From the NCBI GenBank assembly GCA_040954595.2, contig CM082584.2, positions 4,034,110 through 4,098,109 of the forward strand: a stretch of 64,000 nt of DNA. Direction: 5' to 3'. Positions 1 through 64,000 of the stretch are shown here, one piece after another. The translations under genes were made by a program, and so were the position numbers. The stretch is from Balanoglossus misakiensis. Its lineage: Eukaryota; Animalia; Hemichordata. The notes under the pieces were generated by a model. The model saw nothing but the letters and a program-made list of their open reading frames with translations. It did no database searches and was not told where the DNA came from. Each line of letters starts with the position of its first letter. The stretch's first letter is position 1.

Positions 1-90
1 TATGTTTCTACTCATTAATTATGTGCATATCTAATAATCAAATCAGATAATAGAGCTTGGGCCCGGACAATGCTGCTTGCAGCTTTAATT
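1..90 (+). mobile_element. 3' end of a Helentron/HINE-like element (same family as the 1858-25077 stack), inserted in an (ATT)n tract
   Basis: Ends AGAGCTTGGGCCCGGACAATGCTGCTTGCAGCTTTAATT, like the tails at 3781, 4879 and 7744. The paralogous site (~32745-32775) is an uninterrupted (TTA)n tract. Confidence 0.85.
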
Positions 91-305
91 ATTATTATTA
101 TTACTATTTATTTTTCATTTCCAAACCCTTCATCTAATCAAGTATTTGTGTGGTTTAGAATGATGTTTATTGCTTTGAATCCTTTGTCAGAAATATTTAA
201 AATTCATCATATAATTTTGGTAAAATCTGACACCATACTCTACAAATTTAAAGAGTAAGTGCCAAAACTCCCAAGTCACGTGATTTGATGCTGCTTTTGT
301 TGCAG

Positions 306-490
306 CCTGAACATCCAAACCCTGGACAGCCATACAGTGGTGGTTGGTTCGAAGGATACTTATGGGACGATGACGAGGGTCGTGAAGTGCTGCGGCTGTT
401 GAGGATTGCATTTGATCGCCGACTGACTTTCACCATCAATGGGGAATCAAACAAAGTAGTCTGGAATGGCATAACACATGGATACTTTGG
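306..490 (+). CDS. TRIM-DTC paralog 1, penultimate exon (Deltex C-terminal domain); upstream exon lies outside the window
   Basis: TTGCAG acceptor and GTAAG donor. Encodes PEHPNPGQPYSG...EGREVLRLLRIAFDRRLTFTI...VVWNGITH, matching Deltex DTC motifs. Colinear with 32974-33158. Confidence 0.88.
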
Positions 491-1857
491 GTAAGTTTGA
501 TTTCCATTATTGATATTTCATCACACTGACACCCATTTAATATCAATTAACCAACAATACGTTACTTTTTTGCGATGTGTATCAGAAATTTAAAGGTGTC
601 TTCAATCATGTCAGCTCTTGTTTCCCTGTGTGGTTTTAATGGCGAACTGGGACATTGTAGGTCATTGGAATAGTTATCAAAATTAAAACAACACTGTTCC
701 GGTGCCAGGAAAAGAGACATGTAACGTGAAATACATTTCGAGATCTCTATATGGAATGATTTTATGGAAATGCATAGGAATCAAGCCCTGAAGGTCTAGG
801 TCTCTGCTAGTGACAAAAGTGTACATACATAGATTATAGCAAAAAAATACTAAAATCAAAGTATTTTGATCAGTTAGCCAACAAATCAATAGTACCACAA
901 ATCAAAATAGCAATGGCAAAGAACAGACATGTATTGAAGCTCATTGAACATGTTTGAGCTCACCCGCTGATGGTGATAGTATCTGTGCAGGTAACCATCT
1001 TACTTAATTTTCACGTCTTTTGGTTTCATTGAACTACGCCTCTCGCACCTGAGTGTGTTCCTTGTAATGGGTACTGATGACGTCAATAATCAAGTTATCA
1101 ATTCTTTCAAAATATTTAGGGAATTGAAAATCAAAATCTACATATAGACACATTCTTTTGTGACTCTCACTCAGACAGAAACGACTTGCGCAGGTACCTA
1201 TAAAATTGTTGTAATGTTGATGAAGGGGATATCCACATGTTTTATTACAAACACATCCATTCGCAAGTAATTGTGTGACTGTCACAATGTGACACGCCAT
1301 TGTAGCTGGTAGTATAAGTTGAGTGTGCGATGTCGTTTGAAAATACACAGCTATAAGCATGTGTAATTCAACCTGCAATCCATTGATTGACACCTATTGA
1401 GGTTCCCCAAAGTGGCTACAAATATTGCAGTGGCATAATTTAATCCAGTAAACGTTTATAAATCCAAGTTGCGTCCAACCCATCCCTCATTGAATATCTT
1501 CGATTCTGCATCTGTCCATCGCAATAAATTGGTGGAAAATAGAGAAAATTAACGTTTCACACGTGACAATTAACTTATTAAGGCTTAAACCAAATACCAA
1601 TTGCCTCTAGTAAAACCTAAATGTATAGTTTTGAACGAAACCATGCAGCTTTCGTTCATAGCACACTTTCAACTCATATCGAAGCCGTGGAAATCATGGG
1701 TACTAGTATATTCTTCTAAAATTGTTATACTTCATACTGGAACACAATTTTGAAATCCCTATAGCTGTACTATGATGCAGATAGAGAACATTAGGGCTTC
1801 AAACGTGACAATCAAACAAATACCAATTGCCAGATGGTAAAACTAACATGTATAGTT

Positions 1858-2340
1858 AGGGGCACAAGCCTATCGGGCTTGTGCCCCTATTGGTATTGTT
1901 GGAATTTTTAGGGCCCAAGCGCTTGCTTGCGCTTGGGCCCTATTGGTTTCGTTGGGGTTTTTTAGGGCCCAAGCGCTTGCTTGCGCTTGGGCCCTATTGG
2001 TTTCGTTGGAATTTTTAGGGCCCAAGCGCTTGCTTGCGCTTGGGCCCTATTGGTTTCGTTGGAATTTTTCTTTAGGGCCCAAGCGCAAGCAAGCGCTTGG
2101 GCCCTATTGGTTTCGTTGGAATTTTTAGGGCCCAAGCGCAAGCCAGCGCTTGGGCCCTATTGGTTTCGTTGGGGTTTTTAGGGCCCAAGCGCACGCAAGC
2201 GCTTGGGCCCTATTGGTTTCGTTGGAATTTTTAGGGCCCAAGCCAAGCCAGGCTTGGGCCCTATTGGTTTCGTTGGAATTTTTCAGTCTTTAGGGCCCAA
2301 GCCAAGCCAGGCTTGGGCCCTATTGGTTTCGTTGGTATTT
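1858..2340 (+). repeat. Stack of nine ~53-bp palindromic element heads
   Basis: Heads start at 1858, 1910, 1964, 2017, 2074, 2127, 2180, 2233 and 2292; each is a hairpin plus ATTGGTTTCGTTGG (variant in head 1) plus a T-run. Confidence 0.95.
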
Positions 2341-5300
2341 TTCAGTCTTTCTTTCTTTCTTTCTTTCTTTATTCTTATGTCAATTCTTTGTCGCTCTAGA
2401 TCTCAGACACCACTGCAGGTACAGTTTTCAAACTTGCTACAGTGGTCAAGGTCAATGAGTAGTCGTGCATTGAACCCATGAATGTTTAATTAGTCACGTG
2501 ACCTGGCGGCCATATTGGATTTTCTGAAAAAATGCAAATCTCAGATCTCAGAAACTACAAGTCAGATCGACTTCAAATTTGGCGTGCAGGTAGACTACCT
2601 TCTGTCAATCATTTTTGTAATTGGAAATTATGCTGACAAAGTTGCAGTTTTTTTGCTACAATTTTTTTTCTGAAATCTGGCTTACATTTCAAAAATCTTC
2701 TTCTCCAGAACCGGTGATAACCGAGACACGGGGTTTGGGGTATGTGGTCACCTAACTGATGTCTATCAAGTTTGCGAAGATCATTATGATTGGTCGAAGA
2801 TTACGGCGGCCATATTGGATTTTCGAAAAACCCTAGTAAAATTTCAAAAGTCTTCTTCTCAAGAACCGGCGATAACCGAGTCACAAGATTTGGTGTGTGT
2901 GGTCATTAAACAGATGTCTAACAAGTTTGCGAGGGGGATTGTGATTGGTCGAAGATTATGGCGGCCATATTGGATTTTGTGAAAAACGATTAAAAAGTAA
3001 AAATTCCTTTTCTAGCCTAAAAATTGATAGCATAGAAATTCTTTTTATGGATATGAATCATCATATGCCAAGAATAAGCTATAAATATTTTGGTAATTTT
3101 GGCAATGACCTTTGACCTACTTTTGACGCATCATTTTTCTGCATATCTAATTCCAGGCTAACCAATAGGGCTATAAGTTTGGTTTTTGATGTATGTGGAT
3201 TTGTATGTGATCAAAAAATGTTGCTACTTTTCATGACCCCTTTGACCTCTGCTGACCTCATTAAATATGCACATACCTAATTACAGGTGAACCAATAGAC
3301 CTAGAGGTTTTGTTTTTGTTATACATGGACCAGTATGGGGTAAAACTATTTTGCCCAAATGTTGGGTGACCTCGGGTGACCTTTGACCTACTTGTGCATA
3401 TCTTGACATCCACAGCAGATACAGCCTTGGCGTTTGGAGGTATGGGGCCATAATGAAAAGCCAAAGTTTTGGGTCACCTGTGACACCTGCTTAACTCATT
3501 ATTTATGTGTATACCTAATTCTGGGCTAACCAAAAGGGCTAGAGATCTGTTTTTTGTTGGACATGGACCACTATGGGTCACAATTTTCTGCCCAAATTGT
3601 GGGTGACCTCTGGGTGACCTTTGACCTACTTAACACTATATCAACACCAAGCATAGATATAACCTTGATATTTCATGGGATAAAACACAGCATTATGTTT
3701 CTACTCATTAATTATGTGCATATCTAATAATCTGATCAGATAATAGAGCTTGGGCCCGGACAATGCTGCTTGCAGCTTTAATTCTTTCTTTATTCTTATG
3801 TCAATTCTTTGTCGCTCTAGATCTCAGACACTGCTGCAGGTACACTTCTCAAACTTGCTACAGTGGTCAAGGTCAATGAGTAGTCGTGCATTGAACCCTT
3901 GAATTTTTAATTAGTCACGTGACCTGGCGGCCATCTTGGATTTTCTGAAAAAATGCAAATCTCAGATCTCAGAAACTACAAGTCAGATCGACTTCAAATT
4001 TGGCGTGCAGGTAGACTATCTTCTGCCCATCATTTTTGTAATTGGAAATTATGCTGTCAATGTTGCAGTTTTTTTGCTACAGTTGTTTTTCTGAAATCTG
4101 GTCAAAATTTCAAAAATCTTCTTCTCCAGAACCGGCGATAACCGAGTCACGCGGTTTGGGGTATGTGGTCACTAAACTGAGGTCTATCAAGTTTGCGAAG
4201 ATCATTGTGATTGGTCGAAGATTATGGCGGCCATATTGGATTTTCGAAAAACCTAGTAAAATTTCAAAAATCTTCTTCTCAAGAACCTGCGATAACTGAG
4301 TCACAAGATTTGGTGTGTGTGGTCATTAAACAGATGTCTATCAAGTTTGCGAAGAGGAATGTGATTGGTCGAAGATTATGGCGGCCATATTGGATTTTGT
4401 GAAAAACAATTAAAAAGTAAAAATTCCCTTTCTAGCCTAAAAATTGATAGCACAGAAATTCTTTTTATGGATATGAATCATCATATGCCAAGAATAAGCT
4501 ATAAATATTTTGGTAATTTTGGCAATGACCTTTGACCTACTTTTGAGGCATCATTTTTCTGCATATCTAATTTCAGGCTAACCTTTAAGGCTATCATTTT
4601 GGTTTTTGATGTATGTGGATTTGTATGTGATCAAAAATTTTTGCTACTTTTCATGACCCCTTTGACCTCTGCTGACCTCATTAAATATAAACATACCTAA
4701 TTACAGATGAACCAATAGACCTAGAGGTTTTGTTTTTGTTATACATGGACTAATATCGGGTCAAAATATTTTGCCCAAATGTTGGGTGACCTCGGGTGAC
4801 CTTTGACCTACTTAACACTATATCAGCATCAGATCAGATAATAGAGCTTGGGCCCGGACAATGCTGCTTGCAGCTTTAATTCTTTCTTTCTTTCTTTCTT
4901 TATTCTTGTGTCAATTCTTTGGGCAACGAGATCTCAGACACCGCTGCAGGTACACTTCTCAAACTTGCTACAGTGGTCAAGGTCAATGAGTAGATGTGCA
5001 GTGACTTGTGAATACTTAATTAGTCACGTGACCTGGCGGCCATATTGGATTTTCTGAAAAAAATCAAATCTCAGATCTCAGAAACTACAAGTCAGATCGA
5101 CTTCAAATTTGGCATGCAGGTAGACTACCTTCTACCCATCATTTTTGTAACTGGAAATTTTGCTGTCAATGTTGCAGTTTTTGTGCTACAGTTGTTTTTC
5201 TCAAATCTGGCTTACATTTCAAAAATCTTCTTCTCCAGAACCAGTGATAACCGAGACACGGGGTTTGGGGTTTGTGGTCACCTAACTGATGTCTATCAAG

Positions 5301-8300
5301 TTTGCGAAGATCATTGTGATTGGTCGAAGATTATTGCGGCCATATTGGATTTTCGAAAAACCATAGTAAAACTGCAAAAATCTTCTTCTCCAGAACGGCC
5401 GATGACTGAGACGCAAGATTCGGGGAGTATGGTCACTACACTGATGTCTATCAAATTTGCAAAGAGCATTGTGATTGGTCGAAGATTATGGCGGCCATAT
5501 TGGATTTCTTTAAAAAGCATTGAAAAATTGAAATTCCTTTTTCTAGTCCAAAAATTGATAGCATACAAATTCTTTTTATGGATATCGATCGTCAGGTGAC
5601 TAAAATATGTTACAATTTTTTGGCGATTTTTCACATGACCTTTGACCTACTTATCACGCGTTATTATTTCTGCATATCTAATTTCAGGCTAACCTATAGG
5701 GCTAGACGTTTGGTTTTTGATGCATGTGGATTAGTGTGTGATCAAAATATTTTGCTACTTTGCACGACCCCTTTGACCTCTGCTGACCTCATTAATTATG
5801 TGCATAGCTAATTACAGATGAACCAATAGAGCTAGAGGTTTAGTTTTTGTTGAACATGGACCAGTATGGGATCAAAATTTTTGGCCCAAATTTTGGGTGA
5901 CCTCTGGTGACCTTTGACCTACTTTCGCATATCTCAGCATCCAGAGCAGATACAGCCATGGCATTTGGCAGGATGGGACCAAAATGTAAAGCCACATTTT
6001 TTGGTCACCTGTTACACCTGCTGACCTCATTAAATATGCACATACCTAATTACAGGCGAACCAATAGAGCTAGAGTTTTGGTTTTTGTTGGACATGGACC
6101 AGTATGGGTAAAAAAAAAAATTGCCCAAATGTTGGGTGACCTCAGGTGACCTTTGACCTACTTCACCCTATTTCAGCAGCAAAAATACATACGTCCTTGT
6201 TATGTCATGAGATAATACACCCGATAGAAAATTCTATTTCTTCTCATTCATACTGTGCATATATAATTCGAGATCAGCGCTTGGGCCCGACAATGCTGCT
6301 TGCAGCTTTAATTCTTTCTTTCTTCTTTCTTTATTCTTGTGTCAATTCTTTGTCGCTCTAGATCTCAGACACCACTGCAGGTACACTTCTGAAACTTGCT
6401 ACAGTGGTCAAGGTCAATGAGTAGTCGTGCATTGAACCCTTGAATTTCTAATTAGTCACATGACCTGGCAGCCATCTTGGATTTTCTGAAAATATGCAAA
6501 TCTCAGATCTCAGAAACTACAAGTCAGATCGACTTCAAATTTGGCGTGCAGGTAGACTACCTTCTGCTTATCATTTTTGTAATTGGAAATTATGCTGAAA
6601 AAGTTGCAGTTTTTTTGCTACAATTTTTTTTCTGAAATCTGGCTTAAATTTCAAAAATCTTCTTCTCCAGAACCGGTGATAACCGAGACACTGGGTTTGG
6701 GGTATGTGGTCACCAAACTGAGGTCTATCAAGTTTGCGAAGATCATTGTGATTGGTCGAAGATTATGGCGGCCATATTGGATTTTCGAAAAACCCTAGTA
6801 AAATTTCAAAAATCTTCTTCTCAAGAACCAGCGATAACCGAGTCACAAGATTTGGGGAGTATGGTCACTACACTGATGTCTATCAAGTTTGCGAAGATCA
6901 TTGTGATTGGTCGAAGATTTTGGCGGCCATATTGGATTTTGTGAACAACGATTAAAAAGTAAAAATTCCGTTTCTAGCCTAAAAATTGATAGCACAGAAA
7001 TTCTTTTTATGGATATGAATCATCATATGACAAGAATAAGCTATAAATATTTTGGTAATTTTGGCAATGACCTTTGACCTACTTTTGACGCATCATTTTT
7101 CTGCATATCTAATTCCAGGCTAACCAATAGGGCTATAAGTTTGGTTTTTGATGTATTTGGTTTTGTATGTGATCAAAAATTTTTGCTACTTTTCATGACC
7201 CCTTTGACCTCTGCTGACCTCATTAAATATGCGCATACCTAATTACAGATGAACCAAATGACCTAGAGGTTTTTTTTTTTTTGGACATGGATCAGTATGG
7301 GGTCAAAATATTTTGCCCAAATGTTGGATGACCTCGGGTGACCTTTGACCTACTTTTGCATATCTCGACATCCACAGCAGATACAGCCTTGGCGTTTGGA
7401 GGTATGGGGCCATAATGAAAAGCCAAAGTTGTGGGGTCACCTGTGACACCTGCTTTACGCATTATTTATGTGAATACCTAATTCCGGGTTAACCAAAAGG
7501 GCTAGAGGTCTGGTTTTTGTTGGACATTGACCACTATGGGTCAAAATATTCTGCCCAAATTGTGGGTGACCCCTGGGTGACCTTTGACCTACTTAACACT
7601 ATATCAGCACCAAACATAGATATAACCTTGATATTTCATGGGATAAAACACTGCATTATGTTTCTACTCATTAATTATGTGCATATCTAATAATCAGATC
7701 AGATAATAGAGCTTGGGCCCGGACAATGCTGCTTGCAGCTTTAATTCTTTCTTTCTTTCTTTCTTTATTCTCCTGTCAATTCTTCGGCCAACTAAATCTC
7801 AGAAACTACTGCAGGTACACTGCTCAAACTTGCTACAGTGGTCAAGGTCAATGAGTAGATGTGCAGTGATTTGTGAATACTTAATTAGTCACGTGACCTG
7901 GCGGCCATATTGGATTTTCTGAAAATCATCAAATCTCAGATCTCAGAAACTACAAGTCAGATCGACTTCAAATTTGGCATGCAGGTAGACTACCTTCTAC
8001 CCATCATTTTTGTAATTGGAAATTATGCTGACAAAGTTGCAGTTTTTTTGCTACAATTTTTTTTCTGAAATCTGGCTTAAATTTCAAAAATCTTCTTCTC
8101 CAGAACCGGTGATAACCGAGACACGCGGTTTAGGGTATGTGGTCACCTAACTGATGTCTATCAAGTTTGCGAAGATCATTGTGATTGGTCGAAGATTATG
8201 GCGGCCATATTGGATTTTCGAAAAACCATAGTTAAACTCCAAAAATCTTCTTCTCCAGAACGGGCGATGACTGAGTCGCAAGATTCAGGGAGTATAGTCA

Positions 8301-11300
8301 CTACACTGATGTCTATCAATTTTGCAAAGAGCATTGTGATTGGTCGAAGATTATGGCGGCCATATTGGATTTTGTAAAAAGCAGTGAAAAATTGAAATTC
8401 CTTTTTCTAGTCTAAAAATTGATAGCATACAAATTCTTTTTATGGATATCAATCGTCATGTGACTAAAATATGTTACAATTTTTTGGCGATTTTTCACAT
8501 GACCTTTGACCTACTTATCACGCGTTATTATTTCTGCATATCTAATTCCAGGCTTACCTATAGGGCTAGAGGTTTGGTTTTTGATGAATGTGGATTAGTG
8601 TGTGATCAAAATATTTTGCTACTTTTCATGACCCCTTTGACCTCTGCTGACCTCATTAATTATGTGCATAGCTAATTACAGGCGAACCAATAGAGCTAGA
8701 GGTTTGGTTTTTGTTGGACAAGGACCAGAATGGGATCAAAATTTTTTGCCCAAATGTTACGTGACCTCTGGTGACCTTTGACCTACTTTCGCATATCTCA
8801 GCATCCAGAGCAGATACAGCCATGGCATTTGGTAGGATGGGACCAAAATGTAAAGCCACATTTTTGGGTCACCTGTGACACCTGCTGACCTCATTAAATA
8901 TGCACATACCTAATTACACGCGAACCAATAGAGCTAGAGTTTTGGTTTTTGTTGGACATGGCCCAGCATGGGTCAAAATTTTTTGCCCAAATGTTGGGTG
9001 ACCTCAGGTGACCTTTGACCTACTTCACCCTATTTCAGCAGCAAAAATACACACATCCTTGTTATGTCATGAGATAATACATCCGATAGAAAATTCTGTT
9101 TCTTCTCATTCATACTGTGCATATATAATTCAAGATCAGCGCTTGGGCCCGACAATGCTGCTCGCAGCTTTAATTAGGGCCCAAGCGCATGCAAGCGCTT
9201 GGGCCCTATTGGTTTCGTTGGAATTTTTCTTTCTTTCTTTATTCTCCTGTCAATTCTTCGGCCAACGAGATCTCTGAAACTACTGCAGGTACACTGCTCA
9301 AACTTGCTACAGTGGTCAAGGTCAATGAGTAGATGTGCAGTGACTTGTGAATACTTAATTAGTCACGTGACCTGGCGGCCATATTGGATTTTCTAAAAAA
9401 ATGCAAATCTCAGATCTCAGAAACTACAAGTCAGATCGACTTCAAATTTGGCATGCAGGTAGACTACCTTGTACCCATCATTTTTTAAAGAGAAAATTTT
9501 GCTGTCAATGTTGCAGTTTTTTTGCTACAATTTTTTTTCTGAAATCTGGCTTAAATTTCAAAAATCTTCTTCTCCAGAACCGGTGATAACCGAGACACAG
9601 GGTTTAGGGTATGTGGTCACCTAACTGATGTCTATCAAGTTTGCGAAGATCATTGTGATTGGTCGAAGATTATGGCGGCCATATTGGATTTTCGAAAAAC
9701 CATAGTTAAACTCTAAAAAATCTTCTTCTCCAGAACGGGCGATGACTGAGTTGCAAGATTCGGGGAGTATGGTTACTACACTGATGTCTATCAAGTTTTC
9801 AAAGAGCATTGTGATTGGTCGAAGATTATGGCGGCCATATTGGATTTTGTAAAAAGCAGTGAAAAATTGAAATTCCTTTTTCTAGTCTAAAAATTGATAG
9901 CATACAAATTCTTTTTATGGATATCAATTGTCATGTGACTAAAATATGTTACAATTTTTTGGCGATTTTTCACATGACCTTTGACCTACTTATTACACGT
10001 TATTATTTCTGCATATCTAATTCCAGGCTAACCTATAGGGCTAGACGTTTGGTTTTTGATGAATGTGGATTAGTGTGTGATCAAAATATTTTGCTACTTT
10101 TCATAACCCCTTTAACCTCTGCTGACCTCATTAATTATGTGCATAGCTAATTACAGGCGAACCAATAGAGCTAGAGGTTTGGTTTTTGTTGGACATGGAC
10201 CAGTATGGGATCAAATATTTTTGCCCAAATGTTGGGTGACCTCTGGTGACCTTTGACCTACTTTCGCATATCTCAGCATCCAGAGCAGATACAGCCATGG
10301 CATTTGGTAGGATGGGACCAAAATGTAAAGCCACATTTTTGGGTCACCTGTAACACCTGCTGACCTCATTAAATATGCACATACCTAATTACAGGCGAAC
10401 AAATAGAGCTTGACTTTTGGTTTTTGTTGGACATGGACCAGTATGGGTAAAAAAAATTGCCCAAATTGTGGGTGACCTCAGGTGACCTTTGACCTACTTC
10501 ACCCTATTTCAGCAGCAAAAATACACACATCCTTGTTATGTCATGAGATAATACATCCGATAGAAAATTCTGTTTCTTCTCATTCATACTGTGCATATAT
10601 AAATCAAGATCAGCGCTTGGGCCCGACAATGCTGCTTGCAGCTTTAATTAGGGCCCAAGCGCATACCAGCGCTTGGGCCCTATTGGTTTCGTTGGGGTTT
10701 TTCTTTCTTTCTTTCTTTATTCTTGTGTCATTTCTTTGTCGCTCTAGATCTCAGACACCGCTGCAGGTACACTTCTCAAACTTGCTACAGTGGTCAAGGT
10801 CAATGGGTAGTCGTGCATTGAACTCTTGAATTTTTAATTAGTCACGTGACATGGCGGCCATATTGGATTTTCTGAAAAAATGCAAATCTCAGATCTCAGA
10901 AACTACAAGTCAGATTTACTTCAGATTTGGTGTGCTGGTAGTGTACCTCCTGCCCATCATTCTTGTAATTGGATATTTTGCTGTCAATGATGCAGTTTTT
11001 TTGCTACAATTTTTTTTCTGAAATCTGGTCAAAATTTCAAAAATCTTCTTCTCCAGAACCGGCGATAACCGAGTCACGCGGTTTGGGGTATGTGGTCACC
11101 AAACTGAGGTCTATCAAGTTTGCGAAGATCCTTGTGATTGGTCGAAGATTATGGCGGCCATATTGGATTTTCGAAAAACCATAGTAAAACTTCAAAAATC
11201 TTCTTCTCAAGAACCGGCTATAACTGAGTCACAAGATTTGGGCAGTATGGTCACTATACTGATGTCTATCAAGTTTGCAAAGAGCATTGTGATTGGTCGA

Positions 11301-14300
11301 AGATTATGGCGGCCATATTGGATTTTGTGAAAAATGATTAAAAAGTAAAAATTCCTTTTCTAGCCTAAAAATTGATAGCACAGAAATTCTTTTTATGGAT
11401 ATGAATCATCATATGCCAAGAATAAGCTATAAATATTTTGGTAATTTTGGCAATGACCTTTGACCTACTTTTGACGCATCATTTTTCTGCATATCTAATT
11501 CCAGGCTAACCAATAGGGCTATAAGTTTGGTTTTTGATGTATGTGGATTTGTATGTGATCAAAAAATTTTGCTACTTTTCATGACCCCTTTGACCTCTCC
11601 TGACCTAATTAAATATGTACATAGCTAATTACAGGCAAACCAATAGAGCTAGAGGTTTGGTTTTTGTTGGACATGGACCAGTATGGGATCAAAAATTTTT
11701 GCCCAAATGTTGGGTGACCTCTGGTGACCTTTGACCTACTTTCGCATATCTCAGCATCCACAGCAGATACAGCCTTAGCGTTTGGAGGTATTGGGCCATA
11801 ATGAAAAGCCAAAGTTTTAGGTCACCTGTGACACCTGCTTAACTCATTATTTATGTGCATACCTAATTCCGGGCTAACCAAAAGGGCTAGAGATCTGGTT
11901 TTTGTTGGACATGGACCACTATGGGTCAAAATTTTCTGCCCAAATTGTGGGTGACCTCTGGGTGACCTTTGACCTACTTAACACTATATCAAAACCAAAC
12001 ATAGATATAACCTTGATATTTCATGGGATAAAACACAGCATTATGTTTCTACTCATTAATTATGTGCATATCTAATAATTAGATCAGATAATAAAGCTTG
12101 GGCCCGGACAATGCTGCTTGCAGCTTTAATTCTTTCTTTCTTTCTTTATTCTCCTGTCAATTCTTCGGCCAACTAAATCTCAGAAACTACTGCAGGTACA
12201 CTGCTCAAACTTGCTACAGTGGTCAAGGTCAATAAGTAGATGTGCAGTGATTTGTGAATACTTAATTAGTCACGTGACTTGGCGGCCATATTGGATTTTC
12301 TGAAAAAATGCAAATCTCAGATCTCAGAAACTACAAGTCAGATCGACTTCAAATTTGGCATGCAGGTAGACTACCTTCTACTCATCATTTTTGTAATTGG
12401 AAATTTTGCTGTCAATGTTGCAGTTTTTTTGCTACAATTTTTTTTCTGAAATCTGGCTTAAATTTCAAAAATCTTCTTCTCCAGAACCAGTGATAACCGA
12501 GACACGCGGTTTAGGGTATGTGGTCACCTAACTGATGTCTATCAAGTTTGCGAAGATCATTGTGATTGGTCGAAGATTATGGCGGCCATATTGGATTTTC
12601 GAAAAACCATAGTTAAACTCCTAAAATCTTCTTCTCCAGAACGGGCGATGACTGAGTCGCAAGATTCGGGGAGTATGGTCACTACACTGATGTCTATCAT
12701 GTTTGCAAAGAGCATTGTGATTGGTCAAAGATTATGGCGGCCATATTGGATTTTGTAAAAAGCAGCGAAAAATTGAAAATCCTTTTTCTAGTCTAAAAAT
12801 TGATAGCATACAAATTCTTTTTATGGATATCAATCGTCATGTGACTAAAATATGTTACAATTTTTTGGCGATTTTTCACATGACCTTTGACCTACCTATC
12901 ACGCGTTATTATTTTTGCATATCTAATTCCAGGCTAACCTGTAGGGCTAGACATTTGGTTTTTGATGAATGTGGATTAGTGTGTGATCGAAATATTTTGC
13001 TACTTTTCATGACCCCTTTGACCTCTGCTGACCTCATTAATTATGTGCATAGCTAATTACAGGCGCACCGATAGAGCTAGAGGTTTGGTTTTTGTTGGAC
13101 ATGGACCAGTATGGGATCACCATTTTTTGCCGAAATGTTGGGTGACCTCTGGTGACCTTTGACCTACTTTCGCATATCTCAACATCCAGAGCAGATACAG
13201 CCATGGCATTTGGTAGGATGGGACCAAAATGTAAAGCCACATTTTTGGGTCACCTGTAACACCTGCTGACCTCATTAAATATGCACATACCTAATTACAG
13301 GCGAACCAATAGAGCCAGAGTTTTGGTTTTTGTTGGACATGGACCAGTATGGGTAAAAAAAATTGCCCAAATGTTGGGTGACCTCAGGTGACCTTTGACC
13401 TACTTCACCCTATTTCAGCAGCAAAAATACACACATCCTTGTTATGTCATCAGATAATACATCCGATAGAAAATTCTGTTTCTTCTCATTCATACTGTGC
13501 ATATATAATTCAAGATCAGCGCTTGGGCCCGACAATGCTGCTCGCAGCTTTAATTCTTTAGGGCCCAAGCGCAAGCAAGCGCTTGGGCCCTATTGGTTTC
13601 GTTGGGGTTTTTTAGGGCCCAAGCGCAAGCAAGCGCTTGGGCCCTATTGGTTTCGTTGGAATTTTTCTTTCTTTCTTTCTTTCTTTCTTTATTCTCCTGT
13701 CAATTCTTCGGCCAACGAGATCTCTGAAACTACTGCAGGTACACTGCTCAAACTTGCTACAGTGGTCAAGGTCAATGAGTAGATGTGCAGTGACTTGTGA
13801 ATACTTAATTAGTCACGTGACCTGGCGGCCATATTGGATTTTCTGAAAAAATGCAAATCTCAGATCTCAGAAATTACAAGTCAGATCAACTTCAAATTTG
13901 GCATGCAGGTAGACTACCTTCTGCCCATCATTTTTGTAATCGGAAATTATGCTGTAAAAGTTGCAGTTTTTTTGCTACAATTTTTTTCCTGAAATCTGGC
14001 TTAAATTTCAAAAATCTTCTTCTCCTCAACCAGTGATAACCGAGTCACGGTGTTTGGGGTATGTGGTCACCTAACTGATGTCTATCAAGTTTGGGAAGAT
14101 CATTGTGATTGGTCGAAGATTATGGCGGCCATATTGGATTTTCGAAAAACCATAGTTAAACTCCAAAAATCTTCTTCTCCAGAACGGGCGATGACTGAGT
14201 CGCAAGATTCGGGGAGTATGGTCACTACACTGATGTCTATAAAGTTTGCAAAGAGCATTGTGATTGGTCGAAGATTATGGCGGCCATATTGGATTTTGTA

Positions 14301-17300
14301 AAAAGCAGTGAAAAATTGAAATTCCTTTTTCTAGTCTAAAAATTGTTAGCACAGAAATTCTTTTTATGGATATGAATCATCATATGACTACAATGTGCTA
14401 TAAATATTTTGGTAATTTTGGCAATGACCTTTGACCTACTTATCACGCGTTATTATTTCTGCATATCTAATTCCAGGCTAACCTATAGGGCTAGACGTTT
14501 GGTTTTTGATGCATGTGGATTAGTGTGTGATCAAAATATTTTGCTACTTTTCATGACCCCTTTGACCTCTGCTGACCTCATTAATTATGTGCATAGCTAA
14601 TTACAGGCGAACCAATACAGCTAGAGGTTTGGTTTTTGTTGAACATGGACCAGTATGGGGTCAAAAATTTTTGCCCAAATGTTGGGTGACCTCTGGTGAC
14701 CTTTGACCTACTTTCGCATATCTCAACGTCCAGACCAGATACAGCCTTGGCATTTGGCAGGATGGGACCTAAATGTAAAGCCAAATTTTTGGGTCACCTG
14801 TGACACCTGCTGACCTCATTAAATATGCACATACCTAATTACACGCGAACCAATAGAGCTAGAGTTTTGGTTTTTGTTGGACATGGCCCAGCATGGGTCA
14901 AAATTTTCTGCCCAAATGTTGGGTGACCTCAGGTGACCTTTGACCTACTTTACCCTATTTCAGCCGCAAAAATACACACGTCCTTGTTATGTCATGAGAT
15001 AATACACCCGATAGAAAATTCTGTTTCTTCTCATTCATACTGTGCATATATAATTCAAGATCAGCGCTTGGGCCCGACAATGCTGCTTGCAGCTTTAATC
15101 TTTCTTTCTTTCTTTCTTTCTTTCTTTTTTCTTGTGTCAATTCTTCGGCCAACTAAATCTCTGAAACTACTGCAGGTACACTGCTCAAACTTGCTACAGT
15201 GGTCAAGGTCTATGAGTAGATGTGCAGTGACTTGTGAATACTTAATTAGTCACGTGACCAGGCGGCCATATTGGATTTTCTGAAAAAATGCAAATCTCAG
15301 ATCTCAGAAACTACAAGTCAGATCGACTTCAAATTTGGCATGCAGGTAGACTACCTTCTACCCATCATTTTTGTAATTGGAAATTTTGCTGTCAATGTTG
15401 CAGTTTTTTTGCTACAATTTTTTTTGTGAAATCTGGCTTAAATTTCAAAAATCTTCTTCTCCAGAACCGGTGATAACTGAGACACGGGGTTTGGGGTATG
15501 TGGTCACCTAACTGATGTCTATCAAGTTTGCGAAGATCATTGTGATTGGTCGAAGATTATGGCGGCCATATTGGATTTTCGAAAAACCATAGTTAAACTG
15601 CAAAAATGTTCTTCTCCAGAACGGGCAATGACTGAGTCGCAAGATTCGAGGAGTATGGTCACTACACTGATGTCTATCAAGTTTGCAAAGAGCATTGTGA
15701 TTGGTCGAAGATTATGGCGGCCATATTGGATTTTGTAAAAAGCAGTGAAAAATTGAAATTCCTTTTTCTAGTCTAAAAATTGATAGCATACAAATTCTTT
15801 TTATGGATATCAATCGTCATGTGACTAAAAAATGCTACAATTTTTTGGCGATTTTTCACATGACCTTTGACCTACTTATCACGCTTTATTATTTCTGCAT
15901 ATCTAATTCCAGGCTAACCTATAAGGCTAGACGTTTGGTTTTTGATGAATGTGGATTAGTGTGTGATCAAAATATTTTGCTACTTTTCATGACCCCTTTG
16001 ACCTCTGCTGACCTCATTAATTATGTGCATAGCTAATGACAGGCGAACCAATAGAGCTAGAGGTTTGGTTTTTGTTGGACATGGACCAGTATGGGATCAA
16101 AATTTTTTGCCCAAATGTTGGGTGACCTCAGGTGACCTTTGACCTACTTCACCCTATTTCAGCAGCAAAAATACACACATCCTTTTTATGTCATGAGATA
16201 ATACATCCGCTAGAAAATTCTGTTTCTTCTCATTCATACTGTGCATATATAATTCAAGATCAGCGCTTGGGCCCGACAATTCTGCTCGCAGCTTTAATTC
16301 TTTCTTTCTTTCTTTATTCTCCTGTCAATTCTTCGGCCAACTAAATCTCAGAAACTACTGCAGGTACACTGCTCAAACTTGCTACAGTGGTCAAGGTCAA
16401 TAAGTAGATGTGCAGTGATTTGTGAATACTTAATTAGTCACGTGACTTGGCGGCCATATTGGATTTTCTGAAAAAATGCAAATCTCAGATCTCAGAAACT
16501 ACAAGTCAGATCGACTTCAAATTTGGCATGCAGGTAGACTACCTTCTACTCATCATTTTTGTAATTGGAAATTTTGCTGTCAATGTTGCAGTTTTTTTGC
16601 TACAATTTTTTTTCTGAAATCTGGCTTAAATTTCAAAAATCTTCTTCTCCAGAACCAGTGATAACCGAGACACGCGGTTTAGGGTATGTGGTCACCTAAC
16701 TGATGTCTATCAAGTTTGCGAAGATCATTGTGATTGGTCGAAGATTATGGCGGCCATATTGGATTTTCGAAAAACCATAGTTAAACTCCTAAAATCTTCT
16801 TCTCCAGAACGGGCGATGACTGAGTCGCAAGATTCGGGGAGTATGGTCACTACACTGATGTCTATCATGTTTGCAAAGAGCATTGTGATTGGTCAAAGAT
16901 TATGGCGGCCATATTGGATTTTGTAAAAAGCAGCGAAAAATTGAAAATCCTTTTTCTAGTCTAAAAATTGATAGCATACAAATTCTTTTTATGGATATCA
17001 ATCGTCATGTGACTAAAATATGTTACAATTTTTTGGCGATTTTTCACATGACCTTTGACCTACCTATCACGCGTTATTATTTTTGCATATCTAATTCCAG
17101 GCTAACCTTTAGGGCTAGACATTTGGTTTTTGATGAATGTGGATTAGTGTGTGATCGAAATATTTTGCTACTTTTCATGACCCCTTTGACCTCTGCTGAC
17201 CTCATTAATTATGTGCATAGCTAATTACAGGCGCACCGATAGAGCTAGAGGTTTGGTTTTTGTTGGACATGGACCAGTATGGGATCACCATTTTTTGCCG

Positions 17301-20300
17301 AAATGTTGGGTGACCTCTGGTGACCTTTGACCTACTTTCGCATATCTCAGCATCCAGAGCAGATACAGCCATGGCATTTGGTAGGATGGGACCAAAATGT
17401 AAAGCCACATTTTTGGGTCACCTGTAACACCTGCTGACCTCATTAAATATGCACATACCTAATTACAGGTGAACCAATAGAGCCAGAGTTTTGGTTTTTG
17501 TTGGACATGGACCAGTATGGGTAAAAAAAATTGCCCAAATGTTGGGTGACCTCAGGTGACCTTTGACCTACTTCACCCTATTTCAGCAGCAAAAATACAC
17601 ACATCCTTGTTATGTCATCAGATAATACATCCGATAGAAAATTCTGTTTCTTCTCATTCATACTGTGCATATATAATTCAAGATCAGCGCTTGGGCCCGA
17701 CAATGCTGCTCGCAGCTTTAATTAGGGCCCAAGCGCATACCAGCGCTTGGGCCCTATTGGTTTCGTCTGGGTTTTTCTGTCTTTCCTTCTTTCTTCTTTC
17801 TTTCTTTATTCTTGTGTCAATTCTTTGTCGCTCTAGATCTCAGACACCGCTGCAGGTACACTTCTGAAACTTGCTACAGTGGTCAAGGTCAATGAGTAGT
17901 CGTGCATTGAACCTGTGAATTTTTAATTAGTCACGTGACCTGGCGGCCATCTTGGATTTTCTAAAAAAATGCAAATCTCAGATCTCAGAAACTACAAGTC
18001 AGATCAACTTCAAATTTGGCATGCTGGTAGACTACCTTTTGCCTATCATTTTTGTAATTGGAAATTATGCTGACAATGTTGCAGTTTTTTTGCTACAATT
18101 TTTTTTCTGAAATCTGGCTTAAATTTCAAAAATCTTCTTCTCCAGAACCGACGATAACCGAGTCACGCCGTTTGGGGTATGTGGTCACCTAACAGATGTC
18201 TATCAAGTTTGCGAAGATCATTGTGATTGGTCGAAGATTATGGCGGCCATATTGGATTTTCGAAAAACCATAGTAAAACTTCAAAAATCTTCTTCTCCAG
18301 AACTGGCGATAACCGAGTCACAAGATTTGGTGTGTGTGATCATTAAACAGATGTCTATCAAGTTTGCGAAGGGGAATGTGATTGGTCGAAGATTATGGCG
18401 GCCATATTGGATTTTGTGAAAAACGATTAAAAAGTAAAAATTCCTTTTCTAGCCTAAAAATTGATAGCACAGAAATTCTTTTTATGGATATGAATCATCA
18501 TATGACAAGAATAAGCTATAAATATTTTGGTAATTTTGGCAATGACCTTTGACCTACTTTTGACGAATCATTTTTCTGCATATCTAATTCCAGGCTAACC
18601 AATAGGGCTATAAGTTTGGTTTTTGATGTATGTGGATTTGTACGTGATCAAAAAATTTTGCTACTTTTCATGACCCCTTTGACCTCTGGTGACCTCATTA
18701 AATATGCGCATACCTAATTACAGATTAACCAATAGACCTAAAGGTTTGGGGTTTTTTGGACATGGATCAGTATGGGGTCAAAATATTTTGCCCAAATGTT
18801 GGGTGACCTCCGGTGACCTTTGACCTACTTTTGCATATCTCGGCATCCAAAGCAGGTACAGCCTTGGCATTTGCAGATATGGGGCCATAATGAAAAGCCA
18901 AAGTTTTGGGTCACCTGTGACCTCTGCTGACCTCATTAATTATGTGCATAACTGATTACAGGTGAACCAATACAGCTAGAGGTCTGGTTTTTATTGGACA
19001 TGGACCACTATGGGTAAACATTTTCTGCCCAAATTTTGGGTGACCTCAGATGACCTTTGACCTACTTTTGCATATCTCGGCATCCAAAGCAGGTACAGCC
19101 TTGGCATTTGGAGATATGGGGCCATAATGAAAAGCCAATGTTTTGGGTCACCTGTGACACCTGCTTAACTCATTATTTATGTACATACCTAATTCCGGGC
19201 TAACCAAAAGGGCTAGAGGTCTGGTTTTTATTGGACATGGACCACTATGGGTCAAAATATTCTCCTCAAATTGTGGGTGACCCCTGGGTGCCTTTGACCT
19301 ACTTAACACTATATCAGCACCAAACATAGATATAACCTTGATAGATCTTGGGATAAAACACAGCATTATGTTTCTATTCATTAATTATGTGCATATCTAA
19401 TAATCAGATCAGATAATAGAGCTTGGGCCCGGACAATGCTGCTTGCAGCTTTAATCTTTCTTTCTTTCTTTCTTTCTTTCTTTTTTCTTGTGTCAATTCT
19501 TCGGCCAACTATATCTCTGAAACTACTGCAGGTACACTGCTCAAACTTGCTACAGTGGTCAAGGTCTATGAGTAGATGTGCAGTGACTTGTGAATACTTA
19601 ATTAGTCACGTGACCTGGCGGCGATATTGGATTTTCTGAAAAAATGCAAATCTCAGATCTCAGAAACTACAAGTCAGATCGACTTCAAATTTGACATGCA
19701 GGTAGACTACCTTCTACCCATCATTTTTGTAATTGGATATTTTGCTGTCAATGTTGCAGTTTTTTTGCTACAATTTTTTTTCTGAAATCTGGCTTAAATT
19801 TAAAAAATCTTCTTCTCCAGAACCGGTGATAACCGAGACACAGGGTTTGGGGTATGTGGTCACCTAACTGATGTCTATCAAGTTTGCGAAGATCATTGTG
19901 ATTGGTCGAAGATTATGGCGGCCATATTGGATTTTCGAAAAACCATAGTTAAACTGCAAAAATCTTCTTCTCCAGAACGGGCGATGACTTAGTCGCAAGA
20001 TTCGAGGAGTATGGTCACTACACTGATGTCTATCAAGTTTGCAAAGAGCATTGTGATTGGTCGAAGATTATGGCGGCCATATTGGATTTTGTAAAAAGCA
20101 GTGAAAAATTGAAATTCCTTTTTCTAGTCTAAAAATTGATAGCATACAAATTCTTTTTATGGATATCAATCGTCATGTGACTAAAATGTGTTACAATTTT
20201 TTGGCGATTTTTCACATGACCTTTGACCTACTTATCACGCGTTATTATTTCTGCATATCTAATTCCAGGCTAACCTGTAGGGCTAGACGTTTGGTTTTTG

Positions 20301-23300
20301 ATGAATGTGGATTAATGTGTGATCAAAATATTTTGCTACTTTTCATGACCCCTTTGACCTCTGCTGACCTCATTAATTATGTGCATAGCTAATTACAGGC
20401 GAACCAATAGAGCTAGAGGTTTGGTTTTTGTTGGACATGGACCAGAATGGGATCAAAATTTTTTGCCCAAATGTTGCGTGACCTCTGGTGACCTTTGACC
20501 TACTTTCGCATATCTCAGCATCCAGAGCAGATACAGCCATGGCATTTGGTAGGATGGGACCAAAATGTAAAGCCACATTTTTGGGTCAACTGTGACACCT
20601 GCTGACCTCATTAAATATGCACATACCTAATTACACGCAAACCGATAGAGCTAGAGTTTTGGTTTTTATTGGACATTATGGGTAAAAAAAAATTACCCAA
20701 ATGTTGGGTGACCTCAGGTGACCTTTGACCTACTTCACCCTATTTCAGCAGCAAAAATACACACATCCTTGTTATGTCATGAGATAATACATCCGATAGA
20801 AAATTCTGCTTCTTCTCATTCACACTGTGCATATATAATTCAAGATCAGCGCTTGGGCCCGACAATGCTGCTCGCAGCTTTAATTAGGGCCCAAGCGCGC
20901 ACAAGCGCTTGGGCCCTATTGGTTTCGTTGGAATTTTTAGGGCCCAAGCGCACGCAAGCGCTTGGGCCCTATTGGTTTCGTTGGGGTTTTTCTTTCTTTC
21001 TTTCTTTCTTTTTTCTTGTGTCAATTCTTCGGCCAACTAAATCTCTGAAACTACTGCAGGTACACTGCTCAAACTTGCTACAGTGGTCAAGGTCTATGAG
21101 TAGATGTGCAGTGACTTGTGAATACGTAATTAGTCATGTGACCTGGCGGCCATATTGGATTTTCTGAAAAAATGCAAATCTCAGATCTCAGAAACTACAA
21201 GTCAGATCGACTTCAAATTTGGCATGCAGGTAGACTACCTTCTACCCATCATTTTTGTAATTGGATATTTTGCTCTCAATGTTGCAGTTTTTTTGCTACA
21301 ATTTTTTTTCTGAAATCTGGCTTAAATTTCAAAAATCTTCTTCTCCAGAACCGGTGATAACCGAGACACGGGGTTTGGGGTATGTGGTCACCTAACTGAT
21401 GTCTATCAAGTTTGCGAAGATCATTGTGATTGGTCGAAGATTATGGCGGCCATATTGGATTTTCGAAAAACCATAGTTAAACTCCAAAAATCTTCTTCTC
21501 CAAAACGGGCGTTGACTGAGTCGCAAGATTCGGGGAGTATGGTCACTACACTGATGTCTATCAAGTTTGCAAAGAGCATTGTGATTGGTCGAAGATTATG
21601 GCGGCCATATTGGATTTTGTAAAAAGCAGTGAAAAATTGAAATTCCTTTTTCTAGTCTAAAAATTGATAACATACAAATTCTTTTTATGGATATCAATCG
21701 TCATGTGACTAAAATATGTTAAAATTTTTTGGCGATTTTTCACATGACCTTTGACCTACTTATCACACGTTATTATTTCAGCATATCTAAGTCCAGGCTA
21801 ACCTATAGGACTAAACGTTTGGTTTTTGATGAATGTGGATTAGTGTGTGATCAAAATATTTTGCTACTTTTCATGACCCCTTTGACCTCTGCTGACCTCA
21901 TTAATTATGTGCATAGCTAAATACAGGCGAACCAATAGAGCTAGAGGTTTGGTTTTTGTTGGACACAGACCAGTATGAGATCAAAAATTTTTGCCCAAAT
22001 GTTGCGTGACCTCTGGTGACCTTTGACCTACTTTCGCATATCTCAGCATCCAGAGCAGATACAGCCATGGCATTTGGTAGGATGGGACCAAAATGTAAAG
22101 CCACATTTTTGAGTCACCTGTGACACCTGCTGACCTCATTAAATATGCACATACCTAATTACAGGCGAACCAATAGAGCTAGAGTTTTGTTTTTTGTTGG
22201 ACATGGACCAGTATGGGATCAAAATTTTTTGCCCAAATGTTGCGTGACCTCTGGTGACCTTTGACCTACTTCACCCTATTTCAGCAGCAAAAATACACAC
22301 ATCCTTGTTATGTCATCAGATAATACATACGATAGAAAATTCTGTTTTTTCTCATTCATACTGTGCATATATAATTCAAGATCAGCGCTTGGGCCCGACA
22401 ATGCTGCTTGCAGCTTTAATTCTTTCTTTCTTTCTTTATTCTTGTGTCAATTCTTCGGCCAACTAAATCTCTGAAACTACTGCAGGTACACTGCTCAAAC
22501 TTGCTACAGTGGTCAAGGTCAATGAGTAGATGTGCAGTGACTTGTGAATACTTAATTAGTCACGTGACCTGGCGGCCATATTGGATTTTCTGAAAAAATG
22601 CAAATCTCAGATCTCAGAAACTACAAGTCAGATCGACTTCAAATTTGGCATGCAGGTAGACTACCTTCTACCCATCATTTTTGTAATTGGATATTTTGCT
22701 GTCAATGTTGCAGTTTTTCTGCTACAATTGTTTTTCTGAAATATGGCTTAAATTTCAAAAATCTTCTTCTCCAGAACCGGTGATAACTGAGACACGGGGT
22801 TTGGGGTATGTGGTCACCTAACCGATGTCTATCAAGTTTGCGAAGATCATTGTGATTGGTCGAAGATTATGGCGGCCATATTGGATTTTCAAAAAAACAC
22901 AGTTAAACTCCAAAAATCTTATTCTCCAGAACGGGCGATGACTGAGTGGCAAGATTCGGGTAGTACGGTCACTACACTGATGTCTATCAAATTTCCAAAG
23001 AGCATTGTGATTGGTCGAAGATTATGGCGGCCATATTGGATTTTGTAAAAAGCAGTGAAAAATTGAAATTCCTTTTTCTAGTCTAAAAATTGATAGCATA
23101 GCAATTCTTTTAATGGATATCAATCGTCATGTGACTAAAATATGTTACAATTTTTGGGGGATTTTTCACATGACCTTTGACCTACTTATCACGCGTTAAT
23201 ATTTCAGCATATCTAATTCCAGGCTAACCTATAGGGCTAGACTTTTGGTTTTTGATGCATGTGGATTAGTGTGTGATCAAAATATTTTGCTACTTTTCAT

Positions 23301-23845
23301 GACCCCTTTGACCTCTGCTGACCTCATTAATTATGTGCATAGCTAATTACAGGCGAACCAATAGAGCTAGAGGTTTGGTTTTTGTTGGACATGGACCAGT
23401 ATGGGATCAAAATTTTTTGCCCAAATTTTGGGTGACCTCTGGTGACCTTTGACCTACTTTCGCATATCTCAGCATCCAGAGCAGATACAGCCATGGCATT
23501 TGGCAGGATGGGACCAAAATGTAAAGCCACATTTTTGGGTCACCTGTGACACCTGCTGACCTCATTAAATATGCACATACCTAATTACAGGCGAACCAAT
23601 AGAGCTACAGTTTTGGTTTTTGTTGGACATGGACCAGTATGGGTAAAAAAAAAATTGCCCAAATGTTGGGTGACCTCAGGTGACCTTTGACCTACTTCAC
23701 CCTATTTCAGCAGCAAAATACACACATCCTTGTTATGTCATGAGATAATACATCCGATAGAAAATTATGTTTCTTCTCATTCATACTGTGCATATATAAT
23801 TCAAGATCAGCGCTTGGGCCCGACAATGCTGCTCGCAGCTTTAAT

Positions 23846-25077
23846 TCTTTATTATTCTTCTTCTTCTTCTTCTTCTTCCGAGAAATTCGGCCAGGTAGAT
23901 CTGGAAAACCGCTGCACCTAGGGGGCTGAAACTTGGTAGGGTGATAGGGGCCAATGAGTAGACGTGCAGTGGACCGTGAATCTTTAATTAGTCACGTGAC
24001 CTGGTGGCCATATTGGATTTCCTGAAAATCGTTAAACGAGTCCTTCTCAAAAACTACTGGGCCGATCGAGTTCAAATTTGGTGTGCAGGTAGCCTACCTT
24101 CTGTCCATCATTTTACTCCATTAAAATCATGACGTCATAGATACAGTTTTTTTGCTACAATTTTTTTTCTGAAAAACTACTTAAAACTTTAAAAATCTTC
24201 TTCTCCAGAACCAGCGATTGCCGAGTCACGGGATTCGGGGTATGTGGTCAACTAACCTATGTCTATCAAGTTTGCGAAGCGCACTGTGATTGGTCGATCA
24301 TTATGGCGGCCATGTTGGATTTTCGGGAAACCATTGAAAACTGAAAATTCTGTTTTGTAGCCAAAATGTTGACAGCACGTAAATTCTTTTTTTGGATATG
24401 AGTCATCATATGACCGGAAGTTGTCACAATTTTTCGGGGCAATTTTTACATGACCTTTGACCCAGTTTTAAAACAACTAATTATATATGCATATTCCCCA
24501 TACCTCCTCTTGTCAAAGCACCACAGTCATGAATTTTGTGGACATGGGTACCAATGCTGCCAGGACATGACACAAATATTTCGGTAATTTTGGCAATGAC
24601 CCTTGACCTATTTCTGAAACATCATTTTTCTGCATATCTAATTCCAGGCTAACCAATAGGGCTAGAGGTCTGGTTTTAGTTGGACATGGGCCACTCTGGG
24701 GTCAAAATTTTATGCCCAAATTTTGGGTGACCTTGGATGACCTTTGATCTACTTTCCCATATCTCAGCATCCACAGCAGTTAGAGTCCTGGCTTTTGGGA
24801 GGCCGATGGAGCACATATGGAGTCTTACACAAGACCTCATTAATTATGCGCATACCTAATTCTAGGCGAACCAATAGAGCTAGGGGTCTGGTTTTTGTTG
24901 GACCTAGACTAGTATGGGGTCCGATTTCCCCCCCCCCCCCCCCAAATTTGGGGTGACCTCATGTGACCTTTGACCTACTTTCCAATATCTTGGTATCCAC
25001 AGCAGATACAGCCTTGGCATTTGCTGGTTACCATGGGAACCGCTTGTGCCCCGCTAACGCTGCTTGCAGCTTTAATT
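23846..25077 (+). mobile_element. Body and tail of the outermost, most divergent HINE-like element, whose head is at 1858-1909
   Basis: Tail subTIR GCTTGTGCCCC (~25042-25052) is the reverse complement of GGGGCACAAGC, found only in the head at 1858. The body diverges from the other 15. Confidence 0.85.
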
Positions 25078-25933
25078 TTGATCAAAACCATCTGGCTTAC
25101 GCGTTCATGGCACACTTTCGACTCATATCGAAGTCTTGAGAATCATGGGTATATTCTTCAGAATTGTCATACTTCATTCATACTGGGATGGAATTTTGAA
25201 ATCACTACATTGTATTATATGGTTGTCATTTGCATACTTACCCGAGTTAAATATACTATTCCACGTTCACCGGGATCATACAAAATAAACATAATATGTC
25301 TAGTACTCGGTCCAAACACAAGACAGAATTGAGGTTTAACAGCTCATTGGACGTTCTTTGCCTGGGAATGTTCAAGAAATTGTGTTATTATACAAATTAT
25401 TTGAACTCAATGCCATGAGACATTTGGCAGCTTCATTTGCACAAATATATCACTAATTTGCTGCACATCATTTTAGAGTTTATAAACAGAGTTGTAAAAT
25501 TTTGCCAATGCTAAACGTGTTAGTCAAGAATCTAAGTACAGTTAATGTCATCACATATGAACAGGTATATTAGTGCCAAGTGTGGAATATTATTTCCTTC
25601 TATATCATGGACTAGGCATTGGTGAGATCCGATTATTAAATGAGGTGTTATTTTTATCATGTCACTTTTAGGGTATAACTTCCTTCACAGAAGAGCACAA
25701 TGCTGTATTTTTGTTATAAAACTTTGTTCTGTACTGTAGTTGTGTATATTTGACATCTCCATTTAATTTAATAATATTTAACTGTTGGCAACCAACAGTG
25801 GTTTGGCGTCACTGAACATCAAAATTATTATTAGCTGCACAACGTGTACCACACACTTGTGGGAGTGAAATCATTTCGTGAACAGTAATGGGAAAACTAA
25901 TACATGTAATACTACACATTTATATTTATCCAG

Positions 25934-26000
25934 GTATTGTGACAGGCCATCTTATTATGCACAAGTGAAGAAAGAATTGGCTGCAAAAGGAGTGGTGTAA
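25934..26000 (+). CDS. TRIM-DTC paralog 1, terminal exon
   Basis: ATCCAG acceptor; a phase-2 join to 490 gives (G)YCDRPSYYAQVKKELAAKGVV*, the Deltex C-terminal EL..KG helix. Colinear with 36086-36152. Confidence 0.85.
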
Positions 26001-26310
26001 ATGTCAAGACGCCCTCACAACGTGGTTGTAGCCACCACATGGAATGCATAATGAGAAAGACCTCAAGTGAATGTCAAGTACTACGTGACGAATAGTCATT
26101 CTCTCTCAAATTATTTGGAGTTTTAGAAATATTTTATTGTATTATACAGATAAAGATTTGGTAAAGGAAAGCTAGTGTAGAATAGGATTTTGTCAAGAAA
26201 AATGTAGAAGATAAGGATTACTCTGTGTGTAGTCACGGTATATTTCAAGTACAGAATTATCGCTGATCTGGTTCTGTTCATTTGGGATAATTGCATAGTA
26301 ATAAACTCTA

Positions 26311-26609
26311 TTCTTCGCTATCAAATGACGTCAGACGCGCTCAGGTGGCAGTTGCATTCGCATTCACATTTCCAGATGACGGGCAACTTCAGCAACGTGG
26401 ACTTACGTGGTGCAGACAAAGACTGTGCAGACGAAATGCAAAGAGGCAGATGAGGCAACATACCCGATACATGTTATGTGTTTGGCGGTTCTAAAGTAAA
26501 AACATACTCGGAAAAACTTTTACTGGATGCCGAAATATTGCTTGCCCGTCATCTGGAAATGCCAGCGCCATGTGACACATTGCCAGATCACGTGATTGAT
26601 AGTAAAGAA
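26311..26609. mobile_element. MITE-like insertion
   Basis: Imperfect TIRs TTCTTCGCTATCAA / TTGATAGTAAAGAA with TA on both sides. Absent from the paralog (CTCTATAAAACTC at ~36458). Confidence 0.7.
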
Positions 26610-27332
26610 TAAAACTCTCAGCACAGTACATGTAGCCTTAGCACACTCGACATTTGGTCAGAAATACCACATTATCCCCAAGTACAACGAATACTAATTG
26701 TTTTTTACCCATTGATTTGTAAAATAAAAGAAGTTCATTTTTCTTATACTCAGCACTCAAATCTAATTCTTGCATATATCCAAGTTATTTTACACAGTGA
26801 ATGGGGTTTTAACACATTACTACACCGAATATAGATTTGAAAGCCGTGTCAATTTTTGCACAAATAATTCTAAAGATTTTTAAATTCCATCAACGCGAAT
26901 GATATCAATTTATCATATGATAATATGGTTTCTTGAACATAATCTAACAAGTAACATTTTTTTTTTCAATTATGTACATAAAATTTGTAACATGGGAAAT
27001 AAATTACCAATAAAAACCAATACTCATGGCTTTGTTACATCTGTAAATCTAATAAAGCTATTGTCTCCAAAGTTTTCATCTCAGCCACACATTCTTACAA
27101 GAGGAAAAACTCAATTGCTCAGTGATTCGTTGTATACTTTTAAAGAAATAACAAAAGTTTTAATACATCTCTATTATGCATACACTTTTATTTTTCATCC
27201 CCTAATTTCCCAGTCGTACTTCTGCATTTAGTTAATGTCGGATCCTATGTATCTTGCTAATAATCTGTTCTGAACCTCTAGGCTAACACGTATCTAACTT
27301 TATATTAAGCTAGAAACAAGTGATATTCTGTT

Positions 27333-27787
27333 TTATAATATACCTCATACTAATACTGTGCCGTGATTCGCCAGAATCCGTCACGTGATAGGAAAATAGA
27401 ATCGACTATGAACCGCTAGGGAAATAGCAGAAAAAATATAAACCGGTCACGTGACCAGCGTGAGTGCGCAGACTCAGTCACGTCAATCAGCGTCGCGTCG
27501 TCTGACACAATGGCCACCGCGGAAGATGTCGTCTGCCAATCTCAAGAGAAAAATGCAAGATTTTCCCAACTGTTAGCATGAGGTTTATTATAAAACACTT
27601 ATAGCCTGGCCTATATTCGGGCCATAGCAGCCGTTTTTACCCCCTCGTGACTGGGAGTTACCAGAATCATATGCTATTTCCCTCGGCCTGCGGCCTCGGG
27701 AAATAGCATATGATTCTGGTAACTCACAGCCCCTCGGGTGTAATAAACGGCCGCTATGGCCCTCATGGCCAGGAAATAGGTGTTCAA
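27333..27787. mobile_element. Non-autonomous insertion with a long internal hairpin (Crypton-like, tentative)
   Basis: Absent from the paralog (~37184). Palindrome GAGTTACCAGAATCATATGCTATTTCCC..GGGAAATAGCATATGATTCTGGTAACTC at 27656-27725; no clear TSD. The family call is inference. Confidence 0.6.
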
Positions 27788-28120
27788 AATAAAACAAATG
27801 TATAATAATTAAGGTATGGACGTTGGAGGCAGCAATCTATCCCATCATCCCCTTTTTTTCCCGTACATGTTTCCAAAACTCTATCCCTATAAAATTTACC
27901 ATCACCGTCGGTCAATAGCCTATTCTGGTCCTCTGTCCCATTCCCGCAACTGGCTGCGCTATGCTAAAAGACCCACGGGTCAGGTATAGACTATTGTTAG
28001 TATGGCTCTTATTGGTCAATAAATACGAACATTGTGATTGGACGAAAGCTATTTCAAACATTACAACATCCAAGTTTGAGTTTGTTTGCCAATCAAAATA
28101 TGCTACAAGTCAAAGCATCG

Positions 28121-28398
28121 TAGTCTGGTCGTCTGCCCCATTGCCACCGCTGGCTTAGCCCGGCGGGCTACCGCTGGCTGTGCAACGCTAAAAGGAAAGG
28201 GGTCAGATACGGGCTGATATCTTGGCCTAAAACCTGGCCAGCATATTAAAATGAAACAAAGATCACGTGATCATAAACAAGATTGATGTCTCAAATGTCC
28301 ATACGCCAATGAGAGCCATGTTTACAAAAGCCTGTGCCTGACCCTTTCCTTTTAGCGTAGCGCAGCCAGCGGTGGGAATGGGGCAGGGGACCAGACTA
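28121..28398. mobile_element. MITE with TAG...CTA termini (Academ-like) at the duplication boundary
   Basis: TIRs TAGTCTGGTC..CTGCCCCATT / AATGGGGCAGGGGACCAGACTA. Second copy at 37555-37805. Confidence 0.7.
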
Positions 28399-28594
28399 CA
28401 CCACCAACACCAAGGACAAACATTCTGTTTGCTTTCGTTGTGTCACTGTTTCATGACATTGTAATAGACTTGTTCAGTCGCAGGTATACACTATATCCAT
28501 CTTCAGCAAAGAATATATGCATGGCGAGGGGAGGGGGGGGGATATTATGGGCGTGTCCCTGCCCAATTCTCCCTTTATATGATTGGACGCTCCA

Positions 28595-28833
28595 CACAGT
28601 GCCATGAAGCGTTTTAGGGACTATGGACAGACTGTCCAAAATGTAGAACACGTCCTGCACACGTGTGACCAACACATCGTATTGTCTGTGACCTACTTTA
28701 CACTATTAAATGTATACTTTGAACCTTGTTGCACAAAACGTGTTACGCATGCGCTGACTGCATTACCAAGGCTGTAGTGAAAGCTTCTCCGGATCTGGTA
28801 CCTGATCGAACAAGGCATCATTTGCCAACTAAG
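28595..28833 (+). promoter_or_regulatory. Putative promoter and non-coding first exon of TRIM-DTC paralog 2
   Basis: AAG/GTAAGG donor at 28834 and an acceptor at 29731, 20 nt before the ATG. The block is conserved in a diverged copy at ~62570-62995, including the donor. Confidence 0.5.
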
Positions 28834-29751
28834 GTAAGGTTTCCCAAGTTGTTCATACATCGCTTATATTGGATGATGGCAGGAAACAATGATGATATCT
28901 TTGTGGTCCGTACAACCTTGAAAATCCCCTCTTTTAAACGAAAGATCTCTACAATACGTTCCGACTGAAACAAAATTTAACAAAAACACTTCCTGGTTCA
29001 GTAAACTTACAACCCAAGAGTAATGGTTGTATTGTTTTTACAAGGTGAATCGCATTCCACTAAATACGGACTATCACAAAACGTATCTCGACAATTTGAT
29101 CAACGACATTATTGTGCAATCAATTTGAAATAATCATATCAAATCAAGAGTAAATACAATTATTTTTTCTGTCCTCATGCGTGTAGATTTTTGAGGTGTT
29201 ATACATGAAAACAGTGTACATGGATATAGGCCATCCCCGCCTAGCATTTTGACCACACAACTTTGACCACAAACATTTACACGATTCGCTCAAATCACAA
29301 TATGTCATGAAATATGAAAGTGAAAGGGCAGTATGTTTACTATACAACTTTTATTTTTTGAATGGACACTTTTTTTAAAGAGATGTGAATCTTGCATGGA
29401 TTATTAGTGTTGTGCGTGCATTTTTTGTCAACCGTTTATCAACATACCTGTCACAAGTTCCAGAAAGAATCGACTCCCTTTAGCCTTAATACCAACGGAT
29501 ACATTTGTACACATTCCATAAAACCGACTTTACAGTAAAGAAAACGATTGTGAAATGGCTAAAGTAGTGATGCTTATGATCCGTAGTCTTTTGACCACAA
29601 AAAAAATAAAAATAATTGTGTACCTCTAAAATCCTGTCCTGCACTAATTGTATGCACTTGTTGTTGATTTTTGTGCATTCCTTGATCACCTGAAAAGTCT
29701 AAAATTTCACCTCAATATTTTCGTTCAATAGATCGTAAACCCTAAGACAAG

Positions 29752-32700
29752 ATGGCCACCGCAAATCCCGGGAAATTGTTTTCACAGCAGTTAATGACCG
29801 ACATCGATGAGAAGATCTTGATTTGTCCAATCTGTCAAGATCGGATGACGAGACCCAAAATTCTACAGTGCGTGCACACCTTCTGTGAGAAATGTCTCCA
29901 AAAATGGGTCAGACAGCGAGGAGGTACCCTCGAATGTCCGACGTGCCGCTTTGTCACTCCGCTTCCCGAAAAGGGGGTCGAAGGTCTCGGTAATAACCTA
30001 TTCATCAACGATATTATCGACATCTTTGACAAGCTGCAACCAACTGCTCCAGATTCGGTGACCTGTGACCTCTGTGACAAAAAAGCCGACAACTGGTGTA
30101 AAGAATGCGCTCAGTTCTTATGTGATGGATGTCGCCTTATTCATCTGAAAACAAGAACCATAAAACATCACAAAGTTTTTACGATGGAAGAGTATAACAA
30201 CATGGCCGAGTCTGGTCGGGATCACCTGATTCGTCCACGATTCTGTGCAGTTCATCAGGACAATCAGCTCAAGTTATTTTGCGACCACTGTCAGAATACA
30301 GTTTGTATTGAGTGTGCAATAATCGGTCATAAAGGCACTGCGCACAACTTGGAATCGCTAGAAGATGCGTCGAAGAAATACACTCCAGAGATGCAAATCC
30401 TGGTCGACAAGTTAGCAACCAAAGTGTCTTCACTCCGCGAAACTCAACAAGAGACAGATAGATTCATCGGAGAATACAACAAAAAGAAGAGCAAGGTGCA
30501 ACAGCAGATCAGACAGAAAGCATCTGACGTCATCAAACGAGTTCACAAAGAAGAACAGCGATTGCTGGATGAAGTGACGGCAATTGATGGAAAGATCATG
30601 AAGGAAGTGCAGGCAAAGGTCGAAAAACTGGAGTTTGATCTCGGCTGTGCTGAAAACATGAATGTCTACTCGCGAAGTCTGCTGCAACACGGCAATGCAG
30701 CTGATATACTTTCCCAGAAGAAAGAACTGATGCAGAGATTGAATGAAATCATAAATGATCGTTCAACAGACCGATACGTCCCCCCACAAAACACCCGCCT
30801 TGTTTTTCAAGAGAACAGCCAGTGCATGCAACTTTCTCTTGGAGAAGTAATCGACCAATCAGAAGTGACACATGCTGCACGTGTCAGCCAATCAGTTGAT
30901 CGACAGATACTACAACAGCAACCTGAGGCAAGGACCAAGAAATCTGCGATTAAAAGAGAAATGACCGACCAATCCGGGGTGTCAAGTATGTCACGTGTCA
31001 GCCAACCAACTGTCGAGAGGAAACAACAAAGACCTAAGACTCTGGCCCAGAAGACTTCTGCTCTTGGAGTTGTTACTGGTAATATGCCAACGGGAACTAT
31101 GGACGACTTCTCTGATAATTATTGGATTTACATTACATATACATTTGCAGATGGAATACAAGGAGTAAGTAGTACAATGAAAACGGTTTGAGCTGCACAG
31201 AAGGAATGTACTGACTATCGATTTGTTTATCAACATAGTCAAAAGAAAACACACTTTTTGCATTCAAGGTTAGACTTGCTCCAAGTCTATAGGCTTAAAT
31301 TTCAGCAAAATTTGTTCTGATTTAATATAGCGTGTGTGGAGTGAACGCATTAAGTTGTGGCATCGCGATAGTGATGAACAGTAACCGAAACTCAGTACCG
31401 AAATTCAACCAAGGCAAACAAACGTATGAAGGGTAATGAGTAAAATTAAGAAATGGGGAACACCTGAATTAGTCAAGCGAATAGTGGGCTAGTCTAATTC
31501 AAGGTGAAGATGAAAAACCACGACTAGACCACAATGCATGCTTTAGTGATAAGAATGTATCACCCTAAACAATCTGTTATCAACTGTAACAATGAAAAAA
31601 ATCACTGGTCTGTACATTTCTTCTGTGCATCTCAAACACCCTTTTTACCGTTGTTGTTGTATATGTTTATGAAATAATGGTTTGGCTAAATGCGTTGCAT
31701 ACCTTTGCAGTCCCAGTTTCTCTGTTTAAGTAAATTTTAAACTGTTCCTGTCTTGTCAATATCAATGTCAATATGGGGTATGATATAGAGGGCTGAAAAG
31801 TGGTCATGTTTAGTCTTGCTGTTTCATTCACACACACACGAACACTTTATCGGCTATTATATCGACTTAGTTAACTTCTTCGCAAATAACATTATTTATT
31901 CTTTTGTCAAACTTGGTATGCTAACAACAGAGATTCGTGTATCAATACAAATTATTCACGCTACATGAATAAGTGTATCGGAAATGTTTCCTTAATGTCA
32001 TCATAAACCTGAAAGTTTTGACAGAAAAAGACAGCCAGCCCATCTTGACTTGATGGCCGAAATCGCACAGAAAACGCCACAATCCATGTGTGGCTACACT
32101 TCATTGTGATGTTGTGATGTTGTCGACTGTCACATTTTGATGATCAAAATGAAAGGAAACAGTCACCTCCCAAAATTGAACCTTCATGATTTCACCTTTT
32201 GTGGAAGGAATCAGATCATAGTTGATATGAATATTTATTCCCCGCAGAATCCAATATTTATTCTTAAAAGTTCAGTTAATAAACGCATCAAACACGAATG
32301 ATAACTCAACGATTGGTGGGGAACTAACCAAAGCCACACGTCTTTCTCACTTTTCAAAATTTGAAATGTTGACGAGCGCAAGTTGTTTGTTTGAGAGATA
32401 AAAATCTGCCGAAGCGCCCTCAACGGCTGTATGTAAGTGTGTGTCTGCCAAGAGAGTAACAAACTCCGTGATCAAGGAAACATGGGTTTATATCTTTCAA
32501 ATTATTCCCTCGGTAAATTTTCCGCCAGATTCCAGTGTGGTAAACAATTATTAATATTTATTACACCTGATACGACATAAATCAGGACAACGTCAAAATG
32601 CTTCACAAGACTTGAATTATTATTTTAATTTTATTATTTTGTTTATTTTATCAATTCAAAAATAACTAAATACATATAAATTTGTAAATAGTTTTTTTTT

Positions 32701-35700
32701 ATAATCAGCCAAATTTTATTGTAGTATGACTAATAAATCATACGTTATTGTTATTATTATTATTATTATTACTATTTATTTTTCATTTCCAAACCCTACA
32801 TCTAATCAAGTATTTGTGTGGTTTAGAATGATGTTTATTGCTTTGAATCCTTTGTCAGAAATATTTCGATTTCGTCATATAATTTTGGTAAAATCTGACA
32901 GCATACTCTACAAATTTAAAGAGTAAATACCAAAACTCCCAAGTCACATGATTTGATGCTGCTTGTGTTGCAGCCTGAACATCCAAACCCTGGACAGCCA
33001 TACAGTGGTGGTGAGTTCAAAGGATTCTTACGGGACGTTGACGAGGGTCGTGAAGTGCTGGGGCTGTTGAGGATTGCATTTGATCGCCGACTGACTTTCA
33101 CCATCGATGGGAAATCAAATAAAGTAGACTGGAATGGCATAACACATGAGCAATATCTGTAAGTTTGATTTCCATTATTGCTATTTCATCACACTGACAC
33201 CCATTTAATTTCAATTAACCAACAATATGTTACTTTTTGGCGATGTGTATCAGAAATTTAAAGGGGTCTTCAATCATGTCAGCTCTTGTTTCCCTGTGTG
33301 GTTTTGATGGCGAACTGGGAGAAAAAACATACATTGTAGGTCATTGGAATAGTTATCCAAATTAAAACAACACCGTTCCGGTGCCAGGAAAAGAGACACG
33401 TAACGTGAAATACATTTCGAGATCTCTATATGGAATGATTTTATGGAAATGCATTGGAATCCAGCCCCTGAAGGTCTAGGTCTCTGCTAGTGACAAAAGT
33501 GTACATACATAGGTTATAGAAAAAAAAACTAAAATTAAAGTATTTTGATCAGTTAGCCAACAAATCAATAATACCTCAAGTCAAAATAGCAACGGCAAAG
33601 AACAGACATGTATTGAAGCTCATTGAACATGTTTGAGCTCACCCGCTGATGGTGATAGTATCTGTGCAGGTAACCATCTTACTTAATTTTCACGTCTTTT
33701 GGTTTCATTGAACTACGCCTCTCGCACCTGAGTGTGTTCCTTGTAATGGGTACTAATGACGTCAATAATCAAGTTATCAGTTCTTTCAAAATATTTAGGG
33801 AATTGAAAATCAAAATCTACATATAGACACATTCTTATGTGACTCTCACTCAGACAGAAATGACTTGTGCACGTACCTATAAAATTGTTGTAATGTTGAT
33901 GAAAGGGATATCGACATGTTTTATTACAAACACATCCATTCGCAAGTAATTGTGTGACTGTCACAACGTTACACGCCAATGTAACTGGTGGTATAAGTCG
34001 AGTGTGCGATATGTCATTTTAGAATACACAACTATAAGCATGTGCAATTTGAATAATCAACCTGCAATCCATTGATTGACACCTAATGGCCATTCCGGTT
34101 CCCCAAAGTGGCTACAAATATTGCAGTGGCATAATTTATTCCAGTAAACGTTTATAAATCCAAGTTGCGTCCAACCCATCCATCATTGAATATCTTCGAT
34201 TCTGCATCTGTCCATTGCAATAAATTGATGCAAATAGAGAACATTAACGTTTCACACGTGACAATTAAGGCTTAAAGCCTCAGTATTTCTCGTAGGGGCA
34301 AAATTTTGTTTGAAACGGCATCTATAATTTCTAAAAGTAGATGATAATTGATACTGAATCGCGCGCGCGCGAACAGTCATCATCCCCAGCTCTGCTCATA
34401 AACTCATACAATTTACAATATAACGAGTGAAGAATGACTTTCTGTCCGGACAGAAAGTCACGTGAGTCAGGCTCCTGTTGACGCACGTGACTAGTGCGCA
34501 TGCGCACTCAAATGTGAATATATGCGGAAGAGGTTTGGTCTCCCCAAATCAAGCGACTCAGCGAAGAAATGCGCACTAATTCGGCGAAATTTTGGGAAGA
34601 TAACTTTATGGGAGAAATCAGTCGATGGAACCAGATCAAATCCGAAAATGGTCTGACCATCAAATGTCAAAGTGGCACGTTTGCTGATCGACATGTACAA
34701 CATTTCCGTTGTAAACAAACCCGCGCATCATTTCAAGTGTTACGGGCAATATTTACAGCTTGCACGTAGCTACAGTTGCCCAAACCTTTCTTCTATCTTC
34801 ATTATGTAGTATTCCATGATGAATGTACGGGAAAAACGGGCATTTTTCGATGATGAAAAATGGATACACACGAGAAATACTGGGGCTTTAAACCAAATAC
34901 CAATTGCCTCTAGTAAAACCTAAATGTATATTTTTGAACGAAACCATGCAGCTTTCGTTCATAGCATACTTTCAACTCATATCGAAGCCGTGGAAATCAT
35001 GGGTACTAGTATATTCTTCTAAAATTGTTATACTTCATACTGTAACACAATTTTGAAATCCCTATAGCTGTACTATGATGCAGATAGAGAACATTAGGGC
35101 TTCTAACGTGACAATCAAACAAATACCAATTGCCAGATGGTAAAACTAACATGTATAGTTTTGATTGAAACCATCTGGCTTTAATACGTTCATGGCGCAC
35201 TTTCGACTCATATCAAAGTCTTGAGAATCATGGGTATATTCTTCAGAATTGTCATATTTCATTTATACTGGGATGGAATTTTGAAATCACTACATGTATT
35301 ATATGGTTGTCGTTTGCATACTTACCCGAGTTAAATATACTATTCCACGTTCATCGGGATCATACAAAATAAACATAATATGTCTAGTTTTCAGTCCAAA
35401 CACAAGACAGAATTGAGGTTTAACAGCTCATTGGACGTTTTGGGATGCTCAAGAAATTGTGTTATTATACAAATTATTTGAACTCAATGCCATGAGACAT
35501 TTGGCAGCTTCATTTGCGCAAATATATCACTAATTTGCTGCACATCATTTTAGAGTTTATAAACAGAGTTGTAAAATTGTCCAAATGCTAAACGTGTTAG
35601 TCAAGAATCTAAGTACAGTTAATGTCATCACATACGAACAGGTATATTAGTGCCAAGTGTGGAATATTATTTCCTTCTATATCATGGACTAGGCATTGGT

Positions 35701-36152
35701 GAGATCCGATTATTAACCCTTTCTGGCCGGATATCCTATATATAGGAGAAATTCGGATACGTTCCCAGAAAGCCAGGCTTGAAAGATTTAAGTGAGGTGT
35801 TATTTTTATCATGTCACTTTTAGGGTATAACTTCCTTCACAGAAGAGCACAATGCTGTATTTTTGTTATAAAACTTTGTTCTGTACTGTAGTTGTGTATA
35901 TTTGACATCTTCGTTTAATTTAATAAATTTTAGCTGTTGGCAACCAACAGTGGTTTGGCGTCACGGACCGTCAAAATTATTATGAGCTGCACAACGCGTA
36001 TCACACACTTGTGGGAGTGAAATCATTTCGTGCACAGTAATGGGAAAACTAATACATGTAATTCTACACATTTATATTTATCCAGGTTTTGTTACTGGCC
36101 ACCTTATTATGCAGAAGTGAAGAAAGAATTGGCTGCAAAAGGAGTGGTGTAA
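29752..36152 (+). CDS. TRIM (RING-Bbox1-Bbox2-coiled coil) protein with a C-terminal Deltex DTC domain, ~554 aa; exons 29752-31164, 32974-33158, 36086-36152
   Basis: RING CPIC..C.H.FC..C..CPTC; B-box1 CDLC..CKEC...CDGC...H......H; B-box2 CAVH...CDHC...CIEC....H...H; helical coiled coil; then TGNMPTGTM..ITYTFADGIQG/PEHPNPG..AFDRRLTFTI..WNGITH..KKELAAKGVV. GT-AG introns with consistent phases (0, 2). Confidence 0.9.
34276..34887. mobile_element. Kolobok-like MITE with TTAA TSD
   Basis: TTAA-AGCCTCAGTATTTCTCGT...ACGAGAAATACTGGGGCT-TTAA. The paralog has a single TTAA (GGCTTAAACC, ~1582). Confidence 0.8.
35717..35787. mobile_element. Tiny piggyBac-like MITE with TTAA TSD
   Basis: TTAA-CCCTTTC...GAAAGAT-TTAA, absent from the paralog (~25636). 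Similar CCCTTTC-ended MITEs at ~38441-38527 and ~48670-48726. Confidence 0.65.
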
Positions 36153-37554
36153 ATGTCAAGACGCCCTCATAACGTGGTTGTAGCCACCACATGGAATGCA
36201 TAATGAGAAAGACCTCAAGTGAATGTCAAGTACTCCGTGACGAATAGTCATTCTCTCTCAAATTATTTGGAGTTTTAGAAATATTTTATTGTATTATACA
36301 GAATAAGATTTGGTAAAGGAAAGCTAGTGTAGAATAGGATTTTGTCAAGAAAAATGTTGAAGATATGGATTACTCTGTGTGTAGTCATGGTATATTTCAA
36401 GTACAGAATTATCGCTGATCTGGTTCAGTTCATTTGGGATAATTGCATAGTAATAAACTCTATAAAACTCTCAGCACAGTACATGTAGCCTACACACTCG
36501 ACATTTGGTCAGAAATACCACATATAAATCCCCAAGTACAACGAATACTAATTGTTTTTTACTCATTGATTTAATATAAAAGAAGTTCATTTTTCTTATA
36601 CTTAGCACTCAAATCTAATTCTTGAATATATCCAAGTTATTTTACACAGTGAATGGGGTTTTAACACATTACTACACCGAATATAGATTTGAAAGCCATG
36701 TCAATTTTTGCACAAATAATTCTGAAGATTTTTAAATTCCATCAACCAGAATGATATCAATTTATCACATGATAATACGGTTTCTTGAATATAGTCTAAC
36801 AAGTAATTTTTTTAATCAATTATGTACATAAAATTTGTAACATGGGAAATAAATTACCAATAAAAACCAATACTCATGGCTTTGTTACATCTGTAAATCT
36901 AATAAAGCTATTGTCTCCAAAGTTTTCATCTCAGCCACACATCCTTACAAGAGGAAAAACTCAATTGCTCAGTGATTCGTTGTATACTTTTGAAGAAATA
37001 ACAAAAGTTTTAATACATCTCTATTATGCATACACTTTTATTTTTCATCCCCTAATTTCCCAGTCGTACTTCTGCATTTAGTTAACGTCGGATCCTATGT
37101 CTCTTGCTAATAATCTGTTCTGAACCTCTAGGCTAACACGTATCTAACTTTATATCAAGCTAGAAACGGAAGTGATATTCTGTTAAATAAAACAAATGTG
37201 TAATAAGGTATGGACGTTCATATCCGATCATCCCCTTTTTTCCCGTACATGTTTCCAAAACTCTATCCCTATAAAATTTACCATCACCAGCAGTCAATAG
37301 CCTTGTCTGGTCCTCTGCCCCATTCCCGCCACTGGCTGCGCTACGCTAAAAGACCCAAGGGTCAGGTAATTGGACTATTGTTAATATGGCTCTTATTGGT
37401 TAATAAATACGAACATTGTGATTGGAGGAAAGCTATTTCAAACATTATAACCTCGAGGTTTGAGTTTGTTTGCCAATCAAAATCTGCTTTGGTGAAGTTG
37501 ATTGAGAAACACTCCTTATCAAACTATGGAGTATGGTTACAAGTCAAAGCATCG

Positions 37555-37805
37555 TAGTCTGGTCCCCTGCCCCATTCCCTTCGCTGGCTGCACTACGCTA
37601 AAGGGAAAGGGGACCCAACCTGCCATCTTGTCCAAAAACCTGGCCAGCATATTATAATGAAACAAAGACCATGTGATCATAAACAAGATGGATGCCTCCA
37701 ATGTCCATACGCCAATGAGAGCCATGTTTACAAAAGCCTGTGCCTGACCCTTTCCTTTAGCATAGCACACTGCCAGTGGTGGGAATGGGGCAGGGGACCA
37801 GACTA
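37555..37805. mobile_element. Academ-like MITE, second copy, at the end of the duplicated block
   Basis: TAGTCTGGTCCCCTGCCCCATTCCC / GGGAATGGGGCAGGGGACCAGACTA. Confidence 0.7.
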
Positions 37806-37932
37806 TAGTCACATAACAGCTTGTCTGTGTGCGCATTTACACACTCTCAATCCCCCACTCCCAGTGGCCAGGAGTGTGATATAGAAACCACATCCAAAAC
37901 AACTTAGGTACTTTTCTGTTCTTATTTTTTAG

Positions 37933-40900
37933 GAATAATGAATCAAACAAAATCAGACTTGGGCAAGAAAATGCTAAGGTAAACATGTAGTTGCAAATGT
38001 GAGAAAAAAGTCGTGAATGGTGAGAAGATTTATGTATTTATCGTAACTTGCAAACAAACATGAACCGGTAGTCATTACAAGTTTCCCTAGACAGTCGCAA
38101 ACAAAATTGTTTGACTGTATTTCTCCTGGCTAGAGCCCAGGGGCCTGAACATTGAACATTTACCAGGGGAATGAGGGGTGCTCTTGTCGTAGCACCCACC
38201 TTTATATGTTAAAAAACTGTCATACAGTAGATTTGCTAAAATAGAACATTTTATTTACTGAGAAGTAAAGGGATTGTGTTATACATACATACCTGATGTA
38301 TAAGATGACAAGAAAATATTAAATTGAAAAAAAATGTTGACAAACTTCAATACCTATTTCTATTATACTCGTCAAATGTTTATTTCAACTGTAAAAATCA
38401 GCTAGGGCTCTAAATAACAGGATATTGCTTCATAGATTATCCCTTTCACCACCATGGACCGGTCCAAATCCAAATGTTTTCTATGGGAAGGTTGGACCTC
38501 TGTAGAGGGAACTGGGGGGTGAAAGGGTTAATGGAAGTGGGGCCTTTGCCTGCAGGAGCAAGGGCCTCTACCAAGAGAAATACTGACAGTAGATTAAGTT
38601 TGTTTGAACCAATATTACAATGGGCAAGATATGTTTTGACTGGACAATTTTCAACACATCCTACGGGTGAAGATAAAATTGAATAAATGACAATATTACA
38701 TACAAACATACATGGAATCCAAACACCATTCATATCTAAATCAAGTTTTCAAAACCAAGAACCCCTTCCTATTTACTTTAATACTCTGTCCCAAATTGTT
38801 TTGATTTGCTCAGGATGTGGTTTTTGAGACCTGTACAGGATATTGATCTCCTGAAGGAGAGACAAGCTGCAATCAGTTTTTTTGTCTCACCAAGAAATAT
38901 TGAAGTATGCTCATCTCTACAAGACGCTCTACGGAATATCAAGAATGTCGCTGTACGTACATTGTGTATCTACTAAGTATATTAAAGTATTTTGAAATTT
39001 TGAATGACAATTTTTCAATTTCATTATAGTTCATGCCAATTTTGCCACAAGTAGACAAATTTTGTACTTACTTATAACAAATATAACTTCTGAGTAGATG
39101 TTATTTTCAAAAATACCATATATCCGCTATTAATTTTCGATAAATTCTCTTTGTGTTTGGATTTTCTTTGATAGTTTGCATTGTGTGTGTGCATTGTATG
39201 TGTTAGAGTGAAAGGTCCATCGTTTGAGGGCGCTCCCTATGTTAGCGCTCTTGAACGAATTGGATCTTGTGTGTGGAAGAACCAAATACATTAGTTTTAT
39301 CAGAAACGTGTAGTACATGTATCTATCGCAAACATATGGATTATGTATTATTGTTCTTTTTGTTTATTTATATTTCTAGAGAGTGTTGGGTCGGATGAAA
39401 ACAGCTCAAGCCTCAATCGGTGACTGGCAAGCCTTATACCAGGTATTATTATACACCTACTGCTGTAACCTATGGAGTTCCATGATACAATAATTCGCGG
39501 TATCACCGTACAATAATTATTCGAATGAGTTAGTCCATTAGCCAAAAGTTGATTTTACTGGAACTTACATGTTGCGAAGATCAGAAAAAGAAAGAGTGTA
39601 AAAGACTTCAGAATCAGATGTTACTGATCAAATAGCCATATCCAGGTATAACACACATTAAATTATCTAGTATATATGAGTATGAGCTACCAAAAAATTA
39701 TTGCGAAATTTGGATGTTGGTGTACAGAGAGGGAGGGGGGGGGGGGCAGATAAACATTGGAATTCAGGGGCTACTTGGACCACACAGTGTTTGTCTACTG
39801 GTCAAGTAAACAGTGTTCCAATAATTCCCCTTGCGTAGTTGAGTTCAATCAAAAAGTATAAAACATCATTGAAATTACCAAACATGCACTTCACAAGATC
39901 CCTCAGCTGCTGTTTGATTCTTTTTTTTTGTTAAAGCACAATTAGCTGTATTAAAACTTTGTTTGTATAAGCCTATAATTTGCGCCACACCAATTCTCTC
40001 CAAGTTTCACTAAGTCCTTAAGTTAATATTTTCACAATACTTAGTAAATAAATCTACAATAATTACACACTTTAAAGATAACTTAGATCATTGATATGAA
40101 AGAGATATCTTGTCTTAAATTATTTATTGCGTGTTACTTGTAGACTGCCTACAATGCAATATACATTGGTGATATATGCAGAGCTCAGACTGCTGATGTG
40201 GCCATCTTTAAGAAGGTAAGGAAACTTTCATAAGCAATTTACATATTCTGTTTTGTATTGGTTTTAGAAATGTAACAAATGAGTCTGTTAATGTGTAAGA
40301 AAGAAGTTGAGACTTTCTAAAATAGTCAGTGTTTGCCAATGTCACCTGTGATTTTTTTTCCTGTACACCTATTTCTGTGTAATTCCCAAATGGGACCACA
40401 GTGTCCTTGACTCTATGTTTTTCTGTCTGATTGCTTTGAAATTTGGGTTACAGGTTCATGATAGATATATGTGCAACTTTTATTACATTGTAATGTCAGA
40501 AATGATTTAGCTAATTTGTAATTTTCTTTATTTTTGGTCAAAAAGCACTATATTGATTCAATGGATGCAAAATGCAAACAATAGATATGCAATGCAGTGG
40601 GCTATCTGAAAGTCTTCTTTGCACCTGCACTACAATGGTTGAGACCAGGTCACAGGCCAAGAATGCACTATTTTGAAGCCCTACAAATTCATTTGTTTCC
40701 TGTGATTTTTATATGAAAATGGGTGACTTGTGGTTGGTGAAAACAACTTCTATTGGCTAACCAACCTCCCAGGACATATATATGCAGAAATCACCCTTGG
40801 TACCCTTCCCTATTAAAATATTACACACTGCAATCTGAATGAATGGTAAGAAGTGACACCTTGGTTACATGTAACTCCAGTTTGAGTTTCATTACGACAG

Positions 40901-43900
40901 GGACGTGGCTGTTTTCTTCATATGCTCTTTGTGCTAACACACTTATTCCAAACAGAGATGCTCACATAGCTGCATGTCCTGACAATGTGATATTTACAGG
41001 ATTTGTTATTTTCTCCTTTTTTTCGACAGATAAGCAGAACATTCACTGAGGATTTACATTATATTGCCGGTCTGATTATCAAAATTGTAAGACCTGGTTA
41101 CTTTGTTTTAATAATGTCCTCCAGATAAACCCAGAACAGAGACATAGATTATCATAAGGCCAAAATAAAAAATATGTGCCGATTACCCGACCTACCCTAA
41201 TTTTAACCCGCCGACCCTAAACTTGTTAGAGCTTCATTAACCATGAAGTAAAAATAACGATGTCAAATATACAAAATTTATGAAAATTGTGCAATTCACG
41301 CAAGAACTATGACATCATTCACTATTGCAGCCAGAGAAATAAAAATAATTGCAAAATAAAATTTTTTACCTACCTACCTACCCTATTTTTGAAAACAATG
41401 TAATCGGAACAGCACATATTATTTTTGGAGGGCCTAATATCAATTATAATTTCTGTCCATTACACTTCTGTATATCTGCAACCATTGAATAGACATCAGT
41501 GAAAAGTACAGGATAAGTACCGGGCAACAGCAATATAGTTTTCAAATATGAAACCAGTAATTGAGAATGACTTGATTTACAAGAATATATATTGGTGATG
41601 ATCTAATGTCTTTACAATGGTAAAATGATCAAAATATATTTTTGTTCATTTATTTAGTTATATTACAGTAAGACAAAGTATACATATTTACATGACTATC
41701 TATGGATGGGAAATAATGCAATAAATTCATTTTTCAGTGATGAGAATTTCTGAAGTGAAGTCAAGATGTTATTTAGCTAAATACTTGAAGAGAACAAAAA
41801 ATTCACTTGTTATTTCCAGGTGGATTTTGAAGAATCTGCTGTTCTGAACAAGTTTGTTGTGAAACCAAACGTAGACAAGGCTCTGGATGAAAGTGAGTTG
41901 ACAATAGTAGATACATGTTACTACTATTAAAGGGACAAAGTCTCTCTCTCTCTTGTTGCCCTTTTTCCATTAATTATTTTTGATACAAGACACCGTTTAT
42001 GTTACTGTACTAATTGTAGACTACCATTTATTCATTTGGGGCGAGTTTTTACTCTTATATCATCACACCACAGTATTAGCATGAGGTATATTAATGCATG
42101 ATAGAACGCCATAGGTTATGCCAGTAGTTATCAATAATAATGTATAGCTATGACGTCACAAAATTCACTGGTATCGATAAAGCTATAATATAATATTCAT
42201 TTTGGCGAGTTTTTCACTCTTGTGTCTGCAAGTGGGATGGAAGGTGTGTGTGATTGAATGTTCATTCACTATATATCCACATGTAGAATAACATGAAAAA
42301 TGTCTTGTATCAAATATAATTAATGAAAAAGGGCAGCAAGAGAGAGACTTTGTCCTTTGAATAATATTACACACACTCTCTGTCACATGCATATGTGACC
42401 ACATGATTATATTGTATGATAGAACGCCATAGGTTATGCCAGTATAGGTGTATTATATTTATTTATAATATTTATTGGCAATGACTGTATTCCAGAGAAG
42501 GAAACCTACAATGGATTGCCAGATTTTATGACCAAGATTGCCAGAGAGGAGTTGAAGAAACTTGGTGATGACATCAAGGAATGCAATGTGGTGTATTTAC
42601 CTCAGCTGGGTTATCTACTGGCTATTCCAAGATCCTCAATTATGTCAGAGAAGCAAGACTTTCAAATGCCATCGCTTGAGTTTGTTGTGAGTCAACTTTG
42701 AGGGTCTTGGTTCTTATAGAAAACCGTACCGCGTAAGTAAAAGATGTCGCTGTTCCCTACATCTGATTTTAATCAGATTTGGTTCTACCACAGTACAGGA
42801 CATTGATAACATAATGATTTGATAATGATTTGTTGTTTTGGCTGTTTAAAGGCATACGGTCACCTACGGAAATTTAACTACAGTTTAATACCATGGTAAA
42901 CTTGCGATCAAGCCAATCACGAATTTTTAGTTGGTGGCACACGCGAAAAAAAGCGCCACCATATGTTGTTTAGAATGCTCAAATACGCCATTTCAGCCAT
43001 ATACATGTATGGGCGTACGTTGGAGGTGACTGTATACCTTTAAGTTTAAGTTTATACCATAACCAAATGATGTATCAGATATTATCCAAATAGTGATATT
43101 TTCCATGTTCACTTTGTAGTTCTTGTCAAATAATACGGTTCATTACAAGAGTGCCAGTACAAGAGGTAAGTATAAATGTTTGGCTGTTTCACACAGAGTT
43201 TATACATTCCTGGAAAAATCATTGAAAGTTTTTAAAATGTGAAACCTGGAAAATCTGTAAGAGTTAATAAACAAATCACTGCCAGAGAATTCCATCTATC
43301 GTGATGCCATAAACTTGAAAATGTTTTAACCTGAAGCAATGACTGGCCTTTTTAATCTGTTGATCTAACAGGGAGTATGTCAATGACATATGACTTGTTA
43401 TTACGTTACTTACTAGTAGCTTTGTTACAGTTGGGGAGAAATAATGAAAAGATGAGAAGTTTATATGGCTTGCCTGAGTGGTCACATGTTTGTGACATGT
43501 TTATGTTCAAGCAACCTTTTGATAGTTCTATGAATTTGTGTTTGGTTCTTGGCCAATCTTGAAGCAATGGAGTTCTGTTCTACCTTATATTATTTCAAAT
43601 AGCCATAATAAACACCCTACTTTTCTTCATATGTGTGATTTTTTTAAAAGTGTTAATACAATGCTTCGTGTCTAGATTACATTATTATTTTTTTATTAAT
43701 CTATTTTATTTTAAATTGTTTACTTTGTAGATTATGTCAAATTGATTCACTTTATTTTATGTATTATTTATGTTCGATTTACATTGTGATTGTTTTATTT
43801 GTTGTTTTGTTTTGTTTTGCTTTGTTTTTGTTCTTAACTGCCACGCAAAGAGTTGCCTGAAGGGGGATGATAAAGAGTAATGTTATTGGTGTTTGGTGTA

Positions 43901-46900
43901 CACTTCAATCTTCAGAATTGGATGCAATACTGGGAGATACTCAATGTGAAATAACAGGTAATATTATTTTACTTGAAACATTCTTATGTATTTTACTGTT
44001 GTTATATCCTTCTTAACAATAGCATAATGAAAAAAATGGATTCAGATTATGATCAAAGCTTGGTTCTCCATGGTTTTTTTCAAAAATATCAAATAAACAA
44101 ACAAACAAATAAACAAACAATTATTTGTTTGTTTATTATGCCAATCAATAATAACCAGCAAACAAACACAGGAGCGCCCCCTGTGCTGAAACATGAACAC
44201 AGATAGTATCTTGATAATCATTTGATAAAATTGCCTGTGATCATATACAAATTGTTATTTGAGAAATAAGTTTACCCAGGATATGTGGTCTCTTGTCATA
44301 AAAGAAGCAATCTCATTGGCTTGGGCTGTTGGAAGGAACTGATCGTCCTGGCACAAGTAATCTCATTACGAATATAGGTGTTGGCATTGTGTACTTGCTG
44401 ATCTGGCTTCATTGTACATTATATGCTACCGGTAATATTGATATCCTTGTATTCAAGCTTGGTATTTACTCCAAGTGTTTGTTTGTAAATAACAAACAAG
44501 CAAACAAACAAACAACACAGAAGAATATCCGATATCCCTAAAAACACTGAGGGAGCGCCCCCTGTGCTGAAACATGAACACAGATAGTATCTTGATAATC
44601 AAGATACCTAGTCTGATTTGTATTGTATTGTATTGTATTGTATTGTATTGTATTGTATTGTATTGTACATGCATTTTGTTGCAGACCATGAGACAACTAT
44701 CATGCATAGACTTCAAAATACTATCTTAGAGCACAGTGAAGTCTTAAATGCAGTTCTGGAATATGCTGCTGAACTGGATTGGTAAGATGATAAAAAAAAA
44801 TATTTTCAAATATTTGTACTTGTGTGAATTCTATGGGATTCATCACAAAATATGTGCATTGTACAGATGGTAATTTTGAGCTATAAAGTGTCTATTTGTA
44901 GTGTAGTAATAAAAGCCTTCTTGCAATATGAGATCATGAGTAAACTATAATAGTATGTACATGAACATGTATTGTTTTGTTAACAATTAAGTACACCGGT
45001 AGTCAGCAGAAATTGAGAGGTACTATATAGATTATTAAAGCCAACAAGCATTTGTGTTCCTTTTCAGTCTAATATCACTGGCTGTATGCGCAAAGGAATA
45101 TAACTACACACAACCAGTATTAACACAAAACAATGTAATACACATCAGAGGTGGCAGACATCCACTACAAGAACTTTGTGTCAGTCCATTTGTACCAAAC
45201 GATACTCTATCTGGTGACAAAGGCAGCAAAATTAAATTCCTGACTGGTCCAAATTCAAGTGGGAAAAGTGTCTACATAAAGCAGGTAATGTACAATTCTC
45301 CCTACCTTAAATACCTAAGTGAGTGATGAAAATCTCATATGGTCGACACAATTTCAAGATGGCCGATTTTTGCCATGTTTAAGAAATGTGAGTTCATAAG
45401 CTAAAGTGATGATGGGTCATTCTGAAACTTTTTAACAGAAAAAATAACAAAATGTGAAAAAAGTTTAATGAGTTTAATATGGTAACTACAAAGACGGACA
45501 TGTTTGACCAAAGGAAGTCATGAAATACAGTAAACATATCATTTCTTCTATCTCTTACTACAGTGGGTTGTCGACTTTTTGACCAGAATGCAATGTAATT
45601 TGACCCCTATAGCGCAATGTGAAAACCTATGAGCCAGAATTTGGTGTATAATGATATCTGTCAGAAAAAAAATTGAGAAGCCCTTTGCTCTGCACCCAAT
45701 CTGATTAAAATCAGATGTATAGCTAGTCATTTTCTTTACTTTTACTTTACTTCTTGGCTGTTCTGTTTGGAAGGGGCCGAGACAGAGGACAGAACAGCCA
45801 AAGCCGAGAGAACAGAATAGCCAAAACTATCGTACCAGCGCCTAAATCTGCATCTGATTTTAATCAGATTGCTCCTTACCATGGCACTGTCTATTAAGGT
45901 CATCTTAAGGAACAGAAAAACTGTCCTCAAATAAATAGAGAAGTTATAGAGAGATAACGTTCAACTGAAATAACGCCTTGCGTCTCGGAAAATGTCCTGA
46001 AATAGAGAGGTGTCTGTAATGAAAGGTTTCACTGTATCACAGCCGAAGTAGGCGTCGGCCGTCACGATAAAAAGAATTAGACAGAGAAACAAACAAACAA
46101 GGAAAAAACAAAGAAATAACAACCACCGTCATGATAAGATGTACAAATGCATGTGCTTACCTGGTGTCTTCAATTGAGCCGCGTGATTGAGCAGCTGACA
46201 CAAAGGACCCGCCCGTATGCTAGTAAATTGCTATATTTAGTGGAAGCAGATCCTTTTTATTTTTTATCAACCCCCCCCCCCCCCCCACGTATATGTTGTT
46301 AACAGATCTAGGTGTTGGTAACCTGTGTGGTGAGGGCTACTATTAAATTTTGCACGTCTTAACTTTTCATGCCATAACATATACTGTAAAACACTTTATT
46401 TTCGCGAGTTAAATTTTTTGCGATATCGAGAGAGGCCACTGTTTCGTGAGTATTAATTTTCGCGTTCTCTTATTTCATTCACTGCATCGTTATCTTCAAA
46501 ATAAATTTACGCAACTTTTTATTTTCACGTTATTTTGGCTCTCGCGTATTTTGCGAAAATTTATTGCTCGCGAAAATAAAGTGTTTTACAGTAACCTACA
46601 TTTTGACAGGTTGGTCTGATTGTATTTCTGGCTCATATTGGGAGTTTTGTACCAGCTGAGTCTGCCCACATTTGTATGCTGGATAGAATCTTTACCAGGA
46701 TTCATTCCAGGGAATCTGTCACCACTGGCCTCTCCACATTCCTTATTGATCTCAATCAGGTGAGAATGTTACAAGATATTAGGTTTTTAAAGGGCGTGAC
46801 GATCGTTTTATGCGCATGTGCTAAACCAGAGACTCTGCATGGTTACAAAAATTTGTATAGAGTCAATGCCATAAGGCAGTGTGCTGTCCTGACAACAGAC

Positions 46901-49900
46901 AAGATGGTGGCGACCATAGTTTGTGTCGGTGAATTGGAAAAGACAGCAAAGTGGGGGAAAAGAAGGGACAAAACTAGAGTCTGCTTATATGATATGCATG
47001 AAATATAGAAGGAAGCGAAGGTAGTCCACTATTTGAATGCTTCGAATGCAAAATTTGCAGAATTTGGATGTAATATGTTTGTACACACGACATTACGCAC
47101 ATGCGCATAAAGTCGATCGACAGCCTTTAACAGTTCGTGTGTATTTCCACTCATGTATTATATCATAATTGGATTCATCAGCCAACAGATGAAAAAGCGC
47201 AGTAGAATTCATTACCCACCCAACATTCCTGGATAATATACAAGAAAGAAGCTTGCGAAAGTAAAGTGTCTTGTATAAATTCTTTGAAACAATGAAGTTC
47301 TACACAAAAATATATAAATTTACTTGAACAATATTTGAAAATAATTGTTTCTGTAGGATGTGCATGATAATAGTAAAGATTTATAACAAACTTTTTCTAC
47401 AGTAAAACGGGTTATTTTCGCGACAGGTAATTTTCCCGATATCAAAAGAGGCAACTGTTATGAGAGGATTTATTTTTGCATTCTCGTATTTCTCGTGGAT
47501 CGTTATCTCTGAAAAACATTTTATGTGACTTTTTATTTACATTTTTTTCGGCCCTCGCGTATTTCGCGAACATTATATAACCCCTTTTACAGTATTTTTT
47601 TTATAAATTTAATTATGTTACATTCCATTACTGCTGTACGTTTCTGGTGTCAAAAACATATAATAATTTCTTTATAGATTTGTGTGGCATTAAAGTATGC
47701 AGGTCAGCGTTCATTGGTGTTGCTGGATGAGTTTGGAAAGGGTACACAGACAATGGATGGAATAGCCTTACTATGTGGCTGTTTACAGCATTGGATAAAC
47801 CAGGCCAAGAATTGTCCTCATGTCTTGGTATCTTCTCATTTCCATACCATTGTACATCAACATCTGCTGTCAAAGTCATCCATCATTCAATTTCAGGTCA
47901 GTCAATATTTGCATCTCTGTTTTTAGTGTCGCTATATTCAAACTGGGATGTTCACATGAAACAAAATTAGAAGACATCAACTTGTGATGGCCGCTCTCAT
48001 TAAAGTAGTATATGCTTTGGAAATCAAAGTCAAAGACTTTTCTCATATTTTGCTGAAGTATTCTCTCTTAAAGGTTGAGAATAAAAATTAAAGGCCCACC
48101 AAGACATCAACTTGTGATGGCCGCTCTCATTAAAGTAGTATATGCTTTGGAAATCAAAGTCAAAGACTTTTCTCATATTTTGCTGAAGTATTCTCTCTTA
48201 AAGGTTGAGAATAAAAATTAAAGGCCCACCTTGCAGAATTTTGAATGATCAGAGAGCAAAATTGTCTCCAATTTAAAATTCAAAATGGCCGCACCAGTCT
48301 CTGTGTTTACTCTATGGAGAATATGGTTATTATGAAAACAAGATGGCAAACACCCTATTTTCTTCTTTGTTTTCAAAAAGACTCCTCACACACTTTAGCA
48401 AATAATTAAAATGAATTGAGGACTGTCATATTTCTGATCATCTTTCTCCAAGGCACATCCTACCTTAATTATTTTATTCCTCTCTGATAGATGATGGAAG
48501 TTTTGGAAGACAAGGATGAATTGGTGTCCCTCTATCAATTAATTGATGGCCATAATAGCAGCAGTTATGCCCACCATGTTGCCAAAGTTGCTGGATTGTC
48601 GACCAAGATACTGGGCAGAGCTCAAGAGGTCATTTTCAATTATTCTTTATTTCATGCAGTAATCTTTAACCCTTTCACCCCCAGTTTCCACTATAGAGGT
48701 CTTTCTCATACCATAGAAAAGAAGGGTAAAAATGCAGTTTCTGATTGTGCATAGGCAAACCATGATATGTTTGTGTGAATAGGAACATCCCTACTTTAAA
48801 GCCCCTATAGCTGTCAAATTTCAAATATTTTTTTCCACACAAAAAAACATCAAATATATATTGCCTATCCTCAAAAATCTTCACCATTAAGCCGTATAAC
48901 TTGCATTTGCATCAGTTTGTCATCTCTTGATAGCAGCATACTGTTTGTATGGAGGCTGATTAAATCTGTGTGGCACCTGTTTAATACATTGCGTGTTCAA
49001 ATTGCAACTTGCAGTCACAATTAGGCATCGATAAGGTGTTTATGTATACCTATCAGTAAGCTTATTTAGATGGATCAATTTTGGGGTGGAAAATAAAGTC
49101 ATGAAAATAATGCAAAAAAGTGGCAGCTCTAGAGGCTTTAAAATATCCTTTGGTGGCACAAGACTATATACGTGATTGAAAGGCACTGTCTTGCAGTTGT
49201 AAAAATGAGTAGCCATGCAATCAACTAATCTCAATTTAATAAATACTGCTTTGTGCACACTCTAAGATTACACACACAACATGAGTGATTTCAAGGAATG
49301 ATTTTGTATACAAAACATTAATATATTTTTCAAAGGTACAGGACTGATGGTGATGCATATTTTTTTTATTTGTCAAAAACAAAAGTCATGACAACAATGT
49401 TTGTTAGAAGGCACACTGACTGATGCGGTGTGCTCATTTGAAGAGTTTGGACAGATACAGACTTACTGTAAAACGGGTTATTTTCGCGTCAGGAAATTTT
49501 CATGATATCAAAGGAGGCAACTGTTACGCAAGAATTAATTTTTCGCATTCTCTTATTTTTACTGGATAGTTATCTCCGAAAAACGTTTTATGCGACTTTT
49601 AATATTCACATTTTCTTGGCTCTCGCGTATTTCGCGACAATTTATTTCTCGCGAAAATAACCCGTTTTACAGTATTCAGCCTCAGCTTGCTGCAGTGATT
49701 CATTAACATGTGAATATCCTTTGGTGATTACAGGTCTGGTCGTTGCTTCAACAGAAGAAAGCAATACACATTCCACATGTATCCAATGATGACAAGAAGA
49801 AGAGCTATGAATCAGTTGTTCGACAATTTCTGAAGTTGAATTTTGAGAAAGATAATCTGCAATCGTTTCTTAATCAATTGATTACCATTGTTTCTCAGAA

Positions 49901-49907
49901 AACATGA
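37933..49907 (+). CDS. MSH5: MutS homolog 5, 15 3' exons (5' part not in window): 37933-37978, 38814-38952, 39380-39442, 40144-40215, 41030-41086, 41820-41892, 42496-42686, 43120-43165, 43916-43957, 44685-44781, 45068-45284, 46610-46759, 47678-47896, 48491-48628, 49734-49907
   Basis: Spliced frame is open with GT-AG and consistent phases. MSH5-type motifs: [31 protein letters not shown], Walker [31 protein letters not shown], Walker [18 protein letters not shown]. Confidence 0.93.
41158..41434. mobile_element. PIF/Harbinger-like MITE
   Basis: TAA-GGCC..AAAAATATGTGCCGATTAC ... GTAATCGG..GCACATATT..GGCC-TAA; imperfect TIRs with a 3-bp TAA duplication. Confidence 0.5.
41931..42356. mobile_element. 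Kolobok-like MITE (family also at 50391-50731)
   Basis: TTAA-AGGGACAAAGTCTCTCTC ... GAGAGAGACTTTGTCC; long palindromic arms. Confidence 0.7.
42850..43039. mobile_element. Kolobok-like MITE
   Basis: TTAA-AGGCATACGGTCACC ... GGTGACTGTATACCT-TTAA. Confidence 0.65.
44637..44666. repeat. (ATTGT)n microsatellite just upstream of an MSH5 splice acceptor
   Basis: Pentamer run directly visible (it begins near 44617). Confidence 0.85.
46384..46591. mobile_element. Tc1/mariner-type MITE with TA TSD; relatives at ~47400-47592 and 49466-49672
   Basis: TA-CTGTAAAACACTTTATTTTCGCGAG ... CTCGCGAAAATAAAGTGTTTTACAG-TA. Confidence 0.75.
46791..47126. mobile_element. Kolobok-like MITE
   Basis: TTAA-AGG..GATCG.TTTATGCGCATGTG ... 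CACATGCGCATAAAG.CGATC..CCT-TTAA. Confidence 0.6.
47971..48230. repeat. 130-bp tandem duplication in an MSH5 intron
   Basis: 47971-48100 and 48101-48230 appear identical (AAGACATCAAC...AAGGCCCACC). Confidence 0.9.
49466..49672. mobile_element. Tc1/mariner-type MITE with TA TSD
   Basis: TA-CTGTAAAACGGGTTATTTTCGCG ... CGCGAAAATAACCCGTTTTACAG-TA. Confidence 0.75.
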
Positions 49908-50390
49908 ATTTTGATATAAAGTTTTGCCCGAGGAAATCTGTTAAAGGATGAAGTCATCAGATCCTTATCTCCACATCTGTGCTCATAAACGATGCATTTT
50001 ACCATCAATATTTTAGTGTGATAAAATCAAAATACATATGTATCTGGAAAATCTAAGTATATATAATTCAGAGTTCATTAATGTAAACAAATGCATCCAT
50101 TGTGAATCTCGCAGATGCACTTTGTTCATTGTTTAACAGGAGTTTGGTATTTGAAAATGTTGCTTGTAAAATATACCACTCTTTGTGTAGTGTTTTCATG
50201 AGTACTGGCATAAAGTACATAGAAATTGTCGAAGTTCAGTCCCAATTAAAAAAAAATACTGTTTTAACCACTGTTGGGGGTTGTATACGCATGATACAAG
50301 GTCCATCACACGAATACCACACTTCCATTCACCAGAATTGTAATAAGTGTATTGCACTCCTTTTTATGCAAAACTCCAATGATCCTTTAA

Positions 50391-50731
50391 AGGGACAAAG
50401 TCTCTCTCTCGCAACCCCTTTTCCATTAATTATGTTTTGATACAAGGCACCATTTATGTTATTCCACGTGTGGATATATCGTGAATCAACTTTCAACCAC
50501 ACACAACTTCCATCCCGCTCGTAGGATATGAGAGTAAAAATCTCGCCAAAATGAATAAACAGTAGAGACCGATTATTCATTTTGGTGAATTTTTCACTCT
50601 CTGGTGGGATGGAAGTTGTGTGTGGTTGAACGTTGATTCACTATATATCCACATGTAGAATAACATAAATGGTGTCTTCTATCAAACCAAATTAATTGAA
50701 AAAGGGACAGCGAGAGAGAGACTTTGTCCCT
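50391..50731. mobile_element. Kolobok-like palindromic MITE with TTAA TSD
   Basis: TTAA-AGGGACAAAGTCTCTCTCTCGC ... GCGAGAGAGAGACTTTGTCCCT-TTAA. Confidence 0.78.
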
Positions 50732-52022
50732 TTAATGTATTGGTGACGGAAGTCTCTCCCAACCTTTGAGAACATGTCATTTACAGACTCCCTTTGAGAG
50801 GCTCCTTTTGATTGTTTCTTGATTCCATTTTATTCCCATGTCAGTTTTCAATTATAATATTCCTCCTGCCTTCGTTGCAAAATGCATTCAAGGAGAAAGC
50901 CTTCAGTCTCAATTTTTCTGATTATCTGTTGAATTCAGGTTGATATTTACTTTCTTTACAAATAGATGACAAAAGTTTACTATGTGGATATGCTTTTGCA
51001 GTGGTTTTACTGAGGTTGGGAAACATTGGTTTCATACCCGGGGGGGGGGGGGGGAATTATGGTATTAGAAGTAGACTCGAAAGGTTGGTCACTGCAACTC
51101 ACTGATAATCATGATTCGTTCGTGAATTTGTGAGAGAGAGAGGGAGAGGCAGGGAGGGTGGAGAGTGCCCTCAAAACGACATGTCTCTCAGTCAGACCAA
51201 CCAACCAACCAAGGATTGTTGCTTCAATCAAGTACCATATAAAACAGGTGTGTCTGTTTAAGGAATTTTACTCTAGCAAGACTTCTTTGAGGTAGTCATC
51301 ATAAATGTCAAAAGACAATCAACGGGGCTAGGTTGAGATTTGAAACGACCGATTTTGATTTGCCATCTTTTTTTCAGAGCCATGTTGTGCATTGCTTTGG
51401 ATAAGTTGTAAGAATTTTGAAAATGTTTAAATGTTCTTTCATATATTGTTGATTTCAGTGACTGACATTTTGCAGTCAAGGAGCTTTATATGTGTTTTTA
51501 TGTTGACAAAAAACATCCAAGGAGTTTATGACAAAATAAAATGATACAGTTAATTACAGGTGTTTTGCTCATGAATGTGTATGTATGTGATGAGGACAAT
51601 TCGATGGTCATTAATTAGAATGAAAACAACAACAACAGAATGATGTTACATGCATGCATGTAAAAACTTGAATAATAAGGGTTCAGCAATTGTTTGCCAG
51701 GATTTGGAGATTGAAATGAATATCACCAGATTTCCCAGGCTCCACAGCAAGTGTTGATCAGACACCACCAGCTATCTGAATGTACTGAAAGACATATGGC
51801 TGTTTCCTTTAATGGTCAATTTGCATTTTTAATTAACATGAAATTAAATCGAAGTATGAGTACGTCAAAAATTATCAAAATAATGTTGCAAAATAAGGGT
51901 GTGGTCTTTATTGAATATGTGGTTTCACCTGGAACTTTGACAGTATTGCTGAATTTTTGCTAAGATTGGGAAACATTGGTAAAATAAATTAGCAGGTTTT
52001 ATACCCAGGGGAAATCACGTAA

Positions 52023-52240
52023 TGGTGAGATCCGATTATAGTGTTTTTTTCTATCACGTCACTTTTTACGTTCAACATAACACTGAGAAGAGCACCATGC
52101 TTTATATTTGTTACAAAAACTTTGTACTGTGCTGTAGTGTATATTTGACATTTCCATTTAATGTCATAATCTTTAATTGTTAGTCGTAGTTGAGAGTTAC
52201 CAACTACAGATTTGTTAATTTTATCCAGGTTTATTTGGAA
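52023..52240 (+). pseudogene. Diverged remnant of the TRIM-DTC last intron and splice acceptor
   Basis: TGGTGAGATCCGATTAT...GAAGAGCAC.ATGCT...ATATTTGACAT.TCCATTTAA...TTTATCCAGGT aligns with 25620-25935 and 35697-36087. The sequence after the acceptor does not encode the ELAAKG helix. Confidence 0.55.
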
Positions 52241-52299
52241 AGATGCTGACTGGTGATCTTAGTAGTAGCACAACTGGTGATATTTGCATAAAAACAATG

Positions 52300-55200
52300 A
52301 TCCTTTTTTTTAAATTTCCATTCATTTAATCTTACATGTATCATATAGATATATCGTGTTTTGATAAAATAATAATAATAATAATATATAAAAAGAGATT
52401 CACCATGTACAGTTGTTTAACAAAATATTTACATCTCAGACAGAAGCAAGGATTTTCTTCCCATAATGGGTGAAATCTGAATTATTATTCCTTTTGAGTA
52501 TTTGGTGCATAAATTGTAGATATCTGTAAAATATATCGAAATTGGTGTTTGCTCTAATGCTGTTAATATATTGTTGTAAGTGGACCCATGAAGCGAATAC
52601 ACAATACTTTGCAATAGTAATGACAATGTTTACAAATCTATAAAGAGGATAACTGTGCACAGTTTTGTAACCAATAATAGCAGTTTCTAAGTTGACCTCG
52701 GACATATGCCAAGTTTGCTGAGCAAAGCAGAAAAACGCTGCCAAAAATCCCCTAAACGTTGACATTTTAAAAATAGATGCTCATAAAATCAGTTACATTA
52801 CAAAGACAACATTGATAATTTTTACTAATTTTCCATCTTAAAAAATTGATGCCACATGGCAAAATGTTATGCATATAATCTTAAAGTTAAATTCAGCAAG
52901 TTTCCTATCACTACACAATCCAGTCGTTTGGTTAACCCATATAGTTCTCCACTGTAGTGGAGTAGTCATGGTCAAACGACGATTCCACGTACTTTAACAA
53001 TATGGACGAATAAAACGATTTTGCACAAAAATACTGTAAAGTAACGCGAGACAGATCATTAGGTAAAACAAAAAATTTTCCATTGACATGAAGAAAATTC
53101 TTTTCTCTACGCATCTGATGCAACTAAGTACCTTTCAACACAGATTTCCATTCTCTGGGAATAAGATTCCGCAACTTCATCCATTCAACAATCCAATTTG
53201 ACGTATCCGCGAGTTTTTGTAACAACAGTGTAGGTGGAAGAAAATCGCCATTGGTATCGACAATGTCCTGTACATAGATAATATTTGAGTAAATCCAACC
53301 AGGGAAAAAAAGAGTCTTACCATTATCTGAAATGTTGATATTACCCCAAATAATTTGATTACGCACATCTAAATGACTGGGTTTGGAGAAAGTGATGCAA
53401 CCACCTTTTGCACTATGCCAAGCTGAAATAACTTGTTTATAGAAAAAAAGGAATTATCTCGAGAAATGGGAAACAGGAATGTTGCTAAAATTGAAATGAA
53501 AAATAAGAAGATCTGGACCATAGTACCCGAGCCAATGAAGTGGCAAGGCCTACCATTTGGCAGAAGAACTGTCACATAATCTATGAACCCATGATGCACA
53601 AAAGGCATCATGAATGACAAAAATATCAGACATGTTTAGTCCCCCACAATCATAAGGGCCAATGAGTGTGAGCCTTTTGATTTTGTCTGGCTTGTCATTC
53701 CACAGAAATTTGAAAATAAGACGGTTGATATTCGTGAGCCACGTTTCAAAAGCGCCAAGATTAAGCATAAGGTAGTAAATTGTGGGCAGTGCCAAAGACT
53801 TTAAAACCATAATTTTGCCATAAAGGCTCAGCTTACGGCGTGACCAGATGTTGAGCACGCTTTTAAGCCTTTCAATTTTCTTTTCCCAATTCAAAAGTAA
53901 ACATTTCAGTCGATCGTATCCAAAGAAGACCCCAAGGGATTTTATAGGCTGTTGCTCCCACATCAAACCCCCAGGTTTATCATTCCTGTTTTTCCAAGTA
54001 CCAAGCCAAAGACCCTCTGATTTGCTAACATTAAGCTGTAACCCAGAAACTGACCCAAAGGATTTGACCACATCAATCGCTCTAAGAATGGAAACGTCAT
54101 CTGATACAAAAAGAGTTGTATCGTCAGCAACCTGCGAAATTTTGATTTCAGTAAGAGTGGGGAAGAGGACAGACACGTTATTAATATTAATCCCAACGAT
54201 GTCGCGGCATTGGCGGATGTGTGTTGCCATGACTTCAACTGCTAGCAAGAATAAAAGGGCAGACAGAGGACAACCTTGGAGCATTCCTCGATGAAGACCA
54301 AAGTGAGACGAAGACCAACCATTGTTGATAACACAGCTTTCACAGGAATTGTACATGGTTTTTATCGTGCCTATAACGTTTTCGCAAAAATTAAACTTGT
54401 GCAATACTGCGAAAAGAAAATTTCTCTCAAGCATATCAAATGCCTTTGAAGAATCCAGAAAAAGGATTGAACCCTCCAGATCCTCATCCCCCGTATAATC
54501 AACAATATATTGAATAAGGCGTATGTTTTGACCAATATACCTGCCCTTGATCAAAGCAGTTTGGTCCGGACTGATAAGTTTTGGGAGTACAGTTTGCAAA
54601 CGTCTCGCAAAAGCCATTGCCAAAATTTTGTAATCAATGTTGAGAAGACTGATTGGTCTCCAATTTAACAGCTGATCACGCTCTTCTTTTTTGTGAATGA
54701 GTTTAATGATAGCACGTCTTTGTGAGGGAGACAGCGTTCCTTTAGTTAGGCCTTCAATAATCGAATCGAAAACAAGTGGTCCTATAAACTCCCAGCAAGT
54801 TTTGTAGAATTCTGCTGGTAATCCGTCGGGTCCGGGCGTTTTGCCATTTTTCAGACTTTTTACCGATTCAGTGCATTCTTGGAACATGAAATCCCTATCA
54901 AGACATGCCTTCTCTCCTTCAGATAAAACATTTTCTGGGTAAATCAAACGTAAATACTCAGAAATGTTATTTTCGGAGATATTGCTCGAGGTGTACAACT
55001 TGCTATAAGAACTTTTGCAACAGTCTATAATCTCTTGTGTGGAAGTAACAGTACGGCCATCATCAGAACACATAAAAGAATCAATTGTACTGACACGAGC
55101 TTGCTTGCGCTCAAGATTTAAAAAATACTTTGTCGGTTTTTCCCCCTTAAGTGACCAGTTCACCCTTGACCTTATTCTGGCACCTTCCACTTGGTAGTCG

Positions 55201-56250
55201 TACCATTTGTTAATTTGGTCCTTTACCACACTGTACTGAGACAAAGTATGTGAGCTCAAATTGTCATGGAGATCACGCTCTATTTGTTGTAAACGTTTCT
55301 CTAAATGTTTGATCTCTTTCTTCTTTTCTTGGCAAGCTATTTTGAATAACAAATTGTAAAATCTTTGATGCGAATTTTCACCAGATCCCAAAGGATCGAC
55401 TTGGAGAAGTGACCAGTAAATTCACTGACAGTGGACTGTGTAATATCTTTAACTCTTTTGATGTAAAAATCATCAGTCAAAAGTGAGATATTCATCCGAA
55501 AGAAACCCGGTCCTTTCTCACTTCGTTCTGTACATATCTCAACAAACACAGCTTGATGGTCAGACAAGAAACATGGCCTGATATCTGCCTTCAGTGTCTT
55601 AGAGCAAAGAGTATCCGAAATAAGAAAGAAGTCCAACCGGCAGCGGATTGGAGGGGAATTTTGTCGCCATGTGTACTGACGAGTAGACGGATTAAGCAAA
55701 CGCCAAATATCGACTAAATCGTAACCATTCAAAAAACAATTTGTAAGAGTAGACGATGAAAGCGGATCAGGTCTGTTTCCCCCCTTTTTATCTAAATTAA
55801 CATCAAGTATAGTATTGAAATCAGCCCCCCCCATAACAATACTATGGAGATTCTTATCTGCTAGCCGTGAAGAGATCTCCGAAAAAATGCAACTCTGGAA
55901 TGTACATTGTTAGGCGCATAAATATTAACCAACAAACTGCCAAGGTGACAGTTTAAACAGAGAAACCTGCCATTACTGTCATGATCAAAGTCGCTGAATG
56001 AAATACTATTGATGATACTGTCATGAGGATGGAAACTCCAGTGCTATGATTCGACTGGGCAAATGAATGAAAACAACGCCCTTTCCAGTCTTTGTCTATG
56101 GCATTCGCCAAGGCACAAGTAATGTACGTTTCCTGGAGGAAGCAAATATGCGTTTTTTGTTGCTTAACCCAGTGAAAAGGCTTGGTATGTTTTGATCGAT
56201 CTCTAATTCCTTTCACATTAAGGGTGAGAATATTTAGCGTGTCCGTGAGG
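52300..56250 (-). mobile_element. Decayed L1/Tx1-clade LINE ORF2 (APE endonuclease + reverse transcriptase), frameshifted
   Basis: Fragments ICFLQET, GADFN, RLDFFL, SDH (endonuclease); GEKPTKYF, KTPGPDGLPAEFYK, NWRPISLLNIDYKIL, QGCPLS, VADDTT (degenerate YADD), spread over several frames. Boundaries approximate. Confidence 0.9.
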
Positions 56251-57313
56251 TTGAAGCTATAGACAAAGGAAGGATGGCAGTCTCTTCAGTCGCTAAAAAA
56301 AGCTTACCTAAGGGACCGTTCAGTTTTTACGGCCGGAGGGGCGGCAAAATCCAGGGGGGGGGGGGTCACTTAAATTTTGAATTCCAAAAGGGGGGAGGGT
56401 CATCTGTTTTTTTAAACGTTTAGGGGGGTCACATAGTTTTGCCACCGAACGTTTGCTTTTGAGTCCACAAAATTGCAGTTTCGCGCCCTTTATTTTACAA
56501 AATTTTCTAATGTGGGAGGGGGACACCCACCCCCTTCATTCTCCGCCACATTTCATTTTTTGCTGGTTTGTCTAGTGTACCAGGGCAGAGTGCTTGCCAC
56601 CCGAACCCCACCGATGATAATATTTAACAAAGTAAATACATAAAAGAGAATAATCGTTTAAACCATTTCGCATAACTGATAGTTTCGTGCTGCATCTTCC
56701 ATATACTAGAAGTTTTATAAATGATGTCATGACGAAGATGACGCCAAATCTTCTAACTTTGAGTGGAGTGGCAAAAATTAAAATTGGTCCTCCCAAACAT
56801 TGAGATAATTTGCTTTTGAGTTCATTAAAATGCAACTTTGCGCTACATATTTTACAAAATTTTCTTATGTGGGAGGGGGACACCCCCTCCCACACCCACC
56901 CTCTCCATTCTTCGCCACATTGCATTTATTTGCTGGTTTGTCTAGTGTACCAGGGCAGACTTCTTCCCACCCCACCCCGATGCTTACTTTGAGTGGAGTG
57001 GCAAAAGTAAAATTTGTCCTGCCTAACATTGAGTTAATTTGCTATGGAGTAAATTGCTAATGCTATGGAGTAAATTGTCTATAAATATCCATAATTAGTG
57101 ACAAGTTATGTTCAACCCTTTGGATGATCGGATACTTCATATATCACATGCTAAAGGACCCCCTTTCGCCATTTCCGGTTTGAAGAGAATATAAAGCAAA
57201 ATTCAACATGTCCGTTTTCATTTACTTCTCACTAAAAAAATCGAGGCTAATATGTTTAGATGATCGCCATTGTAATGATAAGATAGTACAAATTGTGTTC
57301 ACCCATTTCTGCA

Positions 57314-57362
57314 TAGCCCGGAGACCAGGGCGTCTCTTTTCGACGCCCTGGTCTCCGGGCTA
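57314..57362. repeat. 49-bp hairpin with perfect 21-bp arms and TAG...CTA ends (minimal Academ-like element?)
   Basis: TAGCCCGGAGACCAGGGCGTC-tcttttc-GACGCCCTGGTCTCCGGGCTA. Confidence 0.7.
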
Positions 57363-58273
57363 CTTTGTGCATGACTACGATGTATGAAGAATCCGACCAT
57401 CAGAAGGGTTGGTTGGACGCAACTTGTCATGGATTGAATTGATTATAGGTCTCAGTGGTCGTCACTTCTAAGCGTTTGCTTTCAGACGGTTTCAGGGACT
57501 CAAGGGACAGCCTGTCTAGCTCTCGTGTGATGGTTTGCAATTACGTTTTTTATTGTGCATTATGTGACAACCCGACTGGCTCTTGTACTATGGCAGTGTC
57601 ACCTTAATTTTCCGCTTTCAGTTGTTCATGTTTATTTATATAAATAAAAACATCCCATCAAAGTTTAACTGTCTTTATTTGCTATCTGACTTTATTTTCA
57701 ATACATCTAATTACAACTCATACACCCCACTAATTTGCCATTTTCCTGGTAAAATTTCGTCCCAAGGGATCGGTAATATGAGATGTGAAAATACAAAAGA
57801 CAGATTCAAACAAAAGACAAATATCAGGGAGTAAACCTCAAAGTGGCATGTACGCAATGTTAGAAAGCAGGCGATTTGCTGCTTTTCACGTGCCGTTTGG
57901 TTCCTGAAATGTTTGATGAACTATGAAATTCGACCGAAATCTCGCTGAAAGAACGAATGACTTTGATCATAGAAGGAGCTAGGTAGGCGCTAGTCAGTAA
58001 TAATAAAAATCCAAACACATACAGACCATTGCATTGATTTATGTTTAAATCGGTTAATGTTTCGAGTCAAATCCCTGCATCGACTTAAAATTTGGGCCCA
58101 ACCCCTTGGGTGTAATTTGGGGCGCCCTCTGTGTAGTGCGTCTTCCCGCCTTCCGGAGAGAATTGCTACTTTTGTAGGGCTTCCGCCATCTTGTAGAGTC
58201 ACTTTTTCCGAGCAGTCGCTCGCTTAAAACTTCTCCCAAAAATCCGTCTTTTTCGCCGCTTTGTCGTCACAAT

Positions 58274-59392
58274 ATGTCCGACCCCTCAGACAGCGAAACT
58301 CTCCCACAGTCCGAAAGGCGGACTCCCAACTGCTCTGGCTGCAAACAAGCAGTAAAAGGGCATCGCGCTCTTGGATTACAGCCAGGCCCAAACTGCACAG
58401 GCGTGCCCCAACCGCAAGGCGCAGATGGAAGCTCTGCCATTCCCACCACATCCGTCGTCGTCGAACAGACCGACTCATTCCAGCTCGCAGACCTACAAGC
58501 CAGACAGGCCGAACTGTTACAGGAAAAGCAACTTCTTCTGCAGAAACGAGAGCAGCGTGTATTACAGACCTGCATCTCAGAACTAGAACACGAACTTGCC
58601 GCCCTCCGAGTGCAGGATGCCACCACAAGTCCCACGCAACTCCCTTCATCGACCCCATTTTCGTTGGGCAACGGCGGTCCACCAACACTGGACACCCCTC
58701 GTCGAAACCCAGCGGCCAATCAAGCAGTCGACGCACAACTCTCTCATATCGTGAATTTCGCATGGCCGACGTCCATCGGACAGTTTACTCGTGCTGAATG
58801 GCCGATCGCCCATATGTCACAAGGTAAGCCAGGAAAGCATCCTCGTGACACTCAAGCCCCCAGCTCCGCAGACGAATCCAAAGTGAAACGGCCACATTTG
58901 CGCCTACCGCGCAAAACATTTGACAACCTAACCATCCCACAACTGGTCAAAGGCGAATTAGAAATAATCAACTCCGTCTACCTGCCCATCTCGTCTGAGG
59001 AACGCGCTCCCAGATTACTGCATCTCCAGAACTTAATGAGACTCGCTCATAAGCACGATTGGATAGACGTACTGAATTTCCACGGTACCATCTTAGAAAA
59101 GATACAAAGCGCAGAACTACGTTGGCAAGACTGCTTCGACCGTTATGAGAAAGTACTTCTCTCACCCGACACCCTGACATCGGTCAAACAGGGCACTGAT
59201 ACCGCGCAGACACAGGCCGCCAAGAAGAGCGACATTTGTAACAAGTACAACTACCAGACATGCGCATGGGGCGACAGGTGTTTTAGACGTCACATCTGCC
59301 ATCGTTGTTTCAAAATTAACAACACAGCCACACCTCACCGCGGCAAAGATTGCCCACTCGCCATCAGCAAGAAGAATGACACTCCCAAATAG
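58274..59392 (+). CDS. Ngaro ORF1 (gag-like) with coiled coil and C-terminal Cys/His zinc finger
   Basis: 372 aa; CNKYNYQTCAWGDRCFRRHICHRC...H....C motif of the Ngaro ORF1 type. Confidence 0.8.
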   Translation: MSDPSDSETLPQSERRTPNCSGCKQAVKGHRALGLQPGPNCTGVPQPQGADGSSAIPTTSVVVEQTDSFQLADLQARQAELLQEKQLLLQKREQRVLQTCISELEHELAALRVQDATTSPTQLPSSTPFSLGNGGPPTLDTPRRNPAANQAVDAQLSHIVNFAWPTSIGQFTRAEWPIAHMSQGKPGKHPRDTQAPSSADESKVKRPHLRLPRKTFDNLTIPQLVKGELEIINSVYLPISSEERAPRLLHLQNLMRLAHKHDWIDVLNFHGTILEKIQSAELRWQDCFDRYEKVLLSPDTLTSVKQGTDTAQTQAAKKSDICNKYNYQTCAWGDRCFRRHICHRCFKINNTATPHRGKDCPLAISKKNDTPK

Positions 59393-59567
59393 TAATACAC
59401 CTATTTCGGATTGAACTTCAGACGTTGGGTTGCATCCCACGTTCACAGACTACATTGTGTTCTCTCTCTTCCTCACAGAACACTTCTGCATCGGAAGAAT
59501 TTTCTAGCGCTCGGTTACCGTCCAACGCTAACATTCGGGCTCCCTGGTCCCATACACCACGCCCTTC

Positions 59568-61535
59568 ATGTATCTCAGGCCATACAGCCGCATCATCGAC
59601 ATTGTGTCTCACTCAGCGAACGAGGACTCACCGTTCTCGTCCACTTCAAACATTGTAACAATTCCTATGATTTCAGCTTCGCCTCTGACATCGCGGTATT
59701 TTATCATTCCGCCGAGCACTTCCCCCCTTCAGAATTTTCTTCAAACTGTGCCCAAGGAGGTCCCTACACGCCGTCGCGTCGTCATGGACCTCAACTTTCC
59801 ATCATCTGACATTGTGTCTCACTCAGCGAACGAGGACCCACCGTACTCGTCCACTTCAAACATTGTAACAATTCCTCCGATTTCAGCTTCGCCTCTGACA
59901 TCGCCGTATTTAAACCTTCCGTCGAGCACGTCTCCCTCATCGGAACTTTCTTTAGCCAATATTTGTGCCTTGCATGCGCAAGTTTCTACATCCGGGTTAC
60001 CAAACTACCAAGGTCTCAAATATCCCGTTCCGACTAAATTAGTGTTGCCGTTATGGAGATCACTGCTGGCACATTATGCTGACAATATCATTTGTGACTA
60101 TCACCATTTTGGCTGGCCTATCGGTTATACCCGTGACACGTTACCAGTCTTCGACATCCGTAATCACCCTTCGGCCTTGATGTTTCCCGACGATGTGGAC
60201 CACTTCATCAGCACTGAAGTCGCCGCTGGGGCCACAGCCGGACCTTTCACAATCAGCCCATTTCCTCACGGGTTCGTGGTGTCTCCACTTCAAACTGTGC
60301 CCAAAAAGGACTCTTCACGCCGTCGCGTCGTCATGGACCTCAGCTTTCCAGAACACTTTTCTGTCAATGACGGAATCTCTTCAGACTTTTATGATGGTTA
60401 TCACATAAAACTGTCGTACCCATCTTTAGATCATTTCTCACAAATTATTCAGGACAAAGGCCCCGGTTGCCTGTTATACAAGAGAGACTTACGCCGAGCA
60501 TATCGGCAAATTTGCATTGATCCTCGAGATTATAATCTCCTTGGTTTTTCATGGCATCATTTATTCTTTTTTGATCGTGTTTTTCCCTTCGGGCTTCGCT
60601 CTGCTGCATTAGCCTGCCAACGTACCACAAATGCAGTTATGTATTTATTTAGACAGAATGGTTACGCTGGCATCAATTATTTAGATGATTTTGGGGGTGC
60701 AGAGGCGCCAGACAAAGCCATGGCAGCCTTTGAATCCCTTGGTCGACTTTTATCACAGCTCGGTCTAGAGGAGGCGCAGGATAAAGCAGTAGCGCCGTCC
60801 ACTTGCATGGTTTTTCTCGGTATTGAATTCGACACTGTGTCTATGACCATGCGCATTCCAGCACACAAGTTATCCACCCAGCTCACAGAGCTGGATGAGT
60901 GGGACACAAAAGTCTCTGTTCCCAAGCGTCAATTTCAGTCTTTGTTAGGCAAGCTTAATTCAGTTGCCACATGTGTTCGCTCAGGACGAGTGTTTTTCTC
61001 CCGTATGTTACAGTTACTTAGACAGCAGTTTAAATCACCTCGCATTTTTCTAGATTCGCAATTCTTCGCTGACTTAGTTTGGTGGCGTACCTTTTTACCT
61101 TTATACAACGGAGTATCCGTTATCCCAGCTTCTAGATGGAGTACACCAGATGCCGTTTTTTCTACTGACGCCTGCCTCTCAGGCTGCGGGGGCTTTTCTC
61201 AAGGACTGTATTTTCACACAGAATTTCCTTTACCTGTTACTAGTCAGGGTTTACATATTAATGCGTTAGAACTTTTAACAGTGCTTGTTGCGTGTCGTCT
61301 GTGGGGCCATCTGTGGAAAGGCCAGCGCATTCAGGTGTTTTGCGATAATATGGCAACAGTCACTGTCATTACAGCCCACAAAAGTGCTGCTCAGTCACCA
61401 CCCTTATGCAAGAGCATTTGCGTTCCCAATTCAATCAGGCTTGAAGTTTTCACATCTTTTCTCCAATGTGTTAGGTATCTTTCTAGTAAGTTCCTAGGCA
61501 GTTTCGTATTTTACTCGCTAATGGGAATTCCCTGA
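59568..61535 (+). CDS. Ngaro reverse transcriptase + RNase H, C-terminus probably altered by deletion
   Basis: RVVMDLSFP..SVND, KRDLRRAYRQ, PFGLRSA, YLDD, FLGIEFD, FSTDAC, HINALEL, FCDN. Confidence 0.88.
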   Translation: MYLRPYSRIIDIVSHSANEDSPFSSTSNIVTIPMISASPLTSRYFIIPPSTSPLQNFLQTVPKEVPTRRRVVMDLNFPSSDIVSHSANEDPPYSSTSNIVTIPPISASPLTSPYLNLPSSTSPSSELSLANICALHAQVSTSGLPNYQGLKYPVPTKLVLPLWRSLLAHYADNIICDYHHFGWPIGYTRDTLPVFDIRNHPSALMFPDDVDHFISTEVAAGATAGPFTISPFPHGFVVSPLQTVPKKDSSRRRVVMDLSFPEHFSVNDGISSDFYDGYHIKLSYPSLDHFSQIIQDKGPGCLLYKRDLRRAYRQICIDPRDYNLLGFSWHHLFFFDRVFPFGLRSAALACQRTTNAVMYLFRQNGYAGINYLDDFGGAEAPDKAMAAFESLGRLLSQLGLEEAQDKAVAPSTCMVFLGIEFDTVSMTMRIPAHKLSTQLTELDEWDTKVSVPKRQFQSLLGKLNSVATCVRSGRVFFSRMLQLLRQQFKSPRIFLDSQFFADLVWWRTFLPLYNGVSVIPASRWSTPDAVFSTDACLSGCGGFSQGLYFHTEFPLPVTSQGLHINALELLTVLVACRLWGHLWKGQRIQVFCDNMATVTVITAHKSAAQSPPLCKSICVPNSIRLEVFTSFLQCVRYLSSKFLGSFVFYSLMGIP

Positions 61536-62569
61536 ATGCTTCCCCTCCCCTGGTTTGGCGGCTTGGAGCTGGTTTTGTCAAACTCTTTTTCATCTGCATA
61601 TTAAAGATTTTGCCAAGTTTCCGCCAACCCATGAGTGTGTCGCATTCTGTTCCTTCCCATTAGCCCACTAGTTTTCAAATATTTATACTGTTCGAGTGTT
61701 TCAGGTGTATTTGTATGCAAGACGTGTTTTCCTGTACAATTATTATATAAGTAGAGTTCCACAGAGGCAGCCACTAATTTGGGCCCAACCCCTTGGGTGT
61801 AATTTGGGGCGCCCTCTGTGTAGTGCGTCTTCCCGCCTTCCGGAGAGAATTGCTACTTTTGTAGGGCTTCCGCCATCTTGTAGAGTCACTTTTTCCGAGC
61901 AGTCGCTCGCTTAAAACCCCACCCACCACTACCCATGGCTTTTCCTTGTATGTTTGTTATATTTATTTTATTTACCTTTTTTCACATGGTTTATAAGTGG
62001 TTGGAGCTGGTTTTTTCAAACTCTTTTTCATCTGCATATTAAAGATTTTGCCAAGTTTCCGCCAACCCATGAGTGTGTCGCATTCTGTTCCTTCCCATTA
62101 GCCCACTAGTTTTCAAATATTTATACTGTTCGAGTGTTTCAGGTGTATTTGTATGCAATACGTGTTTTCCTGTACAATTATTATATAAGTAGAGTTCCAC
62201 AGAGGCAGCCACTAATTACTGAAAACTGGATCGAGGTTGCTCTGCACCTTTGAGTGATGATGAACTTTCAATGACCTTACAACTGTGCGACGCGACGACA
62301 TGCAAGTCCTTTACTCGTATACGCCACGTCCACCCTGCTTCGATTACCACCCCAACGATAGAAACCCCTTTTGCTTTTGCTTTGCATTTCATTTTATAAC
62401 GTTGTGCTATTGCTAAACGCGATTTCATTGATGTTGCATTTTTAAATCTATTGCTAACTTTATCCATTTTCAGATTTTTTTTTTGGATTTTTCTTTTTTT
62501 TGGGGGGGGGGGGGGGCATTGAGGGCGGTTCCCTGCACAATTCCTTCTTTGCACAGAAACGTTCACACA

Positions 62570-62995
62570 TGCACAGTGCGATGAAGCATTTAGGGACTAT
62601 GGACTCTGCCCATATGTAGGACACGTCCTGCACGCGTGTGACCGACAGATCGCATGATCCGCTAAATGAAGACTTTGAACCTTCTTGCTACACAAGATGT
62701 GTTACGTATACGCATGCGCTGATTTTCTTAGCGAATGCTTCGGAAGGATCTACCAGATCACCGTGACGCGTTCATTTGCTGACATAAGGTAAGGTTTACG
62801 AAGATTTGGATGCGTTGTTTATTTTAGATAATTTCATAAAGATAATCACGATATCTTTGTGGTGTGCGTAGAACACAGAAAATTCCGAGTTGCTCTGAGT
62901 GAAAGAGCCCTCCCCCCCCGCCCAATATGTTTCGACCAAAGTGCTGTATCAAAGTTTAAAATAAATAAAAAATTGCTTCCTGGTTCAGTAAACTT
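62570..62995 (+). promoter_or_regulatory. Diverged copy of the TRIM-DTC 5' region (putative promoter, first exon and donor of a further paralog)
   Basis: ATGAAGC..TTAGGGACTATGGAC..ACACGTCCTGCAC.CGTGTGACC..CGCATGCGCTGA..TAAGGTAAGGTTT..GATATCTTTGTGGT..CTTCCTGGTTCAGTAAACTT is shared with 28595-29008. Confidence 0.6.
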
Positions 62996-63611
62996 CTGTG
63001 GGTAAATTTCTGTTCAATGCCCAATAGCAGCAATGCATATGCTTGGTTTATTTTTCCATCAAATTTTAGCCCTGCTTTCTTGACAATGGATTTCCAAAGC
63101 AATAGCAGGCCAATTTCTTTTTCAGAGACGATTCAAGCCTGAAGTGTCCTCATTATGACCTTTCATGTGACTAAAATTGGTGAATTTAAGATGATGTGAT
63201 TTTTGCCAAATTTTACTTTTTTACATAAATTGGTAGGTCTAATAACGGATCCACATTCTGACAAATGCGTCTTGGCGAAAATGGTGCATAATCACCCAAA
63301 AATAGCACTTTTCTGAATGAGTCCTCAGCTTAAGATATAGGTGTCAACAATGCCGATTTTCTCAGTTTGCATTTTCGCTGCATTTGACAACTTCAGAAGA
63401 ATTTAGCTTTGCTCTGCGTTGGCCGAATTTGCTCACATTTTAACAGGGGATTGTGTATGACCCATCTAACAAAACCAAATAATTTTTAGTCGATAAAGAG
63501 TCCCTGGTGGGAATAAACTCTGATTCAATACAACTCACCGTAAATTTGATCAAATTTTCTAAATAGGAATATGCCTACAGAGAAGTTGTTTGCTCCTATA
63601 TAACTGTGAAT

Positions 63612-64000
63612 TTACTTTATATTCGTTTCTTCAGACTGACTACTCAATCCATACAGCCTCGTTCTGGTACAGCTGTTATAAGCTACCGTTGAGGGCGCTT
63701 TATGGATGAGTTGATCAAAGATGTTAGGTAACTTGTAAGCCCCCTCATCCTTGTTAAGAATGTTTTTTCCCCTCCTTCTGATCCAAATGGCCTCCTTAAT
63801 CCATCTGGTGGTTCTATCTGACTCCCTATCCACGATACTGGCATCCTCCCAGGCAATGTTATGATTAGTGGCTGCAACATGGTCTGTAATGGCCGACTTA
63901 TGGAGATCAGTGGATGAAGCTTTCCGTGTTGAACGAGTGTATGGTTTTGATTCAAATTTGTGGACTTCCTTTTGATGTTCTTCGAGGCGTATACCAAATG
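63612..64000 (-). mobile_element. Penelope-like element, C-terminal GIY-YIG endonuclease region (continues past the window)
   Basis: Minus frame: EHQKEV..KSAITDHVAATNHNIAWEDASIVDRESDRTTRWIKEAIWIRR..NILNKDEG. Confidence 0.85.

Follow-up and report, generated by a model that had tools for sequence, protein, structure and literature searches.

HINE/DINE-1 elements prefer T-rich targets and insert at TT, according to the available portions of two descriptions (PMC4067079, PMC7492417), and Helitron2 elements insert between TTTT and T or C (PMC5148889). In the fungus Fusarium oxysporum, Chellapan et al. (2016) described self-insertion of the Helitron2 element FoHeli near its 5' end, with up to five 5' termini per copy in the accessible accounts (PMC5148889; PMC13342296). 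These accounts report 5'-end stacks of the first 31-85 nt and one copy inserted 2 bp from another. Helraiser is described as showing no local hopping in the accessible parts of PMC3288121, PMC4778049 and PMC12001565, and the target choice of the Helitron2/Helentron transposase has been described as untested (PMC4067079).

Here we analyze a 64,000-nucleotide stretch of DNA from Balanoglossus misakiensis (the window), which contains an array of sixteen non-coding HINE/DINE-1-type elements, confirmed to form a nest.

Structure of the array and its host intron

Sixteen heads and sixteen tails, located by exact motif positions, span about 23 kb from 1858 to 25075 (Table 1), and every coordinate given for them in a first-pass annotation of the window was exact. 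The array has the look of a satellite and lies in the intron of an animal gene (491-25933), directly after the exon that encodes part of the Deltex C-terminal domain. Fuzzy searches of both strands found no additional heads (up to 3 mismatches) and one additional tail (up to 4 mismatches), at 69-88 and outside the array. No insert in the array is in the opposite orientation on either strand searched, and no chimeric elements were seen within it.

With heads as opening and tails as closing brackets, a stack parse reproduces the maximum depth of 9 reported earlier and returns to 0 only at 25075. An occurrence search likewise agreed that the subTIR of the last tail matches the first head alone: GCTTGTGCCCC is found only in the inner arm of that head (1877) and in the last tail (25042), and GGGGCACAAGC occurs once, at 1859. 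The bracket balance had been offered as the argument for nesting, and although the parse is correct, balance by itself is weak proof, as a balanced word closes first at its end by chance in 1/16 of cases, given 16 heads and 16 tails with a head first and a tail last. Nesting is shown because head type matches body type, not by balance alone.

Table 1. Positions of the array elements and associated features of the window
Feature	Positions	Strand	Details
3' end of further subfamily-A element	1..88	+	cut by window start
Host exon	300..490	+	part of Deltex C-terminal domain
Element, subfamily C, depth 1	1858..25075	+	head from 1858, body 23845-25075
Element, subfamily B, depth 2	1910..20883	+	body 19455-20883
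Element, subfamily B, depth 3	1964..17721	+	body 16298-17721
Element, subfamily B, depth 4	2017..13553	+	body 12130-13553; 7 inner elements inside
Element, subfamily B, depth 5	2074..9173	+	body 7745-9173
Element, subfamily A, depth 6	2127..7744	+	body 6312-7744
Element, subfamily B, depth 7	2180..6311	+	body 4880-6311
Element, subfamily A, depth 8	2233..4879	+	body 3782-4879; shortened, 1157 bp
Uninterrupted element, subfamily A, depth 9	2292..3781	+	
Uninterrupted element, subfamily B, depth 5	9176..10647	+	
Uninterrupted element, subfamily A, depth 5	10650..12129	+	
Element, subfamily B, depth 4	13560..16297	+	body 15099-16297; shortened, 1253 bp
Uninterrupted element, subfamily B, depth 5	13614..15098	+	
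Uninterrupted element, subfamily A, depth 3	17724..19454	+	1731 bp
Element, subfamily B, depth 2	20886..23844	+	body 22420-23844
Uninterrupted element, subfamily B, depth 3	20939..22419	+	
Empty site (four T) in paralogous copy 32756-37190	35159..35162	+	

The paralogous copy at 32756-37190 runs unbroken across the insertion site, and all 16 insertions are younger than this duplication, now 3.8% diverged. It keeps the empty TTTT, as had been claimed, with four T against six around the array, and a predicted hairpin (about 35132-35180) contains the site in one of its arms. The separate insertion that ends at 88 targeted a (TTA)n tract, which is also empty in the paralog (32745-32776).

The anatomy of the elements is exemplified by 9176..10647, which has a 5' subTIR (9176-9188), an inner inverted arm (9195-9207), a T/(TTTC)n tract (9224-9240), two 155-bp central repeats (9560-9855), a 3' subTIR from 10613 and a short stem-loop (10631-10642). 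The 5' subTIR and inverted arm form perfect stems of 12-13 bp in all 16 heads, a (TTTC)n microsatellite lies behind heads, and in every one of the 16 elements the 3' subTIR stops 23-24 nt short of the terminus. Two 155-bp central units are listed in 15 bodies and are not listed for the body of subfamily C; this outermost element is 1285 bp without its inserts, carries its own subTIR variant and is about 70% identical to the others. The element at 17724 has an internal 237-bp tandem repeat (18676-19304). Of two heads folded, one gave z -6.5 (-19.1 kcal/mol) and the other z -6.9. The palindromic tail stem-loop is weak by energy (z 0.9 and 0.1), and its motif recurs in 108 element-like tails of other contigs, themselves selected on that motif.

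Coding capacity is small, with a longest ATG frame of 54-82 aa in 15 elements and 161 aa in one, and none of four longer element frames matches Pfam. SubTIRs, a 5' hairpin arm, a 3' stem-loop, a microsatellite with central repeats, T^T or T^C insertion and non-coding sequence are all HINE/DINE-1 features. The elements have HINE/DINE-1 anatomy, and their membership in Helentron proper, which is marked by an endonuclease-bearing autonomous partner, is putative. By eye, no Rep-helicase transposase or autonomous partner was recognized among the 38 frames of at least 100 aa in the window, whose four largest frames belong to other Pfam families or none, and no autonomous partner was recognized among the long frames of element-bearing loci from other animals. 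Rfam returned no matches, the exact head motif had none in metagenome and viral contigs, and the tail motif had none in viral contigs. The tail motif's 14 matches in prokaryote genomes were judged by eye to be chance, except for one element-like tail (L122). Summed contig depth on the body is roughly 1,300-2,000 times that on the flank and gives no copy number, with roughly 1.2 heads per body; these values come from three sequencing runs of one sample, possibly the window's own source, and are not independent of it.

Pairing of heads with bodies

The type of a body can be predicted from that of its head. All 10 separated head-body pairs obey four diagnostic rules, and 240 of 3,628,800 permutations do as well; the rules were chosen by eye after the alignment was seen, three of them from the 6 uninterrupted elements, together with subTIR complementarity for subfamily C. 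Under stack pairing, head and body distances are correlated across all 16 elements (rho 0.62, p about 1e-4) and across the 10 separated pairs (rho 0.61, p 0.007), and under first-in-first-out pairing they are uncorrelated (rho 0.10). Restricted to the 9 separated A/B pairs, the overall distance test was not significant (rho 0.25, p 0.078). Body sequences fall into two clades, A (5) and B (10), with support of 100/99, and the single body of C. The idea that elements are copies of their own hosts was rejected, as a near-copy was found in only 1 of 15 cases (2017 in 1964). Because the copies represent three subfamilies, most of them probably originated at other sites of the genome.

Unequal crossover, slippage of the 53-bp head, gene conversion or insertion of a rolling-circle concatemer might produce a nesting that is only apparent. 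Such processes would account for the elements at 1964 and 2017, which have identical heads and bodies that differ at 3 positions, and for the inverted loop common to three neighboring heads (the head loop of the 1910 element is the reverse complement of the common loop). Best matches also switch along element bodies, as conversion would give, and some local gene conversion within the array is possible. However, no other body pair exceeds 97.7% identity, subfamilies A and B alternate along the array, and there are no multi-element block duplications. Exchange of this kind would keep neither the equality of head and tail numbers nor the last-in-first-out pairing, and we consider it very unlikely as the origin of the array. 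A classical satellite or rolling-circle concatemer was likewise rejected, with heads stacked apart from bodies, alternating subfamilies and only one pair above 98%; on this point the divergence of the copies agrees with the first-pass annotation, which had argued against concatemers and unequal crossover.

No contig in the three sequencing runs, whose contigs are short and possibly from the window's own source, spans the array, as might be expected of an assembly artefact. Yet the copies differ by 2-30% except for one pair, misassembly would not yield matched nesting, and the same junction types are found in unrelated contigs, leaving an artefact scarcely credible.

Position of the insertion sites

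Excising the inserts in silico restores each host exactly, as was anticipated. When one T is given to each element end, 10 of 10 hosts revert to intact T runs. All cuts are T^T (14) or T^C (2), and each insert adds two T, as seen at the empty paralog and the 15 internal junctions. Two junctions have a single T on the right and do not fit a plain TT duplication, and element ends with both T at the 5' side or both at the 3' side each fail at one junction or more. Every insertion divides its host into a head and a body, leaves an extra T at either flank and introduces a head of its own. This new head renews the target, so that heads accumulate at the left of the array and bodies come in reverse order at the right. 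Head-body matching, T-run restoration and the empty paralog thus support the earlier proposal of same-orientation serial self-insertion, and the array was very probably built by serial site-specific self-insertion.

Measured from the inner subTIR arm of the host head, the 15 inner cuts all fall 21-29 nt behind it (21 nt in five, 22 in five, 25 in four and 29 in one). They are scattered over this interval, not concentrated at 24-25 nt, and the spacing is similar to the 23-24 nt that separate the same core motif from the element's own 3' end. Repeated targeting of the T/(TTTC)n tract behind the element's own head had been suggested; this holds for the T run but not for the (TTTC)n tract at large, since only the first or second T run was used. 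A plain preference for poly-T or microsatellites, with tract-bearing elements struck by chance, would fit the T-rich targeting established in the available parts of PMC4067079 and PMC7492417, the insertion at 88, and the contigs of other animals, in which the DNA after 84 of 108 element-like tails matches neither a head nor a body start and is mostly T-rich by eye. It is contradicted at the array locus, where 386 unused T/A runs (230 on the same strand, 156 on the other) hold no inserts against 15 at the head site, with none deeper in the (TTTC)n tract and none in the opposite orientation, and we give it very little credence.

We propose that copies of three subfamilies land repeatedly at one T step 21-29 bases behind the resident head hairpin, where a Rep-helicase transposase supplied in trans would join their ends. 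The enzyme may bind the inner arm, a subTIR oriented as the 3' subTIR, though we put the chance of this at about even; once bound, it would cleave the T run about 24 nt further downstream, with the spacing seen at the element's own 3' end. By this rule, new copies would also land directly behind tails. Heads do stand directly behind tails at 4 junctions in the array and behind 20 of the 108 element-like tails in contigs of other animals, with a headless body start behind 4 more. Three of 20 heads in those contigs are followed by another head, at 24, 25 and 27 nt. Among 13 distinct junctions, 12 have 24 nt between the end of the tail subTIR and the end of the element. A comparison of inner arms over 13 cases in related families found the arm nearer to the tail subTIR than to an exact inverse of the 5' subTIR in 5, equally near to both in 5 and farther from the tail subTIR in 3. 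The head segment behind the inner arm is without the tail's stem-loop. No subTIR core occurs within 1.7 kb upstream of the first insertion (1858), and the (TTA)n tract at 88 is without a strong hairpin; as both sites are without a subTIR, the family also uses subTIR-free sites.

The same serial self-insertion might instead be guided by DNA structure, with the subTIR not read. The head palindrome, with its 14-bp stem, would extrude as a hairpin or cruciform and expose a single-stranded T run, which an HUH transposase would cut at TTTT^T/C. HUH nucleases cut single-stranded DNA, as stated in the available part of PMC4778049, the head folds strongly, the first host site is also a strong hairpin (z -5.4), and 10 of the 15 cuts are in the first run of at least 4 T behind the hairpin. 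However, tails fold weakly and are nonetheless directly followed by heads, both here and elsewhere. The 2017 element received three inserts in its second T run and its first is still empty, and in one contig (L087) the insert lies at 25 nt, past an unused run of five T at 5-9 nt from the arm. Guidance by structure is therefore possible but rather doubtful, while subTIR plus spacing as the cause of site choice is evenly balanced between true and false. Taken as a whole explanation, serial self-insertion of copies from three subfamilies behind the resident head hairpin appears likely.

Relation to described elements

More tentatively, and with a little less than even confidence, a widespread animal Helitron2 lineage may target its own ends by means of a transposase that recognizes the subTIR and inserts copies about 24 bases beyond it. 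The extra arm of the head would then be a renewable landing pad, and satellite-like arrays would be ordered, datable nests. If true, one rule covers stacked heads, head-to-tail tandems and the multiple 5' termini of fungal Helitron2, and a fixed distance from the subTIR, if real, would point to a short stretch of DNA that acts as landing pad for a HUH transposase of eukaryotes. The array represents a route to satellite-like arrays without unequal crossover or concatemers, and many Helentron-derived 'satellites' may need re-parsing. A nest gives insertion order in time, except that the order of side-by-side inserts is not readable. Seven elements lie inside the 2017 element, itself 3 positions from its host copy, and the three subfamilies appear to have been active together.

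In the searchable literature (Repbase/Dfam, figures and image-only supplements being outside this scope), we found neither a complete balanced nest nor the spacing rule, and neither full-text literature search nor the searchable supplements of PMC4067079 and PMC11417382 yielded the end motifs. As far as the available portions of their descriptions go, HINE/DINE-1 elements (Thomas et al. 2014, PMC4067079; Yang and Barbash 2008, PMC2374699; oyster Cg_HINE, PMC7492417) share with those described here 13-bp subTIRs, an inverted arm by the 5' subTIR, a 4-nt microsatellite, central tandem repeats, a 3' stem-loop, non-coding sequence, TT insertion with T at the termini and an intronic location. The microsatellite is (TTTC)n here and GTCY there, and these portions describe T-rich targets and tandem copies but not fixed-distance insertion behind an element's own head. 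The 3' subTIR set-back, if counted from the subTIR end, is shorter here than the 38-60 bp given for mite HINEs in the part of the source available, and that of FoHeli is about 20-40 bp (PMC5148889).

Maize, bat and Xenopus Helitrons also insert into or next to Helitrons and have multiple termini derived from nests, but the accessible parts of their descriptions (PMC3288121, PMC4778049, PMC12001565) give no fixed position relative to the host end and ascribe tandem arrays to rolling-circle replication. In the double-insertion satellites of McGurk and Barbash (bioRxiv 10.1101/158386), a site that survives each insertion likewise leads to tandem elements; as described in the portion available, that site is kept by target-site duplication and the arrays expand by unequal exchange, whereas here each incoming element carries a new target inside it and growth is by insertion alone. 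Self-insertion near the 5' end is already known, in a shallower form, from Fusarium Helitron2, according to the accessible accounts. FoHeli belongs to the same Helitron group, and its short 5'-end stacks are ascribed to self-insertion, but the copies described there have several 5' ends and one 3' end and are chimeras that moved on. In the array described here, every head has its own body and tail, and the full record of insertion is kept to a depth of 9.

Nesting of the array and its genomic setting

A fuzzy search of both strands of the window recovered 16 heads (5' ends) and 17 tails (3' ends), all on the plus strand, in agreement with the single orientation claimed in the first-pass annotation, whose head and tail coordinates were exact throughout. 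Read as brackets, the heads and tails of the array (1858-25075) are balanced as that annotation had proposed, the depth rising to 9 and first reaching zero at 25075. The 17th tail, at 69-88, belongs to an element truncated by the window start. The array lies inside an intron (491-25933) downstream of an exon that encodes Deltex C-terminal domain sequence (DTC in Pfam, E 1e-16); the exon after this intron gave no match in a Pfam search, and we take it to be the end of that domain. A paralog at 32756-37190 aligns with the flanks on both sides of the array with 3.8% divergence (130 substitutions in 3,460 aligned columns) and runs uninterrupted through the insertion site, where four T are found, as had been claimed for an empty site. 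The paralog site corresponding to the insertion at 1-88 (32745-32776) is also empty. The TRIM-type gene and the retrotransposon open reading frames (ORFs) elsewhere in the window are consistent with an animal genome. Elements of the array are named by head start. The GC-rich element with its split repeats has an arrangement like that of Ngaro/DIRS elements, and the 130-bp tandem duplication is either a recent event or an assembly slip.

Features of the window other than the nested elements
Feature	Coordinates	Strand	Details
Further insertion by the array's family (tail, subfamily A)	1-88		In (TTA)n tract directly upstream of Deltex-domain exon
Duplicated last two exons, Deltex C-terminal-domain gene	88-28400 and 32756-37805		Local duplication, 3.8% diverged
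Palindromic MITE-like elements	27584-27793, 50387-50735, 41919-42369		More copies within window
TRIM-type RING/B-box ORF	29746-31191		Between the two Deltex-domain gene copies
Perfect 130-bp tandem duplication	47971-48230		Repeat listing
Broken LINE-type element	53124-56285	-	RVT_1 frame, E 1e-31; endonuclease-like pieces in other frames
GC-rich retrotransposon-like element	58089-62217		404-aa ORF; 667-aa ORF with weak RVT_1 match
Split direct repeats of the GC-rich element	58089-58238/61776-61925; 61563-61779/62001-62217

Bracket balance would arise by chance in 1 of 16 cases and is weak evidence alone, so the decisive test is whether each head fits the distant body assigned to it by the parse. 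The six uninterrupted elements yield three matching rules: heads whose loop ends in CCAG have a subfamily A body, subfamily B heads carrying GGGG have a tract that ends in six T, and heads with CAGTC in their tract share one variant of the body start. For subfamily C the rule, the fourth, is complementarity of the subterminal inverted repeats (subTIRs). All ten pairs separated by inserts satisfy the four rules, as do 240 of 3,628,800 permutations, a somewhat generous figure because the rules were picked after the alignment was viewed. In an unselected test, head and body distances were correlated under the parse pairing (rho 0.62, p about 1e-4 for all 16 elements; rho 0.61, p 0.007 for the ten separated pairs) as against rho 0.10 under queue pairing; without C the correlation was not significant (rho 0.25, p 0.078, nine pairs). 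The identical heads 1964 and 2017 are assigned to bodies that differ at only 3 positions. Every insert brings exactly two additional T, and excision, the check suggested at first pass, restored all ten hosts and the paralog site when one T was given to each element end. The nested array is real and well preserved, and the original interpretation of it was right.

Element anatomy and the source of inserts

With inner elements excised in silico, the 16 units measure 1,157-1,731 bp, 12 of them 1,472-1,490 bp. In every unit the 5' subTIR is accompanied by an inverted inner arm, giving a perfect head stem of 12-13 bp, and by a T run with a (TTTC)n tract, and the 3' subTIR by a short palindrome before the end; two 155-bp central repeats appear in 15 of the 16 bodies (repeat listing). 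Frames and Pfam searches of the elements examined revealed no coding capacity. Bodies belong to subfamilies A (n=5), B (n=10) and C (n=1), with A-B identity of 85.5-88.2% and C at about 70%. The plan is that of HINE/DINE-1 elements as set out in passages of PMC4067079, PMC2374699 and PMC7492417; judged from sequence, the elements are anatomically, and would work like, HINE/DINE-1-type non-autonomous Helitron2.

Serial insertion had been preferred to unequal crossover or rolling-circle concatemers, and the bodies support this: except for 1964/2017 they are at most 97.7% identical, members of different subfamilies alternate, and duplicated blocks are absent. Both alternatives were rejected on these grounds. 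Of the 15 inserts, a single one closely resembles the element it sits in, and most therefore originated elsewhere. Element 2017 shows three differences from its host 1964 and contains seven elements that diverge by up to 14%; this points either to a brief burst with many active masters or to conversion that homogenised 1964 and 2017. The 6-nt head-palindrome loop of the neighbouring heads 1910, 1964 and 2017 is the exact reverse complement of that in 2074, 13560 and 13614, and the closest body relative of 1910 is 13560 despite its opposite loop orientation. Hairpin inversion and conversion among neighbouring heads are candidate causes of these orientations.

In the public contigs of a single sample, which may be the source of the window, body depth was about 1,300 and 2,000 times higher than flank depth, and heads numbered roughly 1.2 per body, neither ratio being a copy number. 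Both fit a family of high copy number in which a copy usually has its head. At least 120 metagenome loci carry the tail motif, about 80 of them with complete flanking sequence; three contig sets supply most of these loci, which therefore represent few animals. Pfam matches on two loci (7tm_1, AIG1) indicate animal DNA, which we infer to be fish. An element-like tail of the array's family (L122:3950-4020) lies beside retroelement-like frames in a contig assigned to a bacterial metagenome-assembled genome, and is probably animal DNA in a bacterial bin. The head at locus L036 closely resembles that of the outermost element, 1858 (C). Loci L001, L012, L039 and L056 represent a related family with a far longer head and a second palindrome inside the first; at L056 the end of the head is apparently fused to a tail.

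Target site and spacing

Counting only host bases, the inner arm of the head ends 21 (5 cuts), 22 (5), 25 (4) or 29 (1) nt before the cut, and all 15 cuts are in the first or second T run. The proposed T/(TTTC)n target thus holds for these two runs and fails for deeper tract positions, none of which was used; 230 other T runs and 156 opposite-strand runs in the same elements contain no insert. Cuts were T^T in 14 cases and T^C in 2, and section 6 of PMC5148889 gives the Helitron2 target as TTTT followed by T or C. The inner arm is the 3' subTIR motif in identical orientation, and at the element's 3' end 23-24 nt plus the terminal T separate this motif from the terminus. Every inner head begins 22-30 nt (raw distance) after a subTIR core, in head or tail. 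Among the matches listed from other contigs, 108 of 122 have a subTIR-like motif upstream; directly after these 108 tails come a head (20), a headless body start (4; three strong matches, and L066 judged on its printed sequence) or other DNA (84). Of the 20 heads with enough downstream sequence in these matches, three are followed by another head, after 24, 25 and 27 nt, and in 12 of the 13 distinct junctions 24 nt separate the end of the tail subTIR from the terminus. At L087 a nearer five-T run was passed over.

We propose, at about even odds, that the transposase binds the subTIR and takes the T run behind it as its joining site. A serious rival is that DNA structure, rather than subTIR reading, decides the site. 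The founding insertion (1858) has no subTIR core nearby, which counts against subTIR binding; its site falls in an arm of a predicted hairpin of the host DNA (35132-35180 in the paralog, around 1857/25076 at the array; -14 kcal/mol, z -5.4). Also counting against subTIR binding is the insertion at 88, in a (TTA)n tract that lacks a strong hairpin. Likeness of inner arm and tail subTIR in related families gave no clear answer either way. The founding site also falls in a roughly 230-bp unit that is duplicated (1588-1773 matching 35117-35302 and 25073-25207).

Comparison with known systems

Self-insertion near the 5' end is shared with Fusarium Helitron2, for which passages of PMC5148889 describe repeats of the first 31-85 nt and those of PMC13342296 as many as five 5' termini in one copy. 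Excerpts of PMC3288121 and PMC4778049 report nested or adjacent Helitrons in maize and bats, and part of 10.1101/158386 treats double insertion as a satellite seed. The available passages of PMC11417382, PMC12001565, PMC13085455 and PMC3630058 contain nothing on fixed-site nesting, and neither a complete balanced nest nor a spacing rule was found in the literature searched, a scope outside which lie subscription journals, repeat databases and image-only supplements. The self-insertion habit is already known in outline; the new parts are the depth of nesting, the intact record with its empty site, and a spacing in agreement with that at the element's own 3' end.

Follow-up and report, generated by a model that had tools for sequence, protein, structure and literature searches.

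Sixteen Helentron-type elements nested behind one another's 5' hairpins in Balanoglossus misakiensis most likely record successive insertion

We observed that positions 1856..25075 (23,220 bp, plus strand) of the window, i.e. the whole 64,000-nucleotide stretch of Balanoglossus misakiensis DNA that was analysed, are most likely a nest of 16 non-coding, non-autonomous elements of the Helentron (HINE) type. All have the same orientation, each lies in the T-rich spacer behind the 5' hairpin of another, and they were very probably inserted successively by a rolling-circle transposase whose gene lies elsewhere in the genome. The edges of the nest agree with an empty paralog of the site. A script parse of the window found 16 hairpin heads and 16 tails within these limits and, read as brackets, they balance: ((((((((()))))()())(()))())(())). 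The heads start at 1856, 1908, 1962, 2015, 2072, 2125, 2178, 2231, 2290, 9174, 10648, 13558, 13612, 17722, 20884 and 20937, and the tail ends run from 3781 to 25075 (n = 16). The nesting reaches nine layers, and every inner copy lies a short way inside the 5' end of another.

The original observation paired heads and bodies last in, first out (LIFO). Stack pairing derived anew from the parse gave the same partners for all 16: head 9 with body 1, and likewise 8-2, 7-3, 6-4, 5-5, 10-6, 11-7, 4-8, 13-9, 12-10, 3-11, 14-12, 2-13, 16-14, 15-15 and 1-16. The bracket structure of the nest is thus confirmed as real and the LIFO pairing is reproduced. The span first given, 1910..23844, had captured the nest but missed the head (1856-1907) and body (23845-25075) of its outermost element. 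It had also been noticed that the heads with CCAG in the hairpin (6, 8, 9, 11 and 14) go with bodies 4, 2, 1, 7 and 12, which have their own start and tail motifs. This is so, although three of these pairs (9-1, 11-7 and 14-12) are uninterrupted elements and are trivial for LIFO. The remaining ten inner heads, without CCAG, pair with the other tail type, and heads 3 and 4 are indeed identical over 53 nt, with rebuilt E3 and E4 differing at 3 of 1,481 sites. Once the inner copies are taken out, the spacers rejoin in register and the rebuilt length is 1,474-1,492 bp in 12 of the 16 elements. In the other four the length has a visible cause: E8 (1,157 bp) and E12 (1,253 bp) have internal deletions, E14 (1,733 bp) has one extra repeat unit, and E1 (1,283 bp) belongs to another family.

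The outermost element, E1 (family C), opens with a head at 1856..1907 that has a perfect 14-bp 5' hairpin, and closes with body 16 at 23845..25075, whose 3' subterminal inverted repeat (subTIR) matches the variant of head 1 only. Behind its head, the heads of E2 to E8 are stacked over 1908..2289 (E2 1908-1961, E3 1962-2014, E4 2015-2071, E5 2072-2124, E6 2125-2177, E7 2178-2230, E8 2231-2289) and lead to E9 (2290..3781), an intact copy of subfamily B that is the innermost, ninth layer. There follow the bodies of E8 (B; 3782..4879), E7 (A with a short B-like 5' patch, the link that puts A inside B; 4880..6311), E6 (B; 6312..7744) and E5 (A; 7745..9173). Within E4, E5 has two intact siblings, E10 (A; 9174..10647) and E11 (B with A-like tracts; 10648..12129). 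The body of E4 (A; 12130..13553) is near-identical to that of E3 (A; 16298..17721), and between E4 and E12 lies a 4-nt piece of the E3 spacer (13554..13557), in register. E12 (13558..16297; head 13558-13611, body 15099-16297) encloses the intact E13 (13612-15098; A with a B-like tract). The intact E14 (B; 17722..19454), whose extra internal repeat unit is of ~237 bp, precedes the body of E2 (A; 19455..20883), and E15 (20884..23844; head 20884-20936, body 22420-23844) encloses the intact E16 (20937-22419), both being of subfamily A. All these parts are on the plus strand.

Judged by their anatomy, the rebuilt elements are 1.2-1.7 kb non-autonomous Helentrons of the HINE/DINE-1 kind. In all 16, a subTIR of 10-13 nt begins at position 4 and its inverted copy ends 23-24 nt before the 3' end. 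The 5' stem is perfect (13-14 bp) in 16/16, and the four that were folded gave z values of -5.7 to -7.8. A 3' palindrome, GCTGC-NN-GCAGC with 5-bp arms, lies 5 nt from the end in 16/16, that of E12 being broken by one change; it is thermodynamically weak, and none of three tails folded better than its shuffles. The T-rich spacer after the 5' end holds a microsatellite, (TTTC)n or (TTC)n, and there are internal repeats of ~155 bp and ~237 bp. The subTIRs, 5' hairpin, microsatellite and internal tandem repeats, 3' palindrome, insertion at TT or T-C, and dispersed, high-copy, non-coding nature are the features by which HINE/HLE2 elements are recognized. Two other classes were considered and set aside. 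A MITE, moved by cut-and-paste, should have terminal inverted repeats and a fixed target-site duplication; here the repeats are subterminal and asymmetric, and a TT duplication fails at two junctions, which are followed by TC. A canonical Helitron1 has 5'-TC, CTRR-3', an A|T target and no subTIRs, whereas the ends here are T-rich with subTIRs.

As none of the seven window ORFs scanned was a RepHel gene, the elements would have been mobilized in trans, as expected from their class. For this class one looks for an autonomous RepHel partner with the same termini, whose endonuclease domain tells Helentron from Helitron2. The single element ORF scanned had no Pfam match, and 9174-12129 had no Rfam match to a structured RNA. 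The family is high-copy and dispersed: one 521-bp piece matched 1,168, 2,399 and 25 contigs in three public runs of one sample, and contigs show head-to-head and tail-to-head joints, plus a head with unrelated flank. Outside the window, the head pattern gave no matches in contigs from metagenomes, viruses or prokaryote genomes, nor did an internal motif in metagenome contigs. The window is animal DNA. It includes two Deltex C-terminal exons (306-488 and 32974-33144), a TRIM-type ORF with RING/B-box (29752-31191) and two reverse-transcriptase ORFs, and the DNA flanking the nest is present as contigs in three public runs of one sample. At the very start of the window (1..88, plus strand) there is the 3' end of a further B-type copy, the remainder of which lies beyond the window; it adjoins a (TTA)n run and is absent from the paralog at 32756.

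We evaluated the LIFO pairing against chance using the ten split elements, the six intact ones being uninformative. There are 3,628,800 ways of pairing their heads and bodies; under rules picked after inspection of the data, in a window selected for this structure, subfamily type fits 10,080 of them and junction register fits 80,640. The register rule (once joined, head and body must restore the spacer register of intact copies) is independent of subfamily type. Type and register together fit 480 of the 3,628,800 pairings, four rules fit 240, and the LIFO pairing passes every rule. The heads cut one T later (2 and 12) belong with the only two bodies that are one T short at the start (13 and 10). 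Congruence of head and body distances, which had been suggested as a check against permuted pairings, gave rho 0.62 under LIFO (n = 16), a value reached by 0 of 5,000 permutations, as against 0.09 when pairing was first in, first out. With split copies only, rho was 0.61 (31 of 5,000 permutations), and with the nine split copies other than E1 it was 0.25 (426 of 5,000). The check therefore passes between subfamilies but vanishes within them, with rho -0.17 in A (3,977 of 5,000 permutations) and 0.0 in B. The congruence signal separates the subfamilies and a few sub-lineages, not each pair. Since A shows no congruence and 24 to 240 pairings stay equally compatible, inner A pairs such as 5-5, 7-3 and 15-15 are placed by bracket logic only. 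The longest-range pair (1-16) is confirmed by a public contig, in which an E1-type head continues directly into the start of body 16 as an unsplit copy.

The insertion sites themselves are very regular. All 11 distinct internal sites fall 52-59 nt behind the 5' end of the host (an 8-nt window), while an intact copy has ~321 TT steps and just 8 of them at 49-62. The base before the element is T in 16/16, and the base after it is T in 14/16 and C in 2/16. The paralogous empty site of the whole nest (35149..35168, plus strand) lies in a ~5-kb segmental duplicate of the flanks (32756 to about 37800). By comparison with it, the nest entered cleanly at a T run (near 35158 in the paralog), with nothing added beyond the ambiguous T run; a 1-nt T duplication is possible. 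The spacer offers TT on one strand only, which accounts for the shared orientation of all copies, and each insertion supplies a fresh spacer, which accounts for the stacked heads and queued bodies.

In the mechanism that we propose, a RepHel transposase acting in trans would nick a donor at the donor's 5' end, the donor would be copied up to its 3' palindrome, and the copy, probably after passing through a circle, would be joined at a T|T or T|C step. The fresh spacer of the new copy would then be the next preferred target, and thus heads would accumulate at the left and bodies line up at the right. The donors would be many different copies, from at least three lineages (C, A and B) active in the same recent period. 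With donors so diverse, distance from consensus would reflect donor diversity, not time since landing, and with successive self-insertion the nesting order would be true but partial, one nine-step chain with side branches. When growth was simulated with all copies as equal targets, nine layers arose in 0.6% of runs, and in 19% if already-split copies weighed a quarter; as the window had been chosen for depth, the result is no more than suggestive.

The tree splits A from B with full support. The ten A copies are 2.3-6.6% apart (the E3/E4 pair aside), the five B copies 5.1-7.5%, and A differs from B by 12.1-14.7%. E7, the A copy inside a B copy, has the A state at 138 and the B state at 11 of 153 diagnostic columns. 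A/B mosaic tracts are present in the bodies, and so recombination has touched these sequences; for the two longest tracts the best in-array match has 4/72 and 2/130 differences, and an in-array donor was rejected for want of an identical copy. E1 is, as first noted, the most divergent element (~30% from all others), but it is not an old, decayed copy. There is no mismatch in its 14-bp stem, a public run contains an unsplit copy of the same type, and E1 is absent from the 4%-diverged paralog, so its divergence is that of another family and not of age.

The array had been described as a readable insertion chronology, and in part it is: nesting orders 56 of the 120 pairs, but 2,381,400 total orders are still compatible. 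The chronology is partial because the junctions by themselves do not reveal the order of siblings that lie next to each other; these are E5, E10 and E11; E3 and E14; E2 and E15; and E4 and E12, and the T rule allows either side. From E1 inwards to E9, the subfamilies of the strict chain are C A A A A B A B B, with a single B-to-A reversal, at E7. The claim that A and B overlapped in activity is borne out, since E5 (A) contains E6 (B), which contains E7 (A), which contains E8 (B). The nesting as a whole suggests three subfamilies jumping in the same recent period. The expectation that divergence from the subfamily majority falls with depth was not borne out (A: rho +0.46, p 0.18, n = 10; B: rho -0.5, p 0.39, n = 5). 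Among 22 same-subfamily ancestor pairs, the outer copy was the more diverged in 4 and the inner in 15, with 3 ties, and we rejected divergence as a clock for this family.

Two comparisons limit the timing and point to a recent nest. The nest-free paralog differs at 148 of 3,713 sites (4.0%), from which E1 likely landed within about 2% per lineage. E3 and E4 have diverged by 0.10% per lineage (95% 0.02-0.30%), while the seven copies within E4 are at least 3.9% from one another and 3.3-14.5% from E4. From these distances, the seven copies likely arrived very recently from seven donors, barring conversion or block transfer.

An identical hairpin loop is shared by 4 of 10 stacked neighbour pairs and by 5 of 110 other pairs (shuffle p 0.003; post hoc); with E3 and E4 merged, the figure is 3 of 9 stacked pairs (p 0.015-0.023; post hoc). 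Heads 2-4 have, in reverse complement, the loop that is found in heads 5, 12 and 13. Head 2 shares this inverted loop with heads 3 and 4, even though the E2 body groups with E12. Local conversion, or templating from the host hairpin, would explain such sharing, which limits loops as lineage markers. One elaboration of successive insertion would have the transposase positioned by the resident copy's 5' hairpin and subTIR, delivering the newcomer 52-59 nt behind and at times copying the resident loop onto it. One rule would then cover 15 insertions, each new sibling would lie left of the older one, 14 of the 16 copies would be ordered (C A A B A A A B A A B A B B), and seven copies would have entered E4 from seven donors inside ~0.1-0.3% divergence time. 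We hold this rather unlikely in its full form; if newcomers did always land beside the host head, the 14 copies would stand in one order with three B-to-A reversals.

The same loop excess and the loop of head 2, along with the A/B mosaic tracts, could instead mean that the near-identity of E3 and E4 and the shared loops arose after insertion, by gene conversion within the array or by paired slippage. The nesting would stand, and the very recent timing and some head markers would become unreliable. We find this unlikely: it requires conversion over the full 1.4 kb and a second event for the head; the two longest mosaic tracts, having no exact match in the array, point to recombination among donors; and neighbouring bodies are no closer than others (3.4-14.5%). 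Another possibility, to us distinctly unlikely, is that sub-nests (E12+E13, E15+E16 or E5-E9) were built elsewhere and moved as a block by 3'-end bypass, which would make the order one of assembly, not of arrival, and the E4 burst only apparent. End bypass has been shown for Helraiser (PMC4778049), chimeric transposition from nested copies has been proposed in Fusarium (PMC5148889) and maize (PMC3288121), and the copies within E4 carry 0.6-2.3% private changes, above the post-insertion bound of E4. However, such changes would equally arise if any copy were able to serve as a donor, and E3 and E4 themselves share 16 that are older than their split. To move E5-E9 intact, four terminators would have to be bypassed, and the chimeric route, as published, gives several 5' ends with one 3' end, while here there are 16 heads and 16 tails with no orphan.

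Satellite-like tandem amplification of the 1.4-kb body, by unequal crossover or as a rolling-circle concatemer, with the heads amplified separately, would account for the head-to-tail arrangement of bodies, and four precise tail-to-head junctions resemble circle junctions (PMC4778049, in the part consulted). It is nevertheless very improbable. In satellite DNA neighbours should be most alike, but here neighbour distances are 3.4-30% and subfamilies alternate, 8 of 15 adjacent body pairs joining members of subfamilies that are 13-14.5% apart. An apparent higher-order duplication, with bodies 12-15 repeating bodies 7-10, fails at 3.4-6.9%, no closer than the family background. The exact balance of heads and tails and the match in register are not expected from independent amplification, and the register and subtype tests contradict it. 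Misassembly of collapsed repeats is extremely improbable, even for a high-copy repeat: all 16 copies are distinct (the closest pair has 3 differences), nothing would lead an assembler to produce nesting that is balanced and in register across 23 kb, and head-to-head and tail-to-head joints are found in contigs. Among the contigs listed from the three runs of one sample, none matches the flank-to-head-1 junction or the exact head stack or bridges the junctions of the locus exactly.

With 11/11 sites confined to an 8-nt window behind the head of the element itself, the locus yields a prediction on Helentron target choice that is precise and can be counted; the publications covered describe no previous test of such choice. 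Divergence from consensus, the usual way of dating transposon copies, fails here, as the inner, younger copies are no closer to consensus. Such nests resemble 1.4-kb tandem arrays, and may be a route from transposon to satellite-like DNA as well as a source of mis-annotation. This is a single locus, and self-insertion has already been proposed in print.

Nesting has been used for transposon chronology before, and TinT (PMC3014933) is reportedly one further method of this kind. In the defragmentation approach, as summarized by its authors, the inner element is younger than its host and the order is independent of divergence, which may be unreliable (Giordano et al. 2007, PMC1914374). As far as these methods are described, they sum many shallow interruptions genome-wide, whereas here a single locus holds a nine-step chain among close subfamilies.

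Published descriptions of DINE-1/HINE elements list subTIRs, a 5' inverted copy, a microsatellite, internal repeats and a 3' palindrome (PMC4067079; oyster Cg_HINE, PMC7492417), and insertion targets are given as TT for HLE2 of HELIANO (PMC11417382) or by a T(T/C) rule (PMC13085455). The elements described here are like those (Thomas et al. 2014, PMC4067079; PMC7492417; PMC11417382, in the parts consulted) in anatomy, in being non-coding, and in their T-rich target, ambiguous terminal Ts and unmodified empty site. They differ in a 5' stem that is longer and perfect (13-14 bp), and in a shorter distance of the 3' subTIR from the end, 23-24 nt compared with the 38-60 bp reported for mite HINEs (PMC4067079). 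Those accounts speak of clustering and tandem insertions but not of nesting in many layers at a fixed offset, as seen here. Among the titles and abstracts covered (most subscription journals and Repbase reports lie outside this coverage), we found no report of a many-layer, fixed-offset HINE nest.

From what is reported of other Helitrons, the reconstructed Helitron1 element Helraiser shows no local hopping (PMC4778049), those of frogs form tandem arrays without self-insertion (PMC12001565), and blowfly Helitron2 copies are nested in other elements (PMC3630058). Helitrons of maize insert inside and close to one another (Dong et al. 2011, PMC3288121), as do the elements here; unlike these, however, they are canonical TC...CTAG Helitron1 with multiple 3' ends, and the account consulted describes no fixed internal target (PMC3288121). 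The closest parallel is Helitron2 of Fusarium and Metarhizium, where repeated short (<200 bp) 5' termini were ascribed to self-insertion close to the 5' end (Chellapan et al. 2016, PMC5148889), with three copies possibly nested twice (PMC5148889). In that case, as presented there, multiple 5' ends accompany one 3' end, 2-3 copies are involved and the nesting is proposed only, whereas here 16 heads keep their bodies, there are nine layers and the pairing can be tested statistically. Self-insertion at the 5' end (as a proposal), nested Helitrons and nesting chronology are thus already known, and the Balanoglossus misakiensis locus is a deep and well-supported example of them, not a new system.

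The segments flanking the nest of Helentron-type elements (88-1857 and 25076-28398 of the window) were found to be duplicated at 32756-37805, with a divergence of about 4%. This segmental duplicate gives an empty site for the nest, and likewise for the B-type tail at 1-88. Gaps in the alignment of the duplicated segments coincide with two MITE-like or foldback elements (34269-34894 and 26367-26561). Other such elements, also with terminal inverted repeats, are present at 27921-28399, 37305-37805, 41919-42369, 46382-46593, 49464-49674 and 50382-50740, and a near-perfect palindrome with 55-bp arms (27634-27746) may be another small transposon.

Within the nest, we observed that the hairpin loop of heads 2-4 (the 5' hairpin ends at 1908-2071) was inverted relative to that of heads 5 (2072-2124), 12 and 13 (13558-13664), and that stacked neighbour heads shared loops above expectation. 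The bodies of E13 (13612-15098), E11 (10648-12129), E6, E7 and E9 contain short mosaic tracts of subfamilies A and B; the two longest had no exact match among the array copies. The distance from the host's 5' end to the insertion site was 57 nt only in E3 and E4, a near-identical pair (13554-13557 and 2015-2071), and 52-54 or 59 nt in other hosts.

Around the nest, we found a RING/B-box TRIM-type ORF (29752-31191). The Deltex C-terminal domain was matched by a pair of paralogous exons, at 306-488, about 1.3 kb before the nest, and at 32974-33144 (Pfam E 2e-16 and 1e-13). Together, the ORF and these exons possibly represent a tandemly duplicated TRIM-Deltex gene. Reverse-transcriptase ORFs at 53550-55391 (minus strand; Pfam RVT_1, E 1e-31) and 59568-61535 (plus strand; RVT_1, E 3e-6) are likely to be retrotransposons. 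The window also carries a perfect 130-bp tandem duplication (47971-48230) and a 217-bp repeat (61563-61779 and 62001-62217) with 99% identity between its copies.
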